A DNA stretch of 64,000 bases, taken from the IMG/VR virus record IMGVR_UViG_3300043470_002422. One strand, given 5' to 3'. This DNA comes from a virus (taxonomy: Duplodnaviria; Heunggongvirae; Uroviricota; Caudoviricetes). A program made the translations under genes and the position numbers. Below are positions 1 to 64,000 of this stretch, piece after piece (positions within the stretch are counted from its first letter, which is position 1; the number at the start of each line of letters is the position of its first letter). The notes below the pieces were generated by a model, which did no database searches, was not told the DNA's origin, and saw nothing but the letters and a program-made list of their open reading frames with translations.

Positions 1-870
1 TCCTTCGGCGACAAAGCTCGTCAGCAACTAATCAATCGTCTTAAGATTGCCAAAGCTGCAAGAGGAACCACTACAGTTTCCTTGGTAGTTTCTCCAGAGA
101 CAAAAACGATTCTCGGGGTTCATAAGTCTGCCAAAGATTTAATTTCAAACGATGCGTTCATCAAATCTGCTTCACAGATTATCGACCGCTACGACCTTCA
201 AGTAAATAACTTCTCGGTTTCTCAAGAAGGTGCCTTGGTCATCAACACTTCGTCACCCAAGAACAACTGGGACATTGCAGGTCTAAAAGACGAGCAATTC
301 TTCGGAGGAGTTTCCTTCGGCAACGACTCCAAAAACGGTTACCAAGTTTCTCCTTACCTTGAGAGGTTGGTCTGCGCAAATGGAATGATTGGCAGAGCAT
401 TTGAGGAAACCATGAAGCTTGAGTCATTCTCAGCCATGGCAATGGAAGCTTTCTTCAACGAAATGGAACAGTTAGCCAAGAGGGGGTTCAAACCTTCAAT
501 GTTTGACGAGAAGGTAAAACGAGCAATCGACACCAGAGCTTCTCTTTTCGAAATGGAAACCATTCACTCAGCAATGAGAGACCTTTCAAAAACAGAATAT
601 AAAGAGTTGGAGGCTTGGGTTCCTCTAGAGTCAACCAGAGCTAAATACCACTTGGCAGGAATTGACACGGTGACAATGTCTAAGGAGCAAAAGAAAAACG
701 CCAAAACTGGAACTTCAGTTTGGGATTTGCTAAACGGGCTAACCCACTTCTCAACTCACGACAACGGCTTTGCCATCAGCGACAACGACCGTAGAAGACT
801 TCAGGTTCAAGCCGGAGGACTTTTGGTAAAAGAATTCGACATGTCCAACTTGGTGACTTCACCATTCTAA
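1..870 (+). CDS. hypothetical protein, 5' partial (reading frame is open to the window start)
   Basis: Frame 1 has no stop from position 1 and ends at TAA 870. No recognisable motif. Confidence 0.5.
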   Translation, partial: SFGDKARQQLINRLKIAKAARGTTTVSLVVSPETKTILGVHKSAKDLISNDAFIKSASQIIDRYDLQVNNFSVSQEGALVINTSSPKNNWDIAGLKDEQFFGGVSFGNDSKNGYQVSPYLERLVCANGMIGRAFEETMKLESFSAMAMEAFFNEMEQLAKRGFKPSMFDEKVKRAIDTRASLFEMETIHSAMRDLSKTEYKELEAWVPLESTRAKYHLAGIDTVTMSKEQKKNAKTGTSVWDLLNGLTHFSTHDNGFAISDNDRRRLQVQAGGLLVKEFDMSNLVTSPF

Positions 871-924
871 ACCTTATAACTTGAAAACCGGGAGGGAGTC
901 TTAGGGCTTCCTCCCTTTTCAGTT

Positions 925-940
925 GAACGTATATTCTAAT
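925..940 (+). promoter_or_regulatory. Class A upstream motif (gAACGTATATTCTAAT) 3 nt before the ATG
   Basis: One of at least 23 near-identical copies of GACCGTATATTCTAAT, each directly upstream of a start codon. Confidence 0.6.
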
Positions 941-943
941 AAT

Positions 944-1282
944 ATGATTAAAAAATTAATACAAACCCTAAAGAGCTACAGCTTCTTTGACTACTTGCTC
1001 TTCCTCTTGGTCTTCTCAGGTCTAATTTTATCCTACTCGGCATTCCGTGAAGGCGACATCGGCAGGGGATTTGATAAGTTGACCATCGCCATCCTATTTG
1101 CGAACATGTTCTTAGCCGGCAGAATGCAAGGACAATCACAATCTCTAATTGAGGATTACCGAACCTTATCCGATTTGAAGTCCGAAATCATCGACGACCA
1201 GGAAAAAGAAATTGAAGCCTTACAGCAAGAGAACGCAAAACTAAAATCAAAACCCTCATTCACCGAAGGTTTGGAGGACTAA
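944..1282 (+). CDS. hypothetical membrane-anchored coiled-coil protein
   Basis: ATG at 944 follows the class A motif, so the TTG at 923 in the ORF track is probably not the real start. N-terminal hydrophobic helix and a C-terminal heptad-like, E/K-rich segment. Confidence 0.55.
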   Translation: MIKKLIQTLKSYSFFDYLLFLLVFSGLILSYSAFREGDIGRGFDKLTIAILFANMFLAGRMQGQSQSLIEDYRTLSDLKSEIIDDQEKEIEALQQENAKLKSKPSFTEGLED

Positions 1283-1339
1283 AAAAATTAAACTAAAACT
1301 ACGACTAAAGGGGAACTCAAAAGGTTCCTCTTTTGCTGC

Positions 1340-1355
1340 GACCGTATATTCTAAT
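1340..1355 (+). promoter_or_regulatory. Class A motif GACCGTATATTCTAAT immediately 5' of ATG 1356
   Basis: Exact consensus copy. Confidence 0.6.
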
Positions 1356-1748
1356 ATGACAGACCAGGAAATTTTCGACCTAGCCAAAGACCTAGATACT
1401 ATTGGCCACCAACAGAAGGAAATCATCAGGTTTATCTTCTTAGAAAAAAGACAATCTCAAGATGATTGGTTAGATTTTATGCGCCACTTCTCAGGTAAGA
1501 GGTTAATCTCTTTGAGCCACAAATCTGTCTACTCCTCCTTTGCACATTGGTCTCCTGAAGACGAAACCGGATGGGCAGAGAGATACTATAAGGGCAGAAC
1601 TTTAGAAGGACCTTGGGCAGCAGTACTAGAGGAAATCCAAACCATCAAAGACACCTTTCCCCATCTAAAATTTATCATCAGAGAAACGGACGAACATATT
1701 TCTTATCATCGAATAGACGATATTCGTTGTCAAATTTGGACTTTGTAA
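1356..1748 (+). CDS. hypothetical protein
   Basis: ORF immediately preceded by the class A motif. Confidence 0.55.
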   Translation: MTDQEIFDLAKDLDTIGHQQKEIIRFIFLEKRQSQDDWLDFMRHFSGKRLISLSHKSVYSSFAHWSPEDETGWAERYYKGRTLEGPWAAVLEEIQTIKDTFPHLKFIIRETDEHISYHRIDDIRCQIWTL

Positions 1749-1781
1749 CTAACACGACCGTATATTCTATCACACAACACC

Positions 1782-2027
1782 ATGAAAAAAATCTTAGTCA
1801 TCGCAATCACAGCAATCGCATTCCTAACATCTTGCACAGACAACGCCAGAGCCCGCAAGTTTGGAGGAACAGAAACCATTGAAATCCCAGCAGGAAGAAT
1901 CCTAGTCAACTGCACCTGGAAAGAATCGGACCTTTGGATTTTAACCAAAGACACAGCTACCGGCGAAATGTTCTTCAATGAGAAGTCTAGCTTTGGTTTA
2001 ATGGAAGGGGAAATCAACTTCAAGTAA
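1782..2027 (+). CDS. small putative lipoprotein
   Basis: Class A motif at 1756-1770. N-terminus MKKILVIAITAIAFLTSC has a signal peptide and a lipobox-like LTSC. Confidence 0.55.
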   Translation: MKKILVIAITAIAFLTSCTDNARARKFGGTETIEIPAGRILVNCTWKESDLWILTKDTATGEMFFNEKSSFGLMEGEINFK

Positions 2028-2060
2028 GACCGTATATTCCCATACATAACAACCAACCAC

Positions 2061-2381
2061 ATGAGAAAATTACTTATCGCATTCCGCCTTTTCAATTCCA
2101 CCTACGGACCACAAGGCAATCCAAAATCTTTATTCGTTAATCTAAAAGAGGACAACACCCTAGGCTACACCTTCATCGGAGGATGGCAGAACTCAGGAAC
2201 TGGCTTTGCCATTTCAAATCTCCAACTGAAGGAGTCCCTACCACTGGGAGCCAGAAACTTTAAAACCGTCGAAGCTCTCCAGAAGAAAATCGCGGCAATT
2301 CTAGCCACAGGCTGCGGCTCAAACGAAATCAAGACTTTCGAAATTCTAAACGACCTTAACACCATATCTTCAACCAAATAA
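2061..2381 (+). CDS. hypothetical protein
   Basis: Class A motif variant at 2028-2040. Confidence 0.5.
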   Translation: MRKLLIAFRLFNSTYGPQGNPKSLFVNLKEDNTLGYTFIGGWQNSGTGFAISNLQLKESLPLGARNFKTVEALQKKIAAILATGCGSNEIKTFEILNDLNTISSTK

Positions 2382-2389
2382 CAACCACA

Positions 2390-2551
2390 ATGAACAAACC
2401 AACAATGAACAAAGCCCAGCTCCAAGCCAGAATCGTAGAAGGAGCAAGAGAGATGATGAAAGACATGAAAAGACAAGGCCAAAGCCTAACCTTCATGGAA
2501 TGCAAAATGGAAATGGCAAAAGTTTTAAAGGAGAACTTCATCATCATCTAA
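2390..2551 (+). CDS. small hypothetical protein (53 aa)
   Basis: ATG-to-TAA ORF filling the gap between neighbouring genes, below the ORF-track size cutoff. MNKPTMNKAQLQARIVEGAREMMKDMKRQGQSLTFMECKMEMAKVLKENFIII. Confidence 0.3.
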   Translation: MNKPTMNKAQLQARIVEGAREMMKDMKRQGQSLTFMECKMEMAKVLKENFIII

Positions 2552-2552
2552 T

Positions 2553-2717
2553 ATGTCTTTATCACTAATCATCTGGTACATCTTCTGCTTCTTCTACGGA
2601 AACAGAGTTGCGGACTACTTCCTCTCAGACAAACCTAAGAACAAACCAAGAACCATTCTCTTTCTTGTTCTGACCGGAGTCTTCTTCGGAGGGCTAATCT
2701 CACTGTTCTTAAATTAG
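2553..2717 (+). CDS. small two-TM membrane protein (54 aa)
   Basis: ATG 2553 to TAG 2717. Hydrophobic segments IIWYIFCFFY and ILFLVLTGVFFGGLISLF. The TAG stop abuts the class A motif at 2717-2732 and is in frame with the next gene. Confidence 0.35.
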   Translation: MSLSLIIWYIFCFFYGNRVADYFLSDKPKNKPRTILFLVLTGVFFGGLISLFLN

Positions 2718-2732
2718 ACCGTATCTTCTAAC

Positions 2733-3173
2733 ATGAACAGCAACACACCACAAATCATCAACACGGAGAAAATCTACGAAGTGGATTTCATCCAAGGCAG
2801 AAAGGGTCTCTACAGAGCAGTAATAAAAGTCCAAGCAGGCTTCATGACAGTAGTGGACGACATCGGAATCGAGAACAACTGGGGAAGACAAGATTGGAAC
2901 AAAGCCATTGATGTCTTCAGAAACTTCAAGAAGGGAGCTCTCCAAACCATCCAGTTCAAAGCAGAAGGTTCTACCCACTGGACTACCGTCTTCGCCAAAA
3001 AAGGCACCAAGATAGTTCTAATGGACACCCAACTCTTCTTAGACATGGAAGTTGGAGACATCAACCAGAACTGGACCAACACCAACCTCTATAGCCAGAA
3101 GAACTACCAAGCAGCAGGAGCTAAGACTTGGGCAGACAAAGCATTCGTCCTTAACCACCCTAAAGCAGCCTAA
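2733..3173 (+). CDS. hypothetical protein
   Basis: Class A variant GACCGTATCTTCTAAC directly upstream. Confidence 0.55.
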   Translation: MNSNTPQIINTEKIYEVDFIQGRKGLYRAVIKVQAGFMTVVDDIGIENNWGRQDWNKAIDVFRNFKKGALQTIQFKAEGSTHWTTVFAKKGTKIVLMDTQLFLDMEVGDINQNWTNTNLYSQKNYQAAGAKTWADKAFVLNHPKAA

Positions 3174-3175
3174 CC

Positions 3176-3388
3176 ATGATAGAACTTCTAGGCTACCTAG
3201 CAATGACCCTCACAATGCTCTCCTTTGCCTTCTCAGACATGAGAACGCTTAGGGGAGTAAATGTATTGGCTTGTTTACTCTGGATTGTCTACGGGCTTCT
3301 TATGAAGTCAAACCCAATCATCTTCACAAACGTGGCGATAGCTTCGGTTCACATCATCTGGTTCATTAGAAACCGCCGCAAATCATAA
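3176..3388 (+). CDS. small three-TM membrane protein
   Basis: 70 aa with three hydrophobic helices. No assignable family. Confidence 0.45.
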   Translation: MIELLGYLAMTLTMLSFAFSDMRTLRGVNVLACLLWIVYGLLMKSNPIIFTNVAIASVHIIWFIRNRRKS

Positions 3389-3418
3389 CCGTATCTTCTA
3401 ACACAACAACACAGCCAA

Positions 3419-3754
3419 ATGATATTCTCAAACACTCAAATCAAAACAAAGACCATCCTAGTTCGCTTCTACTTCTACTCAGACACAGAAAGAGGTTACG
3501 GAGATGCAGGAACAGCCAAATACTTTAAAATGAAACTTGAAGACTTCTCCATGGTGGAGAACTCCAACTACTCAAGAGGCAAGTACTACACTTACAGACT
3601 CACCGATGAAGCCCACGAGAAAATCCAGAAAGTCTTAGGCAAAAGCTGGGGATATGGAATTGGCTATGAAATGAGAACCGGAAAAGAAAGACAGCTGGAG
3701 ATAATTAAGTTGAGAGCTAAATTGGAAGCTGCAGAAGTAGTAGAAGAAATCTAA
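3419..3754 (+). CDS. hypothetical protein
   Basis: Class A variant at 3387-3402. Confidence 0.5.
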   Translation: MIFSNTQIKTKTILVRFYFYSDTERGYGDAGTAKYFKMKLEDFSMVENSNYSRGKYYTYRLTDEAHEKIQKVLGKSWGYGIGYEMRTGKERQLEIIKLRAKLEAAEVVEEI

Positions 3755-3768
3755 CCGTATATTCTAAT

Positions 3769-3933
3769 ATGAACGAAAAAGAATTTTCCGCCCAAGACAT
3801 GATTGATTTCGCTAGATGGTTTGCAGAAGACGTTGACCAAAAAGAACTTGAAGCTTTCCGAGAAGAGCAGAAGAGAAAAGAAGGAGCTGAGTACCAGAGA
3901 TATTTGGAGTTAAAAGCTAAGTACGAAAAGTAA
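3769..3933 (+). CDS. small hypothetical protein (54 aa)
   Basis: Not in the ORF track because it is under 60 aa. The consensus class A motif at 3753-3768 is immediately followed by ATG 3769, and the ORF ends at TAA 3933. Confidence 0.5.
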   Translation: MNEKEFSAQDMIDFARWFAEDVDQKELEAFREEQKRKEGAEYQRYLELKAKYEK

Positions 3934-3941
3934 ATTCCAGT

Positions 3942-4217
3942 ATGACAACAACACACAAACTCAGAAAGGGAAAATACACCCTCCACAACTACTTCAGAGG
4001 ACAATCAGTTCCTCTACCAATCGAAATCGAATCAGTCACCAAAGGGGGAATCGAATACTCTTCAGACTACAACCTAGTAAACAAAGCAGACCAAAATCCG
4101 GTCTTCAAAGGAACTCCACAGGAGGAACTAGGCTATGACCCATTCTCTTCCGACTTCACCATGGACGAGATAGAGAAGATAGAAGGCAGAAACATTTACC
4201 TAAAGACAAGAGTTTAA
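3942..4217 (+). CDS. hypothetical protein
   Basis: ORF only. Confidence 0.45.
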   Translation: MTTTHKLRKGKYTLHNYFRGQSVPLPIEIESVTKGGIEYSSDYNLVNKADQNPVFKGTPQEELGYDPFSSDFTMDEIEKIEGRNIYLKTRV

Positions 4218-4218
4218 C

Positions 4219-4452
4219 ATGAGCAATAAAAAGCAAACCGCAGTAGACTTCCTGGTCGAACAGCTGCTAAAGAAAAGTGATATCCAGTACATCAATGGTT
4301 TTGAAGCTTTAGTCGAACAAGCCAAAGCAATGGAGGAAAATCAGCACCAAATAACTTTTGATATGGGCTACGAAGAGCATATTGTTGAAACCTGGGGAGA
4401 AGAAGACCCTAAAGGATTTAAAGACTATTTTACCGAGACCTATAAGAGCTAA
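4219..4452 (+). CDS. hypothetical protein
   Basis: ORF only, tightly packed after the previous stop. Confidence 0.45.
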   Translation: MSNKKQTAVDFLVEQLLKKSDIQYINGFEALVEQAKAMEENQHQITFDMGYEEHIVETWGEEDPKGFKDYFTETYKS

Positions 4453-4467
4453 CCCGTATATTCTAAT

Positions 4468-4785
4468 ATGAACAAAGAATTTGTCCCTTACGAAGAAGCA
4501 TTAGCCTTAAAAGAATTAGGGTTTGATGAACCTTGTTTTGGTTATTATGAACCTAATAAAGAGTTTGAGTACATAAATTGGGAAACATTCAAAGATTTTC
4601 CATATCTTGCAAAAAATAGTGAATGGCAAGATTTATGTGGAGCACCACTCTACCAACAAGCATTCAGATGGTTATACCAAAAATTAGATATTGAAAAGGG
4701 GGTAATGCCTTTAGATATTGAAGCTCAACAAATGTTACTAAAAGAATTAATACTAAAAGAATTAATTCAAACTCTAAAGAAGTAA
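4468..4785 (+). CDS. hypothetical protein
   Basis: Class A motif at 4451-4467. Confidence 0.55.
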   Translation: MNKEFVPYEEALALKELGFDEPCFGYYEPNKEFEYINWETFKDFPYLAKNSEWQDLCGAPLYQQAFRWLYQKLDIEKGVMPLDIEAQQMLLKELILKELIQTLKK

Positions 4786-4811
4786 CTTCATAATCGACCG
4801 TATATTCTAAT

Positions 4812-5126
4812 ATGAACAACCAAACACCAACTCAAGACACTTACATGGGAAGATCAGTTACCAAGAGAGTAACCATCCCAGCCCAGGAAGGCGACTTCCA
4901 AACCTACCGCATGGCGGAGGACATCCTCGAAGGCCAAGGTCATCGCATCGGCAGCATGTGTTCACCTGAGCCAACCGGCTTTGCTCCAGCAGAGGAGTTC
5001 GAGTACATCGCAAAGATGAGAAACATCTCTCCATCTGAGAGACAACTACTTCACGGGGTCATAGCCAGAAAAGGCGGGGACTTCAGAAACGGCGACCTTG
5101 AAATTATTTACTTCCAAACCAAATAA
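4812..5126 (+). CDS. hypothetical protein
   Basis: Class A motif at 4796-4811. Confidence 0.55.
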   Translation: MNNQTPTQDTYMGRSVTKRVTIPAQEGDFQTYRMAEDILEGQGHRIGSMCSPEPTGFAPAEEFEYIAKMRNISPSERQLLHGVIARKGGDFRNGDLEIIYFQTK

Positions 5127-5135
5127 TTTAAGACC

Positions 5136-5393
5136 ATGAGCAACTCAATTTTAAAAGTCATCTTAGGGGTAACCATCTTCTTCTTCATCTTAGTCGTCTT
5201 CACAGCCTGCGAAAAGCAAGCTCAATCCTCAACCATCAAAGGCCACAACATCGAAGTCGAATTCCTCTTCGAGCAAGACTCAGTCAAGGTCTACAGATTC
5301 TATGATGGTTCATACCACTACTTCACCACCAGAGGCGAGACCATGAGCACAAAGACTACAGGCAAAACCTCCCACCAGGAGAACATCAAATAA
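5136..5393 (+). CDS. small putative lipoprotein / membrane protein
   Basis: N-terminal signal or TM segment ending in FTAC (lipobox-like). Confidence 0.45.
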   Translation: MSNSILKVILGVTIFFFILVVFTACEKQAQSSTIKGHNIEVEFLFEQDSVKVYRFYDGSYHYFTTRGETMSTKTTGKTSHQENIK

Positions 5394-5394
5394 A

Positions 5395-5680
5395 GACATT
5401 GTGTGTGTTGTTAAACTTAGGTCCCTCCGGGGACCTTTGTTGTGGAGTAGGGGCTAGTAAAAGGACCCCTCCAGGGTCTGTGTGTAATAGAGAGGGCCCT
5501 CCAGGGAGTGGAGGGGGACCTAATTAGGGGTCCTATTAGGGGGTTAAGGGCCCCTTATATAAGGGGTACCTTGGAGGGGGTCCTGTAACGCTGAGGGGAC
5601 CCCTACAGGGGAGATTCAAGGGGGGGCCTCACGTAGGGGGTCTGTTGGTGGCAGGTCCAGACGCTCAGCGAAGTCCAATT
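5395..5680. repeat. GC-rich G-tract and palindrome island inside an AT-rich genome
   Basis: More than 15 runs of GGGG or longer. Inverted repeats of the AGGTCCC...GGGACCT type and a perfect 16-bp palindrome CCCCTTATATAAGGGG centred on the class B core. Confidence 0.6.
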
Positions 5681-5773
5681 GGATTTCCAGGTAGTCCACT
5701 TGGGATTCTTCATAGCTTTCCTAGTCTTTCCTGGTCTTTCCTGGTTCTCCACCCTAATCTCCTTCCACAGTAG

Positions 5774-5784
5774 AATATATAGGC
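5774..5784 (+). promoter_or_regulatory. Class B motif (GAATATATAGG) 2 nt before ATG 5787
   Basis: Same GGATATATAAG-type element as upstream of the other MKH-leader genes. Confidence 0.5.
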
Positions 5785-5786
5785 AC

Positions 5787-6587
5787 ATGAAGCACATCCT
5801 AGCCTTTCCCCTATTTGAATCCGTGTCCTTGACTCCAGACCAGAAAGTCTTTCTGGAAATGTGTATGGAGAACACCAATCTCAATTCCAAGTTTGTCCAA
5901 GACCCTGCAACAGGCAAGGTGACAACTCTGGGCAAATTCGATGCCCAGTACTATTACGAATCAAGACCAAACTCCGATAAGCAGAAGATCAGGGATCTGT
6001 TTAACTCCATTCCCTTTGGAGTAGCAGAAGGGAACTTCTCAGTCAGAGGGATGTACTTGGACGCTATGGTCAATTTCCCATCTTCAGTAGAAGGAACTTT
6101 GTCCCTCAGCAGGAACTCCCTGCTAACCTTGGAGGGAATACCTAAGATGATCTATAAGGATTTGAGTCTTGAAGACAATCACCTCATCTCTCTAGAAGGC
6201 ATGGAAGAGACAGAAGTTAGAGGAACCATCTGGTTTGCAGACAACTGGATCAGAGGTCTCTGGTTGAGAGAAGATCTGACCAGAGCCAAAGCCATTGGCA
6301 CTTGGGTTCCAATCTATCTGGACATCCTCTCAGGAGAGACCTCGTTCAGTGGGATTCCAAATCCCAACGAGCAGGAAGAGGCAAAGGCATTCATCATGGA
6401 GAAGAAGACGACAAAGGCTCAGATGGAAGAAGCCATCAGGGTGGCACCAGCAGAGATGACTGTGGCTCTCAGCAGAAAGCGGACTATGCCTCAGGAGATG
6501 CAAGATCTACTTCCGACACTGAATGTTCCTGAAGGATTCTGGGATGCTCCTGATCTCATGGGGGATCTGGAGGGAGTAGGACTGTAG
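5787..6587 (+). CDS. CTS-like-leader family protein with LRR-like 22-aa repeats and a C-terminal DLEGVGL
   Basis: Real start is ATG 5787 (MKHILAFPLFES); the ORF-track start at 5679 is an alternative upstream start. Internal repeats of the form N-x-L-x-x-L-E-G-x-P. Ends GDLEGVGL. Confidence 0.6.
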   Translation: MKHILAFPLFESVSLTPDQKVFLEMCMENTNLNSKFVQDPATGKVTTLGKFDAQYYYESRPNSDKQKIRDLFNSIPFGVAEGNFSVRGMYLDAMVNFPSSVEGTLSLSRNSLLTLEGIPKMIYKDLSLEDNHLISLEGMEETEVRGTIWFADNWIRGLWLREDLTRAKAIGTWVPIYLDILSGETSFSGIPNPNEQEEAKAFIMEKKTTKAQMEEAIRVAPAEMTVALSRKRTMPQEMQDLLPTLNVPEGFWDAPDLMGDLEGVGL

Positions 6588-6605
6588 ATGTTTCCGTACC
6601 AGTGA

Positions 6606-6618
6606 GGGATATATAAAC
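6606..6618 (+). promoter_or_regulatory. Class B motif GGGATATATAAAC
   Basis: Upstream of the ferritin-like gene. Confidence 0.5.
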
Positions 6619-6634
6619 CAAAATTTAACACCCA

Positions 6635-7246
6635 ATGGCAACACTAAAAGAATTCTTAACTATGAGAGAGAACATGGAAATCCAAGCAATTGAGGTTCCT
6701 GGTCTTGAACTGCCTGCTCAGACTTCCGAGCCTGTAGTAGTAGGATCAGGAGTGCCTAAACCAAAGACTCTGTCATCAGAGATCATCTCGGCTTTAGAAG
6801 CAAGACTCAAAGATGAATACACAGCTCACTACACATACCGTAACGCAGCCAACTGGTGCAAGAACATGAACTATAAGGCAGCAGCAGCCTACTTCGAAGG
6901 CGAAGCAGCAGAGGAGTTAGAACACGCAGCTGGACTTCAGGATTACATGACCCAGTGGAACTGTTTACCACAGATCCCACCTGTAACTGTGCCTAACGAG
7001 TTTACCTCTCTTGTGCATATCATAGGACATGCCTACACTATCGAGTATGATCTGCTTCAGAAGTACTCTGCACTTCAAAGGGCCTTTGATGCTGCTCATC
7101 CTGCTACATTCAATTTCATTCAGAAGTATGTAGACATTCAGAATGAGTCTGTTGCTAGCTACTCTGATCTCCTAAATGCTCTTGAGCTCATTAACATTGA
7201 TTCCAAGCTAGACATTCTAATCTTCGAAGGAAGATATTTCGGATAA
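6635..7246 (+). CDS. ferritin-like protein with an N-terminal extension
   Basis: Di-iron ferritin signature spacing EYTAHYTY...AAEELEHAAGLQDY...TIEYDL...IQNESV. Confidence 0.6.
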   Translation: MATLKEFLTMRENMEIQAIEVPGLELPAQTSEPVVVGSGVPKPKTLSSEIISALEARLKDEYTAHYTYRNAANWCKNMNYKAAAAYFEGEAAEELEHAAGLQDYMTQWNCLPQIPPVTVPNEFTSLVHIIGHAYTIEYDLLQKYSALQRAFDAAHPATFNFIQKYVDIQNESVASYSDLLNALELINIDSKLDILIFEGRYFG

Positions 7247-7268
7247 TCTTATAACACAAACACAACAC

Positions 7269-7300
7269 GAAGGTGTCTCTACTAGGGGCACCTTCTTTGT
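7269..7300 (+). terminator. Hairpin (GAAGGTG ... CACCTTC) followed by a T-rich tract
   Basis: 7-bp stem with a 13-nt loop, then TTTGTGTGT. Confidence 0.35.
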
Positions 7301-7458
7301 GTGTCCTAGTCTTATATGTAGAATGGATTGGGGTGCCGCCGGGAGGGGATGTAAACCCAAAATTTGGGCCTGAGCTTGGGAGGCCCTAGGGGGATCGGGA
7401 GCAAAACTCAGGGGCAGGGCCCAGCGCGCTTTAAAGCACATGATTGACATTGCCTGCA

Positions 7459-7470
7459 GGGATATATAAG
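7459..7470 (+). promoter_or_regulatory. Class B motif GGGATATATAAG 3 nt before ATG 7474
   Basis: Consensus copy. Confidence 0.55.
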
Positions 7471-7473
7471 CGA

Positions 7474-8301
7474 ATGAAGCACTTGCAGACATATAGCATC
7501 TTTGAATCCAAGACGGTACTGACTGAAGACCAGGAGACGTTCTTGTCTCTCTTCGTCGAACCTCTTGAGAATTCGAAGGGGATGCCTGGGACTTGGTCCG
7601 TCAACCCAAAAACCGGCTTGGTTGACGTCAATGGAAACTTTGAGTGCCCACAAAGGGGATTGAAGGACTTTAAGGGAATCTCCTTTGGCCATGTGAGTGG
7701 AGCCTTTGACTGCGATCGAAACGAACTTGTCAGCTTGAAGGGTGCACCTCAGTTGGTGAGAGATTTCTCCTGCGATCGAAATGACCTTGTCAGTCTCGAG
7801 GGAGCACCTCAGTTTGTCAGGGGAGGCTTCTACTGCAACACCAATAGGCTGAAGAACTTAAAAGGTGGCCCGGTAGAAGTGGGAGGGGATTTCTCCTGCG
7901 TTGGCAATGACCTCAAGACCTTGGAGGGAAGTCCAAGAACGGTGGGAGGGGATTTCTACTGCTATTCAAATTCAACTTCTCTTATCTCTTTAGCAGGGGC
8001 TCCAGAAACAATCGGTGGGACTTTTCACTGCGACTGGTTTGAACTTTCCAACTGGGGGGTTCCTGGCCTGCTGGAGACCATCAAGAAGGTCAACCCCAAA
8101 GCTCAGAAGATGATTTTGGACCTCCTGACTCCTGAGAAAATACAGCAGACGATTGACAGAGAGCCTGAGAAGATGGCTGTTGAATTAAAGGGGGTTTGGA
8201 AGACCCTGAAGGCGGATCCAAAATATGCAGGGCTAAAATTTCCAGAAGGAATCCAAGGGGATGCAGAGATGCTGTCAGACCTGGACGACGTTGGTCTTTA
8301 A
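7474..8301 (+). CDS. CTS-like-leader family protein with six LRR-like 22-aa repeats and a C-terminal DLDDVGL
   Basis: ATG 7474 (MKHLQTYSIFES). Repeats of the form C-D-R-N-x-L-V-S-L-x-G-A-P-Q-x-V. Ends LSDLDDVGL. Confidence 0.65.
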   Translation: MKHLQTYSIFESKTVLTEDQETFLSLFVEPLENSKGMPGTWSVNPKTGLVDVNGNFECPQRGLKDFKGISFGHVSGAFDCDRNELVSLKGAPQLVRDFSCDRNDLVSLEGAPQFVRGGFYCNTNRLKNLKGGPVEVGGDFSCVGNDLKTLEGSPRTVGGDFYCYSNSTSLISLAGAPETIGGTFHCDWFELSNWGVPGLLETIKKVNPKAQKMILDLLTPEKIQQTIDREPEKMAVELKGVWKTLKADPKYAGLKFPEGIQGDAEMLSDLDDVGL

Positions 8302-8312
8302 GGATATATAAG
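8301..8312 (+). promoter_or_regulatory. Class B motif AGGATATATAAG
   Basis: Immediately 5' of ATG 8315. Confidence 0.55.
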
Positions 8313-8314
8313 AC

Positions 8315-9199
8315 ATGAAGCACCTACAAACTTATCGTCGATTTGAATCTCAGCATGCCCTGAATGAAGGGGATGAATATCGCAAGATGAACATGGACTA
8401 CCTCTTGAACAAATTTACTCGAGTTCCAAACAACGGGAAGTTGTACAACCCTTCGGAGGAAGACTTTGCAGATCTGCCTTGGTATCAAGCCTTGAAGGGG
8501 GCATTTCCAGATTTCAAACTGGAGAGGGTCAGAAAGAAAGGGAATGGCTACTCTTGGTTCTTCCCTGGGCCAAAACCCAAACCTCAGGCTTTCTACGAGG
8601 TTTTCAGAGAAGGTGACAGAGACTCCCCCTCTGAAGAGCCGGCCAAGATTGTATTCAACAACGATTTAATGACTTCATCTCAGACGTTCACAATTTTACT
8701 CAACGATAAAGAGTCTTGGAATGAGCTCTTTAAGCTGCTCTATTTTGCCCAGTTTGAAGGAAAAATATCAGGACCTACTTGGAGGGGATTAAAACACATT
8801 ATGGAACTCTTCTCTTCGGATTTGGAGTCTTTTTACAAGACCGGAAATCTGGGAATAGTTGGAGTGAAAAAGGATTGCAACCCTTATGGAGGACACTACG
8901 AGTCCTCAGTTGATTTTCTGAAGAACCTTCCTTATGGCATCTTTGATGATCTGAAGGCTGGATTTGTCAAGAAGATGAAAGAAGATCCTGCGGAGATTCA
9001 GTATGCAATTTCTCAGTGTCAACTTCCGAAAGGAACAGCAGAGACCGTATTTGGCACAGCTAGACTCTACCCAGAAAATGAGGTGCTGAACTTCTACAAT
9101 CTGATGAAGCAAGAAGGTTATGTTCCACCGGCCGGATTTGACGAAGAAACTGGGGAAATTTCAGATATACACAAATCTCTAGGGGACATCGGTCTGTAG
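8315..9199 (+). CDS. CTS-like-leader family protein, C-terminal LGDIGL
   Basis: MKHLQTYRRFES leader. Ends SLGDIGL at a TAG stop. Confidence 0.6.
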   Translation: MKHLQTYRRFESQHALNEGDEYRKMNMDYLLNKFTRVPNNGKLYNPSEEDFADLPWYQALKGAFPDFKLERVRKKGNGYSWFFPGPKPKPQAFYEVFREGDRDSPSEEPAKIVFNNDLMTSSQTFTILLNDKESWNELFKLLYFAQFEGKISGPTWRGLKHIMELFSSDLESFYKTGNLGIVGVKKDCNPYGGHYESSVDFLKNLPYGIFDDLKAGFVKKMKEDPAEIQYAISQCQLPKGTAETVFGTARLYPENEVLNFYNLMKQEGYVPPAGFDEETGEISDIHKSLGDIGL

Positions 9200-9210
9200 C
9201 ATATAAGGAC

Positions 9211-9252
9211 ATGAAGCACATAAAACTATTTGAAGACTACTCAGACGAAGAT
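9211..9252 (+). repeat. 42-nt exact direct repeat (second copy at 9786-9827)
   Basis: atgaagcacataaaactatttgaagactactcagacgaaga is identical at both positions. Confidence 0.8.
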
Positions 9253-9789
9253 TTAGCAGGACTAATGTCCGATCTAGATGGGGTTGGTCTTATGAATAAA
9301 GTAATTGTTAGCTTCGGGGAAAAAATTCCAATTCCTCAAGAGGTGACCCATCCATCTTGGTGGGCAGAGCCTTGGGGGAAATTTGCCATCGTGGAGATTT
9401 ACACTCCAGAGAAAGGTCCAAAGGCAGAACAACTGGCTTTCGAAAAAATTAAAAAGGGAGACTTCACTCAAGATTTATCGAAATTAGATACTGATGCTTA
9501 CAAGAACAGAATTTCCAACATTCTGAAGTTTTTTAGTTCGGAGAGAATTCAGAAGGAAGCTCAAGAATCTCGGGACGTGGTGGAATTCAAAACTCGAATT
9601 CACGAAAAGTCGGGACAGATCCTATTTAACGAATGGGAAGGTATAGTCGAGAAATATCTCGAAGGAAAATCTGAAGATTATGCGAAAGAATTTTTCAACA
9701 CGCTTTGGAAATCCACCCCCAAATCAGCCAAGCAAGAGATTGCCGGATCCACAGCAATAAAAGTTTTGCAAACCGAAGTAAATAAATGA
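9211..9789 (+). CDS. CTS-like-leader family protein, N-terminal MKHIKLFEDYSDE...SDLDGVGL
   Basis: Leader plus the DLxxVGL motif within the first 27 aa. Paralog of the next gene. Confidence 0.6.
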   Translation: MKHIKLFEDYSDEDLAGLMSDLDGVGLMNKVIVSFGEKIPIPQEVTHPSWWAEPWGKFAIVEIYTPEKGPKAEQLAFEKIKKGDFTQDLSKLDTDAYKNRISNILKFFSSERIQKEAQESRDVVEFKTRIHEKSGQILFNEWEGIVEKYLEGKSEDYAKEFFNTLWKSTPKSAKQEIAGSTAIKVLQTEVNK

Positions 9790-10358
9790 AGCACATAAAA
9801 CTATTTGAAGACTACTCAGACGAAGAAATCAAGTCCCTCATGGGGGACCTTGCCGAGGTTGGTCTGGGAAAGAAATGGAGGGTTGTTGGATCAATATCCA
9901 CAGTTACCCCAGAAGTCAACTACTATAGAAACTGGGAAGAACAAGTCCATGAGGTTTTCATTGTGGAAGTTGCTGCAGATTCAGAGAAGACGGCATATTT
10001 AGAGGCCTTTGAAAAACTTAAATCTGGAGACTTCACTCAGAAACTTTCAGATGAAATGGAAAAATGGAATAACGTTCTGAATAAAATTCCAGAGGTGGGA
10101 AAAATTCTTTCCAAAGACAACATCATCAAAGCTGCTAATGGAAAGGCAAATCAGCAGCCAATGGAGAGGAAGGACATTACAGGAAATCCAATCTATGACG
10201 GAAAAATTAGATGGGTCATGACTGTTGATCTTGTGGGTCCGACTGAAGAGGCAATTCTAAATAAGATAAAGTCCATGACAGGAGGTGTTGTTAGCCCAGA
10301 GATGGAGGAATTTGTTAACGAAAATGTGGGTTGGAACTTAAGAGCAGAAGAAATATGA
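9786..10358 (+). CDS. CTS-like-leader family protein, tandem paralog
   Basis: MKHIKLFEDYSDEEIKSLMGDLAEVGL. Shares AFEKxKxGDFTQ with the upstream gene. The ATGA start and stop overlap. Confidence 0.6.
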   Translation: MKHIKLFEDYSDEEIKSLMGDLAEVGLGKKWRVVGSISTVTPEVNYYRNWEEQVHEVFIVEVAADSEKTAYLEAFEKLKSGDFTQKLSDEMEKWNNVLNKIPEVGKILSKDNIIKAANGKANQQPMERKDITGNPIYDGKIRWVMTVDLVGPTEEAILNKIKSMTGGVVSPEMEEFVNENVGWNLRAEEI

Positions 10359-10426
10359 GACGCTTAAAGTCATATAAAATATTCGAGGCTAATAAGCCTA
10401 CAAGTCTATAACAATCGAAATTTATT

Positions 10427-10442
10427 TACCGTATCTTTCTAT
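10427..10442 (+). promoter_or_regulatory. Class A variant TACCGTATCTTTCTAT
   Basis: Upstream of ATG 10451. Confidence 0.45.
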
Positions 10443-10450
10443 AACATAAT

Positions 10451-11110
10451 ATGGAAGATCAAGAATTGTGGGATCTCATGGGAGACCTTGAAGACGTTGG
10501 GCTTGGAGATAGTATCACCAAGGCTTATTCGATTACGGGATTTTATGAAGATGGGGAAGAGCATCTCGACAACGACATTTTGACTGCTAATATCTTGAAT
10601 GCTTTTATTGAAGTCAATGAATCAGATGGGGCTGATTTATTTCTTGACAAACTAGACGAGCCAAAATCTCCTCATATGGACCCTTTAGTTTCCTCCTGGT
10701 TTGGTGACAACTACCTTATAATCAAAGGAAACTTCACCAGGGTTAGATCAGTCGAAGAAAGGCTAAGAAAAGAGTTTGTAATCGAAAAAGAGGTTGAGCT
10801 TAAAGACTATAAAAAATTAGAGCTTAGTGGAAGTTCCGGATCTTACGGTGCGACTGGAATTTCAGGAACTCCTGGAATTTCAGGAACGACTGGATATGCT
10901 GGAACTACCACGGTTGTATATTCTTCCCCAGGATTGAGCGGGTCTTGGTCCACCTCAGGAGTAACGGTTTCTGTCTCAACTCCAAAGATGATCCAAACTT
11001 CTGTCAAGATCGAAATGCCGATCAGGGAGCTAAAAGATCCACCAGAAGATGAGGTTGAGACCTACGGACATCCTCTTTGGGAAAAGATTAAAGGTAAACT
11101 AGGATTCTAA
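10451..11110 (+). CDS. protein with an N-terminal GDLEDVGL motif and a Gly/Ser/Thr collagen-like low-complexity stretch
   Basis: MEDQELWDLMGDLEDVGLGD, then GATGISGTPGISGTTGYAGTT. Confidence 0.55.
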   Translation: MEDQELWDLMGDLEDVGLGDSITKAYSITGFYEDGEEHLDNDILTANILNAFIEVNESDGADLFLDKLDEPKSPHMDPLVSSWFGDNYLIIKGNFTRVRSVEERLRKEFVIEKEVELKDYKKLELSGSSGSYGATGISGTPGISGTTGYAGTTTVVYSSPGLSGSWSTSGVTVSVSTPKMIQTSVKIEMPIRELKDPPEDEVETYGHPLWEKIKGKLGF

Positions 11111-11125
11111 ACCGTATATTCTAAT
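11111..11125 (+). promoter_or_regulatory. Class A motif ACCGTATATTCTAAT overlapping the start region
   Basis: Consensus copy. Confidence 0.55.
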
Positions 11126-11651
11126 GAATATGACAACTCAAGAATTTATAAAATTTTGCAAACATCAACACGATGTAGAATGCAACCAAAAGTATGGAAA
11201 GATCCATCCTTATTCCTTTCACCTTGATCTAGTAGCTACCCAAGCTAAAAAGTTCGAAGAACTCCTAGGTGATTTTGATCTAGACCTAGATAAAACAATT
11301 ATGGCATCATGCTACGGTCACGATCTGATCGAAGATGCCAGAGTTACCTACAACGATATCAAAGAAATGGTGGGAGAGAAGATCGCAGATATTATCTACT
11401 GTTGCACCGAAGAGAAAGGTAAAAACAGAGATCAAAGACACAGTGAGAAGTATTTTGCCGAACTGAAAGAAAACGAACTTGCAATCTTCGTTAAACTTTG
11501 CGACATCACTGCCAATGTTAAATATTCTCTTTTAACAGACTCTGGAATGTTTAAAAAATACAGAAAAGAATTTCCTAAAGTTAAAGAACATCTTTACGTA
11601 GAGAAATTCAAACCCCTGTTTGACCACCTAGAATCAATCCTTTCAATCTAA
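11124..11651 (+). CDS. HD-domain phosphohydrolase, small dNTPase-like
   Basis: H...HD...D spacing with FHLDLV and CYGHDLIEDARV. 175 aa. Confidence 0.55.
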   Translation: MNMTTQEFIKFCKHQHDVECNQKYGKIHPYSFHLDLVATQAKKFEELLGDFDLDLDKTIMASCYGHDLIEDARVTYNDIKEMVGEKIADIIYCCTEEKGKNRDQRHSEKYFAELKENELAIFVKLCDITANVKYSLLTDSGMFKKYRKEFPKVKEHLYVEKFKPLFDHLESILSI

Positions 11652-11655
11652 TCAT

Positions 11656-12027
11656 ATGAACCAAGAATTTTTATGGCTATTTATTCTGTTGATCCACTTC
11701 TTAGGAGACTTTGGACTTCAGACTCACGATCAAGCAACTAATAAATCCTCTAGTGACAAATGGCTATTTTACCACGTTGGAGTTTACTCTATCATCTGGT
11801 TCCTTGCAACCTGGATTTGGTTCGGAGCTGCAGATAAAGCATTTGCTTTTGCCATCACAACTTTCGTCTTTCACTTTCTAACAGACTTTGCAACCTCTAG
11901 GATAGGTAAGCCTTTCTGGGAGAACAAGGACTTTCACAATGGATTTGTAGTGGTTGGATTCGATCAAATTCTACACTACATTCAGCTTTATTTAACTTTT
12001 TCCCTTATTTCATCTCAAATGATCTAA
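11656..12027 (+). CDS. multi-pass membrane protein
   Basis: Three to four hydrophobic helices. Confidence 0.45.
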   Translation: MNQEFLWLFILLIHFLGDFGLQTHDQATNKSSSDKWLFYHVGVYSIIWFLATWIWFGAADKAFAFAITTFVFHFLTDFATSRIGKPFWENKDFHNGFVVVGFDQILHYIQLYLTFSLISSQMI

Positions 12028-12069
12028 CTCTGACCGTATATTCAATAAAATAACAATTAAAAAAATCAA

Positions 12070-12627
12070 ATGGAAACTAAAAAAATCATCAAGTATGCAG
12101 TAATGGGCATCATCGGACTTTTTGTATTTGGTATCTTTACCAGCATCATTTCAACCTCAAACCAAGAGGTGGATTTGAGAAACAGATTCAAACAAAAGAT
12201 GGACGAGAGAACAGCATTCTACGACAAAATGTGGAAAACTATTTCCCAGAAATCTCAAGTTGCTCTTCGAAATGACAGCTCATTTGCAAACAACGTGAAT
12301 GCAATCATGGCAGGAAGAAAGGACGCACAAGGGCTATTTATGAAATGGGTTCAGGAATCAAATCCGAATGCGAACTATGAAACCGTATCCTCTTTGTATG
12401 CCGATCTAAGCCGAACTATTGAAGGCCAGAGAGATGGATTCTTCATGGAAGAAAAAATGATCCAGTCGATAGTGCTAGAACATGATAACATCATGGGTAA
12501 ATTTCCTTCAGGGGTTATTCTTTCAACCTTCATGGGCAGAACTAAGCTAGTCTACAAACCTATAACTTCAGATGTTACCGACGAGGTCATCAAGACAGGT
12601 AAAGACAACAACACGAAAGTGTTCTAA
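12070..12627 (+). CDS. membrane-anchored hypothetical protein
   Basis: Class A motif at 12032-12046. N-terminal TM segment. Confidence 0.5.
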   Translation: METKKIIKYAVMGIIGLFVFGIFTSIISTSNQEVDLRNRFKQKMDERTAFYDKMWKTISQKSQVALRNDSSFANNVNAIMAGRKDAQGLFMKWVQESNPNANYETVSSLYADLSRTIEGQRDGFFMEEKMIQSIVLEHDNIMGKFPSGVILSTFMGRTKLVYKPITSDVTDEVIKTGKDNNTKVF

Positions 12628-12652
12628 TTCAAGCAAAATTAAAAAAACAGAT

Positions 12653-13480
12653 ATGAAAAAACTATTAGTCGTTTTAATGGCACTATTCACAGTCTTAACA
12701 GCAAGTGCCAAGTGTGATTTTTCTAAAGTTAAAGTTCAACAATGGAATCAAGGAGTCTATTATAAATGGTACACTTCAGGATGGGAAGTAGATTCTTGTA
12801 AATCGATGACCTTTCTTCTATTTGATTACCAAACCCAAAAAACCGATACACTATTTAGCTTCAGGGGTATTGTTGAAATTGCCTTTAATGCACCAGGTTC
12901 TTATAAACTTTACATTAAGCTATCTGACAGATGCAATAAATGTGATACCGCGATTTATCGAATTGTAGAAATTCAAAGATGGTACCCTAAAGCAATGTAT
13001 ACTGATAAGTTTATTACCTGTGATAGCTTAGTCGGCGAAATGGGAATTATATCTAACATTAAAGACACCTGCTACAGCTATTATTACACCATATATAGTG
13101 GAAATGAGTTAGACGAATTGACTAAGAATGATTGGGGAGCTATGAAAGATCGAGATTTGATCGATTATTATTCTTTTTCACTTGATGACATTCGATATTC
13201 TTCTTCCAATTCTAGAAGGATTAATTATAAATTCCCCAACGAAGGAAGATTTTTGATGGTAACCCAGTACTATAATAAATGTAATAACCAAGATACTTTC
13301 TTTCTAAGAAGATATAATATTGACTGCAGTACAACAGGGATTACATCCATCACTAAACAGGAACCTAAACTAATAGGTATGTTTGATGTCTTGGGAAGAC
13401 CGGTTACGTACGTTCGAGAAAATGAACTTGTAATCTACCTCTACAGTGACGGTACATACAAAAAAATAATTAGGAACTAA
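12653..13480 (+). CDS. secreted Cys-rich protein with a T9SS (Por_Secre_tail-like) C-terminal domain
   Basis: Probable start MKKLLVVLMALFTVLTASA (signal peptide). C-terminus ...PVTYVRENELVIYLYSDGTYKKIIRN is typical of the T9SS type A CTD. Confidence 0.5.
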   Translation: MKKLLVVLMALFTVLTASAKCDFSKVKVQQWNQGVYYKWYTSGWEVDSCKSMTFLLFDYQTQKTDTLFSFRGIVEIAFNAPGSYKLYIKLSDRCNKCDTAIYRIVEIQRWYPKAMYTDKFITCDSLVGEMGIISNIKDTCYSYYYTIYSGNELDELTKNDWGAMKDRDLIDYYSFSLDDIRYSSSNSRRINYKFPNEGRFLMVTQYYNKCNNQDTFFLRRYNIDCSTTGITSITKQEPKLIGMFDVLGRPVTYVRENELVIYLYSDGTYKKIIRN

Positions 13481-13499
13481 ATTTAAATTTAAACTTTAA

Positions 13500-13528
13500 A
13501 GGTCGCTAAATTTTAGCGACCTTTTTTG
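13500..13528 (+). terminator. Rho-independent terminator
   Basis: GGTCGCTAAA / TTTAGCGACC 10-bp stem followed by TTTTTTG. Confidence 0.7.
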
Positions 13529-13543
13529 TGTTTATTATTTACT

Positions 13544-13559
13544 GACCGTATATTTACTA
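13544..13559 (+). promoter_or_regulatory. Class A variant GACCGTATATTTACTA
   Basis: Upstream of ATG 13577. Confidence 0.5.
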
Positions 13560-13576
13560 AATAATAAATCAAAAAT

Positions 13577-14785
13577 ATGTTAATCTGGCTTTGTCTACTA
13601 ATTCCTCTCATTGGAGCAATCGTTCTTCTTAAATGGTACAAACACACCCTAGTCTGGTGGGAAGTTCTAGTCCCTCTAGTTTCCTGCTTCTTCTTTATCC
13701 TAATCTTCAAATTCACAGTTGAAAAGATTCAAACCAGCGACACCGAGTATAAAGGTGCTCTCATAGTTGAAGCTAGATACTACGAGTACTGGGAAACTTA
13801 TGTTAGAAAAACCTGTTATAGAACTCATAAAGTAGGGAAGACAACTATTACAACTTCCTATGATTGTTCTTATTGCGATCACAATCCGGAACACTGGACG
13901 ATGATAAATTCTTTGGGACAAGAATTCTCTATTACCAAGGAACACTACGAAAAATTAAGAAAGCTCTGGAATTCTACCCCTCAATTTTTAGAATTGAACC
14001 GTAGTATAAACCACAGCTTCTTTGGATGCGGTAAGGATGGAGATGCATACGTAATCAAATGGAATTTAAATCCTTTGACCTCCAGATCTACCACGGAATC
14101 AAACACCTACGACAATAGGGTTCAAGCTGCACATTCTGCTTTTGATTTCTTAGAAGTATCTGAGGAAGATGTAAAAAGATATAAACTATTCGAATATCCA
14201 GAAATTAAAGGTTACACCCAAGAGAATGTATTAGGTCTAGATTCTATGCCCTATATTCCAAAAAGTAAAATTGACACTTTCAAAATTTTAGCTCATTATT
14301 TGAATGGAAAGCTAGGTCCAGAAAAACACGCCAGAATTTATTTCCTCTTCTTTGAGGCTAAAGATCAGCTAACAGCATCCATGCAAGAGGCTTACTGGGA
14401 CGGAGGTAATGATAACGAATTGGTTATCTGCATAGGAATAGATCCGAAGACTCAGAACCTAAACTGGGTAAAACCCTTCTCCTGGACTCCTAATCGACAA
14501 GTGATACCGGAAATCCGAGAGGAGATTATGGAAGTAGGTAAATTTGATCCGGTAGCAATTTCTAACCGAGTGGAGGGTGTGGTTAGATCCAAATACAAAA
14601 GAAAAGACTTTAGAGAATTCTCTTATCTGACAGTAGATCCTCCAGCTTGGTCTATCTGGGTTACCGCAATTCTTACCGCAATTATTACCTTCTTATTATC
14701 CAGATGGGCGGCAATCAACGATATAGGTAACGATGGAGATATGTCAGGAGACTTTTTTAGCAGAAAGAGAACTTACAGATGGTAA
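13577..14785 (+). CDS. membrane protein (TM helices at both termini)
   Basis: Hydrophobic N- and C-terminal segments. Confidence 0.5.
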   Translation: MLIWLCLLIPLIGAIVLLKWYKHTLVWWEVLVPLVSCFFFILIFKFTVEKIQTSDTEYKGALIVEARYYEYWETYVRKTCYRTHKVGKTTITTSYDCSYCDHNPEHWTMINSLGQEFSITKEHYEKLRKLWNSTPQFLELNRSINHSFFGCGKDGDAYVIKWNLNPLTSRSTTESNTYDNRVQAAHSAFDFLEVSEEDVKRYKLFEYPEIKGYTQENVLGLDSMPYIPKSKIDTFKILAHYLNGKLGPEKHARIYFLFFEAKDQLTASMQEAYWDGGNDNELVICIGIDPKTQNLNWVKPFSWTPNRQVIPEIREEIMEVGKFDPVAISNRVEGVVRSKYKRKDFREFSYLTVDPPAWSIWVTAILTAIITFLLSRWAAINDIGNDGDMSGDFFSRKRTYRW

Positions 14786-14802
14786 TTAGACTATAATAAG
14801 AA

Positions 14803-15393
14803 ATGGCAACAATAAAAGATAAGTGGCACTGGAAATTACAAAGATGGGTTAAACACGATTTACCCTATCTGCATCTAGAATTTGCAAGGGGAATTAAAAA
14901 CCTATGGAGATGGTTTCCTGTCATTTGGAAAGACAGAGATTGGGACGATCACTACATCTTTGAAATCCTGAAGACCAAGTTGAAGAACCAAGCAGAGTAC
15001 ATCGGAACTAGAAACATTCACACTAGAGCAAAGAGAGATTCTGAGATAATGCTTCTTTGTGCTAGATTGACGGAAAAGGTTCAGGAAGAATTTTATTCAA
15101 TGGAATACATGGACTACCACGAGTCAAGATACAATTGGATCGACTCTGAAGATTTTCCAGATTCCAAACAATTAGAAATAGAGGAAATTTCTGAGAACTA
15201 TGACGAGTATCTTGCAAAACACAAATTGGCAGTAAAAAGAGTTATCTCTGATCCTAAGCATCAAATTTTCAAATTGACAGAGGATGACTATAAACAAAGA
15301 CTAGCGATGAACGTCTCCCATTATAATCACAAAAGAGCAAGAAAAATTCTTTTCGAATTAATGGAAAGAAATATTGAGGGCTGGTGGGATTGA
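14803..15393 (+). CDS. hypothetical protein
   Basis: ORF only. Confidence 0.45.
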   Translation: MATIKDKWHWKLQRWVKHDLPYLHLEFARGIKNLWRWFPVIWKDRDWDDHYIFEILKTKLKNQAEYIGTRNIHTRAKRDSEIMLLCARLTEKVQEEFYSMEYMDYHESRYNWIDSEDFPDSKQLEIEEISENYDEYLAKHKLAVKRVISDPKHQIFKLTEDDYKQRLAMNVSHYNHKRARKILFELMERNIEGWWD

Positions 15394-15813
15394 GCAGATT
15401 TCGTACCCTATATATGATATATAAATTGAATAATATTTACATATCAAGCCAAGAAAAAAACATCTACTCATTATATTTAAAAAACAACCTGCACAATTAC
15501 TAAAAAATTTTATATTGGGATTCTTTCTACATCTATTTTGGATGATGGATATTTAGGATCTGGAGTAAAATTAACCAGATCTGTTAAGAAATATGGAAAA
15601 TACAATCACATTAAAGAAATTCTAGAATACTTGAGTGATAGAGAGTCTTTATTATAATAAAAGAATTATTAGTAAACGAAGATCTAATAAATGATCCATT
15701 TTGTATGAATTTAATAGTAGGAGGAAATTTTTCGGGGCTCAATTATCGTAAAGAACACACCGAAAAAACTAAAAATAAAATTTCTTCTAAATAAAGGGAA
15801 AATAGAAAAAATT

Positions 15814-18800
15814 ATGGCTCAAAAGTATTTGAGCAAAGCTTTGGCTTTCGCTTTAACCTTGTTTGCAACACAAGGAAATCTTCATGCAGCATGCGGGAAT
15901 CTCACACCGAGTTTCAGTAATGCATCCAACAAAACCTGTGGTATACCTCAGGTAATTACACTTACCAATACTTCCACTGGAAACAGTCGAAATGTAGCCA
16001 CCTACAAGTGGTATGTGGGTACCACACTGCTGAGCACACAAGTTGGCAAATCCACCCAAAAATACACCATCAACACTGCAGGTAGCTATACCTTCAAGTT
16101 GGTGGCGATAGATACGGGTAAGGTGGGCTGTAAAGACAGCACAAGCACTACCATTACCATTTCGGCATCTGTTCCGAGAATTTTGGATGGCAATAGAGTA
16201 AATACCTATTCTCCCATTTGGGAAAATTGTATAAGTTCATTGGGGGTTCCTGACACCTTTGGTATAAATATCAAACCTCAGGATTCATTGCGAAATTACA
16301 CCATAGTTTGGGGGGATGGCACCGGTAATTCTACTGGCACTTTACTGCTTAGCAGCCAATCCCTCTACCATAAGTATAATTCACTAGGACAATTTACTTT
16401 ATTAATCATCGGAACAAAGGGAAGTTGCACTGATACCCTTCGAGGTGTGGTGTCGAATGAAAGAAATCCTGTGGCTGGAATTGTGGGTCCACCAACAGGA
16501 ACCAATGCAGGTTGTGTGCCCATTCGCATGCGTTTTATCAATAACTCTTCCTTAAGCTCACCTAGCACCACTTTTACCTGGGATTTTGGCAATGGCGAAA
16601 CCATAGTAAGGGGATTCAATACCCACAAAGACACTTTATTTTATACCTATAAGCGCTTTTTGTGTAATGGCATCGTGAAACTTACTCAAACCAATAATTG
16701 TGGTTCGAGTTTTGCCACCTGGAACCCAATCATGGCTTCCTCTAAGGATACTGCCATTATTGCGCCGACCAATCCGACCAACTGCGATCTTGCTGTACCT
16801 TTTACGTTTAACAATACCTCTCAAAATCGTTTTTGTAGCACGCCAAACAATAAGAAATACCTCTGGGTTTGGGGCGACGGAACCAATTCTGGTTGGAGTA
16901 CTTCTTCTGCTTCGCAGTCTAAAACCTACAGCAAGCGCGGTGTGTACCAGGTCTTGCTGATTGATTCAAATGGCTGCGGTAAAGATACTGCAAGGTATAC
17001 CTTGCGTATCGATAGCATGCCTACCATTTCTGCAGGCCCAGCGTCGGCTGCAGGATGCTCACCTTTGGTGGTAAACTTCAGAGACAACAGCATAAATGCA
17101 ACTTCTAGAAATTGGGATTTTGGATATGCAACACCAACAAGCAGTGCGCAAAACCCAACCCATACCTATCAAACAGGTGGTACATATAGAGCAGTGCTGA
17201 CAGTAGCCAACAATTGTGGATCATTAAAAGATACTGTCCTTATTACTGTCAAACAAAAAGTAAAGGCAAACTTCAATACACCGCTTACTGGCTGTGCTCC
17301 ATTAACACAGAAATGGACCAATACATCTGTCAAAGGATTGGCAGGAACCCCTACATATTTCTGGGATTTTGGGGACGGAACAACTTCTACCCAGGTGAAT
17401 CCTCCAGATAAAACTTACTCTACGTTAGGGACATATACCATTACACTCATTGCTACAGACTCATGCGGTAAGGATACCATTAAAAAGACGTTTACCGTCC
17501 GTGGTAAGCCCTCTGCTACAATTACTTTGTTATCTTCAAGCCGGTGTGTGGGCAGCACTTTAGATATTCGCTTTGTAACCTCACCCGTAAATACAGCTTC
17601 AGTTATCTGGGGTGATGGAACCAATGGCAGCAGTTATTTCGGATTGGGTGGTTCAGTTGACCGCACGGTTTCCAGAAAATACGACAGTCTGCGCACCTAC
17701 AGATTTGGGGTAGTTATGGTGGATCCAAGCGGTTGCCGAGACACCAATTACCTAAACATTGCAATGGATCCAAGGCCTACGATGAACTATACCTACACCA
17801 CAACCAATGGTTGTGGTCCTTTGGATGTTACATTTACCAATACCAGTGCGCACAATGGAGGGGGTAACATCAACCAAATGAAGTTCTTATGGAACTTTAG
17901 TAATGGTATATTGGCTTACAGCAAAGATACTGCAGCTAGGTTCTTGCCGTTTAAAACAAGAGACTCTATTTATCCCGTTAAATTAATTGGAACAAACGCC
18001 TTTGGCTGCAGAGATTCCATTACCAAAACGGTTCGAGTTTATCCAAAACCATTGAGTAAATTTAGTATTAGTGAAAAGGATGGTTGTGCACCTTTGGATA
18101 TTACTACTACGAACAATTCTACTCCATATGACACGGGTTCTATAAACATAATGAAGTTTATATGGGACTTTGGCAACGGCAGGAAAGCGTTTGGTAAAGA
18201 TACTGCTGCTCGATTCTTAGCCAGTAAAACAAAAGATACTGTGTATACTGTTAGTCTGATATCTATTTCTGAACATGGTTGCCGAGATACCAGTTCAACC
18301 ACAGTGCGTATTTATCCAAAACCTAAAGCCTTATTTACCAGAAGTAAAACTGAAGGTTGCAAACCACTCGGGGTTACCTATGTCAACCAAAGTGTACCCT
18401 ACGATACCGGCAATATATCAATAATGAGTTTTGCTTGGGATTTAGGAAATAGAATTACCTCATTCGCTACAGAACCTGTGGGTATCTATAATGATGCGAT
18501 AAACAAAGATACTACTTATAAGGTACGTTTGATTGCCACTAGTGAGCACGGATGCAAGGATACTGCAAATTCCACTGTACTGTTACATCCGAATCCGGTG
18601 ATTAAATTTGATATGAGCCGCACCAATGGCTGCGGTCCATTGCCTGTGAGCTTCTCGAACAAGAGCATCAACGGCGATGCATTTACTTGGGAGTTTGGCG
18701 TATATGGAACTGATACCGCAAAGAGTCCTAGTAAGGTATTCTATGGCCGCGATATTTTTGACTCAGTAGTAGTGGTGAAGCTTAGCGCGATGAGCAAATT

Positions 18801-20907
18801 TGGCTGCTTGAGTGATACGCTAAAAGACGAAGTGACGGTTTTTGGATTACCTATTGCCAACTATCTAGTTTCAACAGATACCTTCTGTTTCCCTGACCTG
18901 ACGCAGTTTTTGAACCAAAGTTTGGCTTCCTACAACTACACTTGGGATTTGGGCGATGGCACTGTAACAGGAACTACAAACCCCAAACATTTCTTCAAGA
19001 AAAGCTCAAGTCCATTTAGTGATACTACCTATTTCATCAAACTTGTTGCTACAAGCCCTTACGGATGTAAGGACACCGCAAACGGCAGTATGACCGTATT
19101 GCCTTACCCTATTCCAAAATTCAGTGTTGACAATCCTGCGGGTTGTGCGTCACACACAGTGAAGTTCAACAACCAGTCGGTAAACGTGTTGAATTACCTG
19201 TGGGTATTTGGAGATGGATATACATCAACCGATGTGAACCCTACCCATACCTTTATAAATACCGGTGCGAATGATACGGCGTATCAGGTTGTTCTTTATA
19301 CCTACTCTTTGGATTGTGTAGACTCTACTAGTATTTGGATACCAGTTTACAAGCCCTCGTATTCATTCTTCAGAACGGACCGGGTAAATCCATGTGATGC
19401 TGGATATTTTAAATTCCAGAGCTTTGGCGAAAATGCGCCAATTGTGAAGTACAATTTTGGTGATGGTAGCACATCAACTTTTCCCAACCTAACGCATTTA
19501 TTCCCAACCTCACCTTACACCGATACAAGCTTCATCGTTACACTATACACCACAAGCAATCGCGGTTGCACAGACAGCTTTAAACGCACAGTTACGCTCC
19601 CACAGCGACTTTCTATCGGAATGAAAGACACCAGTTATGCGCTATGTGCTCCGACGGTAATTCAGTTTACAAACTACACAAGGGGTGCACGCACATATAT
19701 TTGGGACTTTGGAGATAATGGAGGAAGTTCTCAGAAGAACCCAATTTATGAATACCAAAAACCGGGCTTATACGCATATAAGTTGTTTGCCTTTGACGCA
19801 AATGGGTGTATTGACAGTCAGGTTTCAAACGGCACTGTTCGTGTGGATGTGAGTCCTAAAGCGGATTTTGACTTTAGTCCTGGTAAAGGCCGCATGCCAA
19901 ATGACAACCGTATTTTCTTTACTGACAAGAGCCGCAGTGTGATACCACTGACCTATTTCTGGGATTTCTCGGATCCAGCGGGTATACCTGCAACGAGTAC
20001 GATTCAAAATGCAACCCACGATTTTAGCGACTCTGGAGACTATAAAATCTGTTTGACGGTAGATAATGGGGGTTGTAAGAATATATTTTGCAATTTTGTA
20101 CGCATCGATCCGGCATTTCCAACCCCAGATTTCTCGGTGGGTGGGGATTCGGGTTGCCCACCTCTTACCGTGCAGTTTACCAACCTTTCTGTGAACTCTG
20201 ACCGCTATATATGGTTCTTTGGTGACGGTGAAAGAAGCGAGGACAAAGACCCAGTCCATACCTATAAGTACAGCGGATATTACGACGTGATTTTGATCGC
20301 AAAAGGTCCAGGGGGTGAGGGTAAAACGGAGAAGAAGCAGTTCATAAAAGTATTGAATGCACCATTCACGTATTTCAATCTCACGCCCTCTATATTGTAC
20401 CTTCCTGATGCCAAATTCACAACTCGAAACCTGACTACTGGAGCTGTAGGATATCAGTGGAATGTGTACAACAGCAGCACTAGAAATCGAGTTGGGAATA
20501 GCCTTTTGGTGAATCCCTATTTCCAAGTAAACGATACGGGGCATTATGATGTGGAATTGATTTCAGTAAGCAGTCAGGTCTGTTATGATACCCTATTGTT
20601 GCCCAAGCCCATCTACGTGAATCCACGTGGCATATTGCATGTACCGGATGCCTTCACACCTACCAATGATGAACGCAACGATGTGTTTAAACCAAGCGCG
20701 ATAAACGTGCAAAAGGATTTCTATCTCTTCCAGATCTATAACAGATGGGGTGAAATCGTATTCGAAACCAAAGACCCCGATGAGGGTTGGGACGGCCGTA
20801 AAAAGGGCAAAATATGCCAAAGTGGAGTCTATGTATATAAAATCAATGCAAGACTCTTCAGCGGGGATGATATTTCAGCGGATGGTGTGGTTCACTTGAT
20901 TCGATAG
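15814..20907 (+). CDS. giant secreted protein (1697 aa) with PKD/Ig-like repeats and a CHU_C-type T9SS (gliding-motility-associated) C-terminal domain
   Basis: Signal peptide MAQKYLSKALAFALTLFATQGNLHAAC. At least 15 repeats of the W-D-F-G-D-G-T type. C-terminus VPDAFTPTNDERNDVFKP...IYNRWGEIVFE...GWDGR...GVYVYKI matches the TIGR04131-type CTD. GC content is higher than the surrounding genes. Confidence 0.75.
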   Translation: MAQKYLSKALAFALTLFATQGNLHAACGNLTPSFSNASNKTCGIPQVITLTNTSTGNSRNVATYKWYVGTTLLSTQVGKSTQKYTINTAGSYTFKLVAIDTGKVGCKDSTSTTITISASVPRILDGNRVNTYSPIWENCISSLGVPDTFGINIKPQDSLRNYTIVWGDGTGNSTGTLLLSSQSLYHKYNSLGQFTLLIIGTKGSCTDTLRGVVSNERNPVAGIVGPPTGTNAGCVPIRMRFINNSSLSSPSTTFTWDFGNGETIVRGFNTHKDTLFYTYKRFLCNGIVKLTQTNNCGSSFATWNPIMASSKDTAIIAPTNPTNCDLAVPFTFNNTSQNRFCSTPNNKKYLWVWGDGTNSGWSTSSASQSKTYSKRGVYQVLLIDSNGCGKDTARYTLRIDSMPTISAGPASAAGCSPLVVNFRDNSINATSRNWDFGYATPTSSAQNPTHTYQTGGTYRAVLTVANNCGSLKDTVLITVKQKVKANFNTPLTGCAPLTQKWTNTSVKGLAGTPTYFWDFGDGTTSTQVNPPDKTYSTLGTYTITLIATDSCGKDTIKKTFTVRGKPSATITLLSSSRCVGSTLDIRFVTSPVNTASVIWGDGTNGSSYFGLGGSVDRTVSRKYDSLRTYRFGVVMVDPSGCRDTNYLNIAMDPRPTMNYTYTTTNGCGPLDVTFTNTSAHNGGGNINQMKFLWNFSNGILAYSKDTAARFLPFKTRDSIYPVKLIGTNAFGCRDSITKTVRVYPKPLSKFSISEKDGCAPLDITTTNNSTPYDTGSINIMKFIWDFGNGRKAFGKDTAARFLASKTKDTVYTVSLISISEHGCRDTSSTTVRIYPKPKALFTRSKTEGCKPLGVTYVNQSVPYDTGNISIMSFAWDLGNRITSFATEPVGIYNDAINKDTTYKVRLIATSEHGCKDTANSTVLLHPNPVIKFDMSRTNGCGPLPVSFSNKSINGDAFTWEFGVYGTDTAKSPSKVFYGRDIFDSVVVVKLSAMSKFGCLSDTLKDEVTVFGLPIANYLVSTDTFCFPDLTQFLNQSLASYNYTWDLGDGTVTGTTNPKHFFKKSSSPFSDTTYFIKLVATSPYGCKDTANGSMTVLPYPIPKFSVDNPAGCASHTVKFNNQSVNVLNYLWVFGDGYTSTDVNPTHTFINTGANDTAYQVVLYTYSLDCVDSTSIWIPVYKPSYSFFRTDRVNPCDAGYFKFQSFGENAPIVKYNFGDGSTSTFPNLTHLFPTSPYTDTSFIVTLYTTSNRGCTDSFKRTVTLPQRLSIGMKDTSYALCAPTVIQFTNYTRGARTYIWDFGDNGGSSQKNPIYEYQKPGLYAYKLFAFDANGCIDSQVSNGTVRVDVSPKADFDFSPGKGRMPNDNRIFFTDKSRSVIPLTYFWDFSDPAGIPATSTIQNATHDFSDSGDYKICLTVDNGGCKNIFCNFVRIDPAFPTPDFSVGGDSGCPPLTVQFTNLSVNSDRYIWFFGDGERSEDKDPVHTYKYSGYYDVILIAKGPGGEGKTEKKQFIKVLNAPFTYFNLTPSILYLPDAKFTTRNLTTGAVGYQWNVYNSSTRNRVGNSLLVNPYFQVNDTGHYDVELISVSSQVCYDTLLLPKPIYVNPRGILHVPDAFTPTNDERNDVFKPSAINVQKDFYLFQIYNRWGEIVFETKDPDEGWDGRKKGKICQSGVYVYKINARLFSGDDISADGVVHLIR

Positions 20908-20956
20908 ACTATCTGTGTAACAAGATGGCATAATGAAAATTGTAATAATAAAAATT

Positions 20957-20970
20957 GACCGTATATTTAT
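20957..20970 (+). promoter_or_regulatory. Class A variant GACCGTATATTTAT
   Basis: 4 nt before ATG 20974. Confidence 0.5.
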
Positions 20971-20973
20971 AAA

Positions 20974-21324
20974 ATGGCAATAAAATACAAAGAGTTTAAA
21001 AAGAAATTACAAAACGAACCCCTAACCGAAGAGGAATTAACCATTATTCAGGAGACAGAAGATTATATTGACTCTGAAATTCTAAACCAATTTCCGAAGA
21101 GCAATTACGGAGAGGTTCTAATTGATTTGACTTATCCGTCTTTTACCTACTCTCATCAAAGAGGTTCTTTGATGGACTCAAATTCATATAGAAGATCCTT
21201 GATGAGATCCGAATTAGAAAAAAGATACAAATCAGCCGGATGGAAGATAGAGGTTAAATTCGACGATGGACTGGATGGACCTAATATGTCCGGTCCAGAT
21301 TATTGGATATTAAAAGGAAAGTAG
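20974..21324 (+). CDS. hypothetical protein
   Basis: ORF ending at a TAG. Confidence 0.5.
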   Translation: MAIKYKEFKKKLQNEPLTEEELTIIQETEDYIDSEILNQFPKSNYGEVLIDLTYPSFTYSHQRGSLMDSNSYRRSLMRSELEKRYKSAGWKIEVKFDDGLDGPNMSGPDYWILKGK

Positions 21325-21338
21325 GACCGTATATTTAT
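21325..21338 (+). promoter_or_regulatory. Class A variant GACCGTATATTTAT
   Basis: Upstream of ATG 21351. Confidence 0.5.
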
Positions 21339-21350
21339 AAAAATAACAAT

Positions 21351-22253
21351 ATGTTACAATTAAATTTAGCAGACTCAGATAAGTCACAGATCAAATTTAA
21401 ACCATCTGCATTTCCAGACGGCCAGCAATCAATCACTTTAGCTCTGTCCACAATCTCAGATCTAGAAATATCTTGCACAATCAAGTCCAGATTAAATTCT
21501 TTCAGGGATTTAGAACTCATAGTCTGCGCAGCAGCTGCATTGAGAGAAGCTGGAATGGAAAGAATTCACCTTTATATTCCATACTGTCTAGGCGGAAGAT
21601 CTGACATCAAATTTGAAGAAGGTGGCTTAAACTACATCAAGAGTGTAATTGCACCTATCATCAATTTACAAAAATTTACTTCTGTTACCGTCATGGATGC
21701 TCACTCGATAGCTCTAGAAAATTGCATTGATAATTTGAAAAAGCTAGACAATTCTTATCTTGCAAAATGGGCAATCAAGGATCTATCTTCAGAAGGAGGA
21801 GATTTCAAATTGGTCTCTCCTGATGCTGGAGCACTAAAGAAAATATTCTCAACAGCTAAATCTATCGGATATAAAGGAGAAATAATAGTTGCTGAAAAAG
21901 TTAGAGATTTATCTACCGGAAAAATTATTCACACCAAGGTACCTATAAACGTTTATGATGCAGATAAAGATTTTATCATTATAGATGATATCTGTGACGG
22001 TGGGAGAACATTCATAGAAATCGCCAAGGCTATAGAAGAAATGAGATCTTTAAGTTCAGTGGTTCATCCAGATAAGCACGGAAAAAATTACCTTATCGTA
22101 ACTCACGGCATCTTCAGCGCAGGATTTGAAGAACTTAGTAAATATTTTGATAGAATTTATACCACCAATTCTATCTCCGAAATAAACGAGTCTGAAAATT
22201 ACAAAGGTGCTGAATTTGATAAACAATTTGTTAAACAACTAAACGTATTCTAA
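21351..22253 (+). CDS. ribose-phosphate pyrophosphokinase (PRPP synthetase) family protein; candidate ADP-ribose diphosphokinase (Adps-like)
   Basis: PRTase motifs VMDAHS..., LVSPDAGALKK and IIIDDICDGGRTF. ATG 21351 follows the motif. Confidence 0.65.
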   Translation: MLQLNLADSDKSQIKFKPSAFPDGQQSITLALSTISDLEISCTIKSRLNSFRDLELIVCAAAALREAGMERIHLYIPYCLGGRSDIKFEEGGLNYIKSVIAPIINLQKFTSVTVMDAHSIALENCIDNLKKLDNSYLAKWAIKDLSSEGGDFKLVSPDAGALKKIFSTAKSIGYKGEIIVAEKVRDLSTGKIIHTKVPINVYDADKDFIIIDDICDGGRTFIEIAKAIEEMRSLSSVVHPDKHGKNYLIVTHGIFSAGFEELSKYFDRIYTTNSISEINESENYKGAEFDKQFVKQLNVF

Positions 22254-22254
22254 A

Positions 22255-22728
22255 ATGAAAGAAACACTAGAATTGAGAATGTATGGATTAGTTCCATATA
22301 ACTTAAGCCCCATCCAGCAAGGGATCCAATTTGGACACGCAGTTGTTGAGTATGGGTTAACCCATTTCGGAGAAAAAAATTACCGGGATTGGGCTAACAA
22401 TCATAAGACCTTTATCATTCTCAATGGAGGGACTACTAATAATTCCATAGATAAAGAAACAGGAAATCCAAAAGGAACTTTAAATCAGCATGCGGTAAAC
22501 CTTAGAGATATGGGGATTCCTTTTTGCACCTTTTATGAGCCTGACTTAGGGGATCAATTAACAGCAGTAGTTTTTCTAGTAGACGAACATGTCTTCAACA
22601 GAGAAAAATATCCGGATCCAAGAGATCCATTTAATCAGGATTGGGCTTGGTCTGAGCATCTTAGCACAGAAGAACTTTCTAGAGTTTTGCAAATGAGAGA
22701 CTTTTTAAAACAATTTAGATTAGCATAA
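22255..22728 (+). CDS. PTH2-like (peptidyl-tRNA hydrolase 2 fold) protein
   Basis: SPIQQGIQFGHAVV resembles the PTH2 GKxAAQCSHAAV motif, and the downstream segment has the matching topology. Confidence 0.4.
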   Translation: MKETLELRMYGLVPYNLSPIQQGIQFGHAVVEYGLTHFGEKNYRDWANNHKTFIILNGGTTNNSIDKETGNPKGTLNQHAVNLRDMGIPFCTFYEPDLGDQLTAVVFLVDEHVFNREKYPDPRDPFNQDWAWSEHLSTEELSRVLQMRDFLKQFRLA

Positions 22729-23249
22729 TGGAATCATACTCAGAAATAGAAGGAGATTTAATCTCATTAGCAAAGCAAGGTAAATTTGAAGTTATCACCC
22801 ATGGATGTAATTGCAGATCCCAAATGGGAGCAGGGATTGCACCACAAATGGCAAAAGCATTTGGATGCGATAAATTCGAAATGGAAACTTGGGGTCCAAC
22901 TATCGAAAAATTAGGCTGCATAGATTATGAAACTGTAGTTCTAGGAGAAAATGCAATCTGGAGTCTTCTGGATGCTAAAAATAACCGAAACGAACCTGAA
23001 TTGGCCGTTGTTAATTCTTACACCCAAAACTACTACGGAAAGAATCACTCAGATGGGGTTTCCAAACCTTTAGACTACGAGGCTTTAACCCTTTGCATGA
23101 GGAAGATCAATTCTACCTTTAGAGGCAAACACATAGGAATGCCAAAAATAGGAGCAGGATTAGCTGGAGGAGATTGGAACAGAATAAAAAAAATCATACA
23201 GACCGAATTAAAAGACTGTAAAGTAACTATAGTAATATACAACAAATAA
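22728..23249 (+). CDS. Macro-domain protein (Poa1-like ADP-ribose processing)
   Basis: ITHGCNCRSQMGAGIA matches the Poa1p HSCNCNGSWGGGIA macro signature. Confidence 0.6.
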   Translation: MESYSEIEGDLISLAKQGKFEVITHGCNCRSQMGAGIAPQMAKAFGCDKFEMETWGPTIEKLGCIDYETVVLGENAIWSLLDAKNNRNEPELAVVNSYTQNYYGKNHSDGVSKPLDYEALTLCMRKINSTFRGKHIGMPKIGAGLAGGDWNRIKKIIQTELKDCKVTIVIYNK

Positions 23250-23269
23250 ATTAAATAAAATAAAATATC

Positions 23270-23629
23270 ATGGACAATCAAATTGATGAAATGACCGGAA
23301 CCTTGGAAGAAATGAAAGGTGCATTCGTAGGCTCTTTAGTGCGTAACAACAAAAAGATCCGCGAAGACAGAGCAATCGCAATCGCAGAAGCTGCTCAAAT
23401 GCTCTACAAAAGAAAAGTTGAGGACACAGAATTAGCTATTAAACAGCTAAAAAGAGAAAGAGAATCTATGTTAGACCTTAGTCCAACAACAGCAGATTCT
23501 TTGGTAATGGCTTCAGATTTTGACGCAGAAGCTTTCATCCAAAAGGATGTAGAGATCGGTCTCAAAATTAGAAATTTAGAGATCACTCTAGAAATTGCAA
23601 GAACTCGTTACAACCACTTATTTGAATAA
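23270..23629 (+). CDS. coiled-coil hypothetical protein
   Basis: ORF with heptad-like repeats. Confidence 0.45.
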   Translation: MDNQIDEMTGTLEEMKGAFVGSLVRNNKKIREDRAIAIAEAAQMLYKRKVEDTELAIKQLKRERESMLDLSPTTADSLVMASDFDAEAFIQKDVEIGLKIRNLEITLEIARTRYNHLFE

Positions 23630-23634
23630 TCCGT

Positions 23635-24516
23635 ATGGGAAATTCAAGTTATTCTACCTATAATAGATCCATCAGATCCGAATCTTTTGGCTATCATAGC
23701 AAATCAAGAAACGAGATCTTTACCCAAAGTAAAGAGGGTAAAGCTCACGAGCAAATGAGACCTAAAGGAATCGTCTACAGAGAATGTAGAGATTCCGAGG
23801 CTCACCCGAATGCTACCCCGATTCAGCTTTATTTGGACGTTACCGGAAGCATGGGACATATTCCCCACGAAATGATTAAAGACGGTTTACCAACTTTAAT
23901 GGGGAATCTAATTCAAAGAGGTGTAGAGGATGCTTCCCTTATGTTTGGAGCTATCGGTGACCACGAATGTGACAAATCACCTCTCCAAGTTGGACAGTTT
24001 GAATCTGGTGACGAAGAATTGGACATGTGGCTTACCAGAACCTGGCTCGAAGGCGGAGGTGGTGGAAACGGCGGAGAAAGCTATCCATTAGCTTGGTATT
24101 TCGCAGGAAATCACGTTGCAACAGATGCTTGGGAGAAGAGAAACCAAAAAGGATTCGTATTCACTATCGGTGATGAGCCTTTCCTTAATTCTCTACCAAT
24201 GTCTGCAGTAAAGGAAATCATGGGGGATTCAGCATCAGGCCAATCTACTTGGGATGCTACAGTTCTTCTAGAACAAGCTCAAAAGACAAATCACGTTTTC
24301 CATATCTTCTTAGAACATGGTTACAGAAAAGTTGATTCGGCTTGGAAAGAATTAATGGGAGATCACCTTATAGTTGCAAAAGACTATAAAGATATCCCGA
24401 AAATTATCTCAGAAACAATTTTAACTATTCAAGGGGAAAGAAAACCTTCTGAGAATGCGACCGTATATTCTAGTAATACTACAGATGAAAAAGACTCTGT
24501 AGATATTATCCTATAA
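23635..24516 (+). CDS. vWA-like (MIDAS DxTGSM) domain protein
   Basis: LYLDVTGSMGHIP and a GGGGGNGG loop. Confidence 0.4.
   Translation: MGNSSYSTYNRSIRSESFGYHSKSRNEIFTQSKEGKAHEQMRPKGIVYRECRDSEAHPNATPIQLYLDVTGSMGHIPHEMIKDGLPTLMGNLIQRGVEDASLMFGAIGDHECDKSPLQVGQFESGDEELDMWLTRTWLEGGGGGNGGESYPLAWYFAGNHVATDAWEKRNQKGFVFTIGDEPFLNSLPMSAVKEIMGDSASGQSTWDATVLLEQAQKTNHVFHIFLEHGYRKVDSAWKELMGDHLIVAKDYKDIPKIISETILTIQGERKPSENATVYSSNTTDEKDSVDIIL
24459..24477 (+). promoter_or_regulatory. Class A motif embedded in the 3' end of the upstream gene
   Basis: GACCGTATATTCTAGTAAT, 40 nt before ATG 24516. Confidence 0.5.
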
Positions 24517-25574
24517 TGAATACGAGCAAAATAGTAATTGGACTAAACTACGGAGACGAAGGAAAGGGGTTAACCACCTCTTTCCTCTGTTCCCAATCTA
24601 AAAATCCCATCGTTGTTAGATTCAACGGGGGTCACCAAGCAGGTCACACAGTATCCTTCAAAGGAAAAAGACATGTGTTTTCTAGCTTTGGATCAGGAAC
24701 ACTTCAAAAAGTTCCAACGTACTGGAGCAAATATTGCACATTCTCTCCGACAGCATTTCTAAATGAATTAAAATTTCTACTGGATAAATCTTTAAAATTC
24801 CCAGGATTTTATCTTGATCCTTTATGTCCAATCACAACACCTTACGATTTATACAGCAACCGAAAAGATTCCCAGAATGTGAGTCATGGAACAGTCGGGG
24901 TAGGATTTGGATCAACTCTTAAAAGACACGAAAACTTTTATAAGCTTTATGCACAGGATATGTTCTATCCAGAAGTCTTCAAAGCAAAATTAGAAAACAT
25001 TGCTAAGTATTACGGAATGGAGGATCTCGAAATCGATAACTTTTTAGAAGACGTAACAATTGTAACTACTATAGTTCAATTGACAAATGAAAAAGTTCTT
25101 TTAAATTATTCAGATGCTATATTTGAAGGGGCTCAAGGGGTTCTTTTAGATATGGATTTTGGATTTTTTCCAAACGTTACCAGATCTAATACAACATCTA
25201 AAAATGCACTGGAAATTTCTCCTCTGCATTCAAACGAAATCTACTACATCACAAGATCTTATTTAACTAGACACGGAGCTGGATTTCTTCCAGGAGAAAA
25301 AGAACTTCCCCTAATTAATAATGAATTGGAGACAAACGTCTCTCATGAATACCAAGGAAATTTTAGAACAGCAGATTTAGATTTGGATCTTCTAAACTAT
25401 TCTTTAAAATGTGACTCTCATTTTTCTGAGGGTCAAACCAAAAATCTAGTAATTACCTGCATGGATCAATATCCAATAGATGTAGAAAAATTGCTAGAAA
25501 AATTAGAAATTAAATTCAATAAAGTGTTCGTCTCTTACGGGGATTCACTTGATAAAATACAACAATTAAAATGA
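24516..25574 (+). CDS. adenylosuccinate synthetase homolog, short archaeal/PurZ-like type (352 aa)
   Basis: P-loop GDEGKG and NGGHQAGHTV motifs. About 80 aa shorter than bacterial PurA, as in phage PurZ. Confidence 0.65.
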   Translation: MNTSKIVIGLNYGDEGKGLTTSFLCSQSKNPIVVRFNGGHQAGHTVSFKGKRHVFSSFGSGTLQKVPTYWSKYCTFSPTAFLNELKFLLDKSLKFPGFYLDPLCPITTPYDLYSNRKDSQNVSHGTVGVGFGSTLKRHENFYKLYAQDMFYPEVFKAKLENIAKYYGMEDLEIDNFLEDVTIVTTIVQLTNEKVLLNYSDAIFEGAQGVLLDMDFGFFPNVTRSNTTSKNALEISPLHSNEIYYITRSYLTRHGAGFLPGEKELPLINNELETNVSHEYQGNFRTADLDLDLLNYSLKCDSHFSEGQTKNLVITCMDQYPIDVEKLLEKLEIKFNKVFVSYGDSLDKIQQLK

Positions 25575-26044
25575 AAATAACAGAAAAATATGTCTTCTTT
25601 TGGAACGGGATTTATTCTCAGTGGCACAAAGCAAAAATGACAATCGACGGTGTTGAGTATAGCTCTTGTGAGCAATATATGATGCATCAAAAAGCTATCG
25701 TCTTCAGCGACTTTTATATTGCATCTCAGATACTTCTGACAGAGAATCCGAAAGAGCAAAAAGCACTCGGAAGACAAATTCAAGGGTTTGATAAAAACAT
25801 TTGGGATTCGGTTTGCTTGAGCATAGTCTATAAAGGAAATCTAGCTAAATTTTCTCAAAATGAGGATCTAAAATCAGATCTTCTTTCCACCGAGAATAGA
25901 ATCCTGGTAGAAGCTTCACCCTTGGATCAAATTTGGGGAATTGGAATGGCAGAGGATCATCCAAATATAGAATCTCCAGAACACTGGAGGGGACTGAACT
26001 TGCTTGGATGGGCGTTAAACTTAGTAAAAAAAGAATTAAATTAA
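25571..26044 (+). CDS. NADAR / YbiA (DUF1768) domain protein
   Basis: FFW...SQW......YSSCEQYMMHQKA...F...NPKEQKALGRQIQGF....W...L..KF.QN..L...LL.T....L.E.SP.D..WGIG. Confidence 0.6.
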   Translation: MKITEKYVFFWNGIYSQWHKAKMTIDGVEYSSCEQYMMHQKAIVFSDFYIASQILLTENPKEQKALGRQIQGFDKNIWDSVCLSIVYKGNLAKFSQNEDLKSDLLSTENRILVEASPLDQIWGIGMAEDHPNIESPEHWRGLNLLGWALNLVKKELN

Positions 26045-26284
26045 ATGAAAAGTACAGAATTTGCATATTGGTTACAAGGGTTCTTCGAACTTAGCGAAAC
26101 TAACACCTTGTCGGAAAGACAGGTCGAAACTATTAAAAATCATTTGAAGCTGGTTTTCTATCATGAGATAGATCCTTCCTATTCTACAGATCCTGTAGTA
26201 CAGGAAACCATGCAAAAAATTCACGACGGAGAACCTCAAAAGAGAACTCCGAGAAATTCTAACCCAAGAACTATAAAATGTTAA
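26045..26284 (+). CDS. small hypothetical protein (tandem paralog A)
   Basis: F..WL.GFFE...T..L.ERQVETIKNHL is shared with the next ORF. Confidence 0.45.
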   Translation: MKSTEFAYWLQGFFELSETNTLSERQVETIKNHLKLVFYHEIDPSYSTDPVVQETMQKIHDGEPQKRTPRNSNPRTIKC

Positions 26285-26547
26285 CCATGGAAGAAACAAG
26301 AAATTTTGTTATCTGGCTTGATGGATTTCTAGAAGCTTGCGGGCCAACTCCAACTAAGGAGCAGGTCGAAAAAATAAAATCCAGGCTGAATGGAATTTTT
26401 GAGCATGTTGCAGAAATCCCAGCTAAGGAGAACGAAAAACCGTCTCTAGAGGAATTAGGACAAGAACATGGATTTAATGTATATCCCGGATTTCCTGGAT
26501 CAGGATTTCCTTTTAGAGATGAAGGTGGTGGTTTATTAAGATGCTAA
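26278..26547 (+). CDS. small hypothetical protein (tandem paralog B)
   Basis: FVIWLDGFLEA...PTKEQVEKIKSRL. Confidence 0.45.
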   Translation: MLTMEETRNFVIWLDGFLEACGPTPTKEQVEKIKSRLNGIFEHVAEIPAKENEKPSLEELGQEHGFNVYPGFPGSGFPFRDEGGGLLRC

Positions 26548-26892
26548 ATGAGTAGAGTAATTTATATAGCTTCTCCTTATTCTAATCCCGACCCTGATGT
26601 TACCGAGGAGAACTTTAAAAAAGTCTCGAGGCTTGCGGCTAAGCTTTGCTCAGAGGGTCAGGTTGCAATTTCCCCTATTACTTATGGTCACACGCTGGTT
26701 GGATTTAAACCAATGCCAATTGACTGGCCATTCTGGGAGAATTTTTGTCTTTCCATTCTCCAGGCTTGTGACGAAATCATAGTTTATAAAATGGAAGGTT
26801 GGGATAGATCGAGAGGTGTTGCAGAAGAGGTCGAATTTGCCAGAAGAAAAGGAATCCAGATCACGTATATGGAATATGATCCTTCTATCTAA
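26548..26892 (+). CDS. nucleoside 2-deoxyribosyltransferase-like superfamily protein
   Basis: IYIASPYS...V.SPI....W...CDEII.....W..S.G...E...A...G matches the Rossmann-like NDT/DNPH1 pattern. Confidence 0.5.
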   Translation: MSRVIYIASPYSNPDPDVTEENFKKVSRLAAKLCSEGQVAISPITYGHTLVGFKPMPIDWPFWENFCLSILQACDEIIVYKMEGWDRSRGVAEEVEFARRKGIQITYMEYDPSI

Positions 26893-26906
26893 CCGTATAT
26901 TTAAAT
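26891..26906 (+). promoter_or_regulatory. Class A variant AACCGTATATTTAAAT
   Basis: Upstream of ATG 26918. Confidence 0.5.
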
Positions 26907-26917
26907 AAAATACCTTT

Positions 26918-27361
26918 ATGGAATTAAGAGAATATTTCGAAACAAATCCGGACTCTATCCCTTATCTAGAAAGACTAGAAAGTGAATGGGAACAGTATGG
27001 AAAGATAATCATCGGATGTGATTATGACGACACAATTTCCCCATGGAAGATGGAGAATTTTAATCCAGAAAGGGTTCTAGAAGTTCTAAAGGTTGCTAGA
27101 GAAACCGGAGCTTACATCGTAATCTTTACTTCTTGTGACAAAGCAAGATATCCAGAAATCGAAGACTATTGTAAAAGCATTGGCCTCACAATCGACTCGA
27201 TCAATAAAAATCCAATCGACTTACCTTACGGTAAAAAAGGTAAAATCTATGCCAACATTTTCCTGGATGACAGAGGTGGAATGAATGAATCCCTAAACAT
27301 TCTAGAAATGGCAACGTATAGAATTAGAGGAAAAAGAAGAGTTTTAGGAATCAACGTATAA
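26918..27361 (+). CDS. HAD-superfamily phosphatase-like protein
   Basis: Motif I CDYDDTI and a late IFLDDR motif. Confidence 0.45.
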   Translation: MELREYFETNPDSIPYLERLESEWEQYGKIIIGCDYDDTISPWKMENFNPERVLEVLKVARETGAYIVIFTSCDKARYPEIEDYCKSIGLTIDSINKNPIDLPYGKKGKIYANIFLDDRGGMNESLNILEMATYRIRGKRRVLGINV

Positions 27362-27541
27362 TTAAGAAAATGAAAATGAACCCAAAAGAAAAAGAATTGG
27401 AAAATATCCAATCCCAACAAAACCCTTCAAAAGAGGTTAATCCAACCGAGTCTGTAATAATAAAACAGATCGAGGATGATTTTGAATATCAAGAATATTA
27501 TTCAGAAAATTCTCCTAATTTCGACGTAGATTAATCAGGAG

Positions 27542-27556
27542 GACCGTATATTCAAT
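27542..27556 (+). promoter_or_regulatory. Class A variant GACCGTATATTCAAT
   Basis: Upstream of ATG 27572. Confidence 0.5.
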
Positions 27557-27571
27557 AAAATAATAAATATT

Positions 27572-29101
27572 ATGTTTAAATGTAATTCACTATTCTACAC
27601 AGACGGCTACAAAATTGGCCACAAAAGAATGCTAGCACCAGGAACAACTCGTTTATACGGAACCTGGATTCCACGAAGTATTAAACACGCTCCAAAAGGA
27701 GTTAAAAAAATCGTATCGTTTGGCCAGCAACTAGCTGTTAAATGGTTACACGATGAATTCGAAGAAAATTTCTTCAAGCTTCCTTTAGAAGAAGCAATGG
27801 AATTCGGAAATGATATGGCAATGTATCTCGGCCTCGAGTATGATGCTTCTCATTTCGAAGCTCTCCACAAATTAGGTTACTTGCCTATCAAAGTTAAATC
27901 TTTACCAGAAGGTATCGAAACTCTTCCAAATGTTCCACACATGACCTTCATTAATACCGTGGATGGATTTGCTTGGTTAACCCTTTATTTGGAAACCATC
28001 ATCTCTTCATTAGCTTGGAAGCCTTCAACATCAGCTACAATCGCTTTACAGTACAAAAGAAACCTGATCGAATGGGTAAGAAAAACAGACCCTAAAAACA
28101 TCTGGTTAGTTCCTTTCCTAGCTCACGACTTCTCGGCTAGAGGTTTGTCTCCTTGGGACATGTTAGCAAGCGGTTTAGGACACGCTACATCATTCAGAGG
28201 TTCAGACACAATAGTTTGTATCCCAGCAGCTCGATACTTCTACAACGAGCCTAAAAACGAGGTCTGCATCAATTCTGTAAACGCTTCAGAACACTCAGTA
28301 TCTACCACCAAAATTTTCACAGTCGGCGAACAACAAATGATAGCAGACTGGTTAAGAGAATTCGACAAAGGTATCCTTTCAATCGTTTCAGACACATTCG
28401 ATTTATGGACACTAATCACCAAATATTTACCTGCCAACAAAGAGGCTATCATGGCCAGAGACGGTAAATTGGTTATCAGACCTGACTCAGGAGACCCAGT
28501 AGATATTATTTGCGGATTAGAAAATAAAGTTCTTGAGGAAGGAGTGGGATATAAAGAAGAATACAAAGAAAGCCCAGAATACAAAGGAGTTATCGAATTA
28601 CTTTGGGACATCTTCGGAGGTACAATCAACGAAGAAGGTTACAAAGTACTTGATCCTCACATCGGAGCAATCTACGGGGACTCTATTACCTTGGACAGAC
28701 AAATCCAAATCTACGAAAGATTAGCAGCTAAAGGATTTGCAACTACCAATATCGTTTTAGGTATCGGTTCTTACACCTACCAAATGAACACCAGAGACAC
28801 CTTAGGCTTCGCAGCTAAAGGAGCATGGTTCGAAGTAGAAGAAAACGGTACTAAAGTAGGCTACGACATCTACAAAGATCCTATCACAGACGATGGAACT
28901 AAGAAATCCTTAAAAGGACTTATTAGAGTCGATGAAGTTTCAGTAACTTCCGAGGAAACTGGAATTACTTATACTAAGTATGAAGTAAAAACCCAATGTA
29001 CCCCAGAACAAGAAGAAGGAGGCATCTTACAAACCATCTACGAAAATGGTAAATTCTACAATCAAACTACATTAACTGAAGTTAGATCAAAATTAAACTA
29101 A
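27572..29101 (+). CDS. nadV: nicotinamide phosphoribosyltransferase (NAMPT/NadV) family; candidate Namat
   Basis: 509 aa with the N-terminus MFKCNSLFYTDGYKIGH, typical of NAMPT. Confidence 0.7.
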   Translation: MFKCNSLFYTDGYKIGHKRMLAPGTTRLYGTWIPRSIKHAPKGVKKIVSFGQQLAVKWLHDEFEENFFKLPLEEAMEFGNDMAMYLGLEYDASHFEALHKLGYLPIKVKSLPEGIETLPNVPHMTFINTVDGFAWLTLYLETIISSLAWKPSTSATIALQYKRNLIEWVRKTDPKNIWLVPFLAHDFSARGLSPWDMLASGLGHATSFRGSDTIVCIPAARYFYNEPKNEVCINSVNASEHSVSTTKIFTVGEQQMIADWLREFDKGILSIVSDTFDLWTLITKYLPANKEAIMARDGKLVIRPDSGDPVDIICGLENKVLEEGVGYKEEYKESPEYKGVIELLWDIFGGTINEEGYKVLDPHIGAIYGDSITLDRQIQIYERLAAKGFATTNIVLGIGSYTYQMNTRDTLGFAAKGAWFEVEENGTKVGYDIYKDPITDDGTKKSLKGLIRVDEVSVTSEETGITYTKYEVKTQCTPEQEEGGILQTIYENGKFYNQTTLTEVRSKLN

Positions 29102-29112
29102 AAAAATCGGTA

Positions 29113-29135
29113 TCACCGGGGGGTTTCCCCGGTGA
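29113..29135 (+). terminator. Strong GC hairpin (TCACCGGGG / CCCCGGTGA) overlapping the next class A motif
   Basis: 9-bp perfect stem after the NAMPT stop. No T-run, and it merges into GACCGTATATCACC. Confidence 0.4.
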
Positions 29136-29176
29136 CCGTATATCACCAAGAACAATTAATCAATAAAAAATAAAAA

Positions 29177-31099
29177 ATGACAATCCAATTAGCTTTAAGC
29201 TACGCATGGGTATTAATCCCGCTCCTAGCAATTGTGTTTTACAAATTCACATTGCGAGTATTCTTCGGTATGATCATCATCCCGGAAGACAAAATCGGTC
29301 TAGTTACAAAGAAATTCGTTCTCTTTGGTTCTAATAGATCTCTACCAGACGGTAAAATTATCGCACTTAATGGAGAAGCAGGTTTCCAAGCAGATCCATT
29401 AGCTCCTGGTTTGTATTGGTTCTACTGGGTATGGCAGTATTCTGTCGATGAAGCTTCATTAACCGTTATCCCACAAGGAAAAATTGGTCTATTATCAGCT
29501 AAAGACGGTAATCCACTTCCAACCGGTTCGATTTTAGCCCGTCACGTAGAATGTGATAATTATCAGGATACCAGATCTTTCTTAACACAAGGTGGACAAA
29601 GAGGTAAACAGGTAGGTTATCTTAACAACGGTGTATATCGTATTAACACTTTCTTATTTGACATCTCAGTTACTGAAATCACTTATATCGAAGATGGAAT
29701 GGTAGGTGTAGTAACAGCTTTAGATGGTATTCCACTAGGTCCAGGTAGCATTGCAGGTAACCAAATCGAAGGTCACAACAACTTCCAGGACTTTGATAAA
29801 TTCTTAGGAGCCGGCGGTCAAAGGGGTTTACAGACTCAAGTTATCCAGGCAGGTTCTTACTCACTTAACCCTTGGGCAGTAGAGATTGAGAAAAAAGAAA
29901 TGACTCAAATTCCTATCGGTCACGTTGGGGTAGTAATCTCATTCGTTGGAGAAGAAGGAGTAGACACAAGTGGAGAGACCTTCAAACATGGTAATATCGT
30001 TAAGAAGGGTCAAAGAGGGGTATGGGCAACACCATTAGATCCAGGTAAATACGCAATCAACCCTTACACTCAAAAAATCGAGATCGTACCAACCACTAAC
30101 TTGGTTCTTAACTGGGCAAATGCTCGTAACGAATCTCACAATCTGGACAAGAACTTAAGTACAATTACAGTTCGTTCCAAAGACGGTTTTCCATTCAATA
30201 TCGATGTATCTCAGATCATCCACATACCAGCAAATGAAGCACCCAAGGTAATCGCAAGATTTGGATCAATGGCTAACCTAGTATCTCAGGTTCTAGAACC
30301 AACGATCGGTAACTACTTCCGTAACTCTGCACAAGACTCAGATGTTATTGCTTTCTTGGCAACTCGTCAGCAACGTCAAAATGCGGCCAAAGACAATATT
30401 TCTAAAGTATTGGATGAATACAACGTTCATGCAGTAGATACACTAATTGGGGATATCGTTCCCCCTGAATCTCTAATGAAAACCCTAACCGATCGTAAGA
30501 TTGCACAGGAAGAAGAGATAACATTCGAAACTCAACGTAAAGCCCAAGACCAACGTAAGACTTTACAGTCAGCTAAAGCTCTAGCAGATATGCAAGGAGA
30601 GATGGTAAAAGCACAACAGTCAGTTGAAATTGCACAACGTGAAGCAGAAGCAGCAGTTAAGAAATCTGAAGGATCTGCTAAAGCGTTAGAATTAACCGCT
30701 GGTGGTAACGCTAAAGCTCTAGAATTAAAAGCTAATGCAGAAGCTAAAGCTAAGAAAGTAATGGCAGAAGCAGAAGCCCAACAAATCAAATTGACCGGTG
30801 AAGCTCAAGCTTTATCTATCGAGGCAATTGGTAAATCAACAGCCGAGTCTTACAGATTACAAGTAGAAGCAATGGGAGGCGACAACTTTGCTAACTTCAA
30901 AATCACTGAAGCAATCGGAGAAAACAAAATCAAAATTATCCCTGAATTCCTAATCGTAGGAGGTAACGGAGAAGCTAACCCAATGTCAGGACTATTAGGC
31001 CTTGAATTACTTAAAAAGTTCCAAGGTAAAGACCAAGACAATTCGGTTAAAACGATCGAGGTTAAATCAGAGGTTAAAGAAGAACCTAAAAAGAAATAA
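29177..31099 (+). CDS. flotillin-like SPFH/Band-7 membrane protein with three N-terminal ~60-aa repeats and an EA-rich coiled coil
   Basis: N-terminal TM. Repeats of the form G.....G..L..G.I.......NFQD...FL..GGQRG.Q. C-terminal AEAEAKAKK-type repeats. Confidence 0.55.
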   Translation: MTIQLALSYAWVLIPLLAIVFYKFTLRVFFGMIIIPEDKIGLVTKKFVLFGSNRSLPDGKIIALNGEAGFQADPLAPGLYWFYWVWQYSVDEASLTVIPQGKIGLLSAKDGNPLPTGSILARHVECDNYQDTRSFLTQGGQRGKQVGYLNNGVYRINTFLFDISVTEITYIEDGMVGVVTALDGIPLGPGSIAGNQIEGHNNFQDFDKFLGAGGQRGLQTQVIQAGSYSLNPWAVEIEKKEMTQIPIGHVGVVISFVGEEGVDTSGETFKHGNIVKKGQRGVWATPLDPGKYAINPYTQKIEIVPTTNLVLNWANARNESHNLDKNLSTITVRSKDGFPFNIDVSQIIHIPANEAPKVIARFGSMANLVSQVLEPTIGNYFRNSAQDSDVIAFLATRQQRQNAAKDNISKVLDEYNVHAVDTLIGDIVPPESLMKTLTDRKIAQEEEITFETQRKAQDQRKTLQSAKALADMQGEMVKAQQSVEIAQREAEAAVKKSEGSAKALELTAGGNAKALELKANAEAKAKKVMAEAEAQQIKLTGEAQALSIEAIGKSTAESYRLQVEAMGGDNFANFKITEAIGENKIKIIPEFLIVGGNGEANPMSGLLGLELLKKFQGKDQDNSVKTIEVKSEVKEEPKKK

Positions 31100-31114
31100 C
31101 CAAAGCTAACTAAT

Positions 31115-31147
31115 AAAAATCCCAGTAGCAATGCTGGGATTTTTTGT
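31115..31147 (+). terminator. Rho-independent terminator
   Basis: AAAAATCCCAG / CTGGGATTTTT stem followed by a T-run. Confidence 0.65.
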
Positions 31148-31203
31148 TGTGAAACATAGGAGGTAAGACAATCTATAATACTTAAACATTATAAATAAAC
31201 ATT

Positions 31204-31683
31204 ATGGCAAAAGTAATCAAACCAACAGACTCAGATCAAGAAGTAGAATTTTATCCGGCAGTATTTTTAGCAGGATCCATCGAAATGGGAAAAGCTGAAG
31301 ACTGGCAAAAAACAGTTGAGAAAGAATTAGAAAAATTAGACGTTACAATTTTTAATCCTAGAAGAGATGACTGGGATAGCTCATGGACTCAAGAGCAATC
31401 TAATCCACAATTTAATCATCAGGTTAATTGGGAGTTGAACAAATTGGAAAGATGTGATGCCATCTTCATGTACTTCTCTCCAGAAACACAATCTCCAATA
31501 TCTCTACTAGAACTAGGAAGATATTCCACATACGGAAAAATGATTGTTTGTTGTCCTAAAGGATTCTGGAGAAAAGGAAACGTAGATATCCTTTGCACCA
31601 GAGAAAATATTCCAGTATTTGAGGATCTACAATCTGCTATCGGGGCTTTGAAAACTAGAATCAACCAACAAATAATAGATTAA
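31204..31683 (+). CDS. nucleoside 2-deoxyribosyltransferase-like (Nuc_deoxyri_tr2-type) protein
   Basis: VFLAGSIEMG...FNPRRDDW...CDAIFMYF...S.ISLLELG. An AGGAGG Shine-Dalgarno-like sequence lies upstream. Confidence 0.5.
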   Translation: MAKVIKPTDSDQEVEFYPAVFLAGSIEMGKAEDWQKTVEKELEKLDVTIFNPRRDDWDSSWTQEQSNPQFNHQVNWELNKLERCDAIFMYFSPETQSPISLLELGRYSTYGKMIVCCPKGFWRKGNVDILCTRENIPVFEDLQSAIGALKTRINQQIID

Positions 31684-31724
31684 TAGAATTAAATAATCCT
31701 CCTTTGTAAGATCTATTCATTATC

Positions 31725-31739
31725 GACCGTATATTTAAT
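31725..31739 (+). promoter_or_regulatory. Class A variant GACCGTATATTTAAT
   Basis: Upstream of ATG 31753. Confidence 0.5.
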
Positions 31740-31752
31740 AAACAAGAAATAA

Positions 31753-32202
31753 ATGGCAGTAATCGGAATTAATTACGAGGGGGGAAATTACCACGACGAG
31801 GAAGACAATTTAGTTGAAGATGAGATTATTTACGAATTTGTTTATCTTCACACCTCGGAAAAAGAAATGATTTTTAACAGTGGAAATTTTCCCAAGGACT
31901 GGTATGATGCTAAGAAAGCTTTCATAACTTTACAGGAAGAAAATCCAAATGACCCTAATTATTTTCATTTATCTGGATCCTCTACATGCGATCATTTTAT
32001 CATGGATGGTGCAAAATTTGACTCGGCTTACCTGCACGTGGAGGGAGAAACCCCCGTTCTAAAATACTGTATTCCGTATGAGCATCCACCTTCAATCGAG
32101 ACGATGGTCGAAAACAGATCAATTTATGAAGGAGGTTGGGAATTCTTTGTTCCAGAAGGAACTAAACCAACCTGGGAAGAATTAAAAGAATCATTTAAAT
32201 AA
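31753..32202 (+). CDS. hypothetical protein
   Basis: ORF after the motif. Confidence 0.5.
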   Translation: MAVIGINYEGGNYHDEEDNLVEDEIIYEFVYLHTSEKEMIFNSGNFPKDWYDAKKAFITLQEENPNDPNYFHLSGSSTCDHFIMDGAKFDSAYLHVEGETPVLKYCIPYEHPPSIETMVENRSIYEGGWEFFVPEGTKPTWEELKESFK

Positions 32203-32211
32203 AAAATCAGC

Positions 32212-32943
32212 ATGTTTAAATTTTATGAAGTTGGAGGAAAAATAAGAGACGAAATTTTAGAATTATCTTCTAAAGATGTTGATTATGTAGCAGTTCCGAA
32301 AGAAGAATTACTAGATACAGTTGAGAAGGCAGAAGATATGTTCAGCATGTTAGAATCTTTTCTAAGAGTAGAAAAATTTGAGATCTTCTTGGTAACCCCA
32401 GACTGTTTTACAATTAGAGCAAAATTCCCAGCAGGACACAAATACTCAGGGGTTGCAGACTTTGTAATGGCCAGAAAGGAAATTGGTTATATTCCAGGAA
32501 CTAGAACCCCAATTGTTAAGCCGGGAACCCTATTTGACGATCTTCAGAGAAGAGATTTTACCCTAAACGCTTTAGCAAAAGACGAGGACGGAACCATAAT
32601 CGATTTCTTTGGAGGAATAGAGGATCTAAAGAAAAACCGTTTAAAAACTCCACTAGACTGCAAAATAACTTTTGATGACGATCCGCTTAGAATTCTTAGG
32701 GCCATCAGATTTTGTATAACTAAAGGGTTTTGGATTGGACCCTATATGGACGGGGTAATTCAGGATTACGACTACGAAGGAAAAATGGGGGTAGTTTCTA
32801 TGGAGAGAATAAGAGAAGAATTGTTCAAATGTTTCAAACACGATACATTAAAAACCCTCAAAACACTTCACGAATACCCAGCCCTAAGAAACTACATTTT
32901 TGAAAAAAATACACTTTGGTTAAAACCCACAATGGAGCAATAA
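32212..32943 (+). CDS. tRNA nucleotidyltransferase / poly(A) polymerase family head domain (CCA-adding enzyme-like, lacks a C-terminal HD)
   Basis: FYEVGGKIRDEILELSSKDVDYV and RRDFTLNALA are class II nucleotidyltransferase head motifs. Confidence 0.6.
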   Translation: MFKFYEVGGKIRDEILELSSKDVDYVAVPKEELLDTVEKAEDMFSMLESFLRVEKFEIFLVTPDCFTIRAKFPAGHKYSGVADFVMARKEIGYIPGTRTPIVKPGTLFDDLQRRDFTLNALAKDEDGTIIDFFGGIEDLKKNRLKTPLDCKITFDDDPLRILRAIRFCITKGFWIGPYMDGVIQDYDYEGKMGVVSMERIREELFKCFKHDTLKTLKTLHEYPALRNYIFEKNTLWLKPTMEQ

Positions 32944-32948
32944 AATAT

Positions 32949-33635
32949 ATGATTTACGTATCAATAGACATCGAAACTACAGGACTAAATCCTGAAACTT
33001 GCCAAATCCTTTCTATAGGAGCAGTTATAGAGGACACTCAAAAACAATTGGCTTTCGAGGAAATTCCGAAATTCCATTGCGCAATACTGAAAAATGAAAG
33101 GGATATAATCTCCGGTGAGATTTATGCTTTGAATATGAATAGGGATTTGATAGAAAGCATCACCTACTATTCTACAGCTAAAGATCAAGATGAAAAGAAT
33201 GATCTAGTTCATTTTACAGGAATGCAGTTTGTTAGAGAAGAAGATATTGCAGAACATTTTTTCCAATTCCTTTATCGGAACGGATTCAAGCCAAACGAGT
33301 CTGATCTACCCCTGAATAAAAAAATTAAAATAATAAATGGAATATCTTATCCTGTTTTGGATTCTTCTGTAAAGCCAATCACCATAAATGTAGCTGGGAA
33401 AAATTTCTCTGGATTTGATAGAAAATTTCTAGATTTACTTCCTAGATGGAAGCAACTAATCAGAACAAGAAGTAGAGTTATAGATCCAGGTGTATTGTTT
33501 GTAGACTGGGAAAATGATGACGCAGTTCCTTCTTTAGATTCCTGCAAAAAAAGAGCACTAATAGAAGGAGTGGTTACCCATAATGCTTTAGAGGATGCTT
33601 GGGATGTTATTCAAGTCTTAAGAACAAAATACTAA
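32949..33635 (+). CDS. DEDD-family 3'-5' exonuclease (DnaQ/RNase T-like)
   Basis: Exo I motif SIDIETTGL and Exo III motif HNALEDAWD. ATG 32949 is the likely start. Confidence 0.6.
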   Translation: MIYVSIDIETTGLNPETCQILSIGAVIEDTQKQLAFEEIPKFHCAILKNERDIISGEIYALNMNRDLIESITYYSTAKDQDEKNDLVHFTGMQFVREEDIAEHFFQFLYRNGFKPNESDLPLNKKIKIINGISYPVLDSSVKPITINVAGKNFSGFDRKFLDLLPRWKQLIRTRSRVIDPGVLFVDWENDDAVPSLDSCKKRALIEGVVTHNALEDAWDVIQVLRTKY

Positions 33636-34219
33636 TGAAAATAATCTATTTAGACATAGACGGAGTTCTTAATTGTGAAAAAGCATACCGAGATGGATTT
33701 TGCAAATATCAAGAATGGCCAGATACCAAAAGGGAGGATGGTAAAAATTACCACCAGACTTTTTATCCCCCGGCTAAGGACCTTCTAAATAAGCTTATTC
33801 TAGAAACAGGTGCTAAGGTTGTTGTCTCTTCTACCTGGAGACATTCGGGTTTAGAATTTATTAAAAACGTTTGGACTCAAGAGAAAATGGAAGGAGAAAT
33901 CATAGGGATAACCCCTTCCTTTAGAGGAGACATTGAAGGGTATACAATTCCTAGAGGATGTGAGATTGAATATCACCTTGAAAAAGAATTAGGATTTCAT
34001 CACATCAATTGGGACAAAGACACTCAGCAAGAATATATTGACAAATCTAACGTCGATAATTACATTATCATAGACGACGATTCAGATATGTTGTACACGC
34101 AAAGAAATCATTTTGTTCATGTCTTACCTTCTCCTAGGAACAAAGAGGGATTTAACGAAAAATATTTTGAAGAAGCACTAAAAAAATTATCAAAAACAGT
34201 TATAGATTTGAACTACTGA
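33635..34219 (+). CDS. HAD-superfamily phosphatase
   Basis: Motif I YLDIDGVLN, then VVSSTWR and IIIDDDSDM. The TAATG start and stop overlap. Confidence 0.5.
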   Translation: MKIIYLDIDGVLNCEKAYRDGFCKYQEWPDTKREDGKNYHQTFYPPAKDLLNKLILETGAKVVVSSTWRHSGLEFIKNVWTQEKMEGEIIGITPSFRGDIEGYTIPRGCEIEYHLEKELGFHHINWDKDTQQEYIDKSNVDNYIIIDDDSDMLYTQRNHFVHVLPSPRNKEGFNEKYFEEALKKLSKTVIDLNY

Positions 34220-34233
34220 CCGTATATTTAAAT
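34218..34233 (+). promoter_or_regulatory. Class A motif GACCGTATATTTAAAT 15 nt upstream of the tRNA-like gene
   Basis: The same element that precedes protein-coding genes here precedes an RNA gene. Confidence 0.5.
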
Positions 34234-34248
34234 GTAACAAAAACAAAT

Positions 34249-34332
34249 GCTCTGAGAAATTAATTTGACATTGGTAGTCAAGCCAGCTTCTAAACCTGGT
34301 TTTTAGGGGTTCGATACCTCTTCAGAGCACCA
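34249..34332 (+). tRNA. tRNA-like gene with a CUA (amber-reading) anticodon, encoded 3'-CCA and a non-canonical extended acceptor-to-D linker
   Basis: Perfect 7-bp acceptor stem GCUCUGA/UCAGAGC. T-arm AGGGG-UUCGAUA-CCUCU. Anticodon arm CCAGC-UUCUAAA-CCUGG, so the anticodon is CUA. Discriminator A then CCA. There are 9 nt where 2 nt are expected between the acceptor and D stems. Confidence 0.5.
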
Positions 34333-34373
34333 AAGATGAAACTTTTAAAACAAAAAGATATATAATAAACAAT

Positions 34374-34736
34374 ATGAAATAGATTAACAAATTTCAAGAA
34401 ACAAAACTGGTAACTATTACCAGATCCGATATCCATCCAGGATATCAAATTCCTCAAACTGCTCACTCTATCGCAGATTTTGCATACGAGCATCCGGAAG
34501 CATTTAAAGAATGGAAAGAGACATCAAACTCTGTCATCTGCTTATCCGTACCATCAGAGGAAAAACTACTCGACCTTTATTCAAAATTATCAGGACAAAC
34601 TCCGACGACCAAGTTCTTCGAGCCTGACATCAACCAATGGACTTCTATCTGTTTATACGGAAGCCCCGAGGTTAGGAAAAAACTTTCACATTTACCATTA
34701 GCACTTAAAAAAATCGAAGACTATGTTATAGATTAA
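34374..34736 (+). CDS. pth2: peptidyl-tRNA hydrolase PTH2 with an in-frame TAG at codon 3 (needs amber suppression or a non-canonical start)
   Basis: ATG-AAA-TAG, then an open frame to TAA 34736. The translation KLVTITRSDIHPGYQIPQTAHSIADF...PEAFKEW...ICLSVPSEEKLLDLYSKL aligns with human PTRH2 [26 protein letters not shown]...PEMLKQW...VVVKAPDEETLIALLAHA. There is no ATG, GTG or TTG after the TAG. Confidence 0.5.
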
Positions 34737-34755
34737 TAACAAGAAAGAACTACTT

Positions 34756-35307
34756 GTGGCCATGAAATCTTGTCCACAAACAGAAACCCAATCTGTTCTA
34801 GATCACGGATTTTCTGTTAAGAATTACCTATTCGATCTTCTGGATCATTTAGAAAAAGGAACCCCTTTGAAGTTCGAATGGAAACTTCCAGAATGGATCT
34901 ACGAGGAGAAAGAATTTATTCTTAAGACCTTACCCTCAAGACAAACTTTAAAGATATACACGGTGTTTCACGACTGTGGTAAGCCTCAGTGTTTAACCAT
35001 CGACGAGGAGGGCAAAAGACACTTCCCTAATCACGCAGAGGCTTCGTACAATACTTTCATCAATCTCTTTGATGATAATGCAGCAGCGGACTTAATACGC
35101 AGAGATATGGACATTCATTTACTTAAGTCCGAAGGTGTATCTGACTTCTGTAAAAATCCCAATGCAATAGCATCTTTAATTACTGGACTTGCAGAGATTC
35201 ACTCTAACGCTGAAATGTTTGGAGGGATCGAGAGCACTAGCTTTAAGATTAAGTGGAAGTGCATCTCCAAGAGAGGAAAACAAATTATTCAAACCATAAA
35301 AAAATAA
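34756..35307 (+). CDS. HD-domain protein (CCA-enzyme-type HD phosphohydrolase-like)
   Basis: VLDHGFSV...FHDCGKP...FPNHAE. Confidence 0.5.
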   Translation: MAMKSCPQTETQSVLDHGFSVKNYLFDLLDHLEKGTPLKFEWKLPEWIYEEKEFILKTLPSRQTLKIYTVFHDCGKPQCLTIDEEGKRHFPNHAEASYNTFINLFDDNAAADLIRRDMDIHLLKSEGVSDFCKNPNAIASLITGLAEIHSNAEMFGGIESTSFKIKWKCISKRGKQIIQTIKK

Positions 35308-35311
35308 AAAA

Positions 35312-35941
35312 ATGACAACAAAAGAATTTATCAAAATGCTCCAAGATGCAGATCCTACAGGGGAATCACACATCAGAATGGAAGGAGGGATCCCGATGTA
35401 CGCAGAAAGAAAACCAGGTTACTGGGATGGACCTTACAGTTACTTCGACGAGGAGGGAAACTGGGTGTATAGCACAGGGGCATCTAAAGTAGACATCTAC
35501 TGCGTAGACAGATATGACTATGTGTCTGATATGTTCAGCACTTATAATATTCCTACTTGGGAAGAAGTCCTTTCTAAGTTTAAATTTAGCCTGGGGTATT
35601 CTATTGAATCTCAAAGAAAAGAAAGAGAAGAGGGTAGTCTGAAGGATGCCAAAGAATCTTATGAACACTCGGTTGAGATGCATCAAAGATTTAGAAAAGA
35701 AGGAGAAGAACTGGCATTATCTAGATCGGAAAAGGGATGGACTTGGTTTCAGAATAAGTTGGTAGACGACACTTCTCTTAGACCAAACATGCACCACTAC
35801 TATACCTGGATAGCTCTGGACGAGAATGGAAAGGATCAGGGATCTAATCTTCATAACGTCGAAGCAGTTTATAAGTCAGGTCTATTTGAAAAACACGACA
35901 ATGGAGTCAAAAAAGGCTATTACCAATGGATAAAAAAATAA
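35312..35941 (+). CDS. hypothetical protein
   Basis: ORF only. Confidence 0.45.
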   Translation: MTTKEFIKMLQDADPTGESHIRMEGGIPMYAERKPGYWDGPYSYFDEEGNWVYSTGASKVDIYCVDRYDYVSDMFSTYNIPTWEEVLSKFKFSLGYSIESQRKEREEGSLKDAKESYEHSVEMHQRFRKEGEELALSRSEKGWTWFQNKLVDDTSLRPNMHHYYTWIALDENGKDQGSNLHNVEAVYKSGLFEKHDNGVKKGYYQWIKK

Positions 35942-35968
35942 CAATAAAAAAAATAACAATAAAAAATC

Positions 35969-36298
35969 ATGAAAACAATCGAACAAAAAAGAGAAGATGC
36001 TATAAAGTATCTAAGACAAACTTCAAAACACTTATTTATGGATAAGAAAGAAACCCTAGTAAGAGTAGTTGAAATCGGACCAGAGGAATTTGAAAGAGTT
36101 ACCTTGACTAAAGAGGGAAAAGAAGACAAGAGAAAAATTGGACTCGAACATTTCTTTAAGTACTATCCAAATGATCCAAAGAACATTTGCAAAGTAAACC
36201 TATTTCCAAAGGATCACGGACTAAAATCAGTCAAGATGAAGCTGCTAAAAAAATACCAGCAGATGGAAACAATTCCAGATGCTGACCGTATAATTTAA
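35969..36298 (+). CDS. hypothetical protein
   Basis: ORF only. Confidence 0.45.
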   Translation: MKTIEQKREDAIKYLRQTSKHLFMDKKETLVRVVEIGPEEFERVTLTKEGKEDKRKIGLEHFFKYYPNDPKNICKVNLFPKDHGLKSVKMKLLKKYQQMETIPDADRII

Positions 36299-36299
36299 T
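36284..36299 (+). promoter_or_regulatory. Class A variant GACCGTATAATTTAAT
   Basis: Upstream of ATG 36315. Confidence 0.45.
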
Positions 36300-36314
36300 A
36301 AGAAAAAAAACTTA

Positions 36315-37256
36315 ATGGCAAAAAAATCAGATAGCGTTTACCAAAACGAAATTACCCCAACAGAAATTCTAACCACAAGATCAGCCATTCCGGCAGACTA
36401 TCACACGGATGATTTCACAGAAAATTTTCTAGGAGAAATCTTTGATCTAAAGAGTGGAAAGTACTACAGTCAGAATGCTAGATCTAGATACTACCCAAAG
36501 CAAGAGGACAAGCATCTTTGTCCAGGTCACTGGCAAGGCTACAGATGGGCAATTCAGAATTTGACTGAACCTGGAGATTGGGTTTTTGATCCAACTTGCG
36601 GAACTGGAACCACTCTAGTTGAGGCTTATAATCACGGTAGAAATTCAGCAGGAGTTGAATTAGAATTTCCTAAAATCGCTAGGGCAAACATAGATCACCA
36701 AAGAGCTAGAACAGATGTATCTGCAAATCTAATGCAAGGTGATGCTAGAGAAACTGCTAAGAATTTGGATTCATTGGGAATTAAAAAAGGTCAACTAAGT
36801 CTGGTTATTAACGGAACACCATATCCAAAAATCAGTGGTAAATCTTCGGATGCTCCGGAAAGAAAGAAACTTGTTAAGAAAGTAGAAGGTGAGGAAGAAG
36901 CTCCAGAAATGGTTGATAACACTTTTGATTATCAAAATCCTAACAACATCGGTTTAACAAAAGGAACTGAATATTGGGGATTGGTTAATTCGATGTATAC
37001 CCAAGCCATTGAGTATTTAAAACCAGGTGGATATTTCGTTATCTTAATTAAGGACATGATTCAGAACAAGAAGCCATACCTTTTAAGCAGCATGATTGCC
37101 AACGAAGTTCTAGAGAACAATCCTGATGTTGAATACCACGGTTTGTATCTTCACAGACACATTCCAGAAACAATGTTTATGAGAACTTACCCTAAAATGT
37201 ATCCGGGTGTTCCAGTTCCTTCTTACCAAGCAGGAATAGTTCTAAGAAAAAAATAA
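36315..37256 (+). CDS. putative SAM-dependent DNA (N6-adenine / N4-cytosine type) methyltransferase
   Basis: Motif I FDPTCGTGTTLVEA and a downstream NGTPYP, a degenerate (D/N)PPY. Confidence 0.45.
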   Translation: MAKKSDSVYQNEITPTEILTTRSAIPADYHTDDFTENFLGEIFDLKSGKYYSQNARSRYYPKQEDKHLCPGHWQGYRWAIQNLTEPGDWVFDPTCGTGTTLVEAYNHGRNSAGVELEFPKIARANIDHQRARTDVSANLMQGDARETAKNLDSLGIKKGQLSLVINGTPYPKISGKSSDAPERKKLVKKVEGEEEAPEMVDNTFDYQNPNNIGLTKGTEYWGLVNSMYTQAIEYLKPGGYFVILIKDMIQNKKPYLLSSMIANEVLENNPDVEYHGLYLHRHIPETMFMRTYPKMYPGVPVPSYQAGIVLRKK

Positions 37257-37276
37257 TTTAAAACTAAAACTATGAA

Positions 37277-37305
37277 GCTCTAGATTTTCGGATCTAGAGT
37301 TTTTT
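37277..37305 (+). terminator. Rho-independent terminator
   Basis: CTCTAGAT / ATCTAGAG stem with a TTTCGG loop, followed by TTTTTTT. Confidence 0.7.
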
Positions 37306-37342
37306 TGTGAAATATAAATTCGGATTTAATCTATAACGGGTA

Positions 37343-38302
37343 GTGAAAATTACCGAGCACATTAAGAAAGGAAAAGAGAATAAAAAGACCCTGTTCTCTT
37401 TTGAAATACTTCCCCCTGTAAAAGGACAAGATATAAATTCAATCTACAATGCAATAGATGGACTTTTGGAATTTAACCCATCATTTATAGATGTTACTTA
37501 TCATAGGGAAGAATATGCTTTCAGAAAGAATCCCGATGGATCTCTAGTTAAATATTCAACCAAGAAGAGACCAGGAACAGTTGCTATCTGCTCGGCAATC
37601 CAAAACAAATACAATATAGATTCTGTTCCACATTTGATCTGTGGGGGATTTACTAAAGAGGAAACTGAAAATGCCCTTATAGATTTAAATTTTTTAGGAA
37701 TTGATAATATTCTAGCTCTCCGTGGGGATTCTATTAAAGGGGAATCTTCTTACTTGGCAAATCCAGAAGGAAATAAAAATTCAGTCGAGCTAATGTCTCA
37801 GATAAGGGATCTCAATGGAGGAAAATATCTCCTCGATGGATTTGAAGGGGACAAGTCCGATTTCTGCTACGGCGGAGCTTGCTACCCGGAAAAATATTCA
37901 GAATCTCCAAATATGGAATTTGATATAGAATGGATGAAGAAAAAAGTGGAATTAGGGTCAGAATACTTCGTTACTCAGATGTTCTTCGATAATAAAGTCT
38001 ACTGGAAATTTGTTCAAAAGTGCAGAGAGAATGGAATAGACGTTCCAATTATCCCAGGAATAAAACCAATCACAGCACAGAGTCAAATTTGGGGTTTACC
38101 CAAGATCTTTGGAATTCATCTTCCTTACGAGTTATCAAATGATCTAAGAAAAACCGGAACTAATTCCGAAGCTGCTGAGATTGGAATCAAATGGGCTGTT
38201 GAGCAGTGCAAAGATCTAATTAGAGGGGGAGCTCCAGTTCTTCATTTCTACACGATGTCAAAATCCAAATCAACTGCAGCTATCTGCAAGAAGATTTTCT
38301 AA
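37343..38302 (+). CDS. metF: 5,10-methylenetetrahydrofolate reductase (MetF family)
   Basis: Collinear matches to E. coli MetF: FSFEILPP, FIDVTYH, VPHLICGG, ILALRGD, YFVTQMFFD, GIDVPIIPGIKP, HFYTMSK. The start appears to be GTG. Confidence 0.75.
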   Translation: MKITEHIKKGKENKKTLFSFEILPPVKGQDINSIYNAIDGLLEFNPSFIDVTYHREEYAFRKNPDGSLVKYSTKKRPGTVAICSAIQNKYNIDSVPHLICGGFTKEETENALIDLNFLGIDNILALRGDSIKGESSYLANPEGNKNSVELMSQIRDLNGGKYLLDGFEGDKSDFCYGGACYPEKYSESPNMEFDIEWMKKKVELGSEYFVTQMFFDNKVYWKFVQKCRENGIDVPIIPGIKPITAQSQIWGLPKIFGIHLPYELSNDLRKTGTNSEAAEIGIKWAVEQCKDLIRGGAPVLHFYTMSKSKSTAAICKKIF

Positions 38303-38308
38303 TTCGTT

Positions 38309-38321
38309 GGATATATAGGGG
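38309..38321 (+). promoter_or_regulatory. Class B motif GGATATATAGGGG
   Basis: Upstream of ATG 38341. Confidence 0.5.
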
Positions 38322-38340
38322 ATAAAAATTACTCCCTTAA

Positions 38341-39453
38341 ATGGCTAAAACGTTATTACCCTTTGCTCTCTATGAAGAGCTTGAAAAGATAGAATCTTTA
38401 AATCCAGATGAAATGAGAAATTTCTTGTCTTCTCTTCAGAAGTATTGTGAATCTACAGGAAAAGATTTTACTAAAGTTTGTACTGACATTGGACTTGAAG
38501 CTCCTTCCTGGGCAGGAAAATTGACCCACAAACAGAATGTATTACTAAACTCCCTTATCTCAAGGGATTATTACAGTGAAGAAGATGAAGGAACCTCTTG
38601 GTCAATAAATCCCGAAACCGAAAGACTTGATGTAATTGGGAAATTTAAAATATCATCTTACAATAAAGAGAAATGGGGGGAATTAATAGAAATGGGGATA
38701 AAAATTGGTAAGGTAAAAGGTTATTTCGACGTTTCCGATTGTGGCATTGATTCATCAGAGGGATTCCCTACTGAAGTAACTGGGGATTTTAATATCAGTG
38801 GTAATAAATTAACCAATCTAGTTGGATGTCCCGTAAAAGTAGGGGGTAAATACAAATGTGATAGAAATAAATTAACCTCTTTAGAAGGAGCACCAGAACT
38901 ATCAGACAATTTTGATTGCAGCGACAATAGTGGTCTAAGAAACTTAAAAGGAGGACCTAAGGAAGTAACCTCTATTTATTATGCTAATAGATGTAATCTG
39001 GATTCTCTAGAAGGGTTTCCTAGTATAATAAGTCCTTCTATATCCATTTATGTAGACAGTAATAATCTTTATACACTAGAGGGTATTCCTCTAAGCCCTG
39101 CAATTTCTCCTTATAGAATCAGATGCAACAAGAACCCATTAAAAAGTTCAGTTTTAACAAATGCTTACAAAGAAGCAGCTAGAACTGGAAGCTGGGCAGT
39201 TGGATATCTAAGTATGTTTACCGATCCTGAATTCATCAAAACCGGAAAAGCTCCAAAGGATCCAATTAGAGAAAAATTATCTCCTGCGAATTTAAAGAAA
39301 GAAATTGAAACCAACGGGGAAGCTTTTGTAGTTGGTCTTAAATCAATCTGGAAGGATTTCAGGGTTCAAAAAATTCTAAAAGGAATTGAAATCCCAGAGG
39401 ACACCAAAGCAGACGCAGAATTGCTAGCAGATTTAGATGACGTTGGACTTTAA
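38341..39453 (+). CDS. LRR-like 22-aa repeat protein with a C-terminal DLDDVGL (same family as 7474-8301)
   Basis: Repeats of the form C-D-R-N-K-L-T-S-L-E-G-A-P. Ends ELLADLDDVGL. Confidence 0.6.
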   Translation: MAKTLLPFALYEELEKIESLNPDEMRNFLSSLQKYCESTGKDFTKVCTDIGLEAPSWAGKLTHKQNVLLNSLISRDYYSEEDEGTSWSINPETERLDVIGKFKISSYNKEKWGELIEMGIKIGKVKGYFDVSDCGIDSSEGFPTEVTGDFNISGNKLTNLVGCPVKVGGKYKCDRNKLTSLEGAPELSDNFDCSDNSGLRNLKGGPKEVTSIYYANRCNLDSLEGFPSIISPSISIYVDSNNLYTLEGIPLSPAISPYRIRCNKNPLKSSVLTNAYKEAARTGSWAVGYLSMFTDPEFIKTGKAPKDPIREKLSPANLKKEIETNGEAFVVGLKSIWKDFRVQKILKGIEIPEDTKADAELLADLDDVGL

Positions 39454-39460
39454 TTAATAA

Positions 39461-39991
39461 ATGAAGTATCTAGAACTATTCGAAGCATTTAATCCCTCCG
39501 GGGATAAATTGGGATTTGGAAAACAAATTCAATCCCATATACAACAATTAGTTGGGAAGAATTTCGGAACCCCTTATGTGGTTACTTCAGCAGAGGTAAC
39601 AAGAGCTGAAAGTGAAGGGTTTGCAGATCAAAGCGGACAAGGGGATTTAGTTCTAACTTTCAAAAAAGAATCTCCGGATGAGCTGGACGAACTTATTTCT
39701 GATTTAACCTCTGTAGGATTATCAGAAGAAAGGAAGATAGAATTTGGGTGGGACGTTATTGCTACGATGGAAACAGAATCTTCTCCAGACGGAGACCCTC
39801 TTTGGGATTTAACCTATAACATCTATACAGACTCCCCCGTAGTTTTTCTACAGTTCCCTGAAATATTCAGGGGTGAAGTAAAACACCTCTACGACATGTC
39901 TTATGGAGTTGGCAGCGTAATCAAAGGGTTAATAGAGAAAACAATAAATCGTTTAGTATACGAATCTAAAATGGGTAATAAGAACAAGTAA
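39461..39991 (+). CDS. CTS-like-leader family protein (MKYLELFEAF) with an internal DLTSVGL
   Basis: Leader and motif as in the 9211 and 9786 paralogs. Confidence 0.55.
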   Translation: MKYLELFEAFNPSGDKLGFGKQIQSHIQQLVGKNFGTPYVVTSAEVTRAESEGFADQSGQGDLVLTFKKESPDELDELISDLTSVGLSEERKIEFGWDVIATMETESSPDGDPLWDLTYNIYTDSPVVFLQFPEIFRGEVKHLYDMSYGVGSVIKGLIEKTINRLVYESKMGNKNK

Positions 39992-39996
39992 TACCT

Positions 39997-40332
39997 ATGA
40001 ATCAAACAGTAAACCTACTTAAGACCGGATCCGAATATATTTTAGCTCTTCCGAGAGGGAAAAGACTAGAAAAAGGAGATTTTGCAATAGGGGTGTCCAA
40101 CTCTTATTCAAAGGTTTCTTCTGTTAAAGAAGGGGATTATTTTGATGCTAGAATTTACTATCTTGAAGATGGTAGCTGTCTAGTAAACCCAATTAAAATT
40201 GTGGGATTTGAATCCGATATAGATCCAGAGGTTCTAACAAAAATAAAGGAACTTAAAGAAGTTCCTTTGTATATCGAGATCGTAGAAAACCAGATCGTTC
40301 GTGAATCTGGTAAGATTAAAGTTATTTATTAA
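39997..40332 (+). CDS. hypothetical protein
   Basis: ORF whose stop is convergent with the minus-strand operon. Confidence 0.45.
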   Translation: MNQTVNLLKTGSEYILALPRGKRLEKGDFAIGVSNSYSKVSSVKEGDYFDARIYYLEDGSCLVNPIKIVGFESDIDPEVLTKIKELKEVPLYIEIVENQIVRESGKIKVIY

Positions 40333-41291
40333 ACAAAGTTTCCTTTGCTGTCCATCGGAACGTGAATGTATTTACCAAATGGAGGTACGTTGAAATTCTT
40401 TCCTTTTTCGCAAATAAACCAGAAAACTCTCTTTACGTAATTGTTAATTCCATAGGAGGATTTATCAGGATATTCGGCAAATGAATCTGTCAAGTAAATT
40501 ACTACAGATGGATTAATTTTCTGCTTCTGAATCCAAGCAAACGGTGGAATAAATCCTTTAGCATTACCTCCAGTAGAAGCAATCTTTCCAAAGTCTGGTT
40601 TACCACCTTTTTTAACAATATCAATAGAATCTATATCGTCTGAACAGTAGATGATATAGGTTGTGTCTATATCCATCTTTGTGGAAAGATAAAGAACTTC
40701 AGAGATAAAGGTTTTGATTTGTTCCTTAGAAATAGATCCCGAGGTATCTACAGGAAGAACTAAAGTTCTAAGAGTATCTTTACCTGCTCTCTTTCTTCCG
40801 TATAAAATATCACCAGATCCTAAAAATCTTCTATTTGGTAGTGTTTCTTCCCATTTATTCAAGGCACTATCCATGAACTTTTTAAGTTCTTTTTTCCAGT
40901 CAATCTTTGGCTTGGTTGTTCTTAAATCTATCAATAGTCTTCTTCCTTTTTCAGAAAGAGATGCTCCTGCAGAAGACATAGCTGCTCTTGTTGCATTTTC
41001 CCACATCGCGGAAACTTTTGATTTGCTTCCGCCCGATCCCATAGCTTGCTTAGAGGTATAGGACTTGGTAGATGTTTTGGGTCCCTGTGATGGATTTCTC
41101 TCGTAACCTGGACCTGTTTTTGCATTTGGATCTAATTTAGGGGTTTCCACGTCTTCAGGAGCTTTTTCTAATTCCTGTGGTGAACTTGTTCCTTCTTTTT
41201 TATCCCCAGCTTGAGGTTTCTGTTGCCCTGGTTCTACAGTGTCAACATCTACTATAACGAATTCTCCTTTTTTAACTTGCATTTTATTCAA
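40329..41291 (-). CDS. vWA (MIDAS) domain protein, third gene of the MoxR-peptidase-vWA operon
   Basis: VLPVDTSGSI is a DxSGS MIDAS motif. Low-complexity N-terminal half. Confidence 0.6.
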   Translation of the reverse strand: MNKMQVKKGEFVIVDVDTVEPGQQKPQAGDKKEGTSSPQELEKAPEDVETPKLDPNAKTGPGYERNPSQGPKTSTKSYTSKQAMGSGGSKSKVSAMWENATRAAMSSAGASLSEKGRRLLIDLRTTKPKIDWKKELKKFMDSALNKWEETLPNRRFLGSGDILYGRKRAGKDTLRTLVLPVDTSGSISKEQIKTFISEVLYLSTKMDIDTTYIIYCSDDIDSIDIVKKGGKPDFGKIASTGGNAKGFIPPFAWIQKQKINPSVVIYLTDSFAEYPDKSSYGINNYVKRVFWFICEKGKNFNVPPFGKYIHVPMDSKGNFV

Positions 41292-42309
41292 CTATTATAT
41301 CTCCGTTAGGAAGAACACTTTTTACTACCCCTATTTTACCTGCGTTGGGACCTACCGTAATTCTAACTCTTTTACCAACTATGCTCTGCTCTCCTTCTCC
41401 TGGTTTGTCTCCTTCTCCTGGTTTGTCTCCCGGTTTTCCCTTCCCCTCTTCTTCACCTGGCATATCCCCTGGTTTATCTCCTGGCATATCCCCTGGTTTA
41501 TCTCCTGGCATATCCCCCGGTTTATCTCCTGGTTTATCTCCTCCTTCTCCCATTTCTTTTTCTTCTTCTGCCTGATCGTCTCTAACGTCCTGAACTACAG
41601 AATTTTCTGAATCCGGTTCTGATAAATCTTCATCAGAATCAATAACGTGGGTTCCAGATTCCTCGGATTCACCAGAATCCTCAGTTGCTTTTTTCTGCTG
41701 TTCTCTGTCTTCTTTTAGAAGATCGTAAATATCTTCAGCTCTCATACCGACATATTTCTCTTCGAACAATCCCATTCTGCTTCCATCTGGTTGTTTTGGC
41801 CACTCGAATTGTCCAGGAACTACTTCTTCATTTAAGATTGGATTGATTGCGTAATCTGCTGCATAGTTCCAAAGTAAAGGATTTCTATTTCCTCTTCTGG
41901 TCATGTGATCACCTACACAATGTAGAATCTCGTGGCATAAAACAAATCTGATAGCTGCGTCCGATTGGCTTAAAACGAAATCCGGATGATATTGAATGTT
42001 TAGACCGTTAGTACACATAGTTGTGTATCTTGGATCAGAACTTCCGTAGATGTTTAATTTTGCTAGTAGCTGAGCGAAGAATCCTTTCTTAGAATTGATC
42101 CATAAAAGATTTCTATTTACTTTTACTCTTGCTTGATTTTCTTTATCAGCATCTCCCTCAAAAAGTTCGTAACTGTTTTTCTCGACCACATATTGGCCAA
42201 ATTTTTCAATTACTTTAATTCCTTTAGTAGAATTTCTGTTTGATTCTAGGGTAACATGAAACTTAGCAAACGAGTCTATGATATCGGTATGTATTTTCTT
42301 AAATTCCAT
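41284..42309 (-). CDS. HExxH zinc metallopeptidase-like protein (DUF2201_N-type) with a C-terminal PGDKPGDM tandem repeat and a KOW-like tail
   Basis: VLCHEILHCVGDH. Repeat GDKPGDMPGDKPGDM... C-terminal GKRVRITVGPNAGKIGVV. Confidence 0.6.
   Translation of the reverse strand: MEFKKIHTDIIDSFAKFHVTLESNRNSTKGIKVIEKFGQYVVEKNSYELFEGDADKENQARVKVNRNLLWINSKKGFFAQLLAKLNIYGSSDPRYTTMCTNGLNIQYHPDFVLSQSDAAIRFVLCHEILHCVGDHMTRRGNRNPLLWNYAADYAINPILNEEVVPGQFEWPKQPDGSRMGLFEEKYVGMRAEDIYDLLKEDREQQKKATEDSGESEESGTHVIDSDEDLSEPDSENSVVQDVRDDQAEEEKEMGEGGDKPGDKPGDMPGDKPGDMPGDKPGDMPGEEEGKGKPGDKPGEGDKPGEGEQSIVGKRVRITVGPNAGKIGVVKSVLPNGDIIVE
41400..41555 (-). repeat. In-frame 24-nt tandem repeats encoding (PGDKPGDM)n
   Basis: catatcccctggtttatctcctgg is repeated three times in tandem and is flanked by degenerate copies. 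Confidence 0.7.
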
Positions 42310-42319
42310 TAGCTAGAAA

Positions 42320-43873
42320 TTATACTAAACCTTTATCTTTCATTCCACCTTTTACCATCATTGCTGCTTCAATTCTAAGCTTTCCTTCCGGTGTATCTTT
42401 AATTTTTAGTGTTTCTTCGTTTACTCCAAATTCAGGATATTTTTCTTTGATTCTAGCATAAACCCATGATAGGATTTCAAGATTGCTTAAACCTTGGTAG
42501 TATTTCATGATATTGAATAGATCCTGATCTGTTGCTTTTCCTCCTGACATTTCTTCAGCTTTTCTTAAAGCCATTTCAAATACTCCATAAGCTACTGAAG
42601 AGAAATCTGCTCCTTTTGAAAGTGGTTTAGCTTTTTCTGGATTCTTAACAATATCTTCCAAATCTCTATCTGAAATTCTTCTAATAACATCAAGATAAGC
42701 TTTTAATTTACCTGCCGCTGATGGACCGATAGCATCTGAGTAGATGTTGTAGATCGTATCTGTTGGTAGGTCTCTCCAATTTGTAGCTCCCTCGTCTTCC
42801 ATTTCATCCTTAAGAGATGCTGCTGCATCTGTCCAAGATCTAGGGGTTGGGAATTTAAGAGTTGCTTTTTCTGTATCTAAGTAGTGGAATAATTCTGGAT
42901 TTCTTTCTACGAATCCAACAATTTCTGGTTCGAAATCCCCTGGTTTTGATTTAGCCCATTTAGACCAAGATTCAACGTCAGGAACAAAGTTAACGATATT
43001 GAATCTGTCTGCCATAGCAAAGTCAAATTCTGCAACTTCTCCAGATCCGCTAACGTCTTCTGGTCTGTTACCAGCTGCTACGATAACCCATTTATCAGGT
43101 AATTGATAAGTTCCAACTCTACCCATTTGAACGAACTGCATGATAGCATTCAAAATATATTTGTTTGCTCTGTTCATCTCGTCCATGAATATAAATCCAC
43201 CTTTACCTTCTGGTCCATTGTCCGTAGGTAAAACGATAGGAGGATTTGATCTTGTTATTCCTTTACCTGCAGAAATTAATCTTCCTTCTTCTCCATATTT
43301 AGGTTCTTCAATATCAACAACTTTAGGTATTCCTAAAAAGTCTTCCGGTGACATAAATTGCAAGTCTAAGTTAAGCATAGGAACTCCGGCTGCTTGAGCT
43401 GCTTGACCAACGATTTGGGTTTTTCCTATACCTGGAGCTCCGTAGATGAAGATAGGTTTTGCTCTACCTCCTCTTTGTTTAGATCTGTAAAGTTTACCTA
43501 ACATGCTCTTAAGTTCAGTAGCGTCCACGTTTCTAACTGTTTGATCTTCTCCTGTATATTCCAGAGGAACTTGAGCTTCATCTAGGTCAGATATTAAAGA
43601 CTCATTGACAGGATTCATCTTTGCAAATTCTGTTCCTTTATATAGATTATTAATCTGAGAAACTATATTTCCGTTTGCTGGGTCAAAATAAGTAACTGAA
43701 GGTGTTCCTTTTTTTGGACCTGCAGGAATCATTTTGATAATACCATCTTTGATAGCCTTTGCGATTCTAGCTATCCATCCACCGGCTTTAGAGAGAAAAT
43801 CTCCAAATCTTGATTCGTTTGTTGTGCTTCTGTTGTTTACATAATCATCGAAGCTAAATACTCTTTTTCCCAT
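42320..43873 (-). CDS. MoxR-like AAA+ ATPase (AAA_5)
   Basis: Walker A GAPGIGKT and Walker B IFMDEMNRA. First gene of the minus-strand operon. Confidence 0.7.
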   Translation of the reverse strand: MGKRVFSFDDYVNNRSTTNESRFGDFLSKAGGWIARIAKAIKDGIIKMIPAGPKKGTPSVTYFDPANGNIVSQINNLYKGTEFAKMNPVNESLISDLDEAQVPLEYTGEDQTVRNVDATELKSMLGKLYRSKQRGGRAKPIFIYGAPGIGKTQIVGQAAQAAGVPMLNLDLQFMSPEDFLGIPKVVDIEEPKYGEEGRLISAGKGITRSNPPIVLPTDNGPEGKGGFIFMDEMNRANKYILNAIMQFVQMGRVGTYQLPDKWVIVAAGNRPEDVSGSGEVAEFDFAMADRFNIVNFVPDVESWSKWAKSKPGDFEPEIVGFVERNPELFHYLDTEKATLKFPTPRSWTDAAASLKDEMEDEGATNWRDLPTDTIYNIYSDAIGPSAAGKLKAYLDVIRRISDRDLEDIVKNPEKAKPLSKGADFSSVAYGVFEMALRKAEEMSGGKATDQDLFNIMKYYQGLSNLEILSWVYARIKEKYPEFGVNEETLKIKDTPEGKLRIEAAMMVKGGMKDKGLV

Positions 43874-43905
43874 TTTGGTTTTATTGATTTTTTAATTTTT
43901 AATTT

Positions 43906-43917
43906 GGGATATATATC
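43906..43917. promoter_or_regulatory. Palindromic class B motif GGGATATATATC in a divergent intergenic region (bidirectional promoter candidate)
   Basis: Reads as the class B motif on both strands, between minus gene 42320-43873 and plus gene 43936. Confidence 0.5.
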
Positions 43918-43935
43918 AACAAACAAAAACGAATT

Positions 43936-44328
43936 ATGAAAAACATTAAATTTTTTGAGGACTTTAATTCCGAAGTTCCATCCCAAGAAATCCACGAAGG
44001 ACACGGAGAAATGCAGAACTACATGTTCTTTCAAAATCTTCACACGCTTAAAAATGCAATTGAAGAATTGATTGAATTAGATCCTGTTAAAGTCGATGGT
44101 ATTCTTGCAGACGGTCACGGATGGGCTTTAGATCACATTGCTACATCAGTAGATGACGTTGAGGAGGTTTATCACTTCTTATCTAACTCTATTGAAATGG
44201 GACATGAAGGGGAAGAACACGGGGAAGACCACGAAGAAGGTCACGAAGAAATGGGGATGGAAATCCAAGTTTCACCAGACGAGGTAGAAGTTGAAACTGA
44301 AGACGAAGACGAAGAAGACGAAGACTAA
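43936..44328 (+). CDS. acidic His/Glu-rich protein with a CTS-like leader (MKNIKFFEDF)
   Basis: Leader matches the family. C-terminal HEGEEHGEDHEEGHEE and poly-acidic tail. Confidence 0.55.
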   Translation: MKNIKFFEDFNSEVPSQEIHEGHGEMQNYMFFQNLHTLKNAIEELIELDPVKVDGILADGHGWALDHIATSVDDVEEVYHFLSNSIEMGHEGEEHGEDHEEGHEEMGMEIQVSPDEVEVETEDEDEEDED

Positions 44329-44334
44329 TTAAAA

Positions 44335-45219
44335 ATGCCAGATCAGCCAAGCATACTAGGGGATGGAAACATCCAAGTTAAATATGGTCCTGAGATGGAA
44401 AATATTTACCCCTTTCTTACCACATTATCTGGTGAGAAAAGGGTTCTCTTTATTACCACTAGCAATCGTGGTGAATACATTTCAAGCAAGGGAGAAAAAC
44501 CAAAATCGACTAGACTCGCAGAGCACTTAGCAGATCTTCTAAAAGAAAAAGGAGTAGAGGTAGTAACAATGGATGCTGCCAAACTTAAAATCTACAATTG
44601 TCTTGGATGTGTTAGTGAGCTGAAGGGGAATATGTGTGGATCTCCTAAATCTAAATTAAAGGATCCTGAAAAAAATCCCCATGGTCATTTGAAATGCTGG
44701 GCCTCTCTGGATCATAAAGACGACGAATTATGGAAAATAGCAAATGAATTGTATAACTCTGATGCTGTTATATTCTTTGCTTCCAACAGATGGGGAAATC
44801 CAAATGCAATTTATCAAAAATTAATCGAAAGACTTGACTGGATAGAAAGCTCTTATACAACATATAATGGCCAAAATACAGTTAAAAATAAAAAAGCAGG
44901 AATGGTTCTGCTAGGCCAAAATTGGAGAGTTCAAGAATCTTTAGAGGTTCAGTATCACGTTTTGAATTTCTTCGGATTTGAAACACCCGAAGAACTATTT
45001 ATGGGATGGCAATTCACTAGAGATACAGACGACGAAGAACAAAGATCGTACCAGGAATCTTCAAGTTCTTTTGAACAATCTTGGGGGATGGAAATTCCAA
45101 ACAAAGAAGAAACCATTAAAAAAGAAGGTGGTTTGGTTAAAGAATCCACCGAGAGTAAATTTACTAACGTCAAGGTTTCAGACTTTAGCAGTTTTATATC
45201 TAAATTAAACTGGAAATAA
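44335..45219 (+). CDS. flavodoxin-like NAD(P)H-dependent FMN reductase / iron-sulfur-flavoprotein-like protein
   Basis: RVLFITTSNRGEY and CLGC...C motifs. Confidence 0.5.
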   Translation: MPDQPSILGDGNIQVKYGPEMENIYPFLTTLSGEKRVLFITTSNRGEYISSKGEKPKSTRLAEHLADLLKEKGVEVVTMDAAKLKIYNCLGCVSELKGNMCGSPKSKLKDPEKNPHGHLKCWASLDHKDDELWKIANELYNSDAVIFFASNRWGNPNAIYQKLIERLDWIESSYTTYNGQNTVKNKKAGMVLLGQNWRVQESLEVQYHVLNFFGFETPEELFMGWQFTRDTDDEEQRSYQESSSSFEQSWGMEIPNKEETIKKEGGLVKESTESKFTNVKVSDFSSFISKLNWK

Positions 45220-45420
45220 ATGATCAGAAAAGATACTCATATCTTTAAGGTCAAAGTCGACGGAAGTGAGGATCCTCACATCATCAAAGACATTTATATT
45301 ACTGAACCTGGGCATATTCTAGTTTCAGTTTACAACGAAAAAAAGAAGGTGTGTACTAATTACACCGTGTCTAAAATTCAGGAAGTTCTTCCTGACAAAA
45401 TCAAAATTATTAAGAATTAA
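45220..45420 (+). CDS. small hypothetical protein
   Basis: ORF only. Confidence 0.4.
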   Translation: MIRKDTHIFKVKVDGSEDPHIIKDIYITEPGHILVSVYNEKKKVCTNYTVSKIQEVLPDKIKIIKN

Positions 45421-46175
45421 AGATCTGGTAAACCACCAATCTTTTTAGCTCTATTCTTATAGAGAGTGTAGATTTCTTGTTTCTTGTTAGCAGGAACAAT
45501 TCCTTTAGCTATTCTATCATTTAAGAATTTGATGATCATTTCTTGAAAAGGTCTTTTTCTAGTTTTTGCCTCTGCATAGATTCCATGTAGATTAGCATCA
45601 ACCTCATCTTTTAGTTTATAGTACTTATAATAGTTTTCTGGATTTGATTGGATTTTAATCCTCTGAGCATAATTTCTCTTCATTGCCTTAGCAGGAATAG
45701 TATTCCATCCTCTCTGGGTTAAATGCTCTATCTCATGTCTGATTAAATTTCTCAACTCTGGTGCAAGTTCTACATAACATTGAGGTTCAGTAGCAGGATT
45801 TACAGTAAGTTCAATATAGAGAATTGCTGGGTCCTCGTCTGCATTACCGTCCAGAATAAAAGATTCGGTGTATGTAGGAGCTTCGTCCCTTACGATAACC
45901 AATTTAACAAAGACGTCAAGATTTGTACCCGGATCTAAATAGTTTCCAACGTCCAAGAATTGCATGTCGTCTATTAGAGTTTCAAAACTTGGAACATCGT
46001 CTTTTTCGGTGTACCTAATTTTTACTCCTTCATATTCACCATTTGGTGTATTACTATCTTTTATGAGTTTCATAGCATCGGCTGAAATTTGACCAACTAA
46101 TCTGTCATACTTTCCTTCGAAAAGAAAACCCTCAGATTCGGAAATAAAATCAGCAAAAGACTTAGTGAAACTCAT
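45417..46175 (-). CDS. hypothetical protein
   Basis: Minus-strand ORF in an operon with the next two genes. Confidence 0.5.
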   Translation of the reverse strand: MSFTKSFADFISESEGFLFEGKYDRLVGQISADAMKLIKDSNTPNGEYEGVKIRYTEKDDVPSFETLIDDMQFLDVGNYLDPGTNLDVFVKLVIVRDEAPTYTESFILDGNADEDPAILYIELTVNPATEPQCYVELAPELRNLIRHEIEHLTQRGWNTIPAKAMKRNYAQRIKIQSNPENYYKYYKLKDEVDANLHGIYAEAKTRKRPFQEMIIKFLNDRIAKGIVPANKKQEIYTLYKNRAKKIGGLPDL

Positions 46176-46587
46176 CCAATTTTTTAATTTTAAAAATTAA
46201 AGATTCCATGGCTCCCGGATATTTTCCGTTGTCGCTAGATCTCTCTGGATATTCGGTTAAATAAGGATCTTCTAATTTCACTTTCTTACCTTTATGATTA
46301 GAAACGGTTTTATCCTCGTAGTAAAGAAGATCTAAATCCATTAGGGATCCAAGCATTTTATCAACTTCAAAATCTTCTTCTTCTAAACCGGTTAGATTTA
46401 TAAACATTTCTATGGCATATTTCGGATCTATCCAACCCATCCCAGAAGTAACTATATCAATGATATTATCTGTAGCGGATTTAGGATCCATAGATTCGTT
46501 CAAAAACTCACCATATTCTTTAATATTGATTCCCATTTTTATAAAAGTTTTTTTGCTTCTTCGAAATCTTCTGCAGTTAAATTCCAT
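46162..46587 (-). CDS. hypothetical protein
   Basis: Overlaps its neighbours by a few codons. Confidence 0.5.
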   Translation of the reverse strand: MEFNCRRFRRSKKTFIKMGINIKEYGEFLNESMDPKSATDNIIDIVTSGMGWIDPKYAIEMFINLTGLEEEDFEVDKMLGSLMDLDLLYYEDKTVSNHKGKKVKLEDPYLTEYPERSSDNGKYPGAMESLIFKIKKLDEFH

Positions 46588-47285
46588 CCAGCTATTTTTT
46601 CTTTGATGAATTTCTTAGCTTCTGGATATGTTGCGTCAGTGTTATCTTTTAAATATGCTAACAATTTTTCTCTAATCGCCGGATGAATTCCTTCAGATTC
46701 TAAAATTTCTTCCGGAAACTCAAATTCTAAGCTTTCGGTTGTCAATTTAATTTCTGATAAAATCTTTTTCAATTCCTCCTGGACTTTTATTTTATCTCTT
46801 CTAGATGCTCCTCCTTGACCGATGAAAACATTAAATTCTTCGATCATATCATCGGTTAATTCCTCATCCAGTTCAACTAATGGTTTTTCTGAATTTTCCC
46901 AATCGTCTGTTCCAAATCCTATTTCCATCACCGGAACGTCGTTAGCAGCAGCTTCTATTCCCATTGAATCTGGATCTTGGTATTCTTGAGCATCTTCGTC
47001 CCAAATCTTGTAATTTTCCTCGAACTCCGGAGAGGTTGAATCAAAATAGAAAATGTAGTTTTTACCTGTTTTTTGATCTTTTAATGTTGCAAACTCAAGA
47101 AAATCTGTAGATGTTAATTTTAAGTTGTGCTTGGAGGGATTGATTCCTCTAAGATCCTCAACTTCTCTATAATCATCTTCTCTGTACCCGGGAGGGAGGT
47201 TTCCGGATGGAGAGGTAGTTACACCAAATAAGTCTGCCTCGTTATTTTTTAGATGAAATTCATCGAAAGATAAAATTTTTGCCAT
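46539..47285 (-). CDS. hypothetical acidic protein
   Basis: Class B motif on the minus strand (47302-47314) upstream of its ATG. Confidence 0.5.
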   Translation of the reverse strand: MAKILSFDEFHLKNNEADLFGVTTSPSGNLPPGYREDDYREVEDLRGINPSKHNLKLTSTDFLEFATLKDQKTGKNYIFYFDSTSPEFEENYKIWDEDAQEYQDPDSMGIEAAANDVPVMEIGFGTDDWENSEKPLVELDEELTDDMIEEFNVFIGQGGASRRDKIKVQEELKKILSEIKLTTESLEFEFPEEILESEGIHPAIREKLLAYLKDNTDATYPEAKKFIKEKIAGWNLTAEDFEEAKKLL

Positions 47286-47301
47286 TGATTTAAATTAATT
47301 T

Positions 47302-47314
47302 GTTTATATATCCC
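47302..47314 (-). promoter_or_regulatory. Class B motif (GGGATATATAAAC on the minus strand)
   Basis: Reverse complement of GTTTATATATCCC. Confidence 0.5.
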
Positions 47315-47454
47315 AGTCACATCAAAATCTTTTGTTTGAAATATTTCAATTATTTTTTAATTTTAAGAAACTTTTCTATAAAAACCATCTAAAAGAATTA
47401 CTTATATTCCCTGGAGAAGTATCTATTATTATCTAGGAGCCGCCGTTAAGGTCT

Positions 47455-47487
47455 CAACAAAAAACCCAAACTCGAAAGTCTGGGTTT
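47455..47487 (-). terminator. Rho-independent terminator on the minus strand
   Basis: Minus strand reads AAACCCAGACT-TTCG-AGTTTGGGTTT followed by TTTTTTG. Confidence 0.6.
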
Positions 47488-47505
47488 ACATAAGGTCTAT
47501 TCTTC

Positions 47506-48081
47506 TTATTTTAAACTTAGAAGGTATTTAGTTTGATCTATCAGACTCAAAATTTCCTGAATTATATTAAAGATTTCCGGATCTTTATTTTCATCGAATG
47601 CAGAGATACATTCTTCTCTGTAACAAACATCTAAATGAGCTATGAATCTAGGAAGTCCGTCTGGGGATTCTGGAGAATCGTAGTTATCTAATTTTAATGT
47701 TCTTTCCGAATCATTAAAAACGGGTCTACCATATTTTCCCATGATTGATTCTATCAAAGTATCTGAGATTTCAATAAACTCTTCAAAGAAATTATCTAAA
47801 GCTTTGTGCTCGGAATATGAATTGGTCTGCCAATGCAAAAGTTTTGCTTGAGTCATATTTTGAAGAACCCTACTTGCAACCTGGCTTGTTTTAGAGCTAG
47901 GGGTTTGGGTCTTATCTGGAGCTGCACTAGGAGTTTTGGGAATACTAATAGGTTTTAGAGGGATAATTTCCGCATCAGTCTCTACCTCCGGACCTTTGGG
48001 TTGTTCTGGGTTATATTTTCTTTTACCTGCAGGTTCTATAATTTCACCAAAGGCACTTAGATTTAATACGTTGTCCGCCAT
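47506..48081 (-). CDS. hypothetical protein
   Basis: Likely ATG start at 48081 (MADNVLNL); the ORF track extends to a TTG at 48111. Class B-like GATATATAAC sits upstream on the minus strand. Confidence 0.5.
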   Translation of the reverse strand: MADNVLNLSAFGEIIEPAGKRKYNPEQPKGPEVETDAEIIPLKPISIPKTPSAAPDKTQTPSSKTSQVASRVLQNMTQAKLLHWQTNSYSEHKALDNFFEEFIEISDTLIESIMGKYGRPVFNDSERTLKLDNYDSPESPDGLPRFIAHLDVCYREECISAFDENKDPEIFNIIQEILSLIDQTKYLLSLK

Positions 48082-48127
48082 ATATTTTTTTTCTTTTTTG
48101 TTATATATCAAGTACGACCGAAATTTT

Positions 48128-48141
48128 TTTAAAAATGCCGT
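48128..48141 (+). promoter_or_regulatory. Class A variant GCCGTATATTAAAT in a divergent promoter region
   Basis: Upstream of ATG 48155. The minus-strand class B-like motif at 48101-48113 is adjacent. Confidence 0.45.
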
Positions 48142-48154
48142 ATATTAAATAGAA

Positions 48155-48622
48155 ATGGAACAGATGTTTGACGAATGGAGAAGTCTAGGTGATCGTAAGA
48201 AAATTGATCCTATGAAACACCTAGCAGAATGGACTTTAGTAAATCCTGACTACAAGATTTACATTGGTTGTGACTCAAGTAATATGGGTGACAAGACCAC
48301 GTATGCTACCGTAATTGTTCTACACAAGGAGAATAAAGGTGGACACGTTATCTACAGCAGAAAGTCGGAGCCCAGAATTAAATCCAGATATGAGAGATTA
48401 TGGAAAGAAGTTGAACTCAGTGTTTCTGCTGCTCATCTGTTAGAAATGTGGGGATTCGGAAAACCGGACTTCATTGATATTGATTTAAACCCAGATCCTA
48501 GATACCAATCTAATACTTTACTAGCTTCTGCAGTTGGTATGGTGGAATCACTTGGAATCAAGGCTAGATGGAAATCTAAATCACCTTGGGCAATTTCTAT
48601 TGCTGACTCAATTTGCAGATAG
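48155..48622 (+). CDS. RNase H-like fold protein (YkuK/DUF458-like)
   Basis: IYIGCDSS...TYATVIVL pattern. Confidence 0.35.
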   Translation: MEQMFDEWRSLGDRKKIDPMKHLAEWTLVNPDYKIYIGCDSSNMGDKTTYATVIVLHKENKGGHVIYSRKSEPRIKSRYERLWKEVELSVSAAHLLEMWGFGKPDFIDIDLNPDPRYQSNTLLASAVGMVESLGIKARWKSKSPWAISIADSICR

Positions 48623-48654
48623 GGGAATATATAGTTTAAATCCATTAAAAAACT

Positions 48655-48915
48655 ATGGAATTAAACAAACCAGATCTTGATTTTTCCAATCCGCAAGAAG
48701 TCTTTAATACTACAGATAGAATAATCACAAATATAAAATCTCTAGAAAAGGAATTAGAAGCTATCCAATCTGCTTGTCCTCATCCAGACTACACGGTTAA
48801 AAATTTTAACATCCATGGAAATAATAATTTTTCTGTGAAGAAAGTTTGTGATCTGTGTCAAGCAGATATTGGATACCCAACCCAAGAGGAAGTAAATTCC
48901 TGGATTAGATCCTAA
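48655..48915 (+). CDS. small Zn-ribbon-like protein
   Basis: C..H spacing and CDLC. Confidence 0.4.
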   Translation: MELNKPDLDFSNPQEVFNTTDRIITNIKSLEKELEAIQSACPHPDYTVKNFNIHGNNNFSVKKVCDLCQADIGYPTQEEVNSWIRS

Positions 48916-48964
48916 TAAAATGAATCATTATGGATCATCTGATCTATAATAAAGAAATATAATT

Positions 48965-51094
48965 ATGACTGAAAACAATATAATTGGAGAGAACTTATTG
49001 GGAGATATCTTATACACTCCTCCTAAAATTTCAATGGGACCTATCGATGACGATGATATTGATGATGTTCCAAGCTACAAATCTAATCCAACCTCTTCAA
49101 CCACTCCTGCCCTAGATTCTTTTAGCAGGGATTTAACAGCTCTAGCTGCAAAGGGAGAACTTGATCCAATTGTAGGAAGAGATTCTGAGATCGAAAGAGT
49201 TTCTCAAATTCTAGGTCGTAGGAAAAAGAACAATCCAGTTCTAATAGGGGAACCCGGGGTTGGTAAATCAGCAATTGCCGAAGGACTAGCACTTAGAATT
49301 TTCCAAAGAAAGGTTTCTAGAAATCTACTAAATAAGAGAGTAGTTAGTTTGGATATGGGTCTAATTGTTGCCGGAACTAAATACAGGGGTCAGTTTGAAG
49401 AGAGAATGAAGTCCATTATGGATGAGCTAAGAAAAAATCCAGATGTAATTATTTTCATCGATGAATTGCACACTCTAGTTGGTGCCGGTGGTTCATCAGG
49501 ATCTTTGGATGCTTCTAACATGGTAAAACCTGCACTAGCAAGAGGGGAATTTCAATGTGTTGGAGCAACAACTCTAAATGAATATAGACAGTATATCGAG
49601 AAAGACGGAGCACTAGAAAGAAGATTTCAAAAAGTTATCATTGAAGCTCCAACTGCAGACGAGACAATTATAATTCTAAACAATATCAAGGCTAAGTACG
49701 AGGATCATCATAATGTTCAATACACTGACGATGCTATCATCAATTGTGTTAAGTTAACAGAAAGATACATTACCGACAGAAACTTCCCAGACAAAGCTCT
49801 AGATGCTTTAGACGAAGCGGGTAGCAGATCTCAATTAACCCAAGTTAAGGTTCCTGATGCATTGGTTAATTTAGAGAAGAATCTAGAGAAAACTACAGAG
49901 GAGAAAAAGAAGTGTGTTACCAAACAGGACTATGAAGGAGCTGCCAAATATAGAGATCTGGAAAGAAAGATTAAAGCTGGCATCGAATCGGAAACTAAAG
50001 CCTGGGAGCAAAAGCTAAAAGAGAAGAAGAAAATCGTAGACGGTGAAAAAGTTGCTGAAGTAGTTTCTTTGATGACTGGGATTCCTCTACAAAAGATCAG
50101 TCAGGACGAAAACGAAAGACTTGCTAAAATGGCTGAAGCTTTAAGAGATAGAGTTATTGGACAAAATGAAGCAGTTGAAAAAATATCAAAGGCAATTTTA
50201 AGAAATAGAATCGGTTTAAAAGACCCAAATCGTCCAATCGGATCATTTGTTTTTCTAGGACCTACCGGAGTTGGTAAAACCCAATTGGCTAAGGAATTGG
50301 CTAAAATGGTATTCGGTGATGCCGATGCAATGATTAGAGTTGATATGTCCGAGTACATGGAGAAATTCAATTCAACCAAATTGATTGGAGCTCCTCCAGG
50401 ATATGTTGGACACGAAGATGGTGGTCAATTAACAGAGAAAGTTAGAAGAAAGCCATATTCAGTAGTTCTATTTGACGAGATTGAAAAGGCCCATCCGGAT
50501 ATTTTCAACTCTCTATTACAAATTCTAGACGAGGGTATGATTACCGATGGATTAGGAAGAAAGATTAATTTTAAAAATTGTTTAATCATCTTGACTTCTA
50601 ACGTTGGTCAAAGAAAGGCTGCCGAATTTGGAGGAGGTGTAGGATTCAAATCTTTAGATAAGAGCAATGTGGAAAAAGAATCAAAGATCACGATCAGAAA
50701 AGAATTGGAAAAAACTTTCTCTCCGGAATTTCTAAACAGAATAGATGAAATTATAAACTTTAATTCTCTAACTCAAGATGATCTAATTAAGATTATAGAC
50801 GTTGAAATTAAAAAGATGACTCCGAGATTTGAAGATCTAGGGTTTAAATTAGTCATCTCTAAGGATCTAAAAGAAAAGATAGCAGAAAGAGGATATGACC
50901 CCAAATTTGGAGCAAGACCTCTGAAAAGACTTCTTCAAAAATATATCGAAGACACTATTGCAGAGCTCTTTATCCAAAAGAAAGTTGAATCAGGTTCTAA
51001 GATTACTCTATCCCTAGATTCTTCCAAAGATGCTGAGATCGAACCCCCAGTAAAGGTAAGAATCACAAATCCAAAAAAGGGCTCAGAAGAGTAA
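48965..51094 (+). CDS. ClpC/ClpA-family double-AAA+ unfoldase with a UVR-like insertion and no N-terminal Clp_N domain
   Basis: D1 Walker A GEPGVGKS and D2 Walker A GPTGVGKT. A UVR-like KKCVTKQDYEGAAKYRDLERKIK lies between them. Confidence 0.7.
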   Translation: MTENNIIGENLLGDILYTPPKISMGPIDDDDIDDVPSYKSNPTSSTTPALDSFSRDLTALAAKGELDPIVGRDSEIERVSQILGRRKKNNPVLIGEPGVGKSAIAEGLALRIFQRKVSRNLLNKRVVSLDMGLIVAGTKYRGQFEERMKSIMDELRKNPDVIIFIDELHTLVGAGGSSGSLDASNMVKPALARGEFQCVGATTLNEYRQYIEKDGALERRFQKVIIEAPTADETIIILNNIKAKYEDHHNVQYTDDAIINCVKLTERYITDRNFPDKALDALDEAGSRSQLTQVKVPDALVNLEKNLEKTTEEKKKCVTKQDYEGAAKYRDLERKIKAGIESETKAWEQKLKEKKKIVDGEKVAEVVSLMTGIPLQKISQDENERLAKMAEALRDRVIGQNEAVEKISKAILRNRIGLKDPNRPIGSFVFLGPTGVGKTQLAKELAKMVFGDADAMIRVDMSEYMEKFNSTKLIGAPPGYVGHEDGGQLTEKVRRKPYSVVLFDEIEKAHPDIFNSLLQILDEGMITDGLGRKINFKNCLIILTSNVGQRKAAEFGGGVGFKSLDKSNVEKESKITIRKELEKTFSPEFLNRIDEIINFNSLTQDDLIKIIDVEIKKMTPRFEDLGFKLVISKDLKEKIAERGYDPKFGARPLKRLLQKYIEDTIAELFIQKKVESGSKITLSLDSSKDAEIEPPVKVRITNPKKGSEE

Positions 51095-51104
51095 TATATA
51101 GAGC

Positions 51105-51299
51105 ATGATTTTTATAGATTTAAAGAAGGAGAAATCTCTGGATTCAGCTTTAAAGAAGCTAAAAAATAAATTTTCTGAACGTAAGACAAAAGACGAACTT
51201 AACGAGAGAAGAGAATTCACCAAACCATCTGTGAGAAGAAGAAATCAAATAAGAGACGCAAAGTATAGGCAATCTATCCGTACGTCCGAGATAAATTAA
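51105..51299 (+). CDS. rpsU: phage-encoded ribosomal protein bS21 homolog
   Basis: LDSALKKLKNKFSERKTKDELNERREFTKPSVRRRNQIRDA compares to E. coli bS21 [41 protein letters not shown]. Confidence 0.6.
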   Translation: MIFIDLKKEKSLDSALKKLKNKFSERKTKDELNERREFTKPSVRRRNQIRDAKYRQSIRTSEIN

Positions 51300-51301
51300 A
51301 T

Positions 51302-52168
51302 TTGAAAAATATAATTCTATATGAGGAATTTTCCGACGGATTGAACCGTTTGAGATCGATTTTCGAATCTCTAGAATCAAATCCTATTGCTAACATAGAG
51401 GTTTATAACCGAAATATGGAAGCATCCTATCCGGATAAATTATTCTTTTTAGATATTATAAATCCGGATGTTATCGTAGATTTTGGGTGTGCAGACGGAA
51501 CGATCCTTTCCAAGATGAAGGAGAAAAATCCAGATGTTAAATTGATAGGATACGATCTTAGTAAAGCTATGCTTGCTAAAGCAAGAGCTAAACTAGGACC
51601 AGACGTTTTATTAACCGATTCTTGGAGTGAGGTTCAATCTGAATTGGAATCTTATGATAAACCAGCTCTTGTATTATCTTCGGTAATTCACGAAGTTTAT
51701 TCTTATTCTCATCCTAAAGAAGTTAAAAAATTCTGGGAGGATAGAGTATTTGGTGGAGACTTTAAATGGATAGTAATCAGAGACATGATTCCTTCTGTTG
51801 AAATGAGTAGAAAAGAAGCATCCGAATTCCAGGACGATGTTGACAAAGTTAAATCTGCGGCAGATCCAAAATACTTAAAGTCTTACGAAGAAAAGTGGGA
51901 TGATATTGGAAGCAGCTATAAATTCTTAGCTCACTTTTTACTAAAATATAAATTCACAGATAACTGGACTAGAGAAGTAGCAGAAAACTATCTTCCTCTT
52001 TCTCTTGAAACTCTATACAAGAAAATACCTCCGGGATATGAAATTATTTTTGAAGATAATTTTGTTCTTCCCTATCTAAAAAAAGAAGTCAAAAAGGACT
52101 TCGATGTAGACATTAAGCACACTACACATGCTAAAATGATTATAGAAAATAAAAATTTTGAAAAATGA
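51302..52168 (+). CDS. class I SAM-dependent methyltransferase with a CTS-like leader (MKNIILYEEF)
   Basis: Motif I VVDFGCADGT. Confidence 0.5.
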   Translation: MKNIILYEEFSDGLNRLRSIFESLESNPIANIEVYNRNMEASYPDKLFFLDIINPDVIVDFGCADGTILSKMKEKNPDVKLIGYDLSKAMLAKARAKLGPDVLLTDSWSEVQSELESYDKPALVLSSVIHEVYSYSHPKEVKKFWEDRVFGGDFKWIVIRDMIPSVEMSRKEASEFQDDVDKVKSAADPKYLKSYEEKWDDIGSSYKFLAHFLLKYKFTDNWTREVAENYLPLSLETLYKKIPPGYEIIFEDNFVLPYLKKEVKKDFDVDIKHTTHAKMIIENKNFEK

Positions 52169-52464
52169 AAAATCTAGCACTCTATGAATCTTTCACCGAA
52201 TCTTTAAACGAATCAAGAACAAGAAAGAATCTAATGCACGAACTTCTTAACATTCCAGAAGATAAAAAAATCTCTGACATTTATAAGAGCGGTAAGAAAT
52301 TAGCAGAAGAATTGGTTGCAGCAATCAAGAAGAGCAACATAGTTCCAGAAAAAGAGGTTCAGAAAAAAGCTACCTCGATGCTAGCCTTTGTTGGTAACTG
52401 GCCTAATGATCCTAAGAATTCCGTTTTTGATGTTGCTCTGAGACACGTCAAATCTCTCTTTTAA
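52165..52464 (+). CDS. small protein with a CTS-like leader (MKNLALYESF)
   Basis: Leader only. Confidence 0.45.
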   Translation: MKNLALYESFTESLNESRTRKNLMHELLNIPEDKKISDIYKSGKKLAEELVAAIKKSNIVPEKEVQKKATSMLAFVGNWPNDPKNSVFDVALRHVKSLF

Positions 52465-52499
52465 GAAACTTATCTTTCTTTTCCTGGTATAAATCAAAT

Positions 52500-53255
52500 A
52501 TGATCAAAGATTCAGACATAGTTTTTGTTACCCCTTCTTTATCCACTAAATGGATAAATTATCAACAGAGTATATTAAAATCAAATTTTCCTGAAAGTTC
52601 CTTCATTGTCGTCGACGGAAGAGGGGGATGGCCAAAGTCCTGGTTTCTTTGGATAAATGAGGTTAAGAAAACAAATCAAAAATGGTATATCCATATCGAT
52701 GAAGATTGCTTCATCGAAAATAAATCTGAAGTAATTAAACTCCTTGAAAAAATGGAAATGGAAGATATTGGGATTTCTGCTATTTCTGAAGCATATTGTC
52801 ATTTCAGAGGAAACAATCCAGTAGCTTTCAACTCTTTCTTTTTGGCTGGTAGGGTTGAAGATTTGCAGCATGTCAATTTAGATATTAAAAATATCGATTT
52901 CAAATACGATGGACAAAATTGGAAGAATTCTTTAGGAATTCATTTTAAGAAAGAATATTTGGATGATTTCATATATCCTCACGATAAAATCTGGCCTCAT
53001 GATAATATAGAATCTGAATGCGAACCTTTTTATCTTTTCTGCTGGCTGATGAAGGAGAACAAAATAAAAATTCATTATCTTTACCCTTACTTTGATTCCA
53101 GATTTAAGTCAACCAATCCAAGGATTGAGAAAGATTCTCCTGACATAGCAATTCACATGTGGTACACTAGATTGTGCGACAGTCCTATGGACGTACACGG
53201 TCTTCCTAATAATGAAAGATATCGTAGATTGGAAGATTACCTTAATTCTAAATAA
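52500..53255 (+). CDS. hypothetical protein at the start of the glycosylation cluster
   Basis: ORF only. Confidence 0.45.
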   Translation: MIKDSDIVFVTPSLSTKWINYQQSILKSNFPESSFIVVDGRGGWPKSWFLWINEVKKTNQKWYIHIDEDCFIENKSEVIKLLEKMEMEDIGISAISEAYCHFRGNNPVAFNSFFLAGRVEDLQHVNLDIKNIDFKYDGQNWKNSLGIHFKKEYLDDFIYPHDKIWPHDNIESECEPFYLFCWLMKENKIKIHYLYPYFDSRFKSTNPRIEKDSPDIAIHMWYTRLCDSPMDVHGLPNNERYRRLEDYLNSK

Positions 53256-53292
53256 ATTCTAAATAAATTTGGATCTTTGATACATATTTTAT

Positions 53293-53514
53293 ATGCCAAA
53301 GAAAAAAATTAAGGAGGGGGAACTTTCTAGAAGAGAGCAAATGCTCATGAAAGAAAATGCTATCATCAAAGGAAAATTAGGATTTGCCCTTGGTGTATTG
53401 GAAACTGTTCAAATCTTAACTAGAAACGTAAGTCCTGAAATACTAGAGAAAAATCTGGAGCATCTGAGATTGACAATCCCGAGATCTCTAGAGGACCTTA
53501 GATCTGGTCTTTAA
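53293..53514 (+). CDS. small hypothetical protein
   Basis: ORF only. Confidence 0.4.
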   Translation: MPKKKIKEGELSRREQMLMKENAIIKGKLGFALGVLETVQILTRNVSPEILEKNLEHLRLTIPRSLEDLRSGL

Positions 53515-54068
53515 TCAACTTTAATCAGTTTAATTGTAGCACCTTTATATCCCTCTGCTTCTTTAGCAAGAGTTAAATTTTCTTGGCTATCATCAAAGAA
53601 AGTCAAATGCTTAAATCCTAAATCAATTAAATCTTTTATTGCTTCCTTTTTTCTATCTGCAATGGTTCCTTTATAACCATACTGAGGATCACTTATAGCA
53701 ATTACAAGTTGTGGATGTATGTCAATCCCATTTTCTAAAAAGAAGTCCCTCACGAGCTTGCTAGAGCTTCTAGCAGTCACAATAGCAACAGGGATTCCTC
53801 TCTTATAGTAGCTTTTGAGCTTGTTAAATATCTCATGGATAAATCTTCCCTGTCTTAGAATTTCAGGGTTTAGAAAATCCCCAAAATCCAGAACGTGCTT
53901 AGATGGTTTAGATTCGAATGTGTTGAATTCCTGAGGGGTTAAGGACTTGATAATTTTCCCGGTTTTTCTGTCTACAATTTTTATCTTTGCATCAGTTCTG
54001 ACAATAGTATCATCTAAATCAAAAATAACTAATCTGTTACCGGTATCTATTCCTTTAATTTCTATCAC
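53511..54068 (-). CDS. HAD-superfamily phosphatase
   Basis: Motif I FDLDDTIV, motif II VTARS, motif IV FFDDS. Confidence 0.55.
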   Translation of the reverse strand: MIEIKGIDTGNRLVIFDLDDTIVRTDAKIKIVDRKTGKIIKSLTPQEFNTFESKPSKHVLDFGDFLNPEILRQGRFIHEIFNKLKSYYKRGIPVAIVTARSSSKLVRDFFLENGIDIHPQLVIAISDPQYGYKGTIADRKKEAIKDLIDLGFKHLTFFDDSQENLTLAKEAEGYKGATIKLIKVD

Positions 54069-54096
54069 TCTTTGGGATAATTTCCCTTATATATTT

Positions 54097-54765
54097 TTAA
54101 ATTTTAACTTTTACGATTCTAGTTTTATCTGAGATCTTCCTTTCTTCTAAGATTTCATATTTTAGAGTTGTTAATCCATCCGAATTTATTTTTTCCATCG
54201 CATTTTTTTGCCCTTCAGGGGAGCTAAATGAGAAATATTTTTTAAGATTCTCGTCATATAAATCTTTGACAATATTTCTTTCGTGAGCTAACGATCTATA
54301 TCTTCCATTTTTCCTAGATGTTGGGATCCCATTTAAAATGCATCTCAACATAACGTCGTCATCCTCTGCTCCCCACCCCCAGTAATCGTTAGAATATCCA
54401 TTTGCCTTGATAAAGGAATGCTTATCGAAAATGGTAACCCCTCCGAAATACTTATGGTAAGGGAGTTTGTATCCAAATTGCTCCGCTTCAGCTGCTAAAT
54501 GGGTTGGATTCGGGGTATAAGTATAATCCGATGTTATTGGTAACATATCAACGTCATGGAAACAATAGTAATCTGCAGAAGGTGATTCAAGTGCTCCGAC
54601 GTTTAATAATTTTCCTCTGTTGAAAGGTTTATCGTCCTGTTCAACAATTACAATCTCGTAATCCAAATCCCTTAAGAATTCTGAATTCTCCATATGGGGA
54701 ACAAATTTTTTTAAATGTTCTTCTCTGTCCCTATATGGAACTATGATAGATAATTTTTTAGACAT
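54097..54765 (-). CDS. beta-1,4-galactosyltransferase-like (GT7 / GT-A) glycosyltransferase
   Basis: FNRGKLLNVG, HDVDMLP and WGWGAEDDD are hallmarks of the beta4GalT family. Confidence 0.6.
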   Translation of the reverse strand: MSKKLSIIVPYRDREEHLKKFVPHMENSEFLRDLDYEIVIVEQDDKPFNRGKLLNVGALESPSADYYCFHDVDMLPITSDYTYTPNPTHLAAEAEQFGYKLPYHKYFGGVTIFDKHSFIKANGYSNDYWGWGAEDDDVMLRCILNGIPTSRKNGRYRSLAHERNIVKDLYDENLKKYFSFSSPEGQKNAMEKINSDGLTTLKYEILEERKISDKTRIVKVKI

Positions 54766-54842
54766 CAGATATTTTAGTTCATACTTTTGTTAAAGTTTCC
54801 GAAACATTATTCTTCTTCCCCGGTATAATTTTAAATTATTCT

Positions 54843-55691
54843 ATGATTTATTTTAGAAGCATCGGCTACATGGGAAGGCTTGGAAATCAGATGTTCCAGC
54901 TTGCTTCAACAGTAGGAATAGCAAAAGAAAGAGGATTTGGTGCCGGAATTCCTATTGAGAATTGCACCAGAAAAATTGGAAGCGGACCAATTGACGTTAA
55001 AACCGGATTACAGACGAATGTTAAGTGCGATCTTTTAGATTGTTTCAATATCCCGTCAAAATATTTAATTCCGTTCAGTGAGGTAAAACCTCAGTACATT
55101 TACTACGAGGGGGATTTTAAATTCAATCCTCAGGTTCTATCTTTGGAACCATATACAGATTTATCTGGATACTTTCAAACCGAGGAATATTTTAAAAAAT
55201 ATAGGGAAGAAATTCTAGAAATCTTTACTTTTAAAAAAGAAGATGAAGAAGAAGCAAGAAATTTTCTATTAGAGAAGGTTCATTCTCTATCATCAAATAA
55301 GAATGTAATTTCTATTCACGTAAGAAGGGGGGATTATACGCTATATCCAAACCATCATCCGGTTTGTTCCGATGACTATTATAAATCTGCAATTGAAAAA
55401 TTCGATCTAAAAAATTCTGTGTTTCTAGTTTTTTCTGACGATATCGAATGGTGCAAGAAAAAATTTGAAGGAGACAGTTTTATATTTTCAGAAACTAACA
55501 ATCCATATGTGGATCTTGCAATTATGACAATGTGTGACCATCACATTATTGCAAACTCTTCTTTTAGCTGGTGGGGTGCCTGGTTAAATAGATCTAAGGA
55601 CAAGAGAGTTATAGCTCCTTCCAGATGGTTTGGTCCTTCTTTACCTAAAGACACGAGTGACATATATTGCGAGGGATGGGAAATAATATGA
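54843..55691 (+). CDS. alpha-1,2-fucosyltransferase (GT11)
   Basis: N-terminal GRLGNQMFQLA and C-terminal HHIIANSSFSWWGAWL motifs. Confidence 0.65.
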   Translation: MIYFRSIGYMGRLGNQMFQLASTVGIAKERGFGAGIPIENCTRKIGSGPIDVKTGLQTNVKCDLLDCFNIPSKYLIPFSEVKPQYIYYEGDFKFNPQVLSLEPYTDLSGYFQTEEYFKKYREEILEIFTFKKEDEEEARNFLLEKVHSLSSNKNVISIHVRRGDYTLYPNHHPVCSDDYYKSAIEKFDLKNSVFLVFSDDIEWCKKKFEGDSFIFSETNNPYVDLAIMTMCDHHIIANSSFSWWGAWLNRSKDKRVIAPSRWFGPSLPKDTSDIYCEGWEII

Positions 55692-56446
55692 GCAACAACT
55701 TCTTTTCCATAACGATAAACACCTTTAATCACGAGAATTGGATAGAGGGATGTCTATACAGCTGTTTAAACCAGGATTATGATAACTTTGAAGTTATCGT
55801 TATAGACGACATTTCAACCGATAAGACTTTTGAGATATGCTCCAGGATACAAAAAGAATTTCCAGGAAAATTAAGAGCTATAAGAAATGAGAATAAAATA
55901 TTCTCGCAGGTCCGAAATATTCTAGAGCTCACTCTTCTTTCTAAGGAAAATTCTATAGTGGTTTCTGTCGATGGGGATGATTGTTTAAAAAACAACCAGG
56001 TTCTAAAAAAACTAAATGAGGTCTATAATTCCGGAGAAGTCTGGATGACCTATGGAAGATATGAAGAATATCCTTATAACGACGTTTCTGGAAGTTATTA
56101 TGCTTACCCAGATCATATAATACAAGGAAATTTATTTAGGGAATACAGATGGATGGCTTCTCATCTAAGAACTTATAGAAGAGAATTGTTTTTGAAAATC
56201 AAGGAAGAGGACTTTAAATTACCCGATGGTGAATGGCTTGACGTAACAGGGGATCAGGCATTTATGCTTCCAATGTTGGAGATGTCAAAAGAGAGAAGCA
56301 GATTTATTCCTGATATTCTTTATGTTTATAACGTAGCTAATCCCACAAGGGACGGAGCAACTAAAGTTCATAGACAAGAAGAGGTAGCAAGATACATTAG
56401 ATCAAAAGAAAAATACACCAGATTAGAAACATTAAATGAAAGATAA
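55688..56446 (+). CDS. GT2-family glycosyltransferase
   Basis: FSITINTFNHE...VIVIDDISTD...VSVDGDD, a GT-A fold with DxD. The ATGA start and stop overlap. Confidence 0.55.
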   Translation: MSNNFFSITINTFNHENWIEGCLYSCLNQDYDNFEVIVIDDISTDKTFEICSRIQKEFPGKLRAIRNENKIFSQVRNILELTLLSKENSIVVSVDGDDCLKNNQVLKKLNEVYNSGEVWMTYGRYEEYPYNDVSGSYYAYPDHIIQGNLFREYRWMASHLRTYRRELFLKIKEEDFKLPDGEWLDVTGDQAFMLPMLEMSKERSRFIPDILYVYNVANPTRDGATKVHRQEEVARYIRSKEKYTRLETLNER

Positions 56447-57131
56447 ATTTTTTATGGCTATTCTTTCTCATAAGGGAAGTAAGCACAGGGATGAACAAAA
56501 AAAACATCTCCTAGAAACAAACAACGGTGATATTATATTCTATTATTTTATAGGAGATTTAAATCTAGACTCGGAATATAAAGTAGACGAAGAGAACAAA
56601 ATAGTCTATCTAAAAGTTCCTGATAACTACGAATCTCTTCCCTTAAAAACACAAGCAGCTGTTTCTTTTGTGAATGAAAATTATTCCGACTCGATTAAAG
56701 GAATGATAAAAACAGACGATGATATAGAACTGGATATCGAAAAGATTTATTCTTGCCTTTCTATTCACGGAGATAAAGATTATTTTGGAATAGTTACACA
56801 GATAACTAACCCTGAAAACGTATCGACCTGGCACATGGGAAAATGTGAATCCGCAGAGATGAATAGAACCCCAGTAAGAGTTCCTCTTTGTACCTATTGT
56901 GGTGGTGGAGGATATTACTTAAGTAAAGAATCTATCTCTAAAATTTCCCAATCAAAGGAAAAATATTCCACCATGGTATTTGAAGACGCAGCTACCGGAT
57001 ACGTTTTAAATTCATTTGGAATCTATCCAACGTTTATTCACATGGGACAGAATGGATTCGATTGGCCTAATATGGTACCTCCTTCTCCTCCAGAATCTAA
57101 GGTTCAAGTCAATCCAATGTTAATAAGATAA
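56436..57131 (+). CDS. Fringe-like / GT31 beta-1,3-glycosyltransferase-like protein
   Basis: KTDDDIELD and CTYCGGGGYYLSKE. Confidence 0.5.
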   Translation: MKDKFFMAILSHKGSKHRDEQKKHLLETNNGDIIFYYFIGDLNLDSEYKVDEENKIVYLKVPDNYESLPLKTQAAVSFVNENYSDSIKGMIKTDDDIELDIEKIYSCLSIHGDKDYFGIVTQITNPENVSTWHMGKCESAEMNRTPVRVPLCTYCGGGGYYLSKESISKISQSKEKYSTMVFEDAATGYVLNSFGIYPTFIHMGQNGFDWPNMVPPSPPESKVQVNPMLIR

Positions 57132-57132
57132 G

Positions 57133-57816
57133 ATGATATCAATTTGTATACCTTGTTACGAGATGCACGGGAGAGGAAAGGATTTTCTAGACTTTAATTT
57201 GGAAAAAATTAAAGAACAGACCTATCAAGACTTTGAAGTTGTAATTTCAGACCACAGCCAAAACGAGGAGATTAAATCTGTATGCGAGAAATATTCATCA
57301 TTGGGTATGGATGTTAAATATTTTAAAAACGAAAATAATAGGGGGAATTCCTCTAGTAATATTAATAATGCAATTTCTAATTCTACTGGTGAAATAATTA
57401 AAATTATTTTCCAGGACGATTTTCTATATCACATTAATTCTCTAAAAGAAATAAGAGATTCTTTTTCTTCTAATGATATAGACTGGCTGGTAACAGCTTC
57501 TTGTCACACTACAGATGGAATTAACTTCGAGAGATTTTATTATCCAAGATATACAGAAGACATTATGACGGGGAATAATTTAATAAGCTCTCCGAGTGTT
57601 TTAAGTTTTAAAAATACCGGAGATGTTTGGTTTGACTCAAATTTAATCTGGCTAATGGACTGCGATATGTACAAAAGACTCTATATGAGATATGGGGATC
57701 CTTTCTATTTAAATCGAATTAATGTTGTTAACAGAACTTGGGAAGGTCAGTATAATAATCACATCCCTTGGGAAAGAAAAAAATGGGAAATAGAATACGG
57801 GAGACATAAATACTAA
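57133..57816 (+). CDS. GT2-family glycosyltransferase
   Basis: ISICIPCYE...EVVISDHSQ...IFQDDF. Confidence 0.5.
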   Translation: MISICIPCYEMHGRGKDFLDFNLEKIKEQTYQDFEVVISDHSQNEEIKSVCEKYSSLGMDVKYFKNENNRGNSSSNINNAISNSTGEIIKIIFQDDFLYHINSLKEIRDSFSSNDIDWLVTASCHTTDGINFERFYYPRYTEDIMTGNNLISSPSVLSFKNTGDVWFDSNLIWLMDCDMYKRLYMRYGDPFYLNRINVVNRTWEGQYNNHIPWERKKWEIEYGRHKY

Positions 57817-57832
57817 TAATATATAAAATAAA

Positions 57833-58396
57833 ATGAATAATTTAGAACAAATTTACCTTAATAAATGCGCTACTGCATTAGACATCAACGAGCATTTACC
57901 TACTTTAAGGAGATACACAGAAGAATGCGACGTTGTTATCGAAATGGGGGTTAGAAGCATAGTTTCAACCTGGGCTTTTTTACTAGGGCAGCCAAAAAAA
58001 TTAATCTCTGTGGACATCGTTCATCCTAAAACTTATATCAATCATGACCCGTCTGGATGCAATTTAGATTTGGTTTATGAAATTGCAGAAGAGAGAGAAA
58101 TTGAATTTGAATTTATAGAGTCAGATACCTTAAAAATGGATCCCATTGAATGTGATTTTTTATTCATCGATACCCTTCATGATTACGATCAACTAAAGGA
58201 AGAATTAAGAATCCATTCGCCTTCTGTTAAAAAATACATAGGCCTTCACGATACAGAAACTTTTGCAATCAAAGGAGAAACCCCAGGAAAAGAAGGAATC
58301 TGGAGAGCAGTGGAGGAATTCCTATCTGAAGGAGAATGGAGAATTGGAGAAAGGTTTACAAACAATAACGGACTTACTATTCTATCTAGGATTTAA
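57833..58396 (+). CDS. class I SAM-dependent methyltransferase (Methyltransf_24-like)
   Basis: VIEMGVRSIVSTWAFL...FIDTLHDYD. Confidence 0.45.
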   Translation: MNNLEQIYLNKCATALDINEHLPTLRRYTEECDVVIEMGVRSIVSTWAFLLGQPKKLISVDIVHPKTYINHDPSGCNLDLVYEIAEEREIEFEFIESDTLKMDPIECDFLFIDTLHDYDQLKEELRIHSPSVKKYIGLHDTETFAIKGETPGKEGIWRAVEEFLSEGEWRIGERFTNNNGLTILSRI

Positions 58397-58418
58397 TGAA
58401 CAACCCCCGAAATAAGAT

Positions 58419-59084
58419 ATGCTTAAACTAGAAAACGTAACTCTCATAGCTTTAACAAGCGTTAGAATCCCTCAGACAATAAAAGCTCTGGAATATAGTT
58501 GCAGGGGAATCCAATTTGGAGATGTTAAATTAGCTTCCGATATAAAACCAGAAAATTTACCTGCTTTCATAAAACATGAGTATACCGAAAGAAGTTCAAA
58601 TATTGATGAGTGGAATTATAATATAATTTATAATCTATCCAAACATATAGAAACAGATTATGCAATTCTCATTCACGATGATGGTTTTATAGTAAATCCG
58701 GAATCTTGGAGGAATGAATTTTTAGAATATGATTACATAGGAGCTCCTTGGGCTTTACCTTCAGATGATTATTCGTACCGTGATATAAATGGAGAAATCG
58801 TTCGCCAGGGAAATAGTGTTTCTCTAAGAAGTAAAAAATTAATAGATATTCCAAATAAATTAAATCTGGAATGGAAGTCTTTCTATGGATTTACAAATGA
58901 AGACGGATTTATATGTGCGCATTATAGGCATAGGTATATAGAAGAAGGATGTAAATTTGCAGACATTGATGTTGCCAAATACTTCTCACACGAAACAATG
59001 ATACCAGAAATAGAAGGAATAAAACCATTTGCATTTCATAGACACTTTGGTACCAATTCGATTTACCCTAATTATGGAAGATAA
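58419..59084 (+). CDS. hypothetical protein (putative glycosyltransferase-associated)
   Basis: ORF within the cluster. Confidence 0.4.
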   Translation: MLKLENVTLIALTSVRIPQTIKALEYSCRGIQFGDVKLASDIKPENLPAFIKHEYTERSSNIDEWNYNIIYNLSKHIETDYAILIHDDGFIVNPESWRNEFLEYDYIGAPWALPSDDYSYRDINGEIVRQGNSVSLRSKKLIDIPNKLNLEWKSFYGFTNEDGFICAHYRHRYIEEGCKFADIDVAKYFSHETMIPEIEGIKPFAFHRHFGTNSIYPNYGR

Positions 59085-59763
59085 AGAATTGGTGATATCC
59101 GCTTATGATAAACCAATCGATTGGTTGTCGTTAATTGATGATAATGTTAAAAAAACAATTTATCGAAAGGGAAATGCACTCCCATTGTCTAGTGGTGAAA
59201 TTTTAATTGAACCAAATATTGGCAGATGCGTACATAGTTTTTTCAATCATATTAAAAATAATTATTACAATTTATCCGATTATACATTTTTTGCTCAGGA
59301 TTACCCATTTGATCATTGGGAAGATTTAATCTATGTTGTTAATGGTAATATTGAAACCTTTATAAATCGTTCAGCATTGAATATTGGTGGGTATTATGGA
59401 TATCACTTTAATACTATTAAGGTTCCCTCAGAAAGAGGGGGGGTAATGCACACGATGCATCCGTCACAGCATCACGGGAAAGGTAATGTAATCTCCTGTT
59501 ATAGCAACGGGATGCCTCATGACCACAATCCAAATATCAACGTTGATGTGTACTGGGATTTATTATTTGATGAACCCAGGCCAAATATGTATGAATTCAT
59601 ACCAGGGGGTCATTTCGGAATATCCAAAGAACATGTTCATTTAAGATCCCTTGATTTTTATATAAAAGTGACTTCTTTATTGGAAGAAAACGAAACAGCC
59701 CCGTGGTTAATTGAAAGACTTGAATGCTACATATTTAATTCAAAATACAAGACAAAATTATGA
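59074..59763 (+). CDS. hypothetical protein
   Basis: Likely ATG at 59074 (MEDKELVISAYD). The ORF track starts at an upstream alternative codon. Confidence 0.4.
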   Translation: MEDKELVISAYDKPIDWLSLIDDNVKKTIYRKGNALPLSSGEILIEPNIGRCVHSFFNHIKNNYYNLSDYTFFAQDYPFDHWEDLIYVVNGNIETFINRSALNIGGYYGYHFNTIKVPSERGGVMHTMHPSQHHGKGNVISCYSNGMPHDHNPNINVDVYWDLLFDEPRPNMYEFIPGGHFGISKEHVHLRSLDFYIKVTSLLEENETAPWLIERLECYIFNSKYKTKL

Positions 59764-60620
59764 GTAAAGTACAAATAATTTCTATTTTTGATAAACATGA
59801 AGATTTTATTAAATTACAATATGAGAGTATTGTAAATCACGTTGAAGGAGATTATGAATACATTATTTTTAATAATGCTTCTGATGAATTGCAAGCAATT
59901 CAAAATAAAAAAATGTGTGAAGAATTAGATATCAAATGTATTAGAATTCAAGTTAACTACAACTTAGACCCATCAAATATTGCTGGGGCTGCTCTTAACG
60001 AAGCTTTTAGTTATTTTTCAGAAGAATCAGTTTTTAAAATTGATTCTGATATGTTTTTTATTTCAAATATTAACCTGACTGAACTTTTTGAATCTTCAGA
60101 CCTGATATACATACCAAATTATGTTCTGGGCTTGGAAATCATGTGGAGTGGTGTTTTTGGGATAAATATGAAAAAAATTGATATCTCATTAAATTTTAAG
60201 CCAAGCGTTATACCACAAACAGACACGTTTGACCAGTCATCATTATTGACAAAAAATAACAAATATATTAAAAAAATATTTAAACTATATTCTATTCAAA
60301 ATATAACGGATAATGTTGTTATTTCTTCTTTAAATAATGATTGTGGAATCTATATAAAGGACAATGAAATAATATTCAACGAAAAGCCAGAATATTATTC
60401 AGATAAAGAAACCTTGGTAAATTTAAATGATAAAATTTTGGGGATTTTAAATATTATGAAATTATATGAATTTCCAGTACCATACAATGTAGATATGATT
60501 GAAATTAACGGGGTTAATTTCATGTTTCATTTTAAATCCTCTAATTGGTGTCCCTGGTATACAGACCAATATGTTACACTAAAAAAAGACTCCTTAATAA
60601 AATACTTAAAAAATAATTAA
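59760..60620 (+). CDS. hypothetical protein (putative glycosyltransferase)
   Basis: The ATGA start and stop overlap. Confidence 0.4.
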   Translation: MSKVQIISIFDKHEDFIKLQYESIVNHVEGDYEYIIFNNASDELQAIQNKKMCEELDIKCIRIQVNYNLDPSNIAGAALNEAFSYFSEESVFKIDSDMFFISNINLTELFESSDLIYIPNYVLGLEIMWSGVFGINMKKIDISLNFKPSVIPQTDTFDQSSLLTKNNKYIKKIFKLYSIQNITDNVVISSLNNDCGIYIKDNEIIFNEKPEYYSDKETLVNLNDKILGILNIMKLYEFPVPYNVDMIEINGVNFMFHFKSSNWCPWYTDQYVTLKKDSLIKYLKNN

Positions 60621-61436
60621 ATGAAGAAAAAAATAGCATTGGTGACAATGGCAAAAGATGAAGACTTGTATATTCAAGAGTGGATCGATTATCATTTGAA
60701 ATTAGGATTTGATAGTATATTCATCTATCAAAACAATTGGAGATTTAATAGTGAAGACTTGGATGAAAGAGTTCATCTTTTAGAGTGGGATATAGATTCC
60801 CCAGGTGATATGGATAACACCCCATGGTTATCAAATAGAATTGCTATGGCTTACACTCATTTTGGAAAAACATATCACGATCAATTTGAATGGGCTGCTT
60901 TTATTGATGTCGACGGGTTTCTGGTATTGAAGCAAACGAACGATGTCAAAGAGTTTATTGCTAAATTTGACAACGTTCCCCAAAGACAAGTTGTAATCAA
61001 TCTAGCACAATTTGGTGATAATGGTCATACCGAGTTTGATCCGAACAACGCAAGTGTATTGGAAAGATTTACTAAAAGATGGGGTAAACCTTATACTCAC
61101 ACCTACTATCATGTTGGACCAATATGCAAATTACACGAAAACTTTGATAAGCATGGGGTTCATATGGTACACGATGAAGAATGGATTGATGTAGATGGTG
61201 TAGTAGGCATAGGTACTTCAACTATTTTGAATTGCTCAAGAAAGGTATCATACGATACAGCACAACTAAACCACTATTATACAAAGACTCTACCAGAATG
61301 GCTTAATAAATGTAATAGAACTCGTCCAGAGGGTGATCAGTATAGGAGTACGATTGAAGGTTTTTTTGAACACAACCACAACGATGTAGAAGACTTTCAT
61401 GCTTTAAACTTTTTTAGAAATCAACAAACTTTGTAG
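60621..61436 (+). CDS. GT-A-fold glycosyltransferase (GT92/DUF23-like)
   Basis: VTMAKDEDLYIQEWIDYHLKLGFDSIFIYQNN and FIDVDGF. Confidence 0.45.
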   Translation: MKKKIALVTMAKDEDLYIQEWIDYHLKLGFDSIFIYQNNWRFNSEDLDERVHLLEWDIDSPGDMDNTPWLSNRIAMAYTHFGKTYHDQFEWAAFIDVDGFLVLKQTNDVKEFIAKFDNVPQRQVVINLAQFGDNGHTEFDPNNASVLERFTKRWGKPYTHTYYHVGPICKLHENFDKHGVHMVHDEEWIDVDGVVGIGTSTILNCSRKVSYDTAQLNHYYTKTLPEWLNKCNRTRPEGDQYRSTIEGFFEHNHNDVEDFHALNFFRNQQTL

Positions 61437-61439
61437 ATT

Positions 61440-62180
61440 ATGGATATTATAAATACAAATTTGAATGTGCAAAAGATTAGTGATCCGTATGATATATGGA
61501 TTATTGATAATTTTTTAAAAGAACATACTTTGAAAGGTATTAAAGATGCATGGCCATCTTATGAAAATGATGCTTGGTATGTTGGACACCCTGAAATAGA
61601 CGGTAAAAAGAATATATTAGAACAGGGTATGCTAGGAATTAGTAAAGTAGGGGAAATGCCTGAATTCATTAGCAATGTTATGAGTTATATCCACACAAAA
61701 GAGTTTACAGAAAGGATATCTAACCTTTTAAATTTACAAAACCTATTTCCAGATGAGCATATGAGATGGTCAGGTATGAGAACAATGCTTCCAAATTCAT
61801 TCCAATTGATTCATAGTGATGCTAGAAAATCACCTAATTCAGGAATGCGTAAAGAGGTAACTTGTTTATTGTATCTGAATGAGAACTATAATAAAGAAAA
61901 TGATGGCGGTTGTTTAGAAGTCTGGTCCGATGATATGTCAACTTGTATGCATGAAATTGAACCTATCTCAAATAGGTTTGTTGCTTTTTTAAACAGCGAT
62001 ACTTCCTACCATGGTGTACCAACTGTAAAATCAGAAAGAAAGTTAATTACATTCTCTATTTTAGCAAATGATAGTTCTACCGATCGATATAAAGCTCTAT
62101 TCGTTGCAAGACCTACCGATTCTGTTGAAGTTGGAATCGAAGGTGTTAAAAGGTCACAAATAAAAGATATTAAAAAATAA
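61440..62180 (+). CDS. 2-oxoglutarate/Fe(II)-dependent oxygenase (prolyl-4-hydroxylase-like)
   Basis: HSD...YHGV facial triad spacing. Confidence 0.5.
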   Translation: MDIINTNLNVQKISDPYDIWIIDNFLKEHTLKGIKDAWPSYENDAWYVGHPEIDGKKNILEQGMLGISKVGEMPEFISNVMSYIHTKEFTERISNLLNLQNLFPDEHMRWSGMRTMLPNSFQLIHSDARKSPNSGMRKEVTCLLYLNENYNKENDGGCLEVWSDDMSTCMHEIEPISNRFVAFLNSDTSYHGVPTVKSERKLITFSILANDSSTDRYKALFVARPTDSVEVGIEGVKRSQIKDIKK

Positions 62181-62184
62181 AAAT

Positions 62185-63330
62185 ATGGAAGTAAAAAATT
62201 ATCCTATATTCAAGGTTCATGTCGATGTAGATGGAGCTTTAGAAAATTTAAAAACGGTATTAACTAGTGGTTTTTTGAATGAAGGTGAGTGCGTAACACA
62301 ATTTACCGATTTTTTAAATAATTATCTAAACCATAAAAATGTAGTTTTATTAAATAGCTGTACATCAGCACTTACGTTAGCATTAAAATTGGCTGGGGTT
62401 TCTCCTAATGATGAAGTTATTACGACGTCGATGACGTGTGTTGCTACTGTCACCCCAATATCTAATTTAGCAGCAAAAGTAGTTTGGTGTGATATTGATT
62501 ACAAAACAGGAAACATAGACCCGTTGAAGATAGAGTCATTAATCACCAAAAAAACCAAAGCTATTCTGTGTGTGAATTGGGCTGGTATTCCGTGTGATTT
62601 GGAAATGCTACAAGCAATCTGCAAAAAACATGGCATCAAACTTATACAAGATGCAGCACATTCCTTTGGCGCAAAGTATAATGGAGAGTCCATATGCCAC
62701 TATGCAGACTATACTTGTTTTAGTTTTCAAGCTATTAAGCATATAACTACCGGGGATGGAGGAGCTTTGATCTGCAAATCTGAACAGGATTTTGAAAGGG
62801 CTAAAAAATTAAAATGGTTTGGTATTGATAGAGATGCTACTAAAAATGAAAAGGGTGAGTGGAAAGGTCAGAGATGGGAAGTAAATATATTGGAAGCTGG
62901 ATATAAGTTTCATATGAATAACGTATCGGCTGCTATTGGATTGTCCCAAATTCCCCATATTGATAACATAATACAATCTCACATCGATAATGCAAATATT
63001 TATGATAATTTATTTAAAGACAATCCACACATAAAACCTTTAAAAATTAATAAAAATACACAACCGACATATTGGGTATACACTGTAATACTGGATGAAA
63101 GTATTAATCGTAATGATGTTTTAGAAAAAATGAACAAACAAGGCATAGCTGCAGGGTTAGTACATATTCCATGTGATGGATATCAGTGTTTTGAAGATAG
63201 TAAAACAGACCTACCACATACAAAGTATTTTTACGAGCATCAGCTATCTCTTCCGTGTGGGTGGTGGTTAAATTCAGAAGATATTAATTTCATAACCAAT
63301 ACACTAATTAAAATTCTACACAATGAATAA
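62185..63330 (+). CDS. DegT/DnrJ/EryC1-family PLP-dependent sugar aminotransferase
   Basis: NSCTSALTLAL and QDAAHSFGAKY. Confidence 0.65.
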   Translation: MEVKNYPIFKVHVDVDGALENLKTVLTSGFLNEGECVTQFTDFLNNYLNHKNVVLLNSCTSALTLALKLAGVSPNDEVITTSMTCVATVTPISNLAAKVVWCDIDYKTGNIDPLKIESLITKKTKAILCVNWAGIPCDLEMLQAICKKHGIKLIQDAAHSFGAKYNGESICHYADYTCFSFQAIKHITTGDGGALICKSEQDFERAKKLKWFGIDRDATKNEKGEWKGQRWEVNILEAGYKFHMNNVSAAIGLSQIPHIDNIIQSHIDNANIYDNLFKDNPHIKPLKINKNTQPTYWVYTVILDESINRNDVLEKMNKQGIAAGLVHIPCDGYQCFEDSKTDLPHTKYFYEHQLSLPCGWWLNSEDINFITNTLIKILHNE

Positions 63331-64000
63331 CATTCACAGTACTTCATTCATAGATCCATATATTCAGCTCGGAAAATTTAATCACGTTGGGAAAAATGTA
63401 CAAATCAAGTACCTTGACGAAAATAACAAGCCATCCGTTGTAATCGGAGATAATAACATTATCAACGATAATACAAGAATCTTAATAGGGGAAAATCCAC
63501 TGAGTATAGGAGATTGGAATGTTTTTCATAACGACATGCTAGTTATGGTTGGTAAAAAGATTGACATTGGTCATAATTGTTGGTTCGGTCAAAATACAAT
63601 TTTAGATGGATCCGGAGGACTTTCTATAGCTAACGGGGTTAGAGTTGGAATGTATTCTCAAATATGGACACACGTTGCTAGCGGTGAATTAATAGAGGGA
63701 TGCTTATTGTTTGGAGACAGTAAGACAAACATCGAAGACGATGTTTGGTTAGTTGGAAGCTGTACAGTTTCTCCAGGGGTTTGTTTAAGAAAAAAATCAG
63801 TTTTTTTAATAGGATCCATAGTAACAAAGGACTCGGAAATCGAAAAGGTATACTCAGGAACACCAGCCACTATTAATGATAAAATAAAAGCTTGGAAAGA
63901 GATCTATCCTGTTGATAAATTAAAAATGCTACTTGAATGGAGTGAGATTTTTTGTATCGGTAAAAAATACGAAATTGACAATCAAATCGAATCGGGATAC
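63323..64000 (+). CDS. left-handed beta-helix (hexapeptide-repeat) acetyltransferase, 3' partial
   Basis: Not in the ORF track because it runs off the window. ATG 63323 overlaps the DegT stop. Repeats include VVIGDNNII, ILIGENPLSIGD and ANGVRVGMYSQI. Confidence 0.55.
   Translation, partial: MNNIHSTSFIDPYIQLGKFNHVGKNVQIKYLDENNKPSVVIGDNNIINDNTRILIGENPLSIGDWNVFHNDMLVMVGKKIDIGHNCWFGQNTILDGSGGLSIANGVRVGMYSQIWTHVASGELIEGCLLFGDSKTNIEDDVWLVGSCTVSPGVCLRKKSVFLIGSIVTKDSEIEKVYSGTPATINDKIKAWKEIYPVDKLKMLLEWSEIFCIGKKYEIDNQIESGY

What the first reader, a model, noticed from the sequence alone, without database searches (positions are those of the whole stretch)
32212..35307. Candidate tRNA 3'-end repair and anti-toxin module (CCA-adding head, DEDD exonuclease, HAD phosphatase, HD domain, tRNA, PTH2)
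Six consecutive genes encode activities that act on tRNA ends. A class II nucleotidyltransferase head (CCA-adding) lacks its usual HD tail. There is an RNase T/DnaQ-like 3'-5' exonuclease and a HAD phosphatase that could act on 3'-phosphate or 2',3'-cyclic ends. A stand-alone HD domain resembles the phosphodiesterase tail of CCA enzymes. There is a tRNA-like gene, and PTH2 with a second PTH2-like gene at 22255-22728. Host abortive-infection toxins often damage tRNA 3' ends or aminoacyl moieties, for example MenT nucleotidyltransferases, CCA-removing nucleases and GNAT acetyltransferases such as TacT and AtaT. Pth is known to detoxify acetylated aminoacyl-tRNA. This cassette may be a phage tRNA-repair toolkit analogous in purpose to T4 Pnkp/Rnl1, built from different parts.
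Basis: inference. Interest (0 to 1): 0.7.

Follow-up and report, generated by a model that had tools for sequence, protein, structure and literature searches.

The report
Amber-gated tRNA-end enzymes with odd suppressor tRNA
A large phage of Bacteroidota carries a strangely built amber-suppressor tRNA next to two tRNA-end enzyme genes that each have a conserved stop codon (TAG) at codon 3. These enzymes can probably be made only when that tRNA reads through the stop, a small self-contained genetic switch I found no description of.

Summary
The HD protein's closest solved structure is the C-terminal part of a class II tRNA nucleotidyltransferase.

The six genes are not a conserved cassette. In 80 related loci the CCA head almost never has these neighbours.

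The conserved unit is tRNA(CUA)-like + PTH2-like + HD, with the last two adjacent or fused.

Both ORFs begin ATG-(1-3 codons)-TAG-ATT. I found this in 39 distinct sequence contexts from phage contigs. It is always TAG, although TAA is 77% of stops in the window, and usually no canonical start follows.

The tRNA-like gene is missed by ARAGORN and Rfam. It belongs to a covariation-supported family with a 9-nt acceptor-D connector and a 9-nt anticodon loop centred on CUA. This family or a canonical tRNA(CUA) lies within 6 kb of at least 28 of 42 fetched PTH2 loci (redundant contigs included), and in none of the 80 control loci.

Best reading: suppressor-dependent (amber-gated) expression of two tRNA 3'-end hydrolases. 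The proposed anti-toxin repair role is untested.

The parts
32212..32943 (+). Class II nucleotidyltransferase, head plus neck only (243 aa). CCA-adding, A-adding or poly(A) type cannot be resolved from sequence.
   Evidence: PF01743 E 7.9e-16. phrog_24229, a 245-aa 'tRNA nucleotidyltransferase' profile, 4.5e-60. PDB CCA/PAP enzymes E 1e-17, covering residues 5-233. NCBIfam CCA addition/repair 3.7e-27, partial match. 333 related IMG/VR stretches; the 80 fetched are 66-81% identical.
32916..33635 (+). DEDDh 3'-5' exonuclease (RNase T/DnaQ superfamily) with an insertion between ExoI and ExoII.
   Evidence: PF00929 35 bits against 24. Motifs DIETTG, NFSGFD and HNALED read from the translation. PADLOC generic DEDDh 3e-9. 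RNA versus DNA substrate not resolved.
33599..34219 (+). HAD-superfamily phosphatase of the HAD_SAK_2 type.
   Evidence: PF18143 71.7 bits against 27.5, E 1e-19. DxD motif (LDIDGV), SST and DDD motifs in the translation. phrog_1818 2e-28.
34249..34332 (+). Non-canonical tRNA(CUA)-like gene. It has a 7-bp acceptor stem, a 9-nt connector (GAAATTAAT), a 5-bp D stem, a 4-bp anticodon stem with the 9-nt loop CUUCUAAAC, a normal T arm, discriminator A, and an encoded CCA at 34330-34332.
   Evidence: Not called by ARAGORN. Rfam tRNA 16.9 bits against 29. MFE cloverleaf -25.5 kcal/mol, z -2.6. Family alignment A5: 95% of cells paired, 13 of 21 pairs with compensatory changes, 0 of 500 shuffles as good. 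Covariance model R1 scores it 86.8 bits; unseeded members score 57-67 and ordinary tRNAs at most 44.
34336..34365 (+). 9-codon mini-ORF (MKLLKQKDI*) between the tRNA-like gene and the PTH2 start. Relevance unknown.
   Evidence: Read from the sequence. Not examined in relatives.
34374..34736 (+). PTH2-like gene with ATG at 34374, AAA, in-frame TAG at 34380-34382, ATT, then 117 sense codons and TAA. There is no canonical start after the TAG.
   Evidence: Translation. PF01981 24.0 bits against 23. Family profile against solved PTH2 structures, E 4e-7. The ATG-x(1-3)-TAG start is conserved in all relatives examined.
34723..35307 (+). HD protein resembling the body/HD tail of a CCA enzyme. Its frame starts ATG 34723, TTA, in-frame TAG 34729-34731, ATT AAT..., and runs into the ORF that the ORF listing starts at GTG 34756. 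The gated start overlaps the 3' end of the PTH2 ORF.
35969..36298 (+). Small conserved protein (109 aa) that also follows the HD gene in L001, L002 and L003. Function unknown.
   Evidence: N-terminal similarity (MKTIEQKREDAIKYLRQTSKHLF against MKTTEENKAEVLNYLNKSSKHLF and others), seen by eye in the ORF lists. No family hit. Below the tblastn 1e-5 cut-off.
22255..22728 (+). Distant paralogue of the PTH2-like family with a normal ATG start. It sits in an NAD/ADP-ribose gene island.
   Evidence: hhalign against A2, probability 92%, E 6e-7, shared F-[FY]-EPD-x-x-Q-x-T motif. phrog_3668 1e-17. No Pfam PTH2 hit. Neighbours are a PRTase and a Macro domain protein.

Best explanation
The region is a translation-support island. 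Its conserved core is a three-part module.

1. A structurally non-canonical amber-suppressor tRNA (anticodon CUA).
2. A PTH2-like esterase gene.
3. An HD phosphohydrolase gene homologous to the HD/body tail of class II CCA-adding enzymes.

Proposed mechanism. Both protein genes start at a normal ATG in an A-rich context and hit an in-frame UAG after 1-3 sense codons. Without a suppressor the ribosome makes only a di- to tetrapeptide. When the adjacent tRNA(CUA) is processed, carries CCA, is charged and can compete with RF1, the UAG is decoded and the full enzymes are made. Expression of the two enzymes is therefore gated by, and reports on, suppressor-tRNA activity.

Proposed function. The enzymes act on tRNA 3' ends: PTH2-like on the ester bond of peptidyl-, N-blocked aminoacyl- or aminoacyl-tRNA, and HD on 2',3'-cyclic or 3'-phosphate ends and/or in tRNA binding. 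The most likely targets are the suppressor tRNA itself or the peptidyl-tRNAs that suppression and drop-off generate. That would give a recycling or homeostatic loop comparable in logic to RF2 autoregulation.

The upstream CCA head, DEDDh exonuclease and HAD phosphatase are variable neighbours. They would mature or repair tRNA 3' ends; the other family members shown with their 3' flank lack an encoded CCA.

Shown: gene identities, conservation of the TAG, the tRNA family and its structure, and physical linkage.
Inferred: that the tRNA decodes these TAGs, the enzyme substrates, and the direction of the feedback.
For: 1. The in-frame TAG is conserved.
- There are 39 distinct contexts (30 PTH2, 9 HD), plus the window PTH2 start and a few others. 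All read start codon-(0-3 codons)-TAG (the start is ATG in all but one context, which has TTG; one HD context reads ATG-TAG directly).
- Protein identity among these falls to 36%.
- The stop is always TAG, although TAA is 71 of 92 stops in the window.
- A control scan for the same architecture found TAG 36, TAA 11 (mostly spurious) and TGA 1.

2. Usually no canonical start follows.
- The window PTH2 ORF has none in 117 codons.
- L089 has GTA after the TAG and no start until codon 56.
- The L007 PTH2 gene has a second, internal TAG.

3. The codon after the TAG is ATT in 35, GTA in 3 and ATA in 1, so it is always a purine at +4. From memory, that is the efficient context for amber suppression.

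4. tRNA(CUA) genes are physically linked.
- Canonical ones lie within 6 kb in L006, L007 (two copies), L008, L090, L114, L119 and L120.
- The non-canonical family is in the window and in L091, L092, L094-L099, L101, L103, L111/112, L115/116, L117 and L121.
- Lower-scoring CUA-loop elements (17.7-26 bits on model R1; not included in A5 or the covariation count) lie just upstream of PTH2 in L104, L105/106, L113 and L118.
- A regex scan hit 20 of 42 PTH2 loci and 0 of 80 control loci covering 1.0 Mb. No R1-type hit occurs in the controls.
- In mycobacteriophages Bxz1 and Myrna a PTH2-like gene lies 130-300 nt from a tRNA(CUA).

5. The phages are otherwise standard-code.

6. Four loci have a leader ORF M-x-TAG-I-x-T-Y-...-P-P-stop. 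Its last codons form the 5' arm of a terminator hairpin upstream of PTH2. This shows that translation past the UAG (by readthrough, or by restart at the adjacent AUU) is sensed at a second level.

7. PTH2 and HD are adjacent, or fused in L008, L104, L113, L120, L121 and others.

8. The HD protein matches the CCA-enzyme tail.
Against: - There is no expression, proteomic or aminoacylation evidence.
- The tRNA's 9-nt connector and 9-nt anticodon loop are unprecedented for a working elongator tRNA, and it may not be charged.
- About a quarter of PTH2 loci show no tRNA(CUA) within 6 kb (L001-L005, L089, L093, L102, L107-L109). Whole genomes were not scanned.
- ATT and ATA are possible near-cognate start codons, so termination-reinitiation is not excluded for most loci.
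- In Bxz1 and Myrna the TAG is followed by a GTG with a good Shine-Dalgarno spacing, so there the TAG need not be read.
- Some loci have an internal ATG just before the conserved core.
- The Lys of the PTH2 'GK' motif aligns with Tyr/Gln in this family, so classical Pth2 chemistry is uncertain. Its catalytic role is from memory.
Confidence: 0.55

Rival explanations
1. Start-stop minigene with reinitiation. The ATG-x-TAG is a 2-4-codon mini-ORF. The ribosome terminates at the UAG and restarts at the abutting AUU, AUA or GUG without any suppressor. The mini-ORF may resemble a lambda bar minigene that produces peptidyl-tRNA, which would link it thematically to a peptidyl-tRNA hydrolase. The nearby tRNA(CUA) genes would serve other purposes.
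For: The codon after the TAG is nearly always ATT or ATA, which are near-cognate starts, or GTG in Bxz1 and Myrna, where a Shine-Dalgarno sequence is correctly spaced for that GTG. Mini-ORFs of this length are the classical source of peptidyl-tRNA drop-off (from memory: lambda bar/pth). About a quarter of loci lack a nearby tRNA(CUA).
Against: Reinitiation does not need TAG specifically, yet the stop is TAG in every one of at least 39 contexts in a genome where TAA is 77% of stops. The GTA variants (L089, L090, L094) are not start codons, and L089 has no other start before codon 56. L007 needs readthrough of an internal TAG. The device is confined to this module and co-localises with tRNA(CUA) genes: 20 of 42 PTH2 loci against 0 of 80 controls.
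Confidence: 0.22
2. The six genes form one co-selected tRNA 3'-end repair cassette that counters host toxins (MenT-like, CCA-trimming or TacT/AtaT-like), analogous in purpose to T4 Pnkp/Rnl1.
For: All six activities can act on tRNA 3' ends. The HAD is of the RNA-repair 'SAK' type. The HD resembles the repair-competent tail of CCA enzymes. PTH2-type enzymes hydrolyse N-blocked aminoacyl-tRNA (from memory). The genes are contiguous on one strand with short or overlapping junctions.
Against: The synteny is not conserved. The head and the PTH2/HD pair are about 40 kb apart in related genomes. There is no ligase or kinase nearby. There are no defence or anti-defence family hits. A simpler housekeeping role, maturation of phage tRNAs that lack encoded CCA, explains the head and DEDD genes. 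The model does not explain the amber gating.
Confidence: 0.15
3. Decay or annotation artefact. The PTH2-like frame is a pseudogene that lost its start, the tRNA-like element is a degraded tRNA, or the phage uses a TAG-sense genetic code throughout.
For: The PTH2 frame is not an ORF under standard rules. ARAGORN and Rfam reject the tRNA.
Against: The same 'defect' is conserved in dozens of lineages with intact downstream ORFs. The tRNA stems covary. TAG terminates large genes in the window, for example the 1697-aa ORF. ORF coverage gains no more from TAG-sense than from TGA-sense translation.
Confidence: 0.03

Closest known systems
Stop-codon recoding in phages with phage-encoded suppressor tRNAs (crAss-like, Lak and others; Borges et al., bioRxiv 10.1101/2021.08.26.457843)
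   Same: A phage-encoded tRNA(CUA) is predicted to decode in-frame TAG so that certain genes are translated only once the tRNA is available. The hosts use the standard code.
   Different: In those phages 26-71% of genes are recoded, mainly late structural and lysis genes. Here the genome is standard-code. Only two tRNA-end enzyme genes carry one TAG each, always at codons 2-5 next to the start (plus occasional extras in relatives). That paper does not mention peptidyl-tRNA hydrolases (0 occurrences). The suppressor here is often structurally non-canonical.
prfB (RF2) autoregulation through an early in-frame stop codon
   Same: A translation-factor gene carries a conserved early in-frame stop whose decoding efficiency sets the gene's own expression. 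The stop acts as a sensor of the state of the translation apparatus.
   Different: prfB uses UGA at codon 26 and a +1 frameshift, and it senses RF2 (from memory). Here the stop is UAG at codon 3, read in frame, presumably by a dedicated tRNA. Feedback by the product is only inferred.
Lambda bar minigenes and host Pth
   Same: Two- to four-codon ATG...stop mini-ORFs in a phage, connected with peptidyl-tRNA hydrolase biology.
   Different: The bar minigenes end in UAA or UGA, stand alone, and are toxic to pth-defective hosts (from memory). Here the mini-ORF is fused in frame to the hydrolase gene itself and always ends in UAG.
Multifunctional bacterial CCA-adding/repair enzyme (E. coli Cca type, head + HD tail); solved class II enzyme 3WFO
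   Different: The two parts are separate genes with three genes and a tRNA between them. They lie far apart in relatives, and the HD part is instead adjacent to or fused with PTH2. Identifying 3WFO as the Aquifex CC-adding enzyme is from memory, and is not verified.
T4 Pnkp/Rnl1 tRNA repair
   Same: A phage-encoded end-healing phosphatase (HAD superfamily) near tRNA-related genes.
   Different: No kinase domain and no RNA ligase were found, so there is no sealing step. Any action would be on 3' ends, not on anticodon-loop breaks.
Non-canonical cloverleaf tRNAs (allo-tRNAs with 8/4 or 9/3 acceptor/T stems; PMC5389517) and expanded-anticodon-loop suppressors
   Same: tRNAs that escape standard detectors. 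Some have nonsense anticodons and some occur in phages.
   Different: This family keeps the 7/5 acceptor/T geometry. Instead it has an 8-9-nt acceptor-D connector (consensus ...TAAT) and a 4-bp anticodon stem with a 9-nt loop. I found no description of this architecture.
Archaeal/eukaryotic PTH2 (PF01981)
   Same: Pfam hit just above the gathering score. The profile matches solved Pth2 structures over nearly the whole length.
   Different: The score is borderline. The GK motif is replaced by PGYQ and DAG-T by EPD-x4-T. The family was found only in phage contigs, with no hit in 185k bacterial and archaeal genomes when its two conserved peptide patterns were used.

Membership tests
tRNA (Rfam RF00005 / ARAGORN definition) | Detected at the curated threshold by standard tools | tested here: not met
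   ARAGORN finds 0 genes in the window. Rfam gathering search finds 0 hits. Best tRNA score is 16.9 bits against 29.
tRNA (Rfam RF00005 / ARAGORN definition) | Four-helix cloverleaf with 7-bp acceptor stem, 5-bp T stem, GTTCRA T loop and discriminator + CCA | tested here: met
   MFE cloverleaf. 95% of cells paired and 13 of 21 pairs with compensatory changes across 5 family members. CCA encoded at 34330-34332.
tRNA (Rfam RF00005 / ARAGORN definition) | 2-nt connector (positions 8-9) and 7-nt anticodon loop closed by a 5-bp stem | tested here: not met
   The connector is 8-9 nt in all family members. The anticodon stem is 4 bp with a 9-nt loop, or equivalently a 7-nt loop UUCUAAA/CUCUAAA closed by a C-C or C-A mismatch.
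Amber suppressor tRNA | CUA at anticodon positions 34-36, flanked by U33 and a purine at 37 | tested here: met
   The loop C-U-U-C-U-A-A-A-C is invariant in subfamily 1 and C-C-U-C-U-A-A-A-A in subfamily 2. It aligns with the CUA of canonical phage tRNA(CUA) genes.
Amber suppressor tRNA | Is aminoacylated and decodes UAG on the ribosome | not testable with these tools
   Only indirect evidence: conserved in-frame TAGs in adjacent genes.
PTH2 peptidyl-tRNA hydrolase (PF01981) | Sequence match at or above the Pfam gathering score | tested here: met
   24.0 bits against 23, E 4.9e-5, covering residues 8-77. Family profile against PDB Pth2 chains, E 4.1e-7 to 1.2e-3. NCBIfam Pth2 scores far below its cut-off, 18.6 against 126.
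PTH2 peptidyl-tRNA hydrolase (PF01981) | Conserved catalytic residues (Lys of the GK motif; Asp/Thr of DAG-T; assignment from memory) | tested here: inconclusive
   In the HMM alignment GK aligns with PGYQ. DAG...T aligns near the invariant EPD...T, but with uncertain register.
Class II tRNA nucleotidyltransferase (CCA-adding enzyme) | Head domain with GGxVRD and DxD, RRD, and motif D (E/D)DxxR | tested here: met
   VGGKIRD, DVDYV, RRDFT and DDPLRILRAIRF are read in the translation. PF01743 E 7.9e-16. Aligned to solved enzymes.
Class II tRNA nucleotidyltransferase (CCA-adding enzyme) | Body and tail domains in the same polypeptide | tested here: not met
   The 243-aa protein aligns only to residues ~38-250 of 390-580-aa enzymes. 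phrog_24229 is itself a 245-aa profile.
Class II tRNA nucleotidyltransferase (CCA-adding enzyme) | Adds CCA rather than poly(A) or A only | not testable with these tools
   NCBIfam hits to CCA, A-adding and PcnB models are all partial and similar in score.
HD-domain metal-dependent phosphohydrolase (PF01966) | Sequence match at the Pfam gathering score | tested here: not met
   13.7 bits against 22, E 0.08. A few homologues carry a precomputed PF01966 hit.
HD-domain metal-dependent phosphohydrolase (PF01966) | HD fold with invariant H...HD...H...D metal ligands | tested here: met
DEDDh exonuclease (PF00929) | ExoI DxE, ExoII NxxxFD, ExoIII Hx4D | tested here: met
   The motifs are read in the translation of 32916-33635. 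The Pfam match covers only the N-terminal 58 residues but exceeds the cut-off.
HAD_SAK_2 (PF18143) | Sequence match at the gathering score and the DxD nucleophile motif | tested here: met
   71.7 bits against 27.5. LDIDGV at residues 18-23.
T4-type tRNA repair system (Pnkp + Rnl1) | Polynucleotide 5'-kinase and RNA ligase partners | tested here: not met
   Neither was found among about 30 window proteins scanned with Pfam or PHROGs. There is only a weak N-terminal HAD-type similarity to phrog_415 'polynucleotide kinase', E 0.0075. The whole window was not scanned.
Globally TAG-recoded phage (genetic code 15) | Many genes with in-frame TAG; fragmented ORFs under code 11 | tested here: not met
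   Code-11 ORF coverage is 0.89-0.92. TAG-sense translation gains no more than TGA-sense. TAG ends 11 of 92 ORFs, including the 1697-aa one.

The most novel reading that the evidence does not exclude
A self-contained amber-suppression circuit in otherwise standard-code phages. A new structural class of suppressor tRNA (9-nt acceptor-D connector, 9-nt anticodon loop) is the obligatory decoder of a UAG placed at codon 3-5 of two dedicated tRNA 3'-end enzymes: a PTH2-like esterase and a CCA-enzyme-derived HD domain. These enzymes in turn recycle or restrain that tRNA. This would make a translational autoregulatory loop, reinforced in some phages by a UAG-containing leader-peptide attenuator. It could also represent the minimal first step on the path to stop-codon reassignment.
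Probability: 0.4. Interest if true: 0.9.

Novelty: new variant of a known kind. Interest (0 to 1): 0.8.

Why it matters
Phage suppressor tRNAs are common, but their role in standard-code phages is unclear. Here they have concrete, conserved target codons in two genes of known biochemical class. That turns a vague question into testable reporter, proteomic and tRNA-sequencing experiments in cultured systems such as Tenacibaculum phage pT24 and mycobacteriophages Bxz1 and Myrna.

Other consequences:
- A tRNA architecture exists that current detectors miss. Suppressor tRNAs, and therefore recoding, may be under-counted in viromes.
- Two widespread gene families are systematically mis-annotated: truncated (pT24 BPT24_235) or not called at all. 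The HD family alone has 1335 proteins in the large database.
- The PTH2-like/HD pairing with tRNA(CUA) suggests these are dedicated partner enzymes of suppressor tRNAs, which may be useful for genetic-code engineering.
- The module may be an early intermediate in the evolution of stop-codon reassignment.

Tried and rejected
- ARAGORN and Rfam on the window found nothing at threshold. The tRNA was recovered only by eye and then by a custom covariance model.
- ATGNNNTAGATTA as a general promoter or initiation motif: rejected. The window has only two exact matches, and they are the PTH2 and HD starts. I first dismissed the second match as chance.
- The Bacteroidota -33/-7 promoter pattern and the sigma-70 and terminator scans gave nothing useful for the operon structure.
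- Global TAG reassignment: rejected.
- Quadruplet (UAGA) decoding by the 9-nt loop: rejected as a productive route. By reading the sequence, the +1 frame hits a stop within about 12 codons in the window PTH2 and HD genes and in L001.
- An amber initiator tRNA: rejected. Pair 1:72 is G-C, the anticodon stem lacks the three G-C pairs, and an in-frame ATG (TTG in one case) is present upstream in every context examined.
- An exact 3'-half pattern of the window tRNA in IMG/VR gave 0 hits.
- blastn of a family member against annotated phages gave no match.
- Alignment A2 was too diverse for the search for related loci.
- The genome-contig scan found no relatives.
- phmmer of PTH2b against PDB gave nothing.
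- Literature searches for PTH + suppressor tRNA in phages and for this tRNA architecture found nothing relevant.
- I did not scan whole genomes of the phages that lack a nearby tRNA(CUA), because it would have used too many calls.

Full report
**1. What is in the window**

Between 31.2 and 40.3 kb all genes are on the + strand, with short gaps or overlaps.

| Coordinates | Feature | Main evidence |
|---|---|---|
| 32212-32943 | 243-aa class II nucleotidyltransferase | PF01743 E 7.9e-16; phrog_24229 'tRNA nucleotidyltransferase' 4.5e-60, itself a 245-aa profile |
| 32916-33635 | DEDDh exonuclease | PF00929 above cut-off; ExoI-III motifs readable |
| 33599-34219 | HAD phosphatase | PF18143 'HAD domain in Swiss Army Knife RNA repair proteins', E 1e-19 |
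| 34220-34755 | 536-nt stretch with no ORF of convincing coding character (only two overlapping spurious ORFs) | Holds the tRNA-like gene and the PTH2-like frame |
| 34756-35307 | HD protein | Pfam HD only E 0.08; see section 6 |

The nucleotidyltransferase aligns to head+neck of solved CCA-adding enzymes and poly(A) polymerases, over residues 5-233. It carries the GGxxRD, DxD, RRD and DDPLR motifs.

- At 34249-34332 there is a cloverleaf ending in CCA. ARAGORN does not call it and Rfam scores it 16.9 bits against 29.
- At 34374-34736 there is a frame whose product matches PTH2: PF01981 24.0 bits against 23, and family profile against solved Pth2 structures E 4e-7.
- That frame reads ATG AAA TAG ATT AAC..., and there is no ATG, GTG or TTG anywhere after the TAG.

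The second PTH2-like gene at 22255-22728 is a distant relative (hhalign probability 92%).

**2. Host and coding**

- A 1697-aa PKD-repeat protein carries a type IX secretion CHU_C domain.
- Relatives include Tenacibaculum and Maribacter phages and huge phages of 460-735 kb.
- Both point to a Bacteroidota host.
- The window uses the standard code. ORF coverage is 0.92 under code 11, and TAG ends 11 of 92 ORFs, including the largest one. TAG-sense translation gains no more coverage than TGA-sense.

**3. The six genes are not a conserved cassette**

The CCA head is widespread and well conserved: 333 related IMG/VR stretches, of which the 80 fetched are 66-81% identical.

Within ±7 kb of those 80 homologues:

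| Neighbour | Loci with it | Note |
|---|---|---|
| HAD relative | 21 | 27-33% identity, other positions |
| DEDD relative | 3 | |
| PTH2-like | 0 | |
| HD | 0 | |

Two contigs carry both the head and PTH2, about 40 kb apart.

No RNA ligase or kinase was found among about 30 neighbouring proteins. No defence-related family matched apart from a generic DEDDh hit.

The 'toolkit' is a local juxtaposition of functionally coherent genes, not a unit kept together by selection.

**4. The conserved unit and the conserved stop codon**

PTH2-like and HD genes travel together.
- They are adjacent in the window and in L001-L003, L090, L092, L095-L099, L102 and L108/109.
- They are fused into proteins of about 300 aa in pT24 and in L104, L105/106, L113-L116, L118, L120 and L121.
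- The fused form corresponds to phrog_14850.

Every PTH2-like gene examined in Bacteroidota-phage contigs starts ATG-(1-3 codons)-TAG. The next codon is ATT in nearly all, ATA in pT24 and L119, and GTA in L089, L090 and L094.

The HD gene does the same.
- In the window the HD frame starts ATG 34723, TTA, TAG, ATT AAT..., in frame with the ORF listed from 34756.
- All nine distinct stand-alone HD genes have this start 9-10 codons upstream of the internal Met at which the ORF tables and predicted database proteins begin. The intervening peptide I-x-x-K-x-L-[IL]-x-x-M is conserved.

In total I counted 39 distinct contexts: 30 PTH2 and 9 HD. The codon after the TAG is ATT in 35, GTA in 3 and ATA in 1.

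A control scan for ATG-x(1-3)-stop followed by a long ORF with no early start gave TAG 36, TAA 11 (mostly spurious) and TGA 1.

TAA is 77% of stops in the window. The exclusive use of TAG therefore cannot be drift.

In pT24 the annotated CDS BPT24_235 starts 135 nt downstream of this ATG.

**5. The tRNA-like gene belongs to a new structural family with anticodon CUA**

Its parts are:
- acceptor stem GCUCUGA/UCAGAGC;
- a 9-nt connector, GAAAUUAAU, where normal tRNAs have 2 nt;
- D arm UUGAC-AUUGGUA-GUCAA;
- a 4-bp anticodon stem with loop C-UUCUAAA-C;
- a 5-nt variable region;
- T arm AGGGG-UUCGAUA-CCUCU;
- discriminator A, then CCA.

The same architecture occurs in L094, L101, L115/116 and L121, with different stem sequences. 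Across these, 95% of cells are paired, 13 of 21 pairs show compensatory changes, and 0 of 500 shuffles do as well. Sliding the 3' partners destroys the signal.

A covariance model (R1) separates the family clearly:

| Sequences | R1 score (bits) |
|---|---|
| Seed members | 87-95 |
| Unseeded members L091, L092, L095-L099, L103, L111/112, L117 | 57-67 |
| Ordinary tRNAs | 44 or less |
| 80 control loci (1.0 Mb) | nothing above 38 |
| Bxz1 and Myrna tRNA(CUA) | about 44 |

The second subfamily has loop C-CUCUAAA-A. Further odd CUA-loop elements lie 220-290 nt upstream of PTH2 in L104, L105/106, L113 and L118.

Canonical tRNA(CUA) genes lie within 6 kb of PTH2 in L006, L007 (two copies), L008/pT24, L090, L114, L119 and L120.

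A simple anticodon-arm + T-loop regex hits 20 of 42 PTH2 loci and 0 of 80 controls. With the ARAGORN calls and the odd elements added, at least 28 of 42 fetched PTH2 loci (redundant contigs included) have a same-strand CUA tRNA or tRNA-like element.

The link extends to Actinobacteria phages. In Bxz1 and Myrna a PTH2-like gene sits inside the tRNA array, 130-300 nt from a tRNA(CUA). Its GTG start is immediately preceded by ATG-TAG or GTG-TAG.

Of the non-canonical family members I inspected, only the window copy encodes CCA. The others whose 3' flank was shown run A-CAAA or similar (A-CAG in L094, A-CGAA in L098). This gives the phage CCA head, and possibly the DEDDh trimmer, an ordinary job.

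**6. The HD protein is a CCA-enzyme tail**

- The AF2 model is confident, pLDDT 92.4.
- Foldseek was uninformative.
- The family profile hits the same chains at E 0.0015. It aligns ...HDiGKP...G...F..H... at chain residues 276-356, the region directly after the neck.
- The metal-ligand histidines and aspartates are invariant in 25 homologues.

So the head (243 aa) and the HD protein (183 aa) look like a split HD-type CCA enzyme. The HD part has been captured by PTH2.

From memory, the HD domain of E. coli Cca has 2',3'-cyclic phosphodiesterase, 2'-nucleotidase and phosphatase activity. I believe 3WFO is the Aquifex CC-adding enzyme. mentions that structure but does not confirm the accession.

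**7. Mechanism**

Two readings fit a start-stop-ORF arrangement: amber suppression from the upstream ATG, or termination at the UAG followed by reinitiation at the next codon. I favour suppression at about 0.55 against 0.22, for these reasons.

- Only TAG is ever used.
- The device is confined to this module and to a few neighbouring ORFs, and it co-localises with tRNA(CUA) genes.
- GTA is not a start codon, and L089 has no other start until codon 56.
- The L007 PTH2 gene needs readthrough of a second, internal TAG.
- The base after the TAG is always a purine. From memory, that is the favourable context for suppression.
- The ATG sits in the A-rich context typical of the other starts in these loci.

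Four loci (L001, L003, L004, L102) add a second layer.
- They have a leader ORF M-x-TAG-I-x-T-Y-...-P-P-TAA.
- Its last codons (CCTCCTTAA) form the 5' arm of a hairpin of -28 to -34 kcal/mol, followed by a T-run, just upstream of PTH2.
- A ribosome that passes the UAG would stall on Pro-Pro-stop and open the terminator.

Placing the UAG at codon 3-5 makes failure cheap. From memory, RF1 acts poorly on very short nascent chains, so this position may also favour the tRNA.

What the enzymes do is inferred. Ester hydrolysis and phosphoester hydrolysis at tRNA 3' ends are likely, probably on the suppressor tRNA or on peptidyl-tRNAs arising from suppression and drop-off. The result would be either recycling (positive loop) or restraint (negative loop, as for RF2).

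Nothing here supports it specifically.

**8. Caveats**

- There are no expression data.
- The tRNA's unusual connector and loop may be incompatible with normal decoding.
- About a quarter of PTH2 loci show no tRNA(CUA) within 6 kb, and I did not scan whole genomes.
- ATT and ATA could serve as weak starts.
- In the mycobacteriophages a well-spaced Shine-Dalgarno sequence serves the GTG after the TAG.
- The PTH2 GK motif is not conserved.
- The close family was not found in 185,579 bacterial and archaeal genomes using its two conserved peptide patterns, so it appears phage-restricted.

**9. Novelty**

Suppressor-tRNA-dependent translation in phages is known from recoded phages. The key paper on it describes genome-scale recoding of late genes and does not mention peptidyl-tRNA hydrolases.

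Literature searches found nothing on three points:
- a gene-specific amber gate on PTH2/HD genes;
- a PTH2-suppressor tRNA partnership;
- this tRNA architecture.

I rate it a new variant of a known kind, of high interest.

Noticed in passing
L001 7835-7985; L003 4777-4925; L004 5868-5997; L102 5863-5997: A leader ORF M-(M/N)-TAG-I-x-T-Y-(5-6 aa)-P-P-TAA. Its CCTCCTTAA forms the 5' arm of a long hairpin (-28 to -34 kcal/mol) closed by TTAAGGAGG and a T-run, just upstream of the gated PTH2 gene. It looks like a transcription attenuator that reads UAG readthrough and Pro-Pro-stop stalling.
   Followed up: partly
L115/L116 5018-5962; L118 5011-5994: A 311-322-aa ORF directly after the non-canonical tRNA also starts ATG ATG TAG ATT. 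It has four CPxHG...GCxKC zinc-ribbon-like repeats and, by eye, a C-terminal region that looks like a DUF559/Vsr-type endonuclease (homing-endonuclease-like). No family search was run. The amber gate is therefore not limited to PTH2 and HD.
   Followed up: no
L122 (Bxz1) 1471-1851 and 2157-2229; L123 (Myrna) 1471-1833 and 1963-2034: In cluster C mycobacteriophages the PTH2-like gene (gp154/gp84) lies inside the tRNA array next to a tRNA(CUA), which Bxz1 annotates as 'tRNA-OTHER'. Its GTG start is preceded in frame by ATG-TAG or GTG-TAG.
   Followed up: partly
L008 (Tenacibaculum phage pT24) 5956-6909: The annotated CDS BPT24_235 starts at 6091. The conserved ORF, a PTH2-HD fusion, begins at ATG 5956 with TAG at codon 3, so the record truncates the PTH2 domain. 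A 'tRNA-Sup' lies 2.5 kb upstream.
   Followed up: yes
L007 (LR756501) 5986-6370: This PTH2-like gene has a second in-frame TAG in the middle of the domain (after ...FAQEFP). Two tandem tRNA(CUA) genes lie 2 kb downstream.
   Followed up: partly
window 21303-29101: An NAD/ADP-ribose metabolism island containing a PRTase-like protein, the PTH2-like paralogue, a Macro domain, adenylosuccinate synthetase, NADAR, and a 509-aa NAPRTase/Nampt-family protein. It may be an NAD+ reconstitution, counter-defence type pathway.
   Followed up: no
window 15814-20907: A 1697-aa protein with at least 8 PKD repeats and a C-terminal CHU_C type IX secretion sorting domain. It is a phage protein carrying a Bacteroidota-specific secretion signal.
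   Followed up: no
window 35969-36298; L001 9588-9956; L002 6561-6917; L003 6557-6925: A small protein of unknown function (N-terminus MKT(I/T)EQ...YL..(T/S)SKHLF) follows the HD gene in several lineages. It may be a fourth module component.
   Followed up: no
L001 5939-7772: A GatB/YqeY-like ORF and a 454-aa class IIb (Asp/Asn/Lys-type) aminoacyl-tRNA synthetase-like ORF, both judged from sequence by eye, lie immediately upstream of the PTH2 leader. An 11-13-tRNA array lies 4 kb downstream. The synthetase could be the charging enzyme for a suppressor.
   Followed up: no
window 34336-34365: A 9-codon ORF (MKLLKQKDI*) between the tRNA-like gene's CCA end and the PTH2 start. Also, ATG CTC TGA overlaps the 5' acceptor strand at 34247-34255.
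   Followed up: no
window 31204-31683: A nucleoside 2-deoxyribosyltransferase-like gene (PF15891, E 9e-38) lies just upstream of the cassette. Window 36315-37256 is a DNA N6/N4 methyltransferase, and 37343-38302 is an MTHFR.
   Followed up: no
window 60621-62180: Two ORFs (271 and 246 aa) lie in the same frame, separated only by TAG plus one codon. I did not examine whether this is another readthrough product.
   Followed up: no

Follow-up and report, generated by a model that had tools for sequence, protein, structure and literature searches.

A non-canonical tRNA with a CUA anticodon accompanies phage genes that carry a conserved UAG near their start

The window, i.e., the whole 64,000-nucleotide stretch of Caudoviricetes DNA that was analyzed here, contains a gene for a tRNA with the anticodon CUA directly upstream of a peptidyl-tRNA hydrolase (PTH2)-like gene whose third codon is UAG. 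These genes and their surroundings comprise the following features.

32212-32943, plus strand: head domain of a CCA-adding nucleotidyltransferase (PolyA_pol, 7.9e-16; NCBIfam CCA-enzyme, about 95 bits)
32916-33635, plus strand: RNase T-like 3'-5' exonuclease (Pfam RNase_T, 2.7e-8)
33599/33635-34219, plus strand: HAD phosphatase of the "Swiss Army Knife" RNA-repair proteins (HAD_SAK_2, 8e-20)
34218-34226, plus strand: promoter-like upstream motif GACCGTATA (the "class A motif"), at a distance of 23 nt from the tRNA 5' end
34249-34332, plus strand: non-canonical amber-suppressor-type tRNA gene (read from the sequence; MFE cloverleaf; family covariance model)
34338-34366, plus strand: further promoter-like motif, GAAAC-N16-TATATAAT, preceding the PTH2-like gene (putative function)
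34374-34736, plus strand: PTH2-like gene with UAG at codon 3 and a TAA stop (PF01981, 24 bits against a cut-off of 23)
34374-34385, plus strand: conserved start module of this gene, ATG-AAA-TAG-ATT, with the UAG at 34380-34382 and an invariant Ile codon at 34383-34385
34723-35307, plus strand: HD-like phosphohydrolase gene with the start ATG-TTA-TAG-ATT (UAG at 34729-34731)

The three genes upstream of the tRNA, encoding the CCA-adding enzyme, the RNase T-like exonuclease and the HAD_SAK_2 phosphatase, are all predicted to handle tRNA 3' ends. The tRNA itself is preceded by GACCGTATA, which starts 31 nt upstream of its 5' end. This motif has 25 copies with at most one mismatch in the window (6.6 expected), 24 of them on the plus strand, and many are located 15-45 nt upstream of a gene start, in agreement with a preliminary description of this DNA that had assigned the same upstream motif to the tRNA and to protein-coding genes. 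Of 31 related loci, 17 have a TAnnTTTR box of the Bacteroidota type 16-30 nt upstream of the tRNA; its counterpart in the window is TATATTTA at -26. Upstream of many PTH2 orthologs, the motif GAAAC...TATA[TA]A recurs, and the window form, GAAAC-N16-TATATAAT, occurs only twice in the window, both times 35-36 nt before a gene start.

The tRNA gene could be divided into the following parts.

34249-34256 with 34321-34328, plus strand: acceptor stem, 8 bp
34257-34264, plus strand: connector between acceptor stem and D arm, 8 nt, AAAUUAAU
34265-34281, plus strand: D arm
34283-34286 with 34296-34299, plus strand: anticodon stem, with a C.C mismatch at 34287/34295
34288-34294, plus strand: anticodon loop UUCUAAA, with the CUA anticodon at 34290-34292
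34300-34305, plus strand: variable region
34306-34309 with 34317-34320, plus strand: T stem, 4 bp, enclosing the T loop at 34310-34316
34329, plus strand: discriminator A, followed by the encoded CCA at 34330-34332

The cloverleaf, the loop UUCUAAA and the encoded CCA had been placed at the same positions before, and family covariation (see below) supports the reality of this gene. Its proportions had to be revised: the acceptor stem has 8 bp instead of the 7 bp first given, the T arm, taken for canonical, has a stem of 4 bp and not 5, and the supposed 9-nt linker is an 8-nt connector. This 8/4 architecture had been overlooked. The C.C mismatch affects 31:39, the pair that closes the anticodon loop. 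Compared with shuffled sequences, the single-sequence fold has z = -2.4, which is of moderate significance only. ARAGORN reported 0 tRNAs in the window and, in relaxed mode, returned the same tRNA boundaries with meaningless anticodons, and the Rfam tRNA model RF00005 scored this tRNA at 16.9 bits, under its threshold of 29, with no gathering-threshold match; thus, neither of these two standard methods recognizes it, a failure that is due to its non-canonical shape.

No close relative turned up when the phage collection was searched at the DNA level, and IMG/VR contained no exact match to the pattern of the anticodon and T arms. The tRNA family was reached only via orthologs of a neighboring protein. 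A family covariance model trained on 10 relatives recovered 32 distinct members; the window tRNA is one of them, with model hits of 81.6 and 86.9 bits. One subgroup was kept out of the training of the final model (R2). In an alignment of 33 sequences, 97.7% of cells were paired compared with 60.4% in shuffles, 0 of 500 shuffles reached the observed value, slid controls gave 34-44%, and 20 of 21 pairs had changes on both sides. The four-helix cloverleaf is backed by this very strong covariation, and the family has the properties of a functional RNA under selection.

Position 8 pairs with position 65 in 32/32 sequences, and position 49 with 65 in 4/32, which defines the 8/4 type; the combination of a 7-bp acceptor stem, a 5-bp T stem and a 2-nt connector is not found in this family. 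The connector has 7-8 nt with an invariant UUAA, and no consistent complementarity or covariation was detected between it and mRNA or the variable loop. The CUA anticodon is invariant and lies in a 7-nt loop, YUCUAAM, in all 32 members, 29 of which have a mismatched closing pair 31:39. The T-loop TTC..A (UUCRA), U33 and A37 are invariant as well, with little or no variation in the D-loop GG. All members but one (31 of 32) have A as the discriminator, the variable region has 5-6 nt, the D stem mostly has 5-6 bp (3-4 bp were parsed in 11 of 31), and the D loop mostly has 5-7 nt (range 4-7). Among family members, CCA is encoded in the window copy only. Three relatives (L041, L042 and L052) are called as CUA tRNAs by ARAGORN. 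The same phages have further odd tRNA-like genes.

The ATG of the PTH2-like gene begins 41 nt past the tRNA, at 34374, as first described, and the TAG is followed by 117 sense codons (and not 118), none of which is an in-frame ATG, GTG or TTG; the earlier statement that there is no alternative start is therefore correct. Most orthologs likewise lack a canonical start codon over a stretch of tens of codons past the TAG. The assignment to PTH2 also held: the window protein passes the Pfam threshold, 21 of 22 orthologs match PF01981 (best E-value 2.8e-8), and a family profile searched against PDB matched the Pth2 structure 2zv3 over its full length (E-value 5.5e-7), as well as the Pth2 chains 24bt, 1rzw and 1wn2. 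The phage domain is collinear over its full length with the PTH2/Bit1 family (PF01981; 2zv3, 1q7s, 1rzw) and appears to share its Q..H and acidic-residue...T motifs; H28, E80-P81-D82 and T87 are invariant among the orthologs and Q25 is nearly so. However, the phage clade is distant. The Asp of the DAG motif appears to be replaced by an invariant Glu (EPD), with E80 or EPD opposite or near DAG in structure-profile alignments that differ between templates. A further difference is that PTH2 is fused to an HD domain in a single ORF in the Tenacibaculum phage pT24.

The start ATG-(0-2 codons)-TAG-AT[T/A] was present in 58/58 orthologous PTH2 loci with a visible start, and the protein is conserved from the Ile directly after the TAG onward. 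In other ATG...TAG mini-frames, AT follows the TAG in only 19% of cases. The HD-like gene, whose identical type of start had been missed previously, begins in the last PTH2 codons in another frame, and 21/21 distinct contexts of its orthologs have ATG-(0-3 codons)-TAG-AT[T/C/A]. Conservation here, too, covers the residues that lie between the TAG and the first Met (INNKKELLVAM versus INNKEELVIAM). The match of this protein to Pfam HD (PF01966) is weak and under threshold (E-value 0.087; 13.6 bits against 22), and PDB and NCBIfam gave no match. An H..HD-type motif is visible in it, VFHDCGKP...HFPNH (MHDLGKP and HFPNH in pT24), and we therefore use the label "HD-like" only.

Two additional kinds of sites have the same signature. 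A leader ORF with an ATG-X-TAG-ATT start is located just upstream of PTH2 in LR745206 and LR756502 and ends with Pro-Pro-stop within a terminator-like hairpin; a leader ORF with a UAG start fits expression that would be conditional on UAG read-through. In LR756501, a second in-frame TAG-ATT is located in the middle of the PTH2 domain, so that the whole protein would be made only by read-through and not by re-initiation. The conservation of the PTH2 and HD starts, and of the proteins from the next codon onward, argues that the UAG at these starts is a selected feature and not a sign of decay. The initial proposal that the hydrolase depends on reading of its early TAG gains comparative support from the 58/58 conserved TAG starts.

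We also examined the occurrence of tRNA(CUA) with regard to these genes. The distance from an 8/4 tRNA(CUA) to the PTH2 gene downstream of it is 0.02-3.5 kb in the window, 39 fetched loci and the L067 lineage. Canonical 7/5 tRNAs with this anticodon are present in other genomes: in pT24, a cultured phage, one such tRNA (annotated as "tRNA-Sup" in the record) lies 2.5 kb from the PTH2 gene, in LR756500 one lies 0.8 kb away, and in LR756501 two tandem copies lie 2.1 kb away. The complete 642-kb genome of LR756502 has exactly one member of the 8/4 family, located elsewhere in the genome, and only two long ORFs with a TAG start, namely PTH2 and a gene of unassigned function; the latter lies 0.8 kb from this only tRNA(CUA). 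Searches that reached 20 kb to each side of PTH2 detected no tRNA(CUA) in LR745206 or LR756504. Every TAG-start genome or locus in which tRNAs were found has tRNA(CUA), usually within 3.5 kb. The suggested tie between a suppressor tRNA and the hydrolase thus appears to extend to the 39 loci, pT24 and LR756500-LR756502.

General recoding of TAG is absent. As reported initially, TAG ends ordinary ORFs of the window (at 6587, 9199, 20907 and 21324); the stops of its long ORFs are TAA in 47, TGA in 9 and TAG in 5 cases, i.e., TAG ends approximately 8% of them, and approximately 19% in LR756502. The window is densely filled with standard-code ORFs and has no split genes beyond PTH2 and the HD-like gene. 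In fetched 40-kb stretches, frames joined by TAG numbered one or two each in LR745206, LR756502 and LR756504, and there were none in pT24 and LR756501. The whole of LR756502 has five long frames of this kind, at least two of which (TAG, then ATG within two codons) look like ordinary gene junctions. A read-through fusion previously suggested at 2717 found no support: this TAG overlaps or adjoins a copy of the upstream motif GACCGTATC that belongs to the next gene, and neither flanking ORF has a Pfam match.

We consider it rather probable that the arrangement is a dedicated switch, in which translation of enzymes for tRNA-end recycling and repair would require that an early UAG is read by the amber suppressor of the phage itself. 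The unusual tRNA(CUA) would be transcribed from its own promoter-like motif and would be needed for translation of the PTH2-family hydrolase and the HD-like phosphohydrolase. Ribosomes would initiate at the ATG of PTH2 or HD and, if the charged suppressor is absent, would halt after a di- to tetrapeptide; if it is present, an amino acid would be inserted at UAG and the enzyme completed. The output of the tRNA-end enzymes would thereby be coupled to the activity of the suppressor tRNA. Such coupling might serve for feed-forward timing or, should tRNA(CUA) be a substrate of the enzymes, form a feedback loop. We infer from the sequences that tRNA(CUA) is charged and decodes UAG, and the direction and purpose of the coupling and the inserted amino acid are matters of the same kind of inference.

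Several observations count against the switch. The codon after UAG is always Ile (mostly ATT, rarely ATA or ATC) in PTH2, HD, leader ORFs and the internal site, and such invariance is not predicted by plain suppression. In addition, an efficient suppressor would extend proteins that end in TAG, and the ordinary TAG stops therefore weigh against it. A rule by which UAG-AUH is avoided at real stops was unsupported, since ATH follows 13.9% of genuine TAG stops and 10.3% of TAA stops; with no depletion after TAG, a simple context rule for the programmed UAGs is not evident. The odd shape of the tRNA (8-nt connector, 31:39 mismatch and 4-bp T stem) might hinder EF-Tu or the ribosome in using it. 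Finally, LR745206 and LR756504 count against the switch, given that the 20 kb on each side yielded no tRNA(CUA). A more elaborate version, which is distinctly speculative, is a homeostat that relies on a natural orthogonal tRNA: tRNA(CUA) would be charged by an enzyme dedicated to it and perhaps encoded by the phage, PTH2 and HD would deacylate this tRNA or trim or repair its 3' end, their own UAGs would close a feedback loop that sets amber suppression, and UAG-AUH would mark the programmed sites.

Other modes of decoding were considered and rejected. Quadruplet or longer decoding (9-nt loop, UCUA-UAGA) would leave the frame after a 4-base read, and the ORF continues in the zero frame. An initiator-type tRNA that starts at UAG does not agree with the G1-C72 pair and with an anticodon stem that has no run of three G-C pairs, and this reading is further rejected because an in-frame ATG is always present upstream. 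Frameshifting is not indicated, as the codons before the TAG are non-slippery and vary between loci.

The main rival to suppression, which we regard as a serious if unlikely one, is that ATG...TAG is a start-stop mini-ORF, after which the same ribosome re-initiates at the adjacent AUU, AUA or AUC as the true start of PTH2 or HD, and tRNA(CUA) serves otherwise. It would explain, by a start codon, why AUH after the TAG is invariable in two unrelated proteins and in leader ORFs, and it accords with the in-frame ATG that always lies 0-3 codons before the TAG, with PTH2 and HD loci that are pure start-stops (ATG TAG ATT) and with protein alignments that begin precisely at the Ile. A mini-ORF before a peptidyl-tRNA hydrolase could even act as a sensor via peptidyl-tRNA drop-off, which is favored in ORFs as short as this. 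However, AUU, AUA and AUC are rare and weak start codons, and the synonymous variation among ATT, ATA and ATC equally fits a requirement for Ile or for context. Re-initiation also leaves unexplained why each genome with identified tRNAs has a CUA tRNA, with two structural lineages represented, and why LR756501 has a TAG-ATT inside its PTH2 domain. Improbable in our judgment is a tRNA-like RNA that does not decode and acts as a decoy, substrate mimic or regulator of tRNA-end enzymes or of host tRNA-targeting defenses, with the genes expressed by low read-through or re-initiation. The 8-nt connector, the invariant UUAA without a covarying partner, the 31:39 mismatch, the location within a cluster for tRNA repair and maturation and the other odd tRNA-like genes of these phages would suit such a role, but selection for UAG decoding would be expected to preserve CUA, U33 and A37 in a 7-nt loop, and all of these are invariant among the 32 diverged sequences. 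Moreover, 8/4 tRNAs can function in bacterial translation (PMC5389517), and ordinary 7/5 tRNA(CUA) replaces the 8/4 form beside the TAG-start genes of pT24, LR756500 and LR756501.

It is similarly improbable that the suppressor serves many TAG-containing (late) genes, as in Lak and crAss-like phages, and that PTH2 and HD are just two of these. Relatives of the window phage belong to a clade of Bacteroidetes-infecting huge phages that includes TAG-recoded Lak phages (PMC7162821), Lak-B7 carries a tRNA(UUA) of the suppressor type at 0.5 kb from a PTH2 homolog, and the visible part of the window genome is 64 kb. Yet the window has no further split genes, TAG-joined frames are rare in the 40-kb stretches of relatives, the whole 642 kb of LR756502 contains only the two TAG-start long ORFs, and the programmed TAGs are at codons 2-5 and not scattered through genes. 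As for a pseudogene or an assembly error next to a chance cloverleaf, the moderate fold statistic and the negative results of standard tRNA finders would be in line with it, but comparison has already refuted this explanation, which we give practically no weight: the same TAG is found in 58 independently assembled loci with a conserved downstream protein, which speaks against a recent disabling mutation or a sequencing error, and the tRNA family displays strong covariation.

These findings have implications for annotation and for the interpretation of phage suppressor tRNAs. Suppressor tRNAs may be under-counted in huge phages, since ARAGORN and the Rfam tRNA model are blind to the 8/4 class with the UUAA connector, and genes such as the window PTH2 are left uncalled or are truncated (e.g., BPT24_235 of pT24). 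A phage with amber suppression is not necessarily recoded genome-wide; in the present case, suppression seems to govern 2-3 tRNA-end genes. The dedicated switch would link suppressor activity to tRNA recycling and repair, perhaps as part of a conflict with tRNA-attacking host toxins, and this mechanism can be tested directly because Tenacibaculum phage pT24, which has the arrangement, and its host are in culture. An odd-shaped natural amber suppressor is also a candidate orthogonal tRNA for genetic-code expansion. The homeostat, if true, would be a tRNA-level analogue of RF2 autoregulation and would provide a new class of natural suppressor tRNAs for such use.

We found no earlier description of a UAG-start/tRNA(CUA) arrangement in the literature, but several known systems resemble parts of it. 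The prfB gene for RF2 has a conserved early in-frame UGA and is autoregulated by +1 frameshifting, with no tRNA gene needed. Like prfB, PTH2 and HD are translation-related genes with an early conserved in-frame stop whose expression would report on how stops are handled; in contrast, their reading frame is kept past the stop, and they have a linked gene for a dedicated suppressor tRNA. Very short ORFs favor peptidyl-tRNA drop-off, as seen with the lambda bar minigenes when Pth is limiting. The bar minigenes are likewise ORFs of two to four codons with a functional connection to peptidyl-tRNA hydrolase, but they are free-standing and toxic, with neither an in-frame hydrolase fusion nor a suppressor tRNA. 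A likeness to tRNAPyl exists in that a non-canonical CUA tRNA would read an in-frame UAG of a few dedicated genes. However, the hallmarks of tRNAPyl (1-nt connector, small D loop without GG and 6-bp anticodon stem) are absent from the window family, no pyl genes were seen, and the "tRNA-Pyl" label given by ARAGORN reflects the CUA anticodon only.

The closest structural parallels are 8/4 tRNAs, which have been found in phages; in E. coli, amber codons are suppressed by engineered 8/4 tRNAs with a CUA anticodon (Mukai et al., NAR 2017, PMC5389517). As in the 8/4 allo-tRNAs and phage (8/4) tRNASer/tRNAHis, the 12-bp acceptor-T branch of the window family is split into 8+4 and the D stem is longish. 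The allo-tRNAs differ in their long V-arm and G73 Ser identity, as opposed to a variable region of 5-6 nt and A73, and in a tRNASec-like D stem with a tetraloop, as opposed to a D loop of mostly 5-7 nt in the window family. The family is further distinguished by its 7-8 nt UUAA connector (2 nt in canonical tRNAs) and by a CUA anticodon that is natural, invariant and linked to specific TAG-start genes. With regard to decoding, the recoded Lak and crAss-like phages have their own UAG-reading tRNAs in Bacteroidota hosts that use the standard code, and read-through has been proposed to be regulatory (PMC7162821, PMC10879173, PMC9523058). The recoded phages use TAG as a sense codon in numerous genes, most of them late. 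In contrast, the group of the window phage keeps TAG as a normal stop, its tRNA is shaped unlike those of recoded phages, and the programmed UAG occurs in only 2-3 genes per genome, at codons 2-5 and followed by Ile.

The tRNA-like gene of the window and the two genes that follow it are arranged as listed here.

34249-34332, plus strand, tRNA-like gene with a CUA anticodon
34374-34736, plus strand, PTH2-like gene with UAG at codon 3
34723-35307, plus strand, HD-like gene

The PTH2-like gene opens with ATG-AAA-TAG-ATT at 34374, as first reported, but the TAG is followed by 117 sense codons and not 118. None of the 117 is an in-frame ATG, GTG or TTG, in line with the claim that no alternative start exists, and for this reason the gene is omitted by the ORF lister. 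The assignment to PTH2 was borne out by Pfam (24 bits versus a cut-off of 23), and archaeal and human Pth2 structures were weakly matched by the translation. The gene directly 3' (HD) begins with ATG-TTA-TAG-ATT at 34723, overlapping the last PTH2 codons in a different frame.

Plus-strand ORFs are tightly packed in the window in the standard code and include genes for NAPRTase, an SPFH/Band-7 protein, a ClpB-like ATPase, MTHFR and adenylosuccinate synthetase. A nucleotide-level search of the phage collection found no relative of the window; at the protein level, the nearest public relatives are LR756502, LR745206, LR756504, LR756500 and LR756501, all of them uncultured huge phages with genomes of 462-735 kb. 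Those above 634 kb are 'Mahaphage' genomes (Al-Shayeb et al. 2020, PMC7162821), for which Bacteroidetes hosts were predicted and code 11 was used in annotation.

PTH2-like orthologs, 37-75% identical to the window protein, were taken from the phage collection, IMG/VR and JGI metagenomes. Their alignments begin at the Ile after the TAG, and all loci with a visible start (58/58) carry ATG-(0-2 sense codons)-TAG-ATT, with ATA as the last codon in the cultured Tenacibaculum phage pT24. Most lack a canonical start for 20-100 codons after the TAG. Likewise, 21/21 distinct contexts of HD orthologs read ATG-(0-3 codons)-TAG-AT[T/C/A], and the peptide from the TAG to the first Met is kept. In pT24, both proteins are encoded by a single ORF that has one TAG start; the deposited annotation begins this ORF at an internal Met. 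AT follows TAG in only 19% of all other ATG...TAG mini-frames of the same DNA. In LR756501, another in-frame TAG-ATT occurs midway through the PTH2 domain, and a more distant PTH2 homolog in phage Lak-B7 has an ordinary start. At loci L054 (from 1942) and L055, the first ~24 PTH2 codons, including ATG-AAT-TAG-ATT, are duplicated upstream of the intact PTH2 and joined to a homing-endonuclease-like ORF, which suggests insertion of a mobile element there.

The tRNA-like element agrees in sequence with the preliminary description. ARAGORN, proposed there as a check, found 0 tRNAs in the window, and Rfam at gathering thresholds gave no match for the element; a permissive search with the Rfam tRNA model scored 16.9 bits (threshold 29) and aligned the D, anticodon and T arms alone. 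Its minimum-free-energy fold is a cloverleaf (z = -2.4). tRNA-like 3' ends were seen upstream of PTH2 orthologs, and a pattern search followed by a covariance model detected members of the family at 39 loci besides the window (54-89 bits) and, in 10-kb flanks, also in the remaining IMG/VR lineage. A structural parse of the 32 distinct sequences showed pairing to be all but constant at positions 1-7 of the acceptor and 1-4 of the anticodon stem, where as many as five types of base pair occur per position. A regular T stem would open with 49:65, but these two nucleotides do not match in 28/32; nucleotide 65 pairs instead with the first nucleotide past the 7-bp acceptor in 32/32 (GC 14, GU 12, AU 4, CG 2); therefore, the branch is 8+4. 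A second covariance model with this structure, trained on 10 sequences only, recovered an untrained subgroup at full boundaries. In a 33-sequence alignment, paired cells amount to 97.7% versus 60.4% after shuffling (0/500 shuffles reach the observed value), both sides change in 20/21 pairs, and slid controls drop to 34-44% paired.

The D stem is mostly 5-6 bp with GG in its loop, pair 31:39 is mismatched in 29/32 members, the T loop is UUCRA, and the discriminator is A in 31/32; CCA is encoded in the window copy only. The anticodon loop is YUCUAAM, so that the CUA anticodon is invariant. The connector, [A/U][A/G]N(N)UUAA[A/U], has 7-8 nt with an invariant UUAA, for which no covarying partner was found. 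Known 8/4 tRNAs include allo-tRNAs as well as tRNASer and tRNAHis of phages, and such tRNAs can work in translation in E. coli (PMC5389517); their variable arms are long and they lack a long connector, in contrast to the 7-8 nt connector of the window family.

PTH2 in the window and the 39 loci is preceded on its own strand by the 8/4 tRNA(CUA), at a distance of 20 nt to ~3.5 kb. An ordinary 7/5 tRNA(CUA) takes its place near PTH2 in three genomes: 2.5 kb upstream of the gene in pT24 (labeled 'tRNA-Sup' in the record), 0.8 kb downstream in LR756500, and two in tandem 2.1 kb downstream in LR756501. The same TAG-start genes are accompanied by two different tRNA lineages with a shared anticodon. 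LR745206, LR756502 and LR756504 showed 0 tRNA(CUA) within 20 kb either side of PTH2. Over the complete 642,428 bp of LR756502, ARAGORN found 46 tRNAs, 0 with CUA, and the 8/4 model found exactly one family member (54 bits, near 609.7 kb), whose loop reads AUUCUAACC and which is preceded by a TATATTTG box. ATG-(0-3 codons)-TAG-ATH ORFs of at least 80 codons number only 2 in this genome, PTH2 and a gene 0.8 kb from its only tRNA(CUA):

~610,587-611,291 (29288-29992 of fetched locus L087), minus strand, 229-aa gene, start ATG-AAA-AAC-AAT-TAG-ATT

This gene directly follows a DNA methylase gene, and its product had no match in Pfam.

We consider it reasonably likely that a tRNA(CUA) reading the early UAG gates PTH2 and HD production. 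Ribosomes would begin at the ATG, the phage tRNA would decode the UAG at codon 2-5, and both proteins would be made only once it is read. This explanation draws on the co-occurrence of TAG starts with CUA tRNAs, the internal UAG of LR756501 and the very small number of TAG-start genes, and is further supported by leader ORFs, ATG-(X)-TAG-ATT...Pro-Pro-TAA, directly upstream of PTH2 in two genomes:

2848-2975 of locus L001 (LR745206), leader ORF region
2868-2985 of locus L002 (LR756502), leader ORF region

A long, stable hairpin with a U-rich tract behind it (z = -4.2 and -4.3) holds the Pro-Pro-stop in its 5' arm. The arrangement looks like an attenuator sensing UAG read-through, and would tie PTH2 transcription, besides translation, to UAG reading. 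Plausibly, stop-codon suppression yields more stalled or dropped-off peptidyl-tRNA and the hydrolase is made in proportion (feed-forward); it is also plausible that the enzymes act upon the suppressor tRNA itself (feedback). Searches of the paper library turned up no account of a phage PTH2 gene interrupted by TAG, this 8/4 long-connector architecture or their linkage; phage suppressor tRNAs, 8/4 tRNAs and regulation by early in-frame stops are components of known kinds. The proposed gating mechanism is directly testable in pT24.

The main rival, which we regard as rather improbable, is a start-stop mini-ORF after which ribosomes would re-initiate on the neighboring AUH codon. In its favor, Ile invariably follows the UAG in two unrelated proteins, the leader ORFs and the internal site, and this is the one fact left without explanation under suppression. 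A simple UAG-AUH context rule is not evident, since ATH is not underrepresented after genuine TAG stops. It is less likely still that the tRNA-like RNA is a non-decoding decoy, that TAG start and tRNA are an artefact, or that the PTH2 and HD TAGs belong to a wider recoding. Long ORFs of the window stop with TAA (47), TGA (9) or TAG (5), and the absence of whole-genome recoding was upheld, the PTH2/HD pair being its only genes with an interrupting in-frame TAG. Two other TAG-joined plus-strand frames, at 2715 and 61434, are ordinary gene junctions; the read-through fusion suggested at 2717 found no support. Such frames number only 1-2 per 40-kb stretch of LR745206, LR756502 and LR756504, and none were found in 40-kb stretches of pT24 and LR756501; 100 of the 538 long ORFs of LR756502 end in TAG.

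A GT2 glycosyltransferase gene (60621-61436) ends in a TAG that is followed by ATT ATG (61434-61442) and is in frame with a 2OG-Fe(II) oxygenase gene (61440-62180); UAG read-through would join the two proteins.

The class A motif, GACCGTATA, starts 31 nt before the tRNA and, as described, also precedes other genes. Allowing at most 1 mismatch, there are 25 copies in the window versus 6.6 expected, 24 on the plus strand and many of them 15-45 nt ahead of where a gene begins; the motif probably serves as a promoter or regulatory box specific to the phage.

GACCGTATA sites, examples: 1340, 2028, 4796, 12032, 13544, 20957, 27542, 29134, 31725, 34218, 36284

GAAAC-N15-24-TATA[TA]A has only 2 copies in the window (34338-34366 and 52465-52500), 35-36 nt ahead of PTH2 and of a gene at 52500; its recurrence ahead of many PTH2 orthologs suggests a separate promoter class. 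Directly upstream of the tRNA are genes for a CCA-adding nucleotidyltransferase head domain, an RNase T-like exonuclease and the HAD phosphatase that 'Swiss Army Knife' RNA-repair proteins typically carry. Judged by predicted function, these three with PTH2 and HD would form a block all concerned with tRNA 3' ends. In pT24, Pnk and RNA ligase are 15 kb away. The gene just before the leader ORF and PTH2 in LR745206 (L001 1420-2784) encodes a non-discriminating aspartyl-tRNA synthetase (474 bits in NCBIfam).

The PTH2 homolog of Prevotella phage Lak-B7 has a tRNA of suppressor type ~0.5 kb upstream, its anticodon being UUA (L017 868-940); thus, the tRNA-PTH2 neighborhood reaches TAG-recoded megaphages. 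Other unusual tRNA-like genes were seen. One family, with ends GTCAGGTGGCG...CCTGACT and irregular anticodon arms, lies between tRNA(CUA) and PTH2; in pT24, a hairpin extends the anticodon arm of two 80-nt genes; and the largest phage genomes have unusually long tRNA-Lys genes (82-89 nt) clustered beside normal-sized ones.

Unusual tRNA-like genes, by fetched locus
L004 963-1046, L008 2386-2469, L045 3385-3469, L049 3642-3712, L051 443-527: among them the family with irregular anticodon arms
L061 (pT24) 17905-17984, 18272-18351: 'tRNA-Undet'
L062 25133-25398, L064 37465-37553, LR756502 373661-373930: long tRNA-Lys clusters

Follow-up and report, generated by a model that had tools for sequence, protein, structure and literature searches.

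The minus-strand operon at 40329-43873 of the window, the whole 64,000-nt stretch of Caudoviricetes DNA analysed in this study, raises the question of whether its metallopeptidase-like gene and its vWA gene are truly two genes. The first-pass annotation stated that these two parts usually form one polypeptide and are separate here, and both statements held. It left three explanations, a genuine split, a programmed frameshift and a sequencing artefact; only the first stood, since the homologs are split alike and each has its own ATG. The source genome is probably that of a jumbo phage, and we consider it likely that the locus is a phage MoxR-clade AAA+ operon whose metallopeptidase-vWA partner was stably split by gene fission in a flexible linker. 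The features of the locus are as follows.

43908-43917, no strand assigned: perfect 10-nt palindrome GATATATATC in the region separating the divergent genes 43873(-) and 43936(+)
42320-43873, minus strand: AAA+ ATPase of the MoxR/AAA_5 clade, 517 aa (Pfam AAA_5, phrog_1297)
43441-43418, minus strand: Walker A motif GAPGIGKT of the ATPase gene
43183-43178, minus strand: Walker B DE (in FMDEMNRA) of the ATPase gene
41284-42309, minus strand: Zn-metallopeptidase-like protein, 341 aa, with DUF2201_N, a low-complexity linker and a KOW-like tail (Pfam, phrog_1314)
41905-41934, minus strand: putative zinc site HEILHCVGDH (H126, E127, H130, H135), invariant in the peptidase alignment
41390-41542, minus strand: in-frame tandem repeats (PGDKPGDM)n and (GEGDKP)n forming a Pro/Gly/Asp/Lys linker (TRF)
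41293-41379, minus strand: KOW-like tail GKRVRITVGPNAGKIGVVKSVLPNGDIIV ending the peptidase chain (Pfam KOW, residues 311-339)
41280-41286, minus strand: junction TAA-A-ATG as read from the sequence, with one base between the peptidase stop and the vWA start
40329-41282, minus strand: vWA/MIDAS protein, 317 aa from ATG 41282 (Pfam DUF2201, phrog_1314)
41229-41282, minus strand: conserved N-terminal hairpin MQVKKGEFVIVDVDTVEP of the vWA protein, a motif of the split homologs
40748-40734, minus strand: MIDAS residues D179, S181 and S183 (DTSGS) of the vWA protein

The three genes and their products

The three co-oriented minus-strand ORFs of the first-pass annotation are present, and Pfam bore out the domain identities given there (MoxR-type AAA_5 ATPase, DUF2201_N HExxH peptidase and vWA MIDAS protein), as it did the KOW-like tail; the in-frame (PGDKPGDM)n repeat was recovered by TRF. 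The ATPase gene lies directly upstream of the other two, giving the order ATPase, peptidase, vWA, both here and at all related loci of sufficient length.

The product of 42320-43873 matched AAA_5 above the cutoff (E = 1.6e-7, 31.9 bits, cutoff 22), and its matches to AAA_3 (19.9 bits, cutoff 27) and bpMoxR (18.5 bits, cutoff 27) were below the Pfam cutoffs. It also matched phrog_1297 'ATPase' (E = 1e-54). The motifs GAPGIGKT, FMDEMNRA, AAGNRP and ADRF, which are the Walker A, Walker B, sensor 1 and arginine residues, were all invariant among 11 orthologs, and the protein is predicted to have ATPase activity. The MoxR clade is defined by a helix 2 insert in the AAA+ core (PMC7159879). The spacing of ca. 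80 residues between the Walker A Lys and the Walker B Asp, together with a conserved QFMxPEDFLGIP segment, is consistent with such an insert. HMMER searches against PDB sequences, including a profile search, gave no significant match for this protein, and its resemblance to MoxR, as judged from the sequence, appears weak.

The peptidase matched DUF2201_N (PF13203; E = 1.5e-24, 87.5 bits, cutoff 23.2) over profile positions 15-214 of 271. Homologs numbered 319 at E <= 1e-5, and all 120 of those listed share its architecture. The HExxH motif named in the first-pass annotation is present (H126-E127-x-x-H130) and is accompanied by an invariant H135, which may be the third zinc ligand. The remaining metal ligands, whose lack would have spoken against the assignment, do appear to be kept: all of 120 close homologs carry HExxHxxxxH, as do 142 of 146 nearest representatives with an HExxH. 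A search for a solved structure of the DUF2201_N family found none, and peptidase activity is predicted from the conserved motif. Within the linker, TRF detected a repeat of period 24 (3.2 copies, 98% matches, 41456-41532) and another of period 18 (2.3 copies, 41390-41430). The linker differs in length and composition among the aligned homologs, and the equivalent repeat array differed by 50 aa between two near-identical contigs.

The vWA protein consists of an N-terminal hairpin, a low-complexity linker, a helical pre-vWA region and the vWA domain, and it matched Pfam DUF2201 (PF09967; E = 3.8e-12, 46.9 bits, cutoff 26.4). In addition to the DTSGS residues, T237 (in STGGN) and D266 (in LTD) complete the set of MIDAS residues noted; all five are invariant or nearly so in the homolog alignment, and DxSxS occurs in 118 of 120 homologs, suggesting that the protein binds a metal at the MIDAS. 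Its homologs numbered 199, and all 120 listed are stand-alone proteins of matching length. The vWA domain was modelled by AF2 with block-mean pLDDT values mostly of 70-88, and the top Foldseek matches of the model in the PDB were the midasin/Rea1 MIDAS domain, vWF A1 and integrin I domains (probability 1.00).

The peptidase/vWA split is genuine

Relatives of the two proteins are mostly fused: the fused form accounted for 92 of the 150 nearest cluster representatives and was also found in N4-like phages and PA5oct. The two window proteins jointly span the fused phage family phrog_1314 end to end, the peptidase aligning to positions 8-209 of 394 and the vWA protein to positions 172-392. The window departs from the phrog_1314 type in that the two domains lie on two polypeptides, the first terminated at 41286-41284 and the second started from its own ATG at 41282. 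In fused relatives with 38-49% identity, the vWA half closely resembles the window vWA protein. As a separate observation, the module is routinely mislabelled as 'HNH endonuclease' by way of phrog_1314.

At the junction, the peptidase stop TAA (41286-41284) is followed by one base and then by the vWA start ATG (41282-41280). The 8-nt overlap between the two genes reported in the first-pass annotation was not confirmed; it arose because mechanical ORF calling took TTG 41291, the earliest possible vWA start past the in-frame TAG at 41294-41292. ATG 41282 is kept in every relative, whereas TTG 41291 is not. The TAA-A-ATG arrangement was found in most relatives, and other lineages showed spacings of -4, +2, +6, +8 and +23 nt. 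Across lineages the junctions occupy all three relative frames, with the ATG always at the same protein position; the vWA frame relative to that of the peptidase was +1 in most loci, +2 in L015, L023, L025, L028, L035 and L041, and 0 in L029. The two-gene form is kept in more than 300 metagenomic homologs, down to ca. 45% identity, and all 120 listed peptidases are stand-alone proteins of matching length.

A fused peptidase-vWA protein would result from programmed +1 ribosomal frameshifting, or from readthrough, at the 3' end of the peptidase gene, and the abutting genes and the +1 frame of the window, along with the fused form of most relatives, would suit such an event. However, the relative frame is not constant among orthologous loci (+1, +2 and 0), and the junctions include an 8-nt spacer, a 23-nt spacer that holds stop codons and a 4-nt ATGA overlap. 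The slippery site that the first-pass annotation had proposed to look for is not conserved, as the last sense codon of the peptidase varies (E, G, Q, D, R or S). In the window itself, the TAG just upstream of TTG shuts the vWA frame and leaves two codons for a shift, and we regard frameshifting as highly improbable. A sequencing or assembly error, namely a homopolymer indel in a gene that is truly fused, would find a suitable place in the A-rich junction (TAAAATG), but the same peptidase end residue and the same vWA Met recur in hundreds of contigs (45-96% identity) that were assembled independently and come from JGI, ENA, Logan and NCBI, and removal of a single base gives no continuous frame in the lineages with other spacings. 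The probability of such an error is negligible.

Since junction spacing and frame vary by lineage, both a programmed frameshift and an assembly artefact were excluded. The homologs have the same split with independent translation signals, a pattern that the first-pass annotation had named as speaking against a frameshift; each has its own ATG. Comparison of the homologous sequences demonstrated that the split is genuine and that the vWA cistron has independent initiation.

A tail and a hairpin at the break

Residues 311-339 of the peptidase matched Pfam KOW (PF00467) above the cutoff (E = 1.7e-6, 28.0 bits, cutoff 22.3), and a profile search of the tail against the PDB returned an SPT5 KOW (E = 4.5e-5) and also uL24. 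Precomputed KOW matches exist for nearly all peptidase homologs listed. A complete KOW/SH3-like barrel is five-stranded, whereas the peptidase chain stops after ca. three strands. On the other side of the break, the split vWA homologs carry M-x-[VI]-K-K-G-x-[FY]-x-[VI]-[VI] at their extreme N-terminus, down to ca. 43% identity. The tail HMM matched none of the 92 fused representatives and 23 of the 58 that are not fused; ca. ten more of the non-fused ones have a variant tail plus an added helix, and most of the remainder are fragments. Among the 150 nearest representatives, the tail is found in nearly all complete split forms and in no fused form.

It was hypothesised that the tail and the hairpin are two halves of one small beta-domain that would physically re-associate in trans and join the fission products non-covalently. 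If this were true, a natural domain would be split over two adjacent genes only in the split lineages, and the barrel formed by the three-stranded tail and the beta-hairpin would give a non-covalent equivalent of the ancestral fused protein, stabilising the fission. Both elements are located exactly at the break, both are tethered by linkers and far better conserved than these, and, as counted above, the tail is confined to non-fused forms. Tail and hairpin types covary: '...NGDIEI' occurs with 'MxVKKGxY', '...DVVNVTKEEVKASLS' with 'MDIEKLNLGDFKILKP', and '...DGQITIQPE' with 'MINVNLADILILNPD'. A concatenated profile of tail and hairpin aligned to uL24 across the junction (positions 10-41, E ca. 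3e-3), and homolog P0010 has an extra internal copy in a single chain, in which a '...TTILNPEDY' strand follows three KOW-like strands. Against this hypothesis, AF2 left the tail, the hairpin and the linker disordered. The concatenated 55 aa gave a pLDDT of 62 and no barrel, and when the tail was modelled with the full vWA protein, residues 1-128 had pLDDT <50, with the tail lacking alignment depth. Appending the hairpin brought no gain in the scores of Pfam KOW-type models, and the covariation of tail I/E with hairpin F/Y, a candidate contact, broke down in two further loci. Taken together, docking of the two elements appears rather doubtful.

Expression, possible role and known systems

The first-pass annotation had the operon driven from a palindromic element shared with the divergent gene. 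Such an element exists, with a 10-nt palindrome and a conserved half-site, and the claim that it drives the operon is reduced here to a putative promoter role. The window has 10 copies of the half-site GATATATA where ca. 3 are expected (ca. threefold enrichment), and eight of these precede a start codon by 4-36 nt in the orientation of the gene. All relatives examined keep the motif at ca. 25-36 nt before the ATPase ATG, and GATATATATC is a candidate bidirectional promoter or regulatory element. The cistrons are tightly packed, with spacers of 10 nt (ATPase/peptidase) and 1 nt (peptidase/vWA), and no internal terminator-like sites were found among the three genes. These features suggest that the three cistrons are co-transcribed, probably from the GATATATA-type element upstream of the ATPase gene, and translationally coupled, the vWA cistron probably being translated from its own ATG via coupling to peptidase termination.

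By analogy with characterised MoxR-vWA pairs, the module may act by remodelling and cleavage, the separate peptidase and vWA proteins presumably re-associating physically. Through its MIDAS metal site, the vWA domain would bind the target protein by an acidic or extended peptide; the hexameric ATPase would remodel the protein so held, and the HExxHxxxxH zinc peptidase would then cleave the remodelled target, of phage or host origin.

With regard to the target, the module could be an anti-defence or host-takeover device, in which the MIDAS and ATPase capture a host protein and the peptidase destroys it, rather than a virion-assembly chaperone. N4-like phages carry the pair in their early/middle region, where it adjoins the RNAP II and dUTPase genes; in relatives, the neighbours are genes for DNA polymerase B, topoisomerase, RNase H-like and methyltransferase proteins, and the window module is surrounded by metabolic genes. 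All three settings would favour such a device, and a neighbourhood of early/middle and replication genes does not fit well with the published virion-assembly proposal. However, in mosaic jumbo-phage genomes gene neighbourhood carries little weight, the PADLOC defence models and the known anti-defence families were unmatched, and the sole published proposal is virion assembly, in which the pair was likened to the MoxR-vWA pair of Acidianus two-tailed virus (PMC7824862). An anti-defence role is possible, though on the whole unlikely.

The MoxR and metallopeptidase-vWA combination is among the more widespread uncharacterised phage modules, being found in N4-like phages, several jumbo-phage groups and many uncultured phages. 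The split lineage separates peptidase from adaptor naturally, so that both activities can be delivered as separate polypeptides, and the split proteins are convenient constructs for assigning ATPase binding and client binding to one half or the other. That the split strictly accompanies the KOW-like tail and the N-terminal hairpin gives a small, testable case of possible compensation for gene fission; apart from this, the results are ordinary comparative genomics and reveal no new kind of system.

The characterised MoxR-vWA pairs are the rubisco activase CbbQ-CbbO, NorQ-NorD, RavA-ViaA and p618/p892 of Acidianus two-tailed virus, and in these, as in the window, a MoxR-clade ATPase is encoded beside a vWA/MIDAS adaptor. 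The logic expected of such pairs is that the MIDAS binds an acidic client residue and the hexamer remodels the client. To our knowledge, none of the four has a peptidase domain, and HMMER searches against the PDB detected no similarity between them and the window proteins. Midasin/Rea1, a dynein-related AAA+ protein, is alike in that the MIDAS domains of MDN1 and Rea1 are the best structural matches of the vWA model, a likeness at the fold level only (10-13% identity), and in that the window ATPase falls in the Pfam 'dynein-related' AAA_5 family; unlike the window module, midasin is a single giant eukaryotic polypeptide with six AAA modules, a C-terminal MIDAS and no peptidase. The first-pass annotation had likened the operon to ternary MoxR-vWA conflict systems, whose third component is VMAP, iSTAND (an inactive STAND NTPase), FtsH or a beta-propeller (Kaur et al. 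2020, PMC7159879). The window shares the MoxR and vWA core, with a weak bpMoxR match (18.5 bits, cutoff 27), but this assignment was not upheld: the third gene is the detached N-terminal half of the vWA protein, DUF2201_N, and none of the four components, and the setting is viral instead of a cellular defence island.

The closest known system is the MoxR and metallopeptidase-vWA pair described as a chaperone-cochaperone system in group 2.2 jumbo phages (Iyer, Anantharaman, Krishnan, Burroughs and Aravind 2021, Viruses 13:63; PMC7824862), which was also found in N4-like phages (e.g. Erwinia phage Pastis) and PA5oct. As in the window, an AAA_5-type ATPase gene is followed by DUF2201_N and then DUF2201, with the same HExxH and MIDAS residues. 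In that pair, the peptidase-vWA part is one protein of 380-400 aa, whereas the window has two cistrons, a long repeat-rich linker, the KOW-like peptidase tail and the conserved vWA N-terminal hairpin, and its ATPase is of 517 aa as compared to 344 aa in Pastis. Judging from these sequence features, the window module is the binary MoxR and (metallopeptidase-vWA) pair of jumbo phages, made into three genes by fission; the pair was already known (PMC7824862), and what is new here is its split form.

Three minus-strand genes and their protein families

ORF calling revealed three tightly packed genes on the minus strand of this region, and each product matched a Pfam family.

42320-43873, minus strand: ATPase, 517 aa; AAA_5 (31.9 bits, E 1.6e-7, above the gathering score)
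41284-42309, minus strand: peptidase, 341 aa; DUF2201_N (E 1.5e-24) and, in the last 30 residues, KOW (E 1.7e-6)
40329-41282, minus strand: vWA protein, 317 aa; vWA-like DUF2201 (E 3.8e-12)

The first-pass annotation, which had described co-oriented MoxR-type ATPase, metallopeptidase and vWA genes and a KOW-like tail on the peptidase, proved right for the most part, and all three genes are genuine. The ATPase matched phrog_1297 ('ATPase', E 1e-54), and its matches to the MoxR-specific Pfam models AAA_3 and bpMoxR were below the cutoff. Walker A (GAPGIGKT), Walker B (FMDEMNRA), AAGNRP and ADRF were invariant in an alignment of 11 ATPase orthologs, in which ca. 80 residues, including a conserved QFMxPEDFLGIP segment, lay between the Walker A Lys and the Walker B Asp. 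In searches of PDB sequences, the ATPase (single sequence and profile) gave nothing beyond Walker-A-level matches, and the peptidase profile matched through its KOW tail alone.

Of the 394 positions of phrog_1314, 8-209 were covered by the peptidase and 172-392 by the vWA protein. Since the two proteins together span this family, they correspond to the two parts of a protein that most phages encode as a single chain. The PHROGs label of phrog_1314, 'HNH endonuclease', is misleading and has been passed on to many RefSeq records (PA5oct, PBECO4, phage G and N4-like phages); Pfam detected DUF2201_N and DUF2201 in the family members tested, and no HNH domain. PADLOC and NCBIfam returned no match, blastn with the 3.5-kb region as query found no match among 50,697 phage records, the genome being that of an uncultured phage, and pattern scans of IMG/VR and GTDB species genomes yielded no confirmed relatives.

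The peptidase motif HEILHCVGDH was invariant in the family. It had been considered that the HExxH protein might lack the remaining metallopeptidase ligands; this does not apply because all 120 of 120 close homologs kept HExxHxxxxH, as did 142 of the 146 representatives that were nearest and had HExxH. H135 is the probable third zinc ligand. The MIDAS positions of the vWA protein (D179, S181, S183, T237 and D266) were invariant or nearly so. An AF2 model of this protein, built from a 36-sequence alignment, had block-mean pLDDT values of mostly 70-88 across the vWA domain. Its top PDB matches were the human midasin and Chaetomium Rea1 MIDAS domains, followed by vWF A1, integrin I domains and Ro60.

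The junction between the peptidase and vWA genes

The minus-strand sequence at the junction is GTT GAA TAA A ATG CAA, in which the peptidase stop codon (41286-41284) and the vWA ATG (41282-41280) are separated by 1 nt. The 8-nt overlap reported in the first-pass annotation came from TTG 41291, the first start-type codon past an in-frame TAG (41294-41292). The equivalent codon is not a start in relatives (e.g. TCG in L001, one of 50 related loci fetched), and it is the ATG, together with the N-terminal MQVKKG, that is conserved.

A genuine split, a programmed frameshift and a sequencing artefact had all been put forward to explain this arrangement. A search of 5.8 billion proteins with the peptidase (E<=1e-5) gave 319 homologs, the best 120 of which were listed; these showed 54-92% identity, were mostly 300-365 aa long and nearly all carried DUF2201_N and KOW, with a vWA domain in none of the 120. 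The vWA query gave 199 homologs, and the 120 listed were mostly stand-alone DUF2201 proteins of 290-340 aa with identities down to 43%. The order ATPase, peptidase, vWA was found in every sufficiently long contig among the related loci, and the spacing at the junction differed between loci as follows.

Junction between the peptidase stop codon and the vWA ATG in the window and related loci
TAA + 1 nt + ATG; frame +1; most loci, including the window and L049
+2 nt; frame +2; L015, L023, L025, L028, L035, L041
+6 nt; frame 0; L029
+8 nt; frame +2; L045
+23 nt, AT-rich, with stops; frame +2; L043
ATGA overlap (-4); frame +2; L050

A programmed frameshift would depend on a constant frame relation and on a slippery site kept among relatives, and is excluded because neither was present. 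A sequencing artefact is likewise excluded, since it cannot have arisen anew in hundreds of separately assembled contigs whose spacings differ. The last sense codon of the peptidase gene also varied among relatives (E, G, Q, D, R or S), and its C-terminus read ...NGDII(I/V)x throughout an 18-sequence alignment. With both proteins standing alone among the 120 homologs listed for each and the vWA gene keeping its own ATG, the split is a genuine, ancient and conserved fission with independent initiation. In the distant relative L045 (3-1036), a 182-aa protein with a KOW-like tail but without HExxH is encoded upstream of the vWA gene and preceded by a separate 162-aa ORF, which may represent a further break of the peptidase gene.

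Tails, hairpins and linkers of the split proteins

The vWA protein of complete split forms begins, from residue 1, with a conserved beta-hairpin-like motif, and three types of peptidase tail were each paired with a particular form of it.

Peptidase tail types and the N-termini of their partner vWA proteins
Type 1: ...V(Y/L)PNGDI(E/I)I, three KOW-like strands; partner, from residue 1, MxVKKGx(F/Y)x(V/I)(V/I)
Type 2: ...DGTYDVVNVTKEEVKASLS, variant then short helix; partner MDIEKLNLGDFKILKP
Type 3: ...DGQITIQPE; partner MINVNLADILILNPD

When 1.84 billion cluster representatives were searched exhaustively with HMMER, 6551 matched at E<1e-3. Among the best 150 of these, 92 were fused (>=370 aa, with DxSxS in the C-terminal half); the tail HMM matched 0 of these 92 and 23 of the 58 non-fused representatives. 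Of the other non-fused representatives, approximately 10 ended in the variant with the helix, and the remainder were mostly fragments. This split-specific pair of tail and hairpin is the sole lead with some novelty.

The tail and the hairpin might constitute one small domain split between two genes, a reading that we regard as rather unlikely. A profile of the concatenated tail and hairpin aligned across the junction to ribosomal protein uL24 (E about 3e-3), and P0010, one of the homologs, contains an additional copy on a single chain, with a similar strand placed after the KOW-like ones. However, AF2 reached a pLDDT of only 62 on the 55-aa concatenation in single-sequence mode, and residues 1-128 were disordered when the tail and the vWA protein were modelled with a vWA-only alignment. 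Besides, appending the hairpin did not raise Pfam KOW-type scores, and a candidate contact covariation of tail I/E with hairpin F/Y failed in two further true pairs. A split intein was ruled out: tail and hairpin amount to ca. 50 aa with no Hint domain, and the junction has no conserved Cys/Ser/Thr nucleophile or HN motif.

The in-frame repeat noted earlier in the peptidase was confirmed by TRF as two linker arrays, one of period 24 (3.2 copies, 41456-41532) and one of period 18 (2.3 copies, 41390-41430). Linker length and composition differed among aligned homologs, and the near-identical contigs L041 (3452-4498) and L042 (3602-4498) differed by 50 aa in a (GEGEP)n array (349 vs 299 aa). The linker thus behaves like a spacer of polymorphic length; the difference between these two contigs indicates that the repeat is either polymorphic in length in populations or collapses in assembly. 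In the N-terminal linker of split vWA proteins (residues ca. 32-60; 41100-41190), which is otherwise of low complexity, SP(Q/T)ELE(T/K)(A/P)PEDVETPxLDPNAKTGPGY was kept (alignment A6), and this motif could be a docking or cleavage site.

Genomic setting and comparison with described phage modules

The 62-nt divergent intergenic region upstream of the ATPase gene contains a perfect palindrome, GATATATATC, at 43908-43917. Its 8-nt core GATATATA, often present as GGGATATATAA, occurred 10 times in the window (6608, 7461, 8303, 15416, 34357, 38310, 43908/43917, 47312 and 48109) against ca. 3 expected, a count reached in 1 of 100 shuffles, and 8 of the 10 sites preceded a start codon by 4-36 nt, in the orientation of the gene. 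Enrichment was limited to this core, the 16-nt palindrome form TTGGGATATATATCAA being not convincingly repeated in the window. In relatives, GATATATA(A/T) was kept ca. 25-36 nt upstream of the ATPase ATG, as the merged palindrome GGATATATATCC in lineages sharing the divergent neighbour and as two separate inverted copies ca. 50 nt apart in more distant lineages. A sigma-70 scan of the intergenic region found nothing, and no terminator-like sites were found inside the three genes. GATATATA is a candidate phage promoter or regulatory motif. Palindrome, enrichment and conservation support a bidirectional promoter-like element, as had been suggested, while its action as the shared driver of the operon is putative. 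At the other end of the module, a convergent 111-aa ORF (39997-40332, plus strand) shares 4 nt (40329-40332) with the vWA gene at the 3' end of the latter, and contains a hairpin (40268-40245) that resembles a terminator for the minus strand.

The window also encodes an SPFH protein, a cluster of auxiliary metabolic genes and further proteins.

21303-22253: PRPP synthetase, auxiliary metabolic gene cluster
24516-25574: adenylosuccinate-synthetase-like protein, same cluster
27572-29101: NAPRTase, same cluster
32212-32943: tRNA nucleotidyltransferase, same cluster
37343-38302: methylenetetrahydrofolate reductase (MTHFR), same cluster
15814-20907, plus strand: 1697-aa protein with 8 or more PKD repeats and, at the C-terminus, a CHU_C sorting domain for type IX secretion
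38341-39453, plus strand: 370-aa protein with tandem ca. 22-aa repeats (G.P..V.G.F.C..N.LTSLEG.P), leucine-rich-repeat-like in look, with no significant Pfam match
48965-51094, plus strand: ClpB/ClpA-like 709-aa protein with two AAA modules (AAA_2, AAA_lid_9, ClpB_D2-small, UVR)

MTHFR is seemingly unusual among phage genes. The ClpB/ClpA-like gene, a few kb from the MoxR module, encodes a second large AAA+ chaperone of this genome. Two contigs, of 391 kb and 399 kb, carried near-identical vWA homologs; the genome is most likely that of a jumbo phage. The CHU_C domain and the apparent lack, on inspection, of a Shine-Dalgarno sequence upstream of the three genes hint at a possible Bacteroidota host.

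The first-pass annotation had recognised in this module the ternary arrangement of MoxR-vWA chaperone or conflict systems. The third component differs, however, in the 'ternary' conflict systems that Kaur et al. 2020 (PMC7159879) described, so the module of the window does not belong to them. It is the split form of an already described phage module with a putative function. Iyer et al. (PMC7824862) drew an analogy with the Acidianus two-tailed virus pair and suggested that the module serves virion assembly, with proteolytic processing. Neighbourhoods of the module, here and in N4-like phages, are of early/middle type (RNAP II, dUTPase, DNA polymerase and topoisomerase) and not structural, which weakly favours a part in host takeover, or in proteostasis during the replication phase, over one in virion assembly.

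The vWA half of the window closely resembles that of several fused relatives (P0140, P0148, P0150 and P0153-P0156; 38-49% identity). In the cultured N4-like Escherichia phage U1G, the DUF2201_N/DUF2201 gene (MZ394712.1 11824-12998; 2079-3253 of locus L047) is recorded as a pair of ORFs sharing 4 nt; it is broken in the same linker and has no KOW tail, and could reflect an independent fission or a sequencing frameshift. Among cultured phages, PA5oct carries the fused form (394 aa), as does the N4-like Erwinia phage Pastis, in which the 383-aa protein follows an AAA_5 ATPase of 344 aa.
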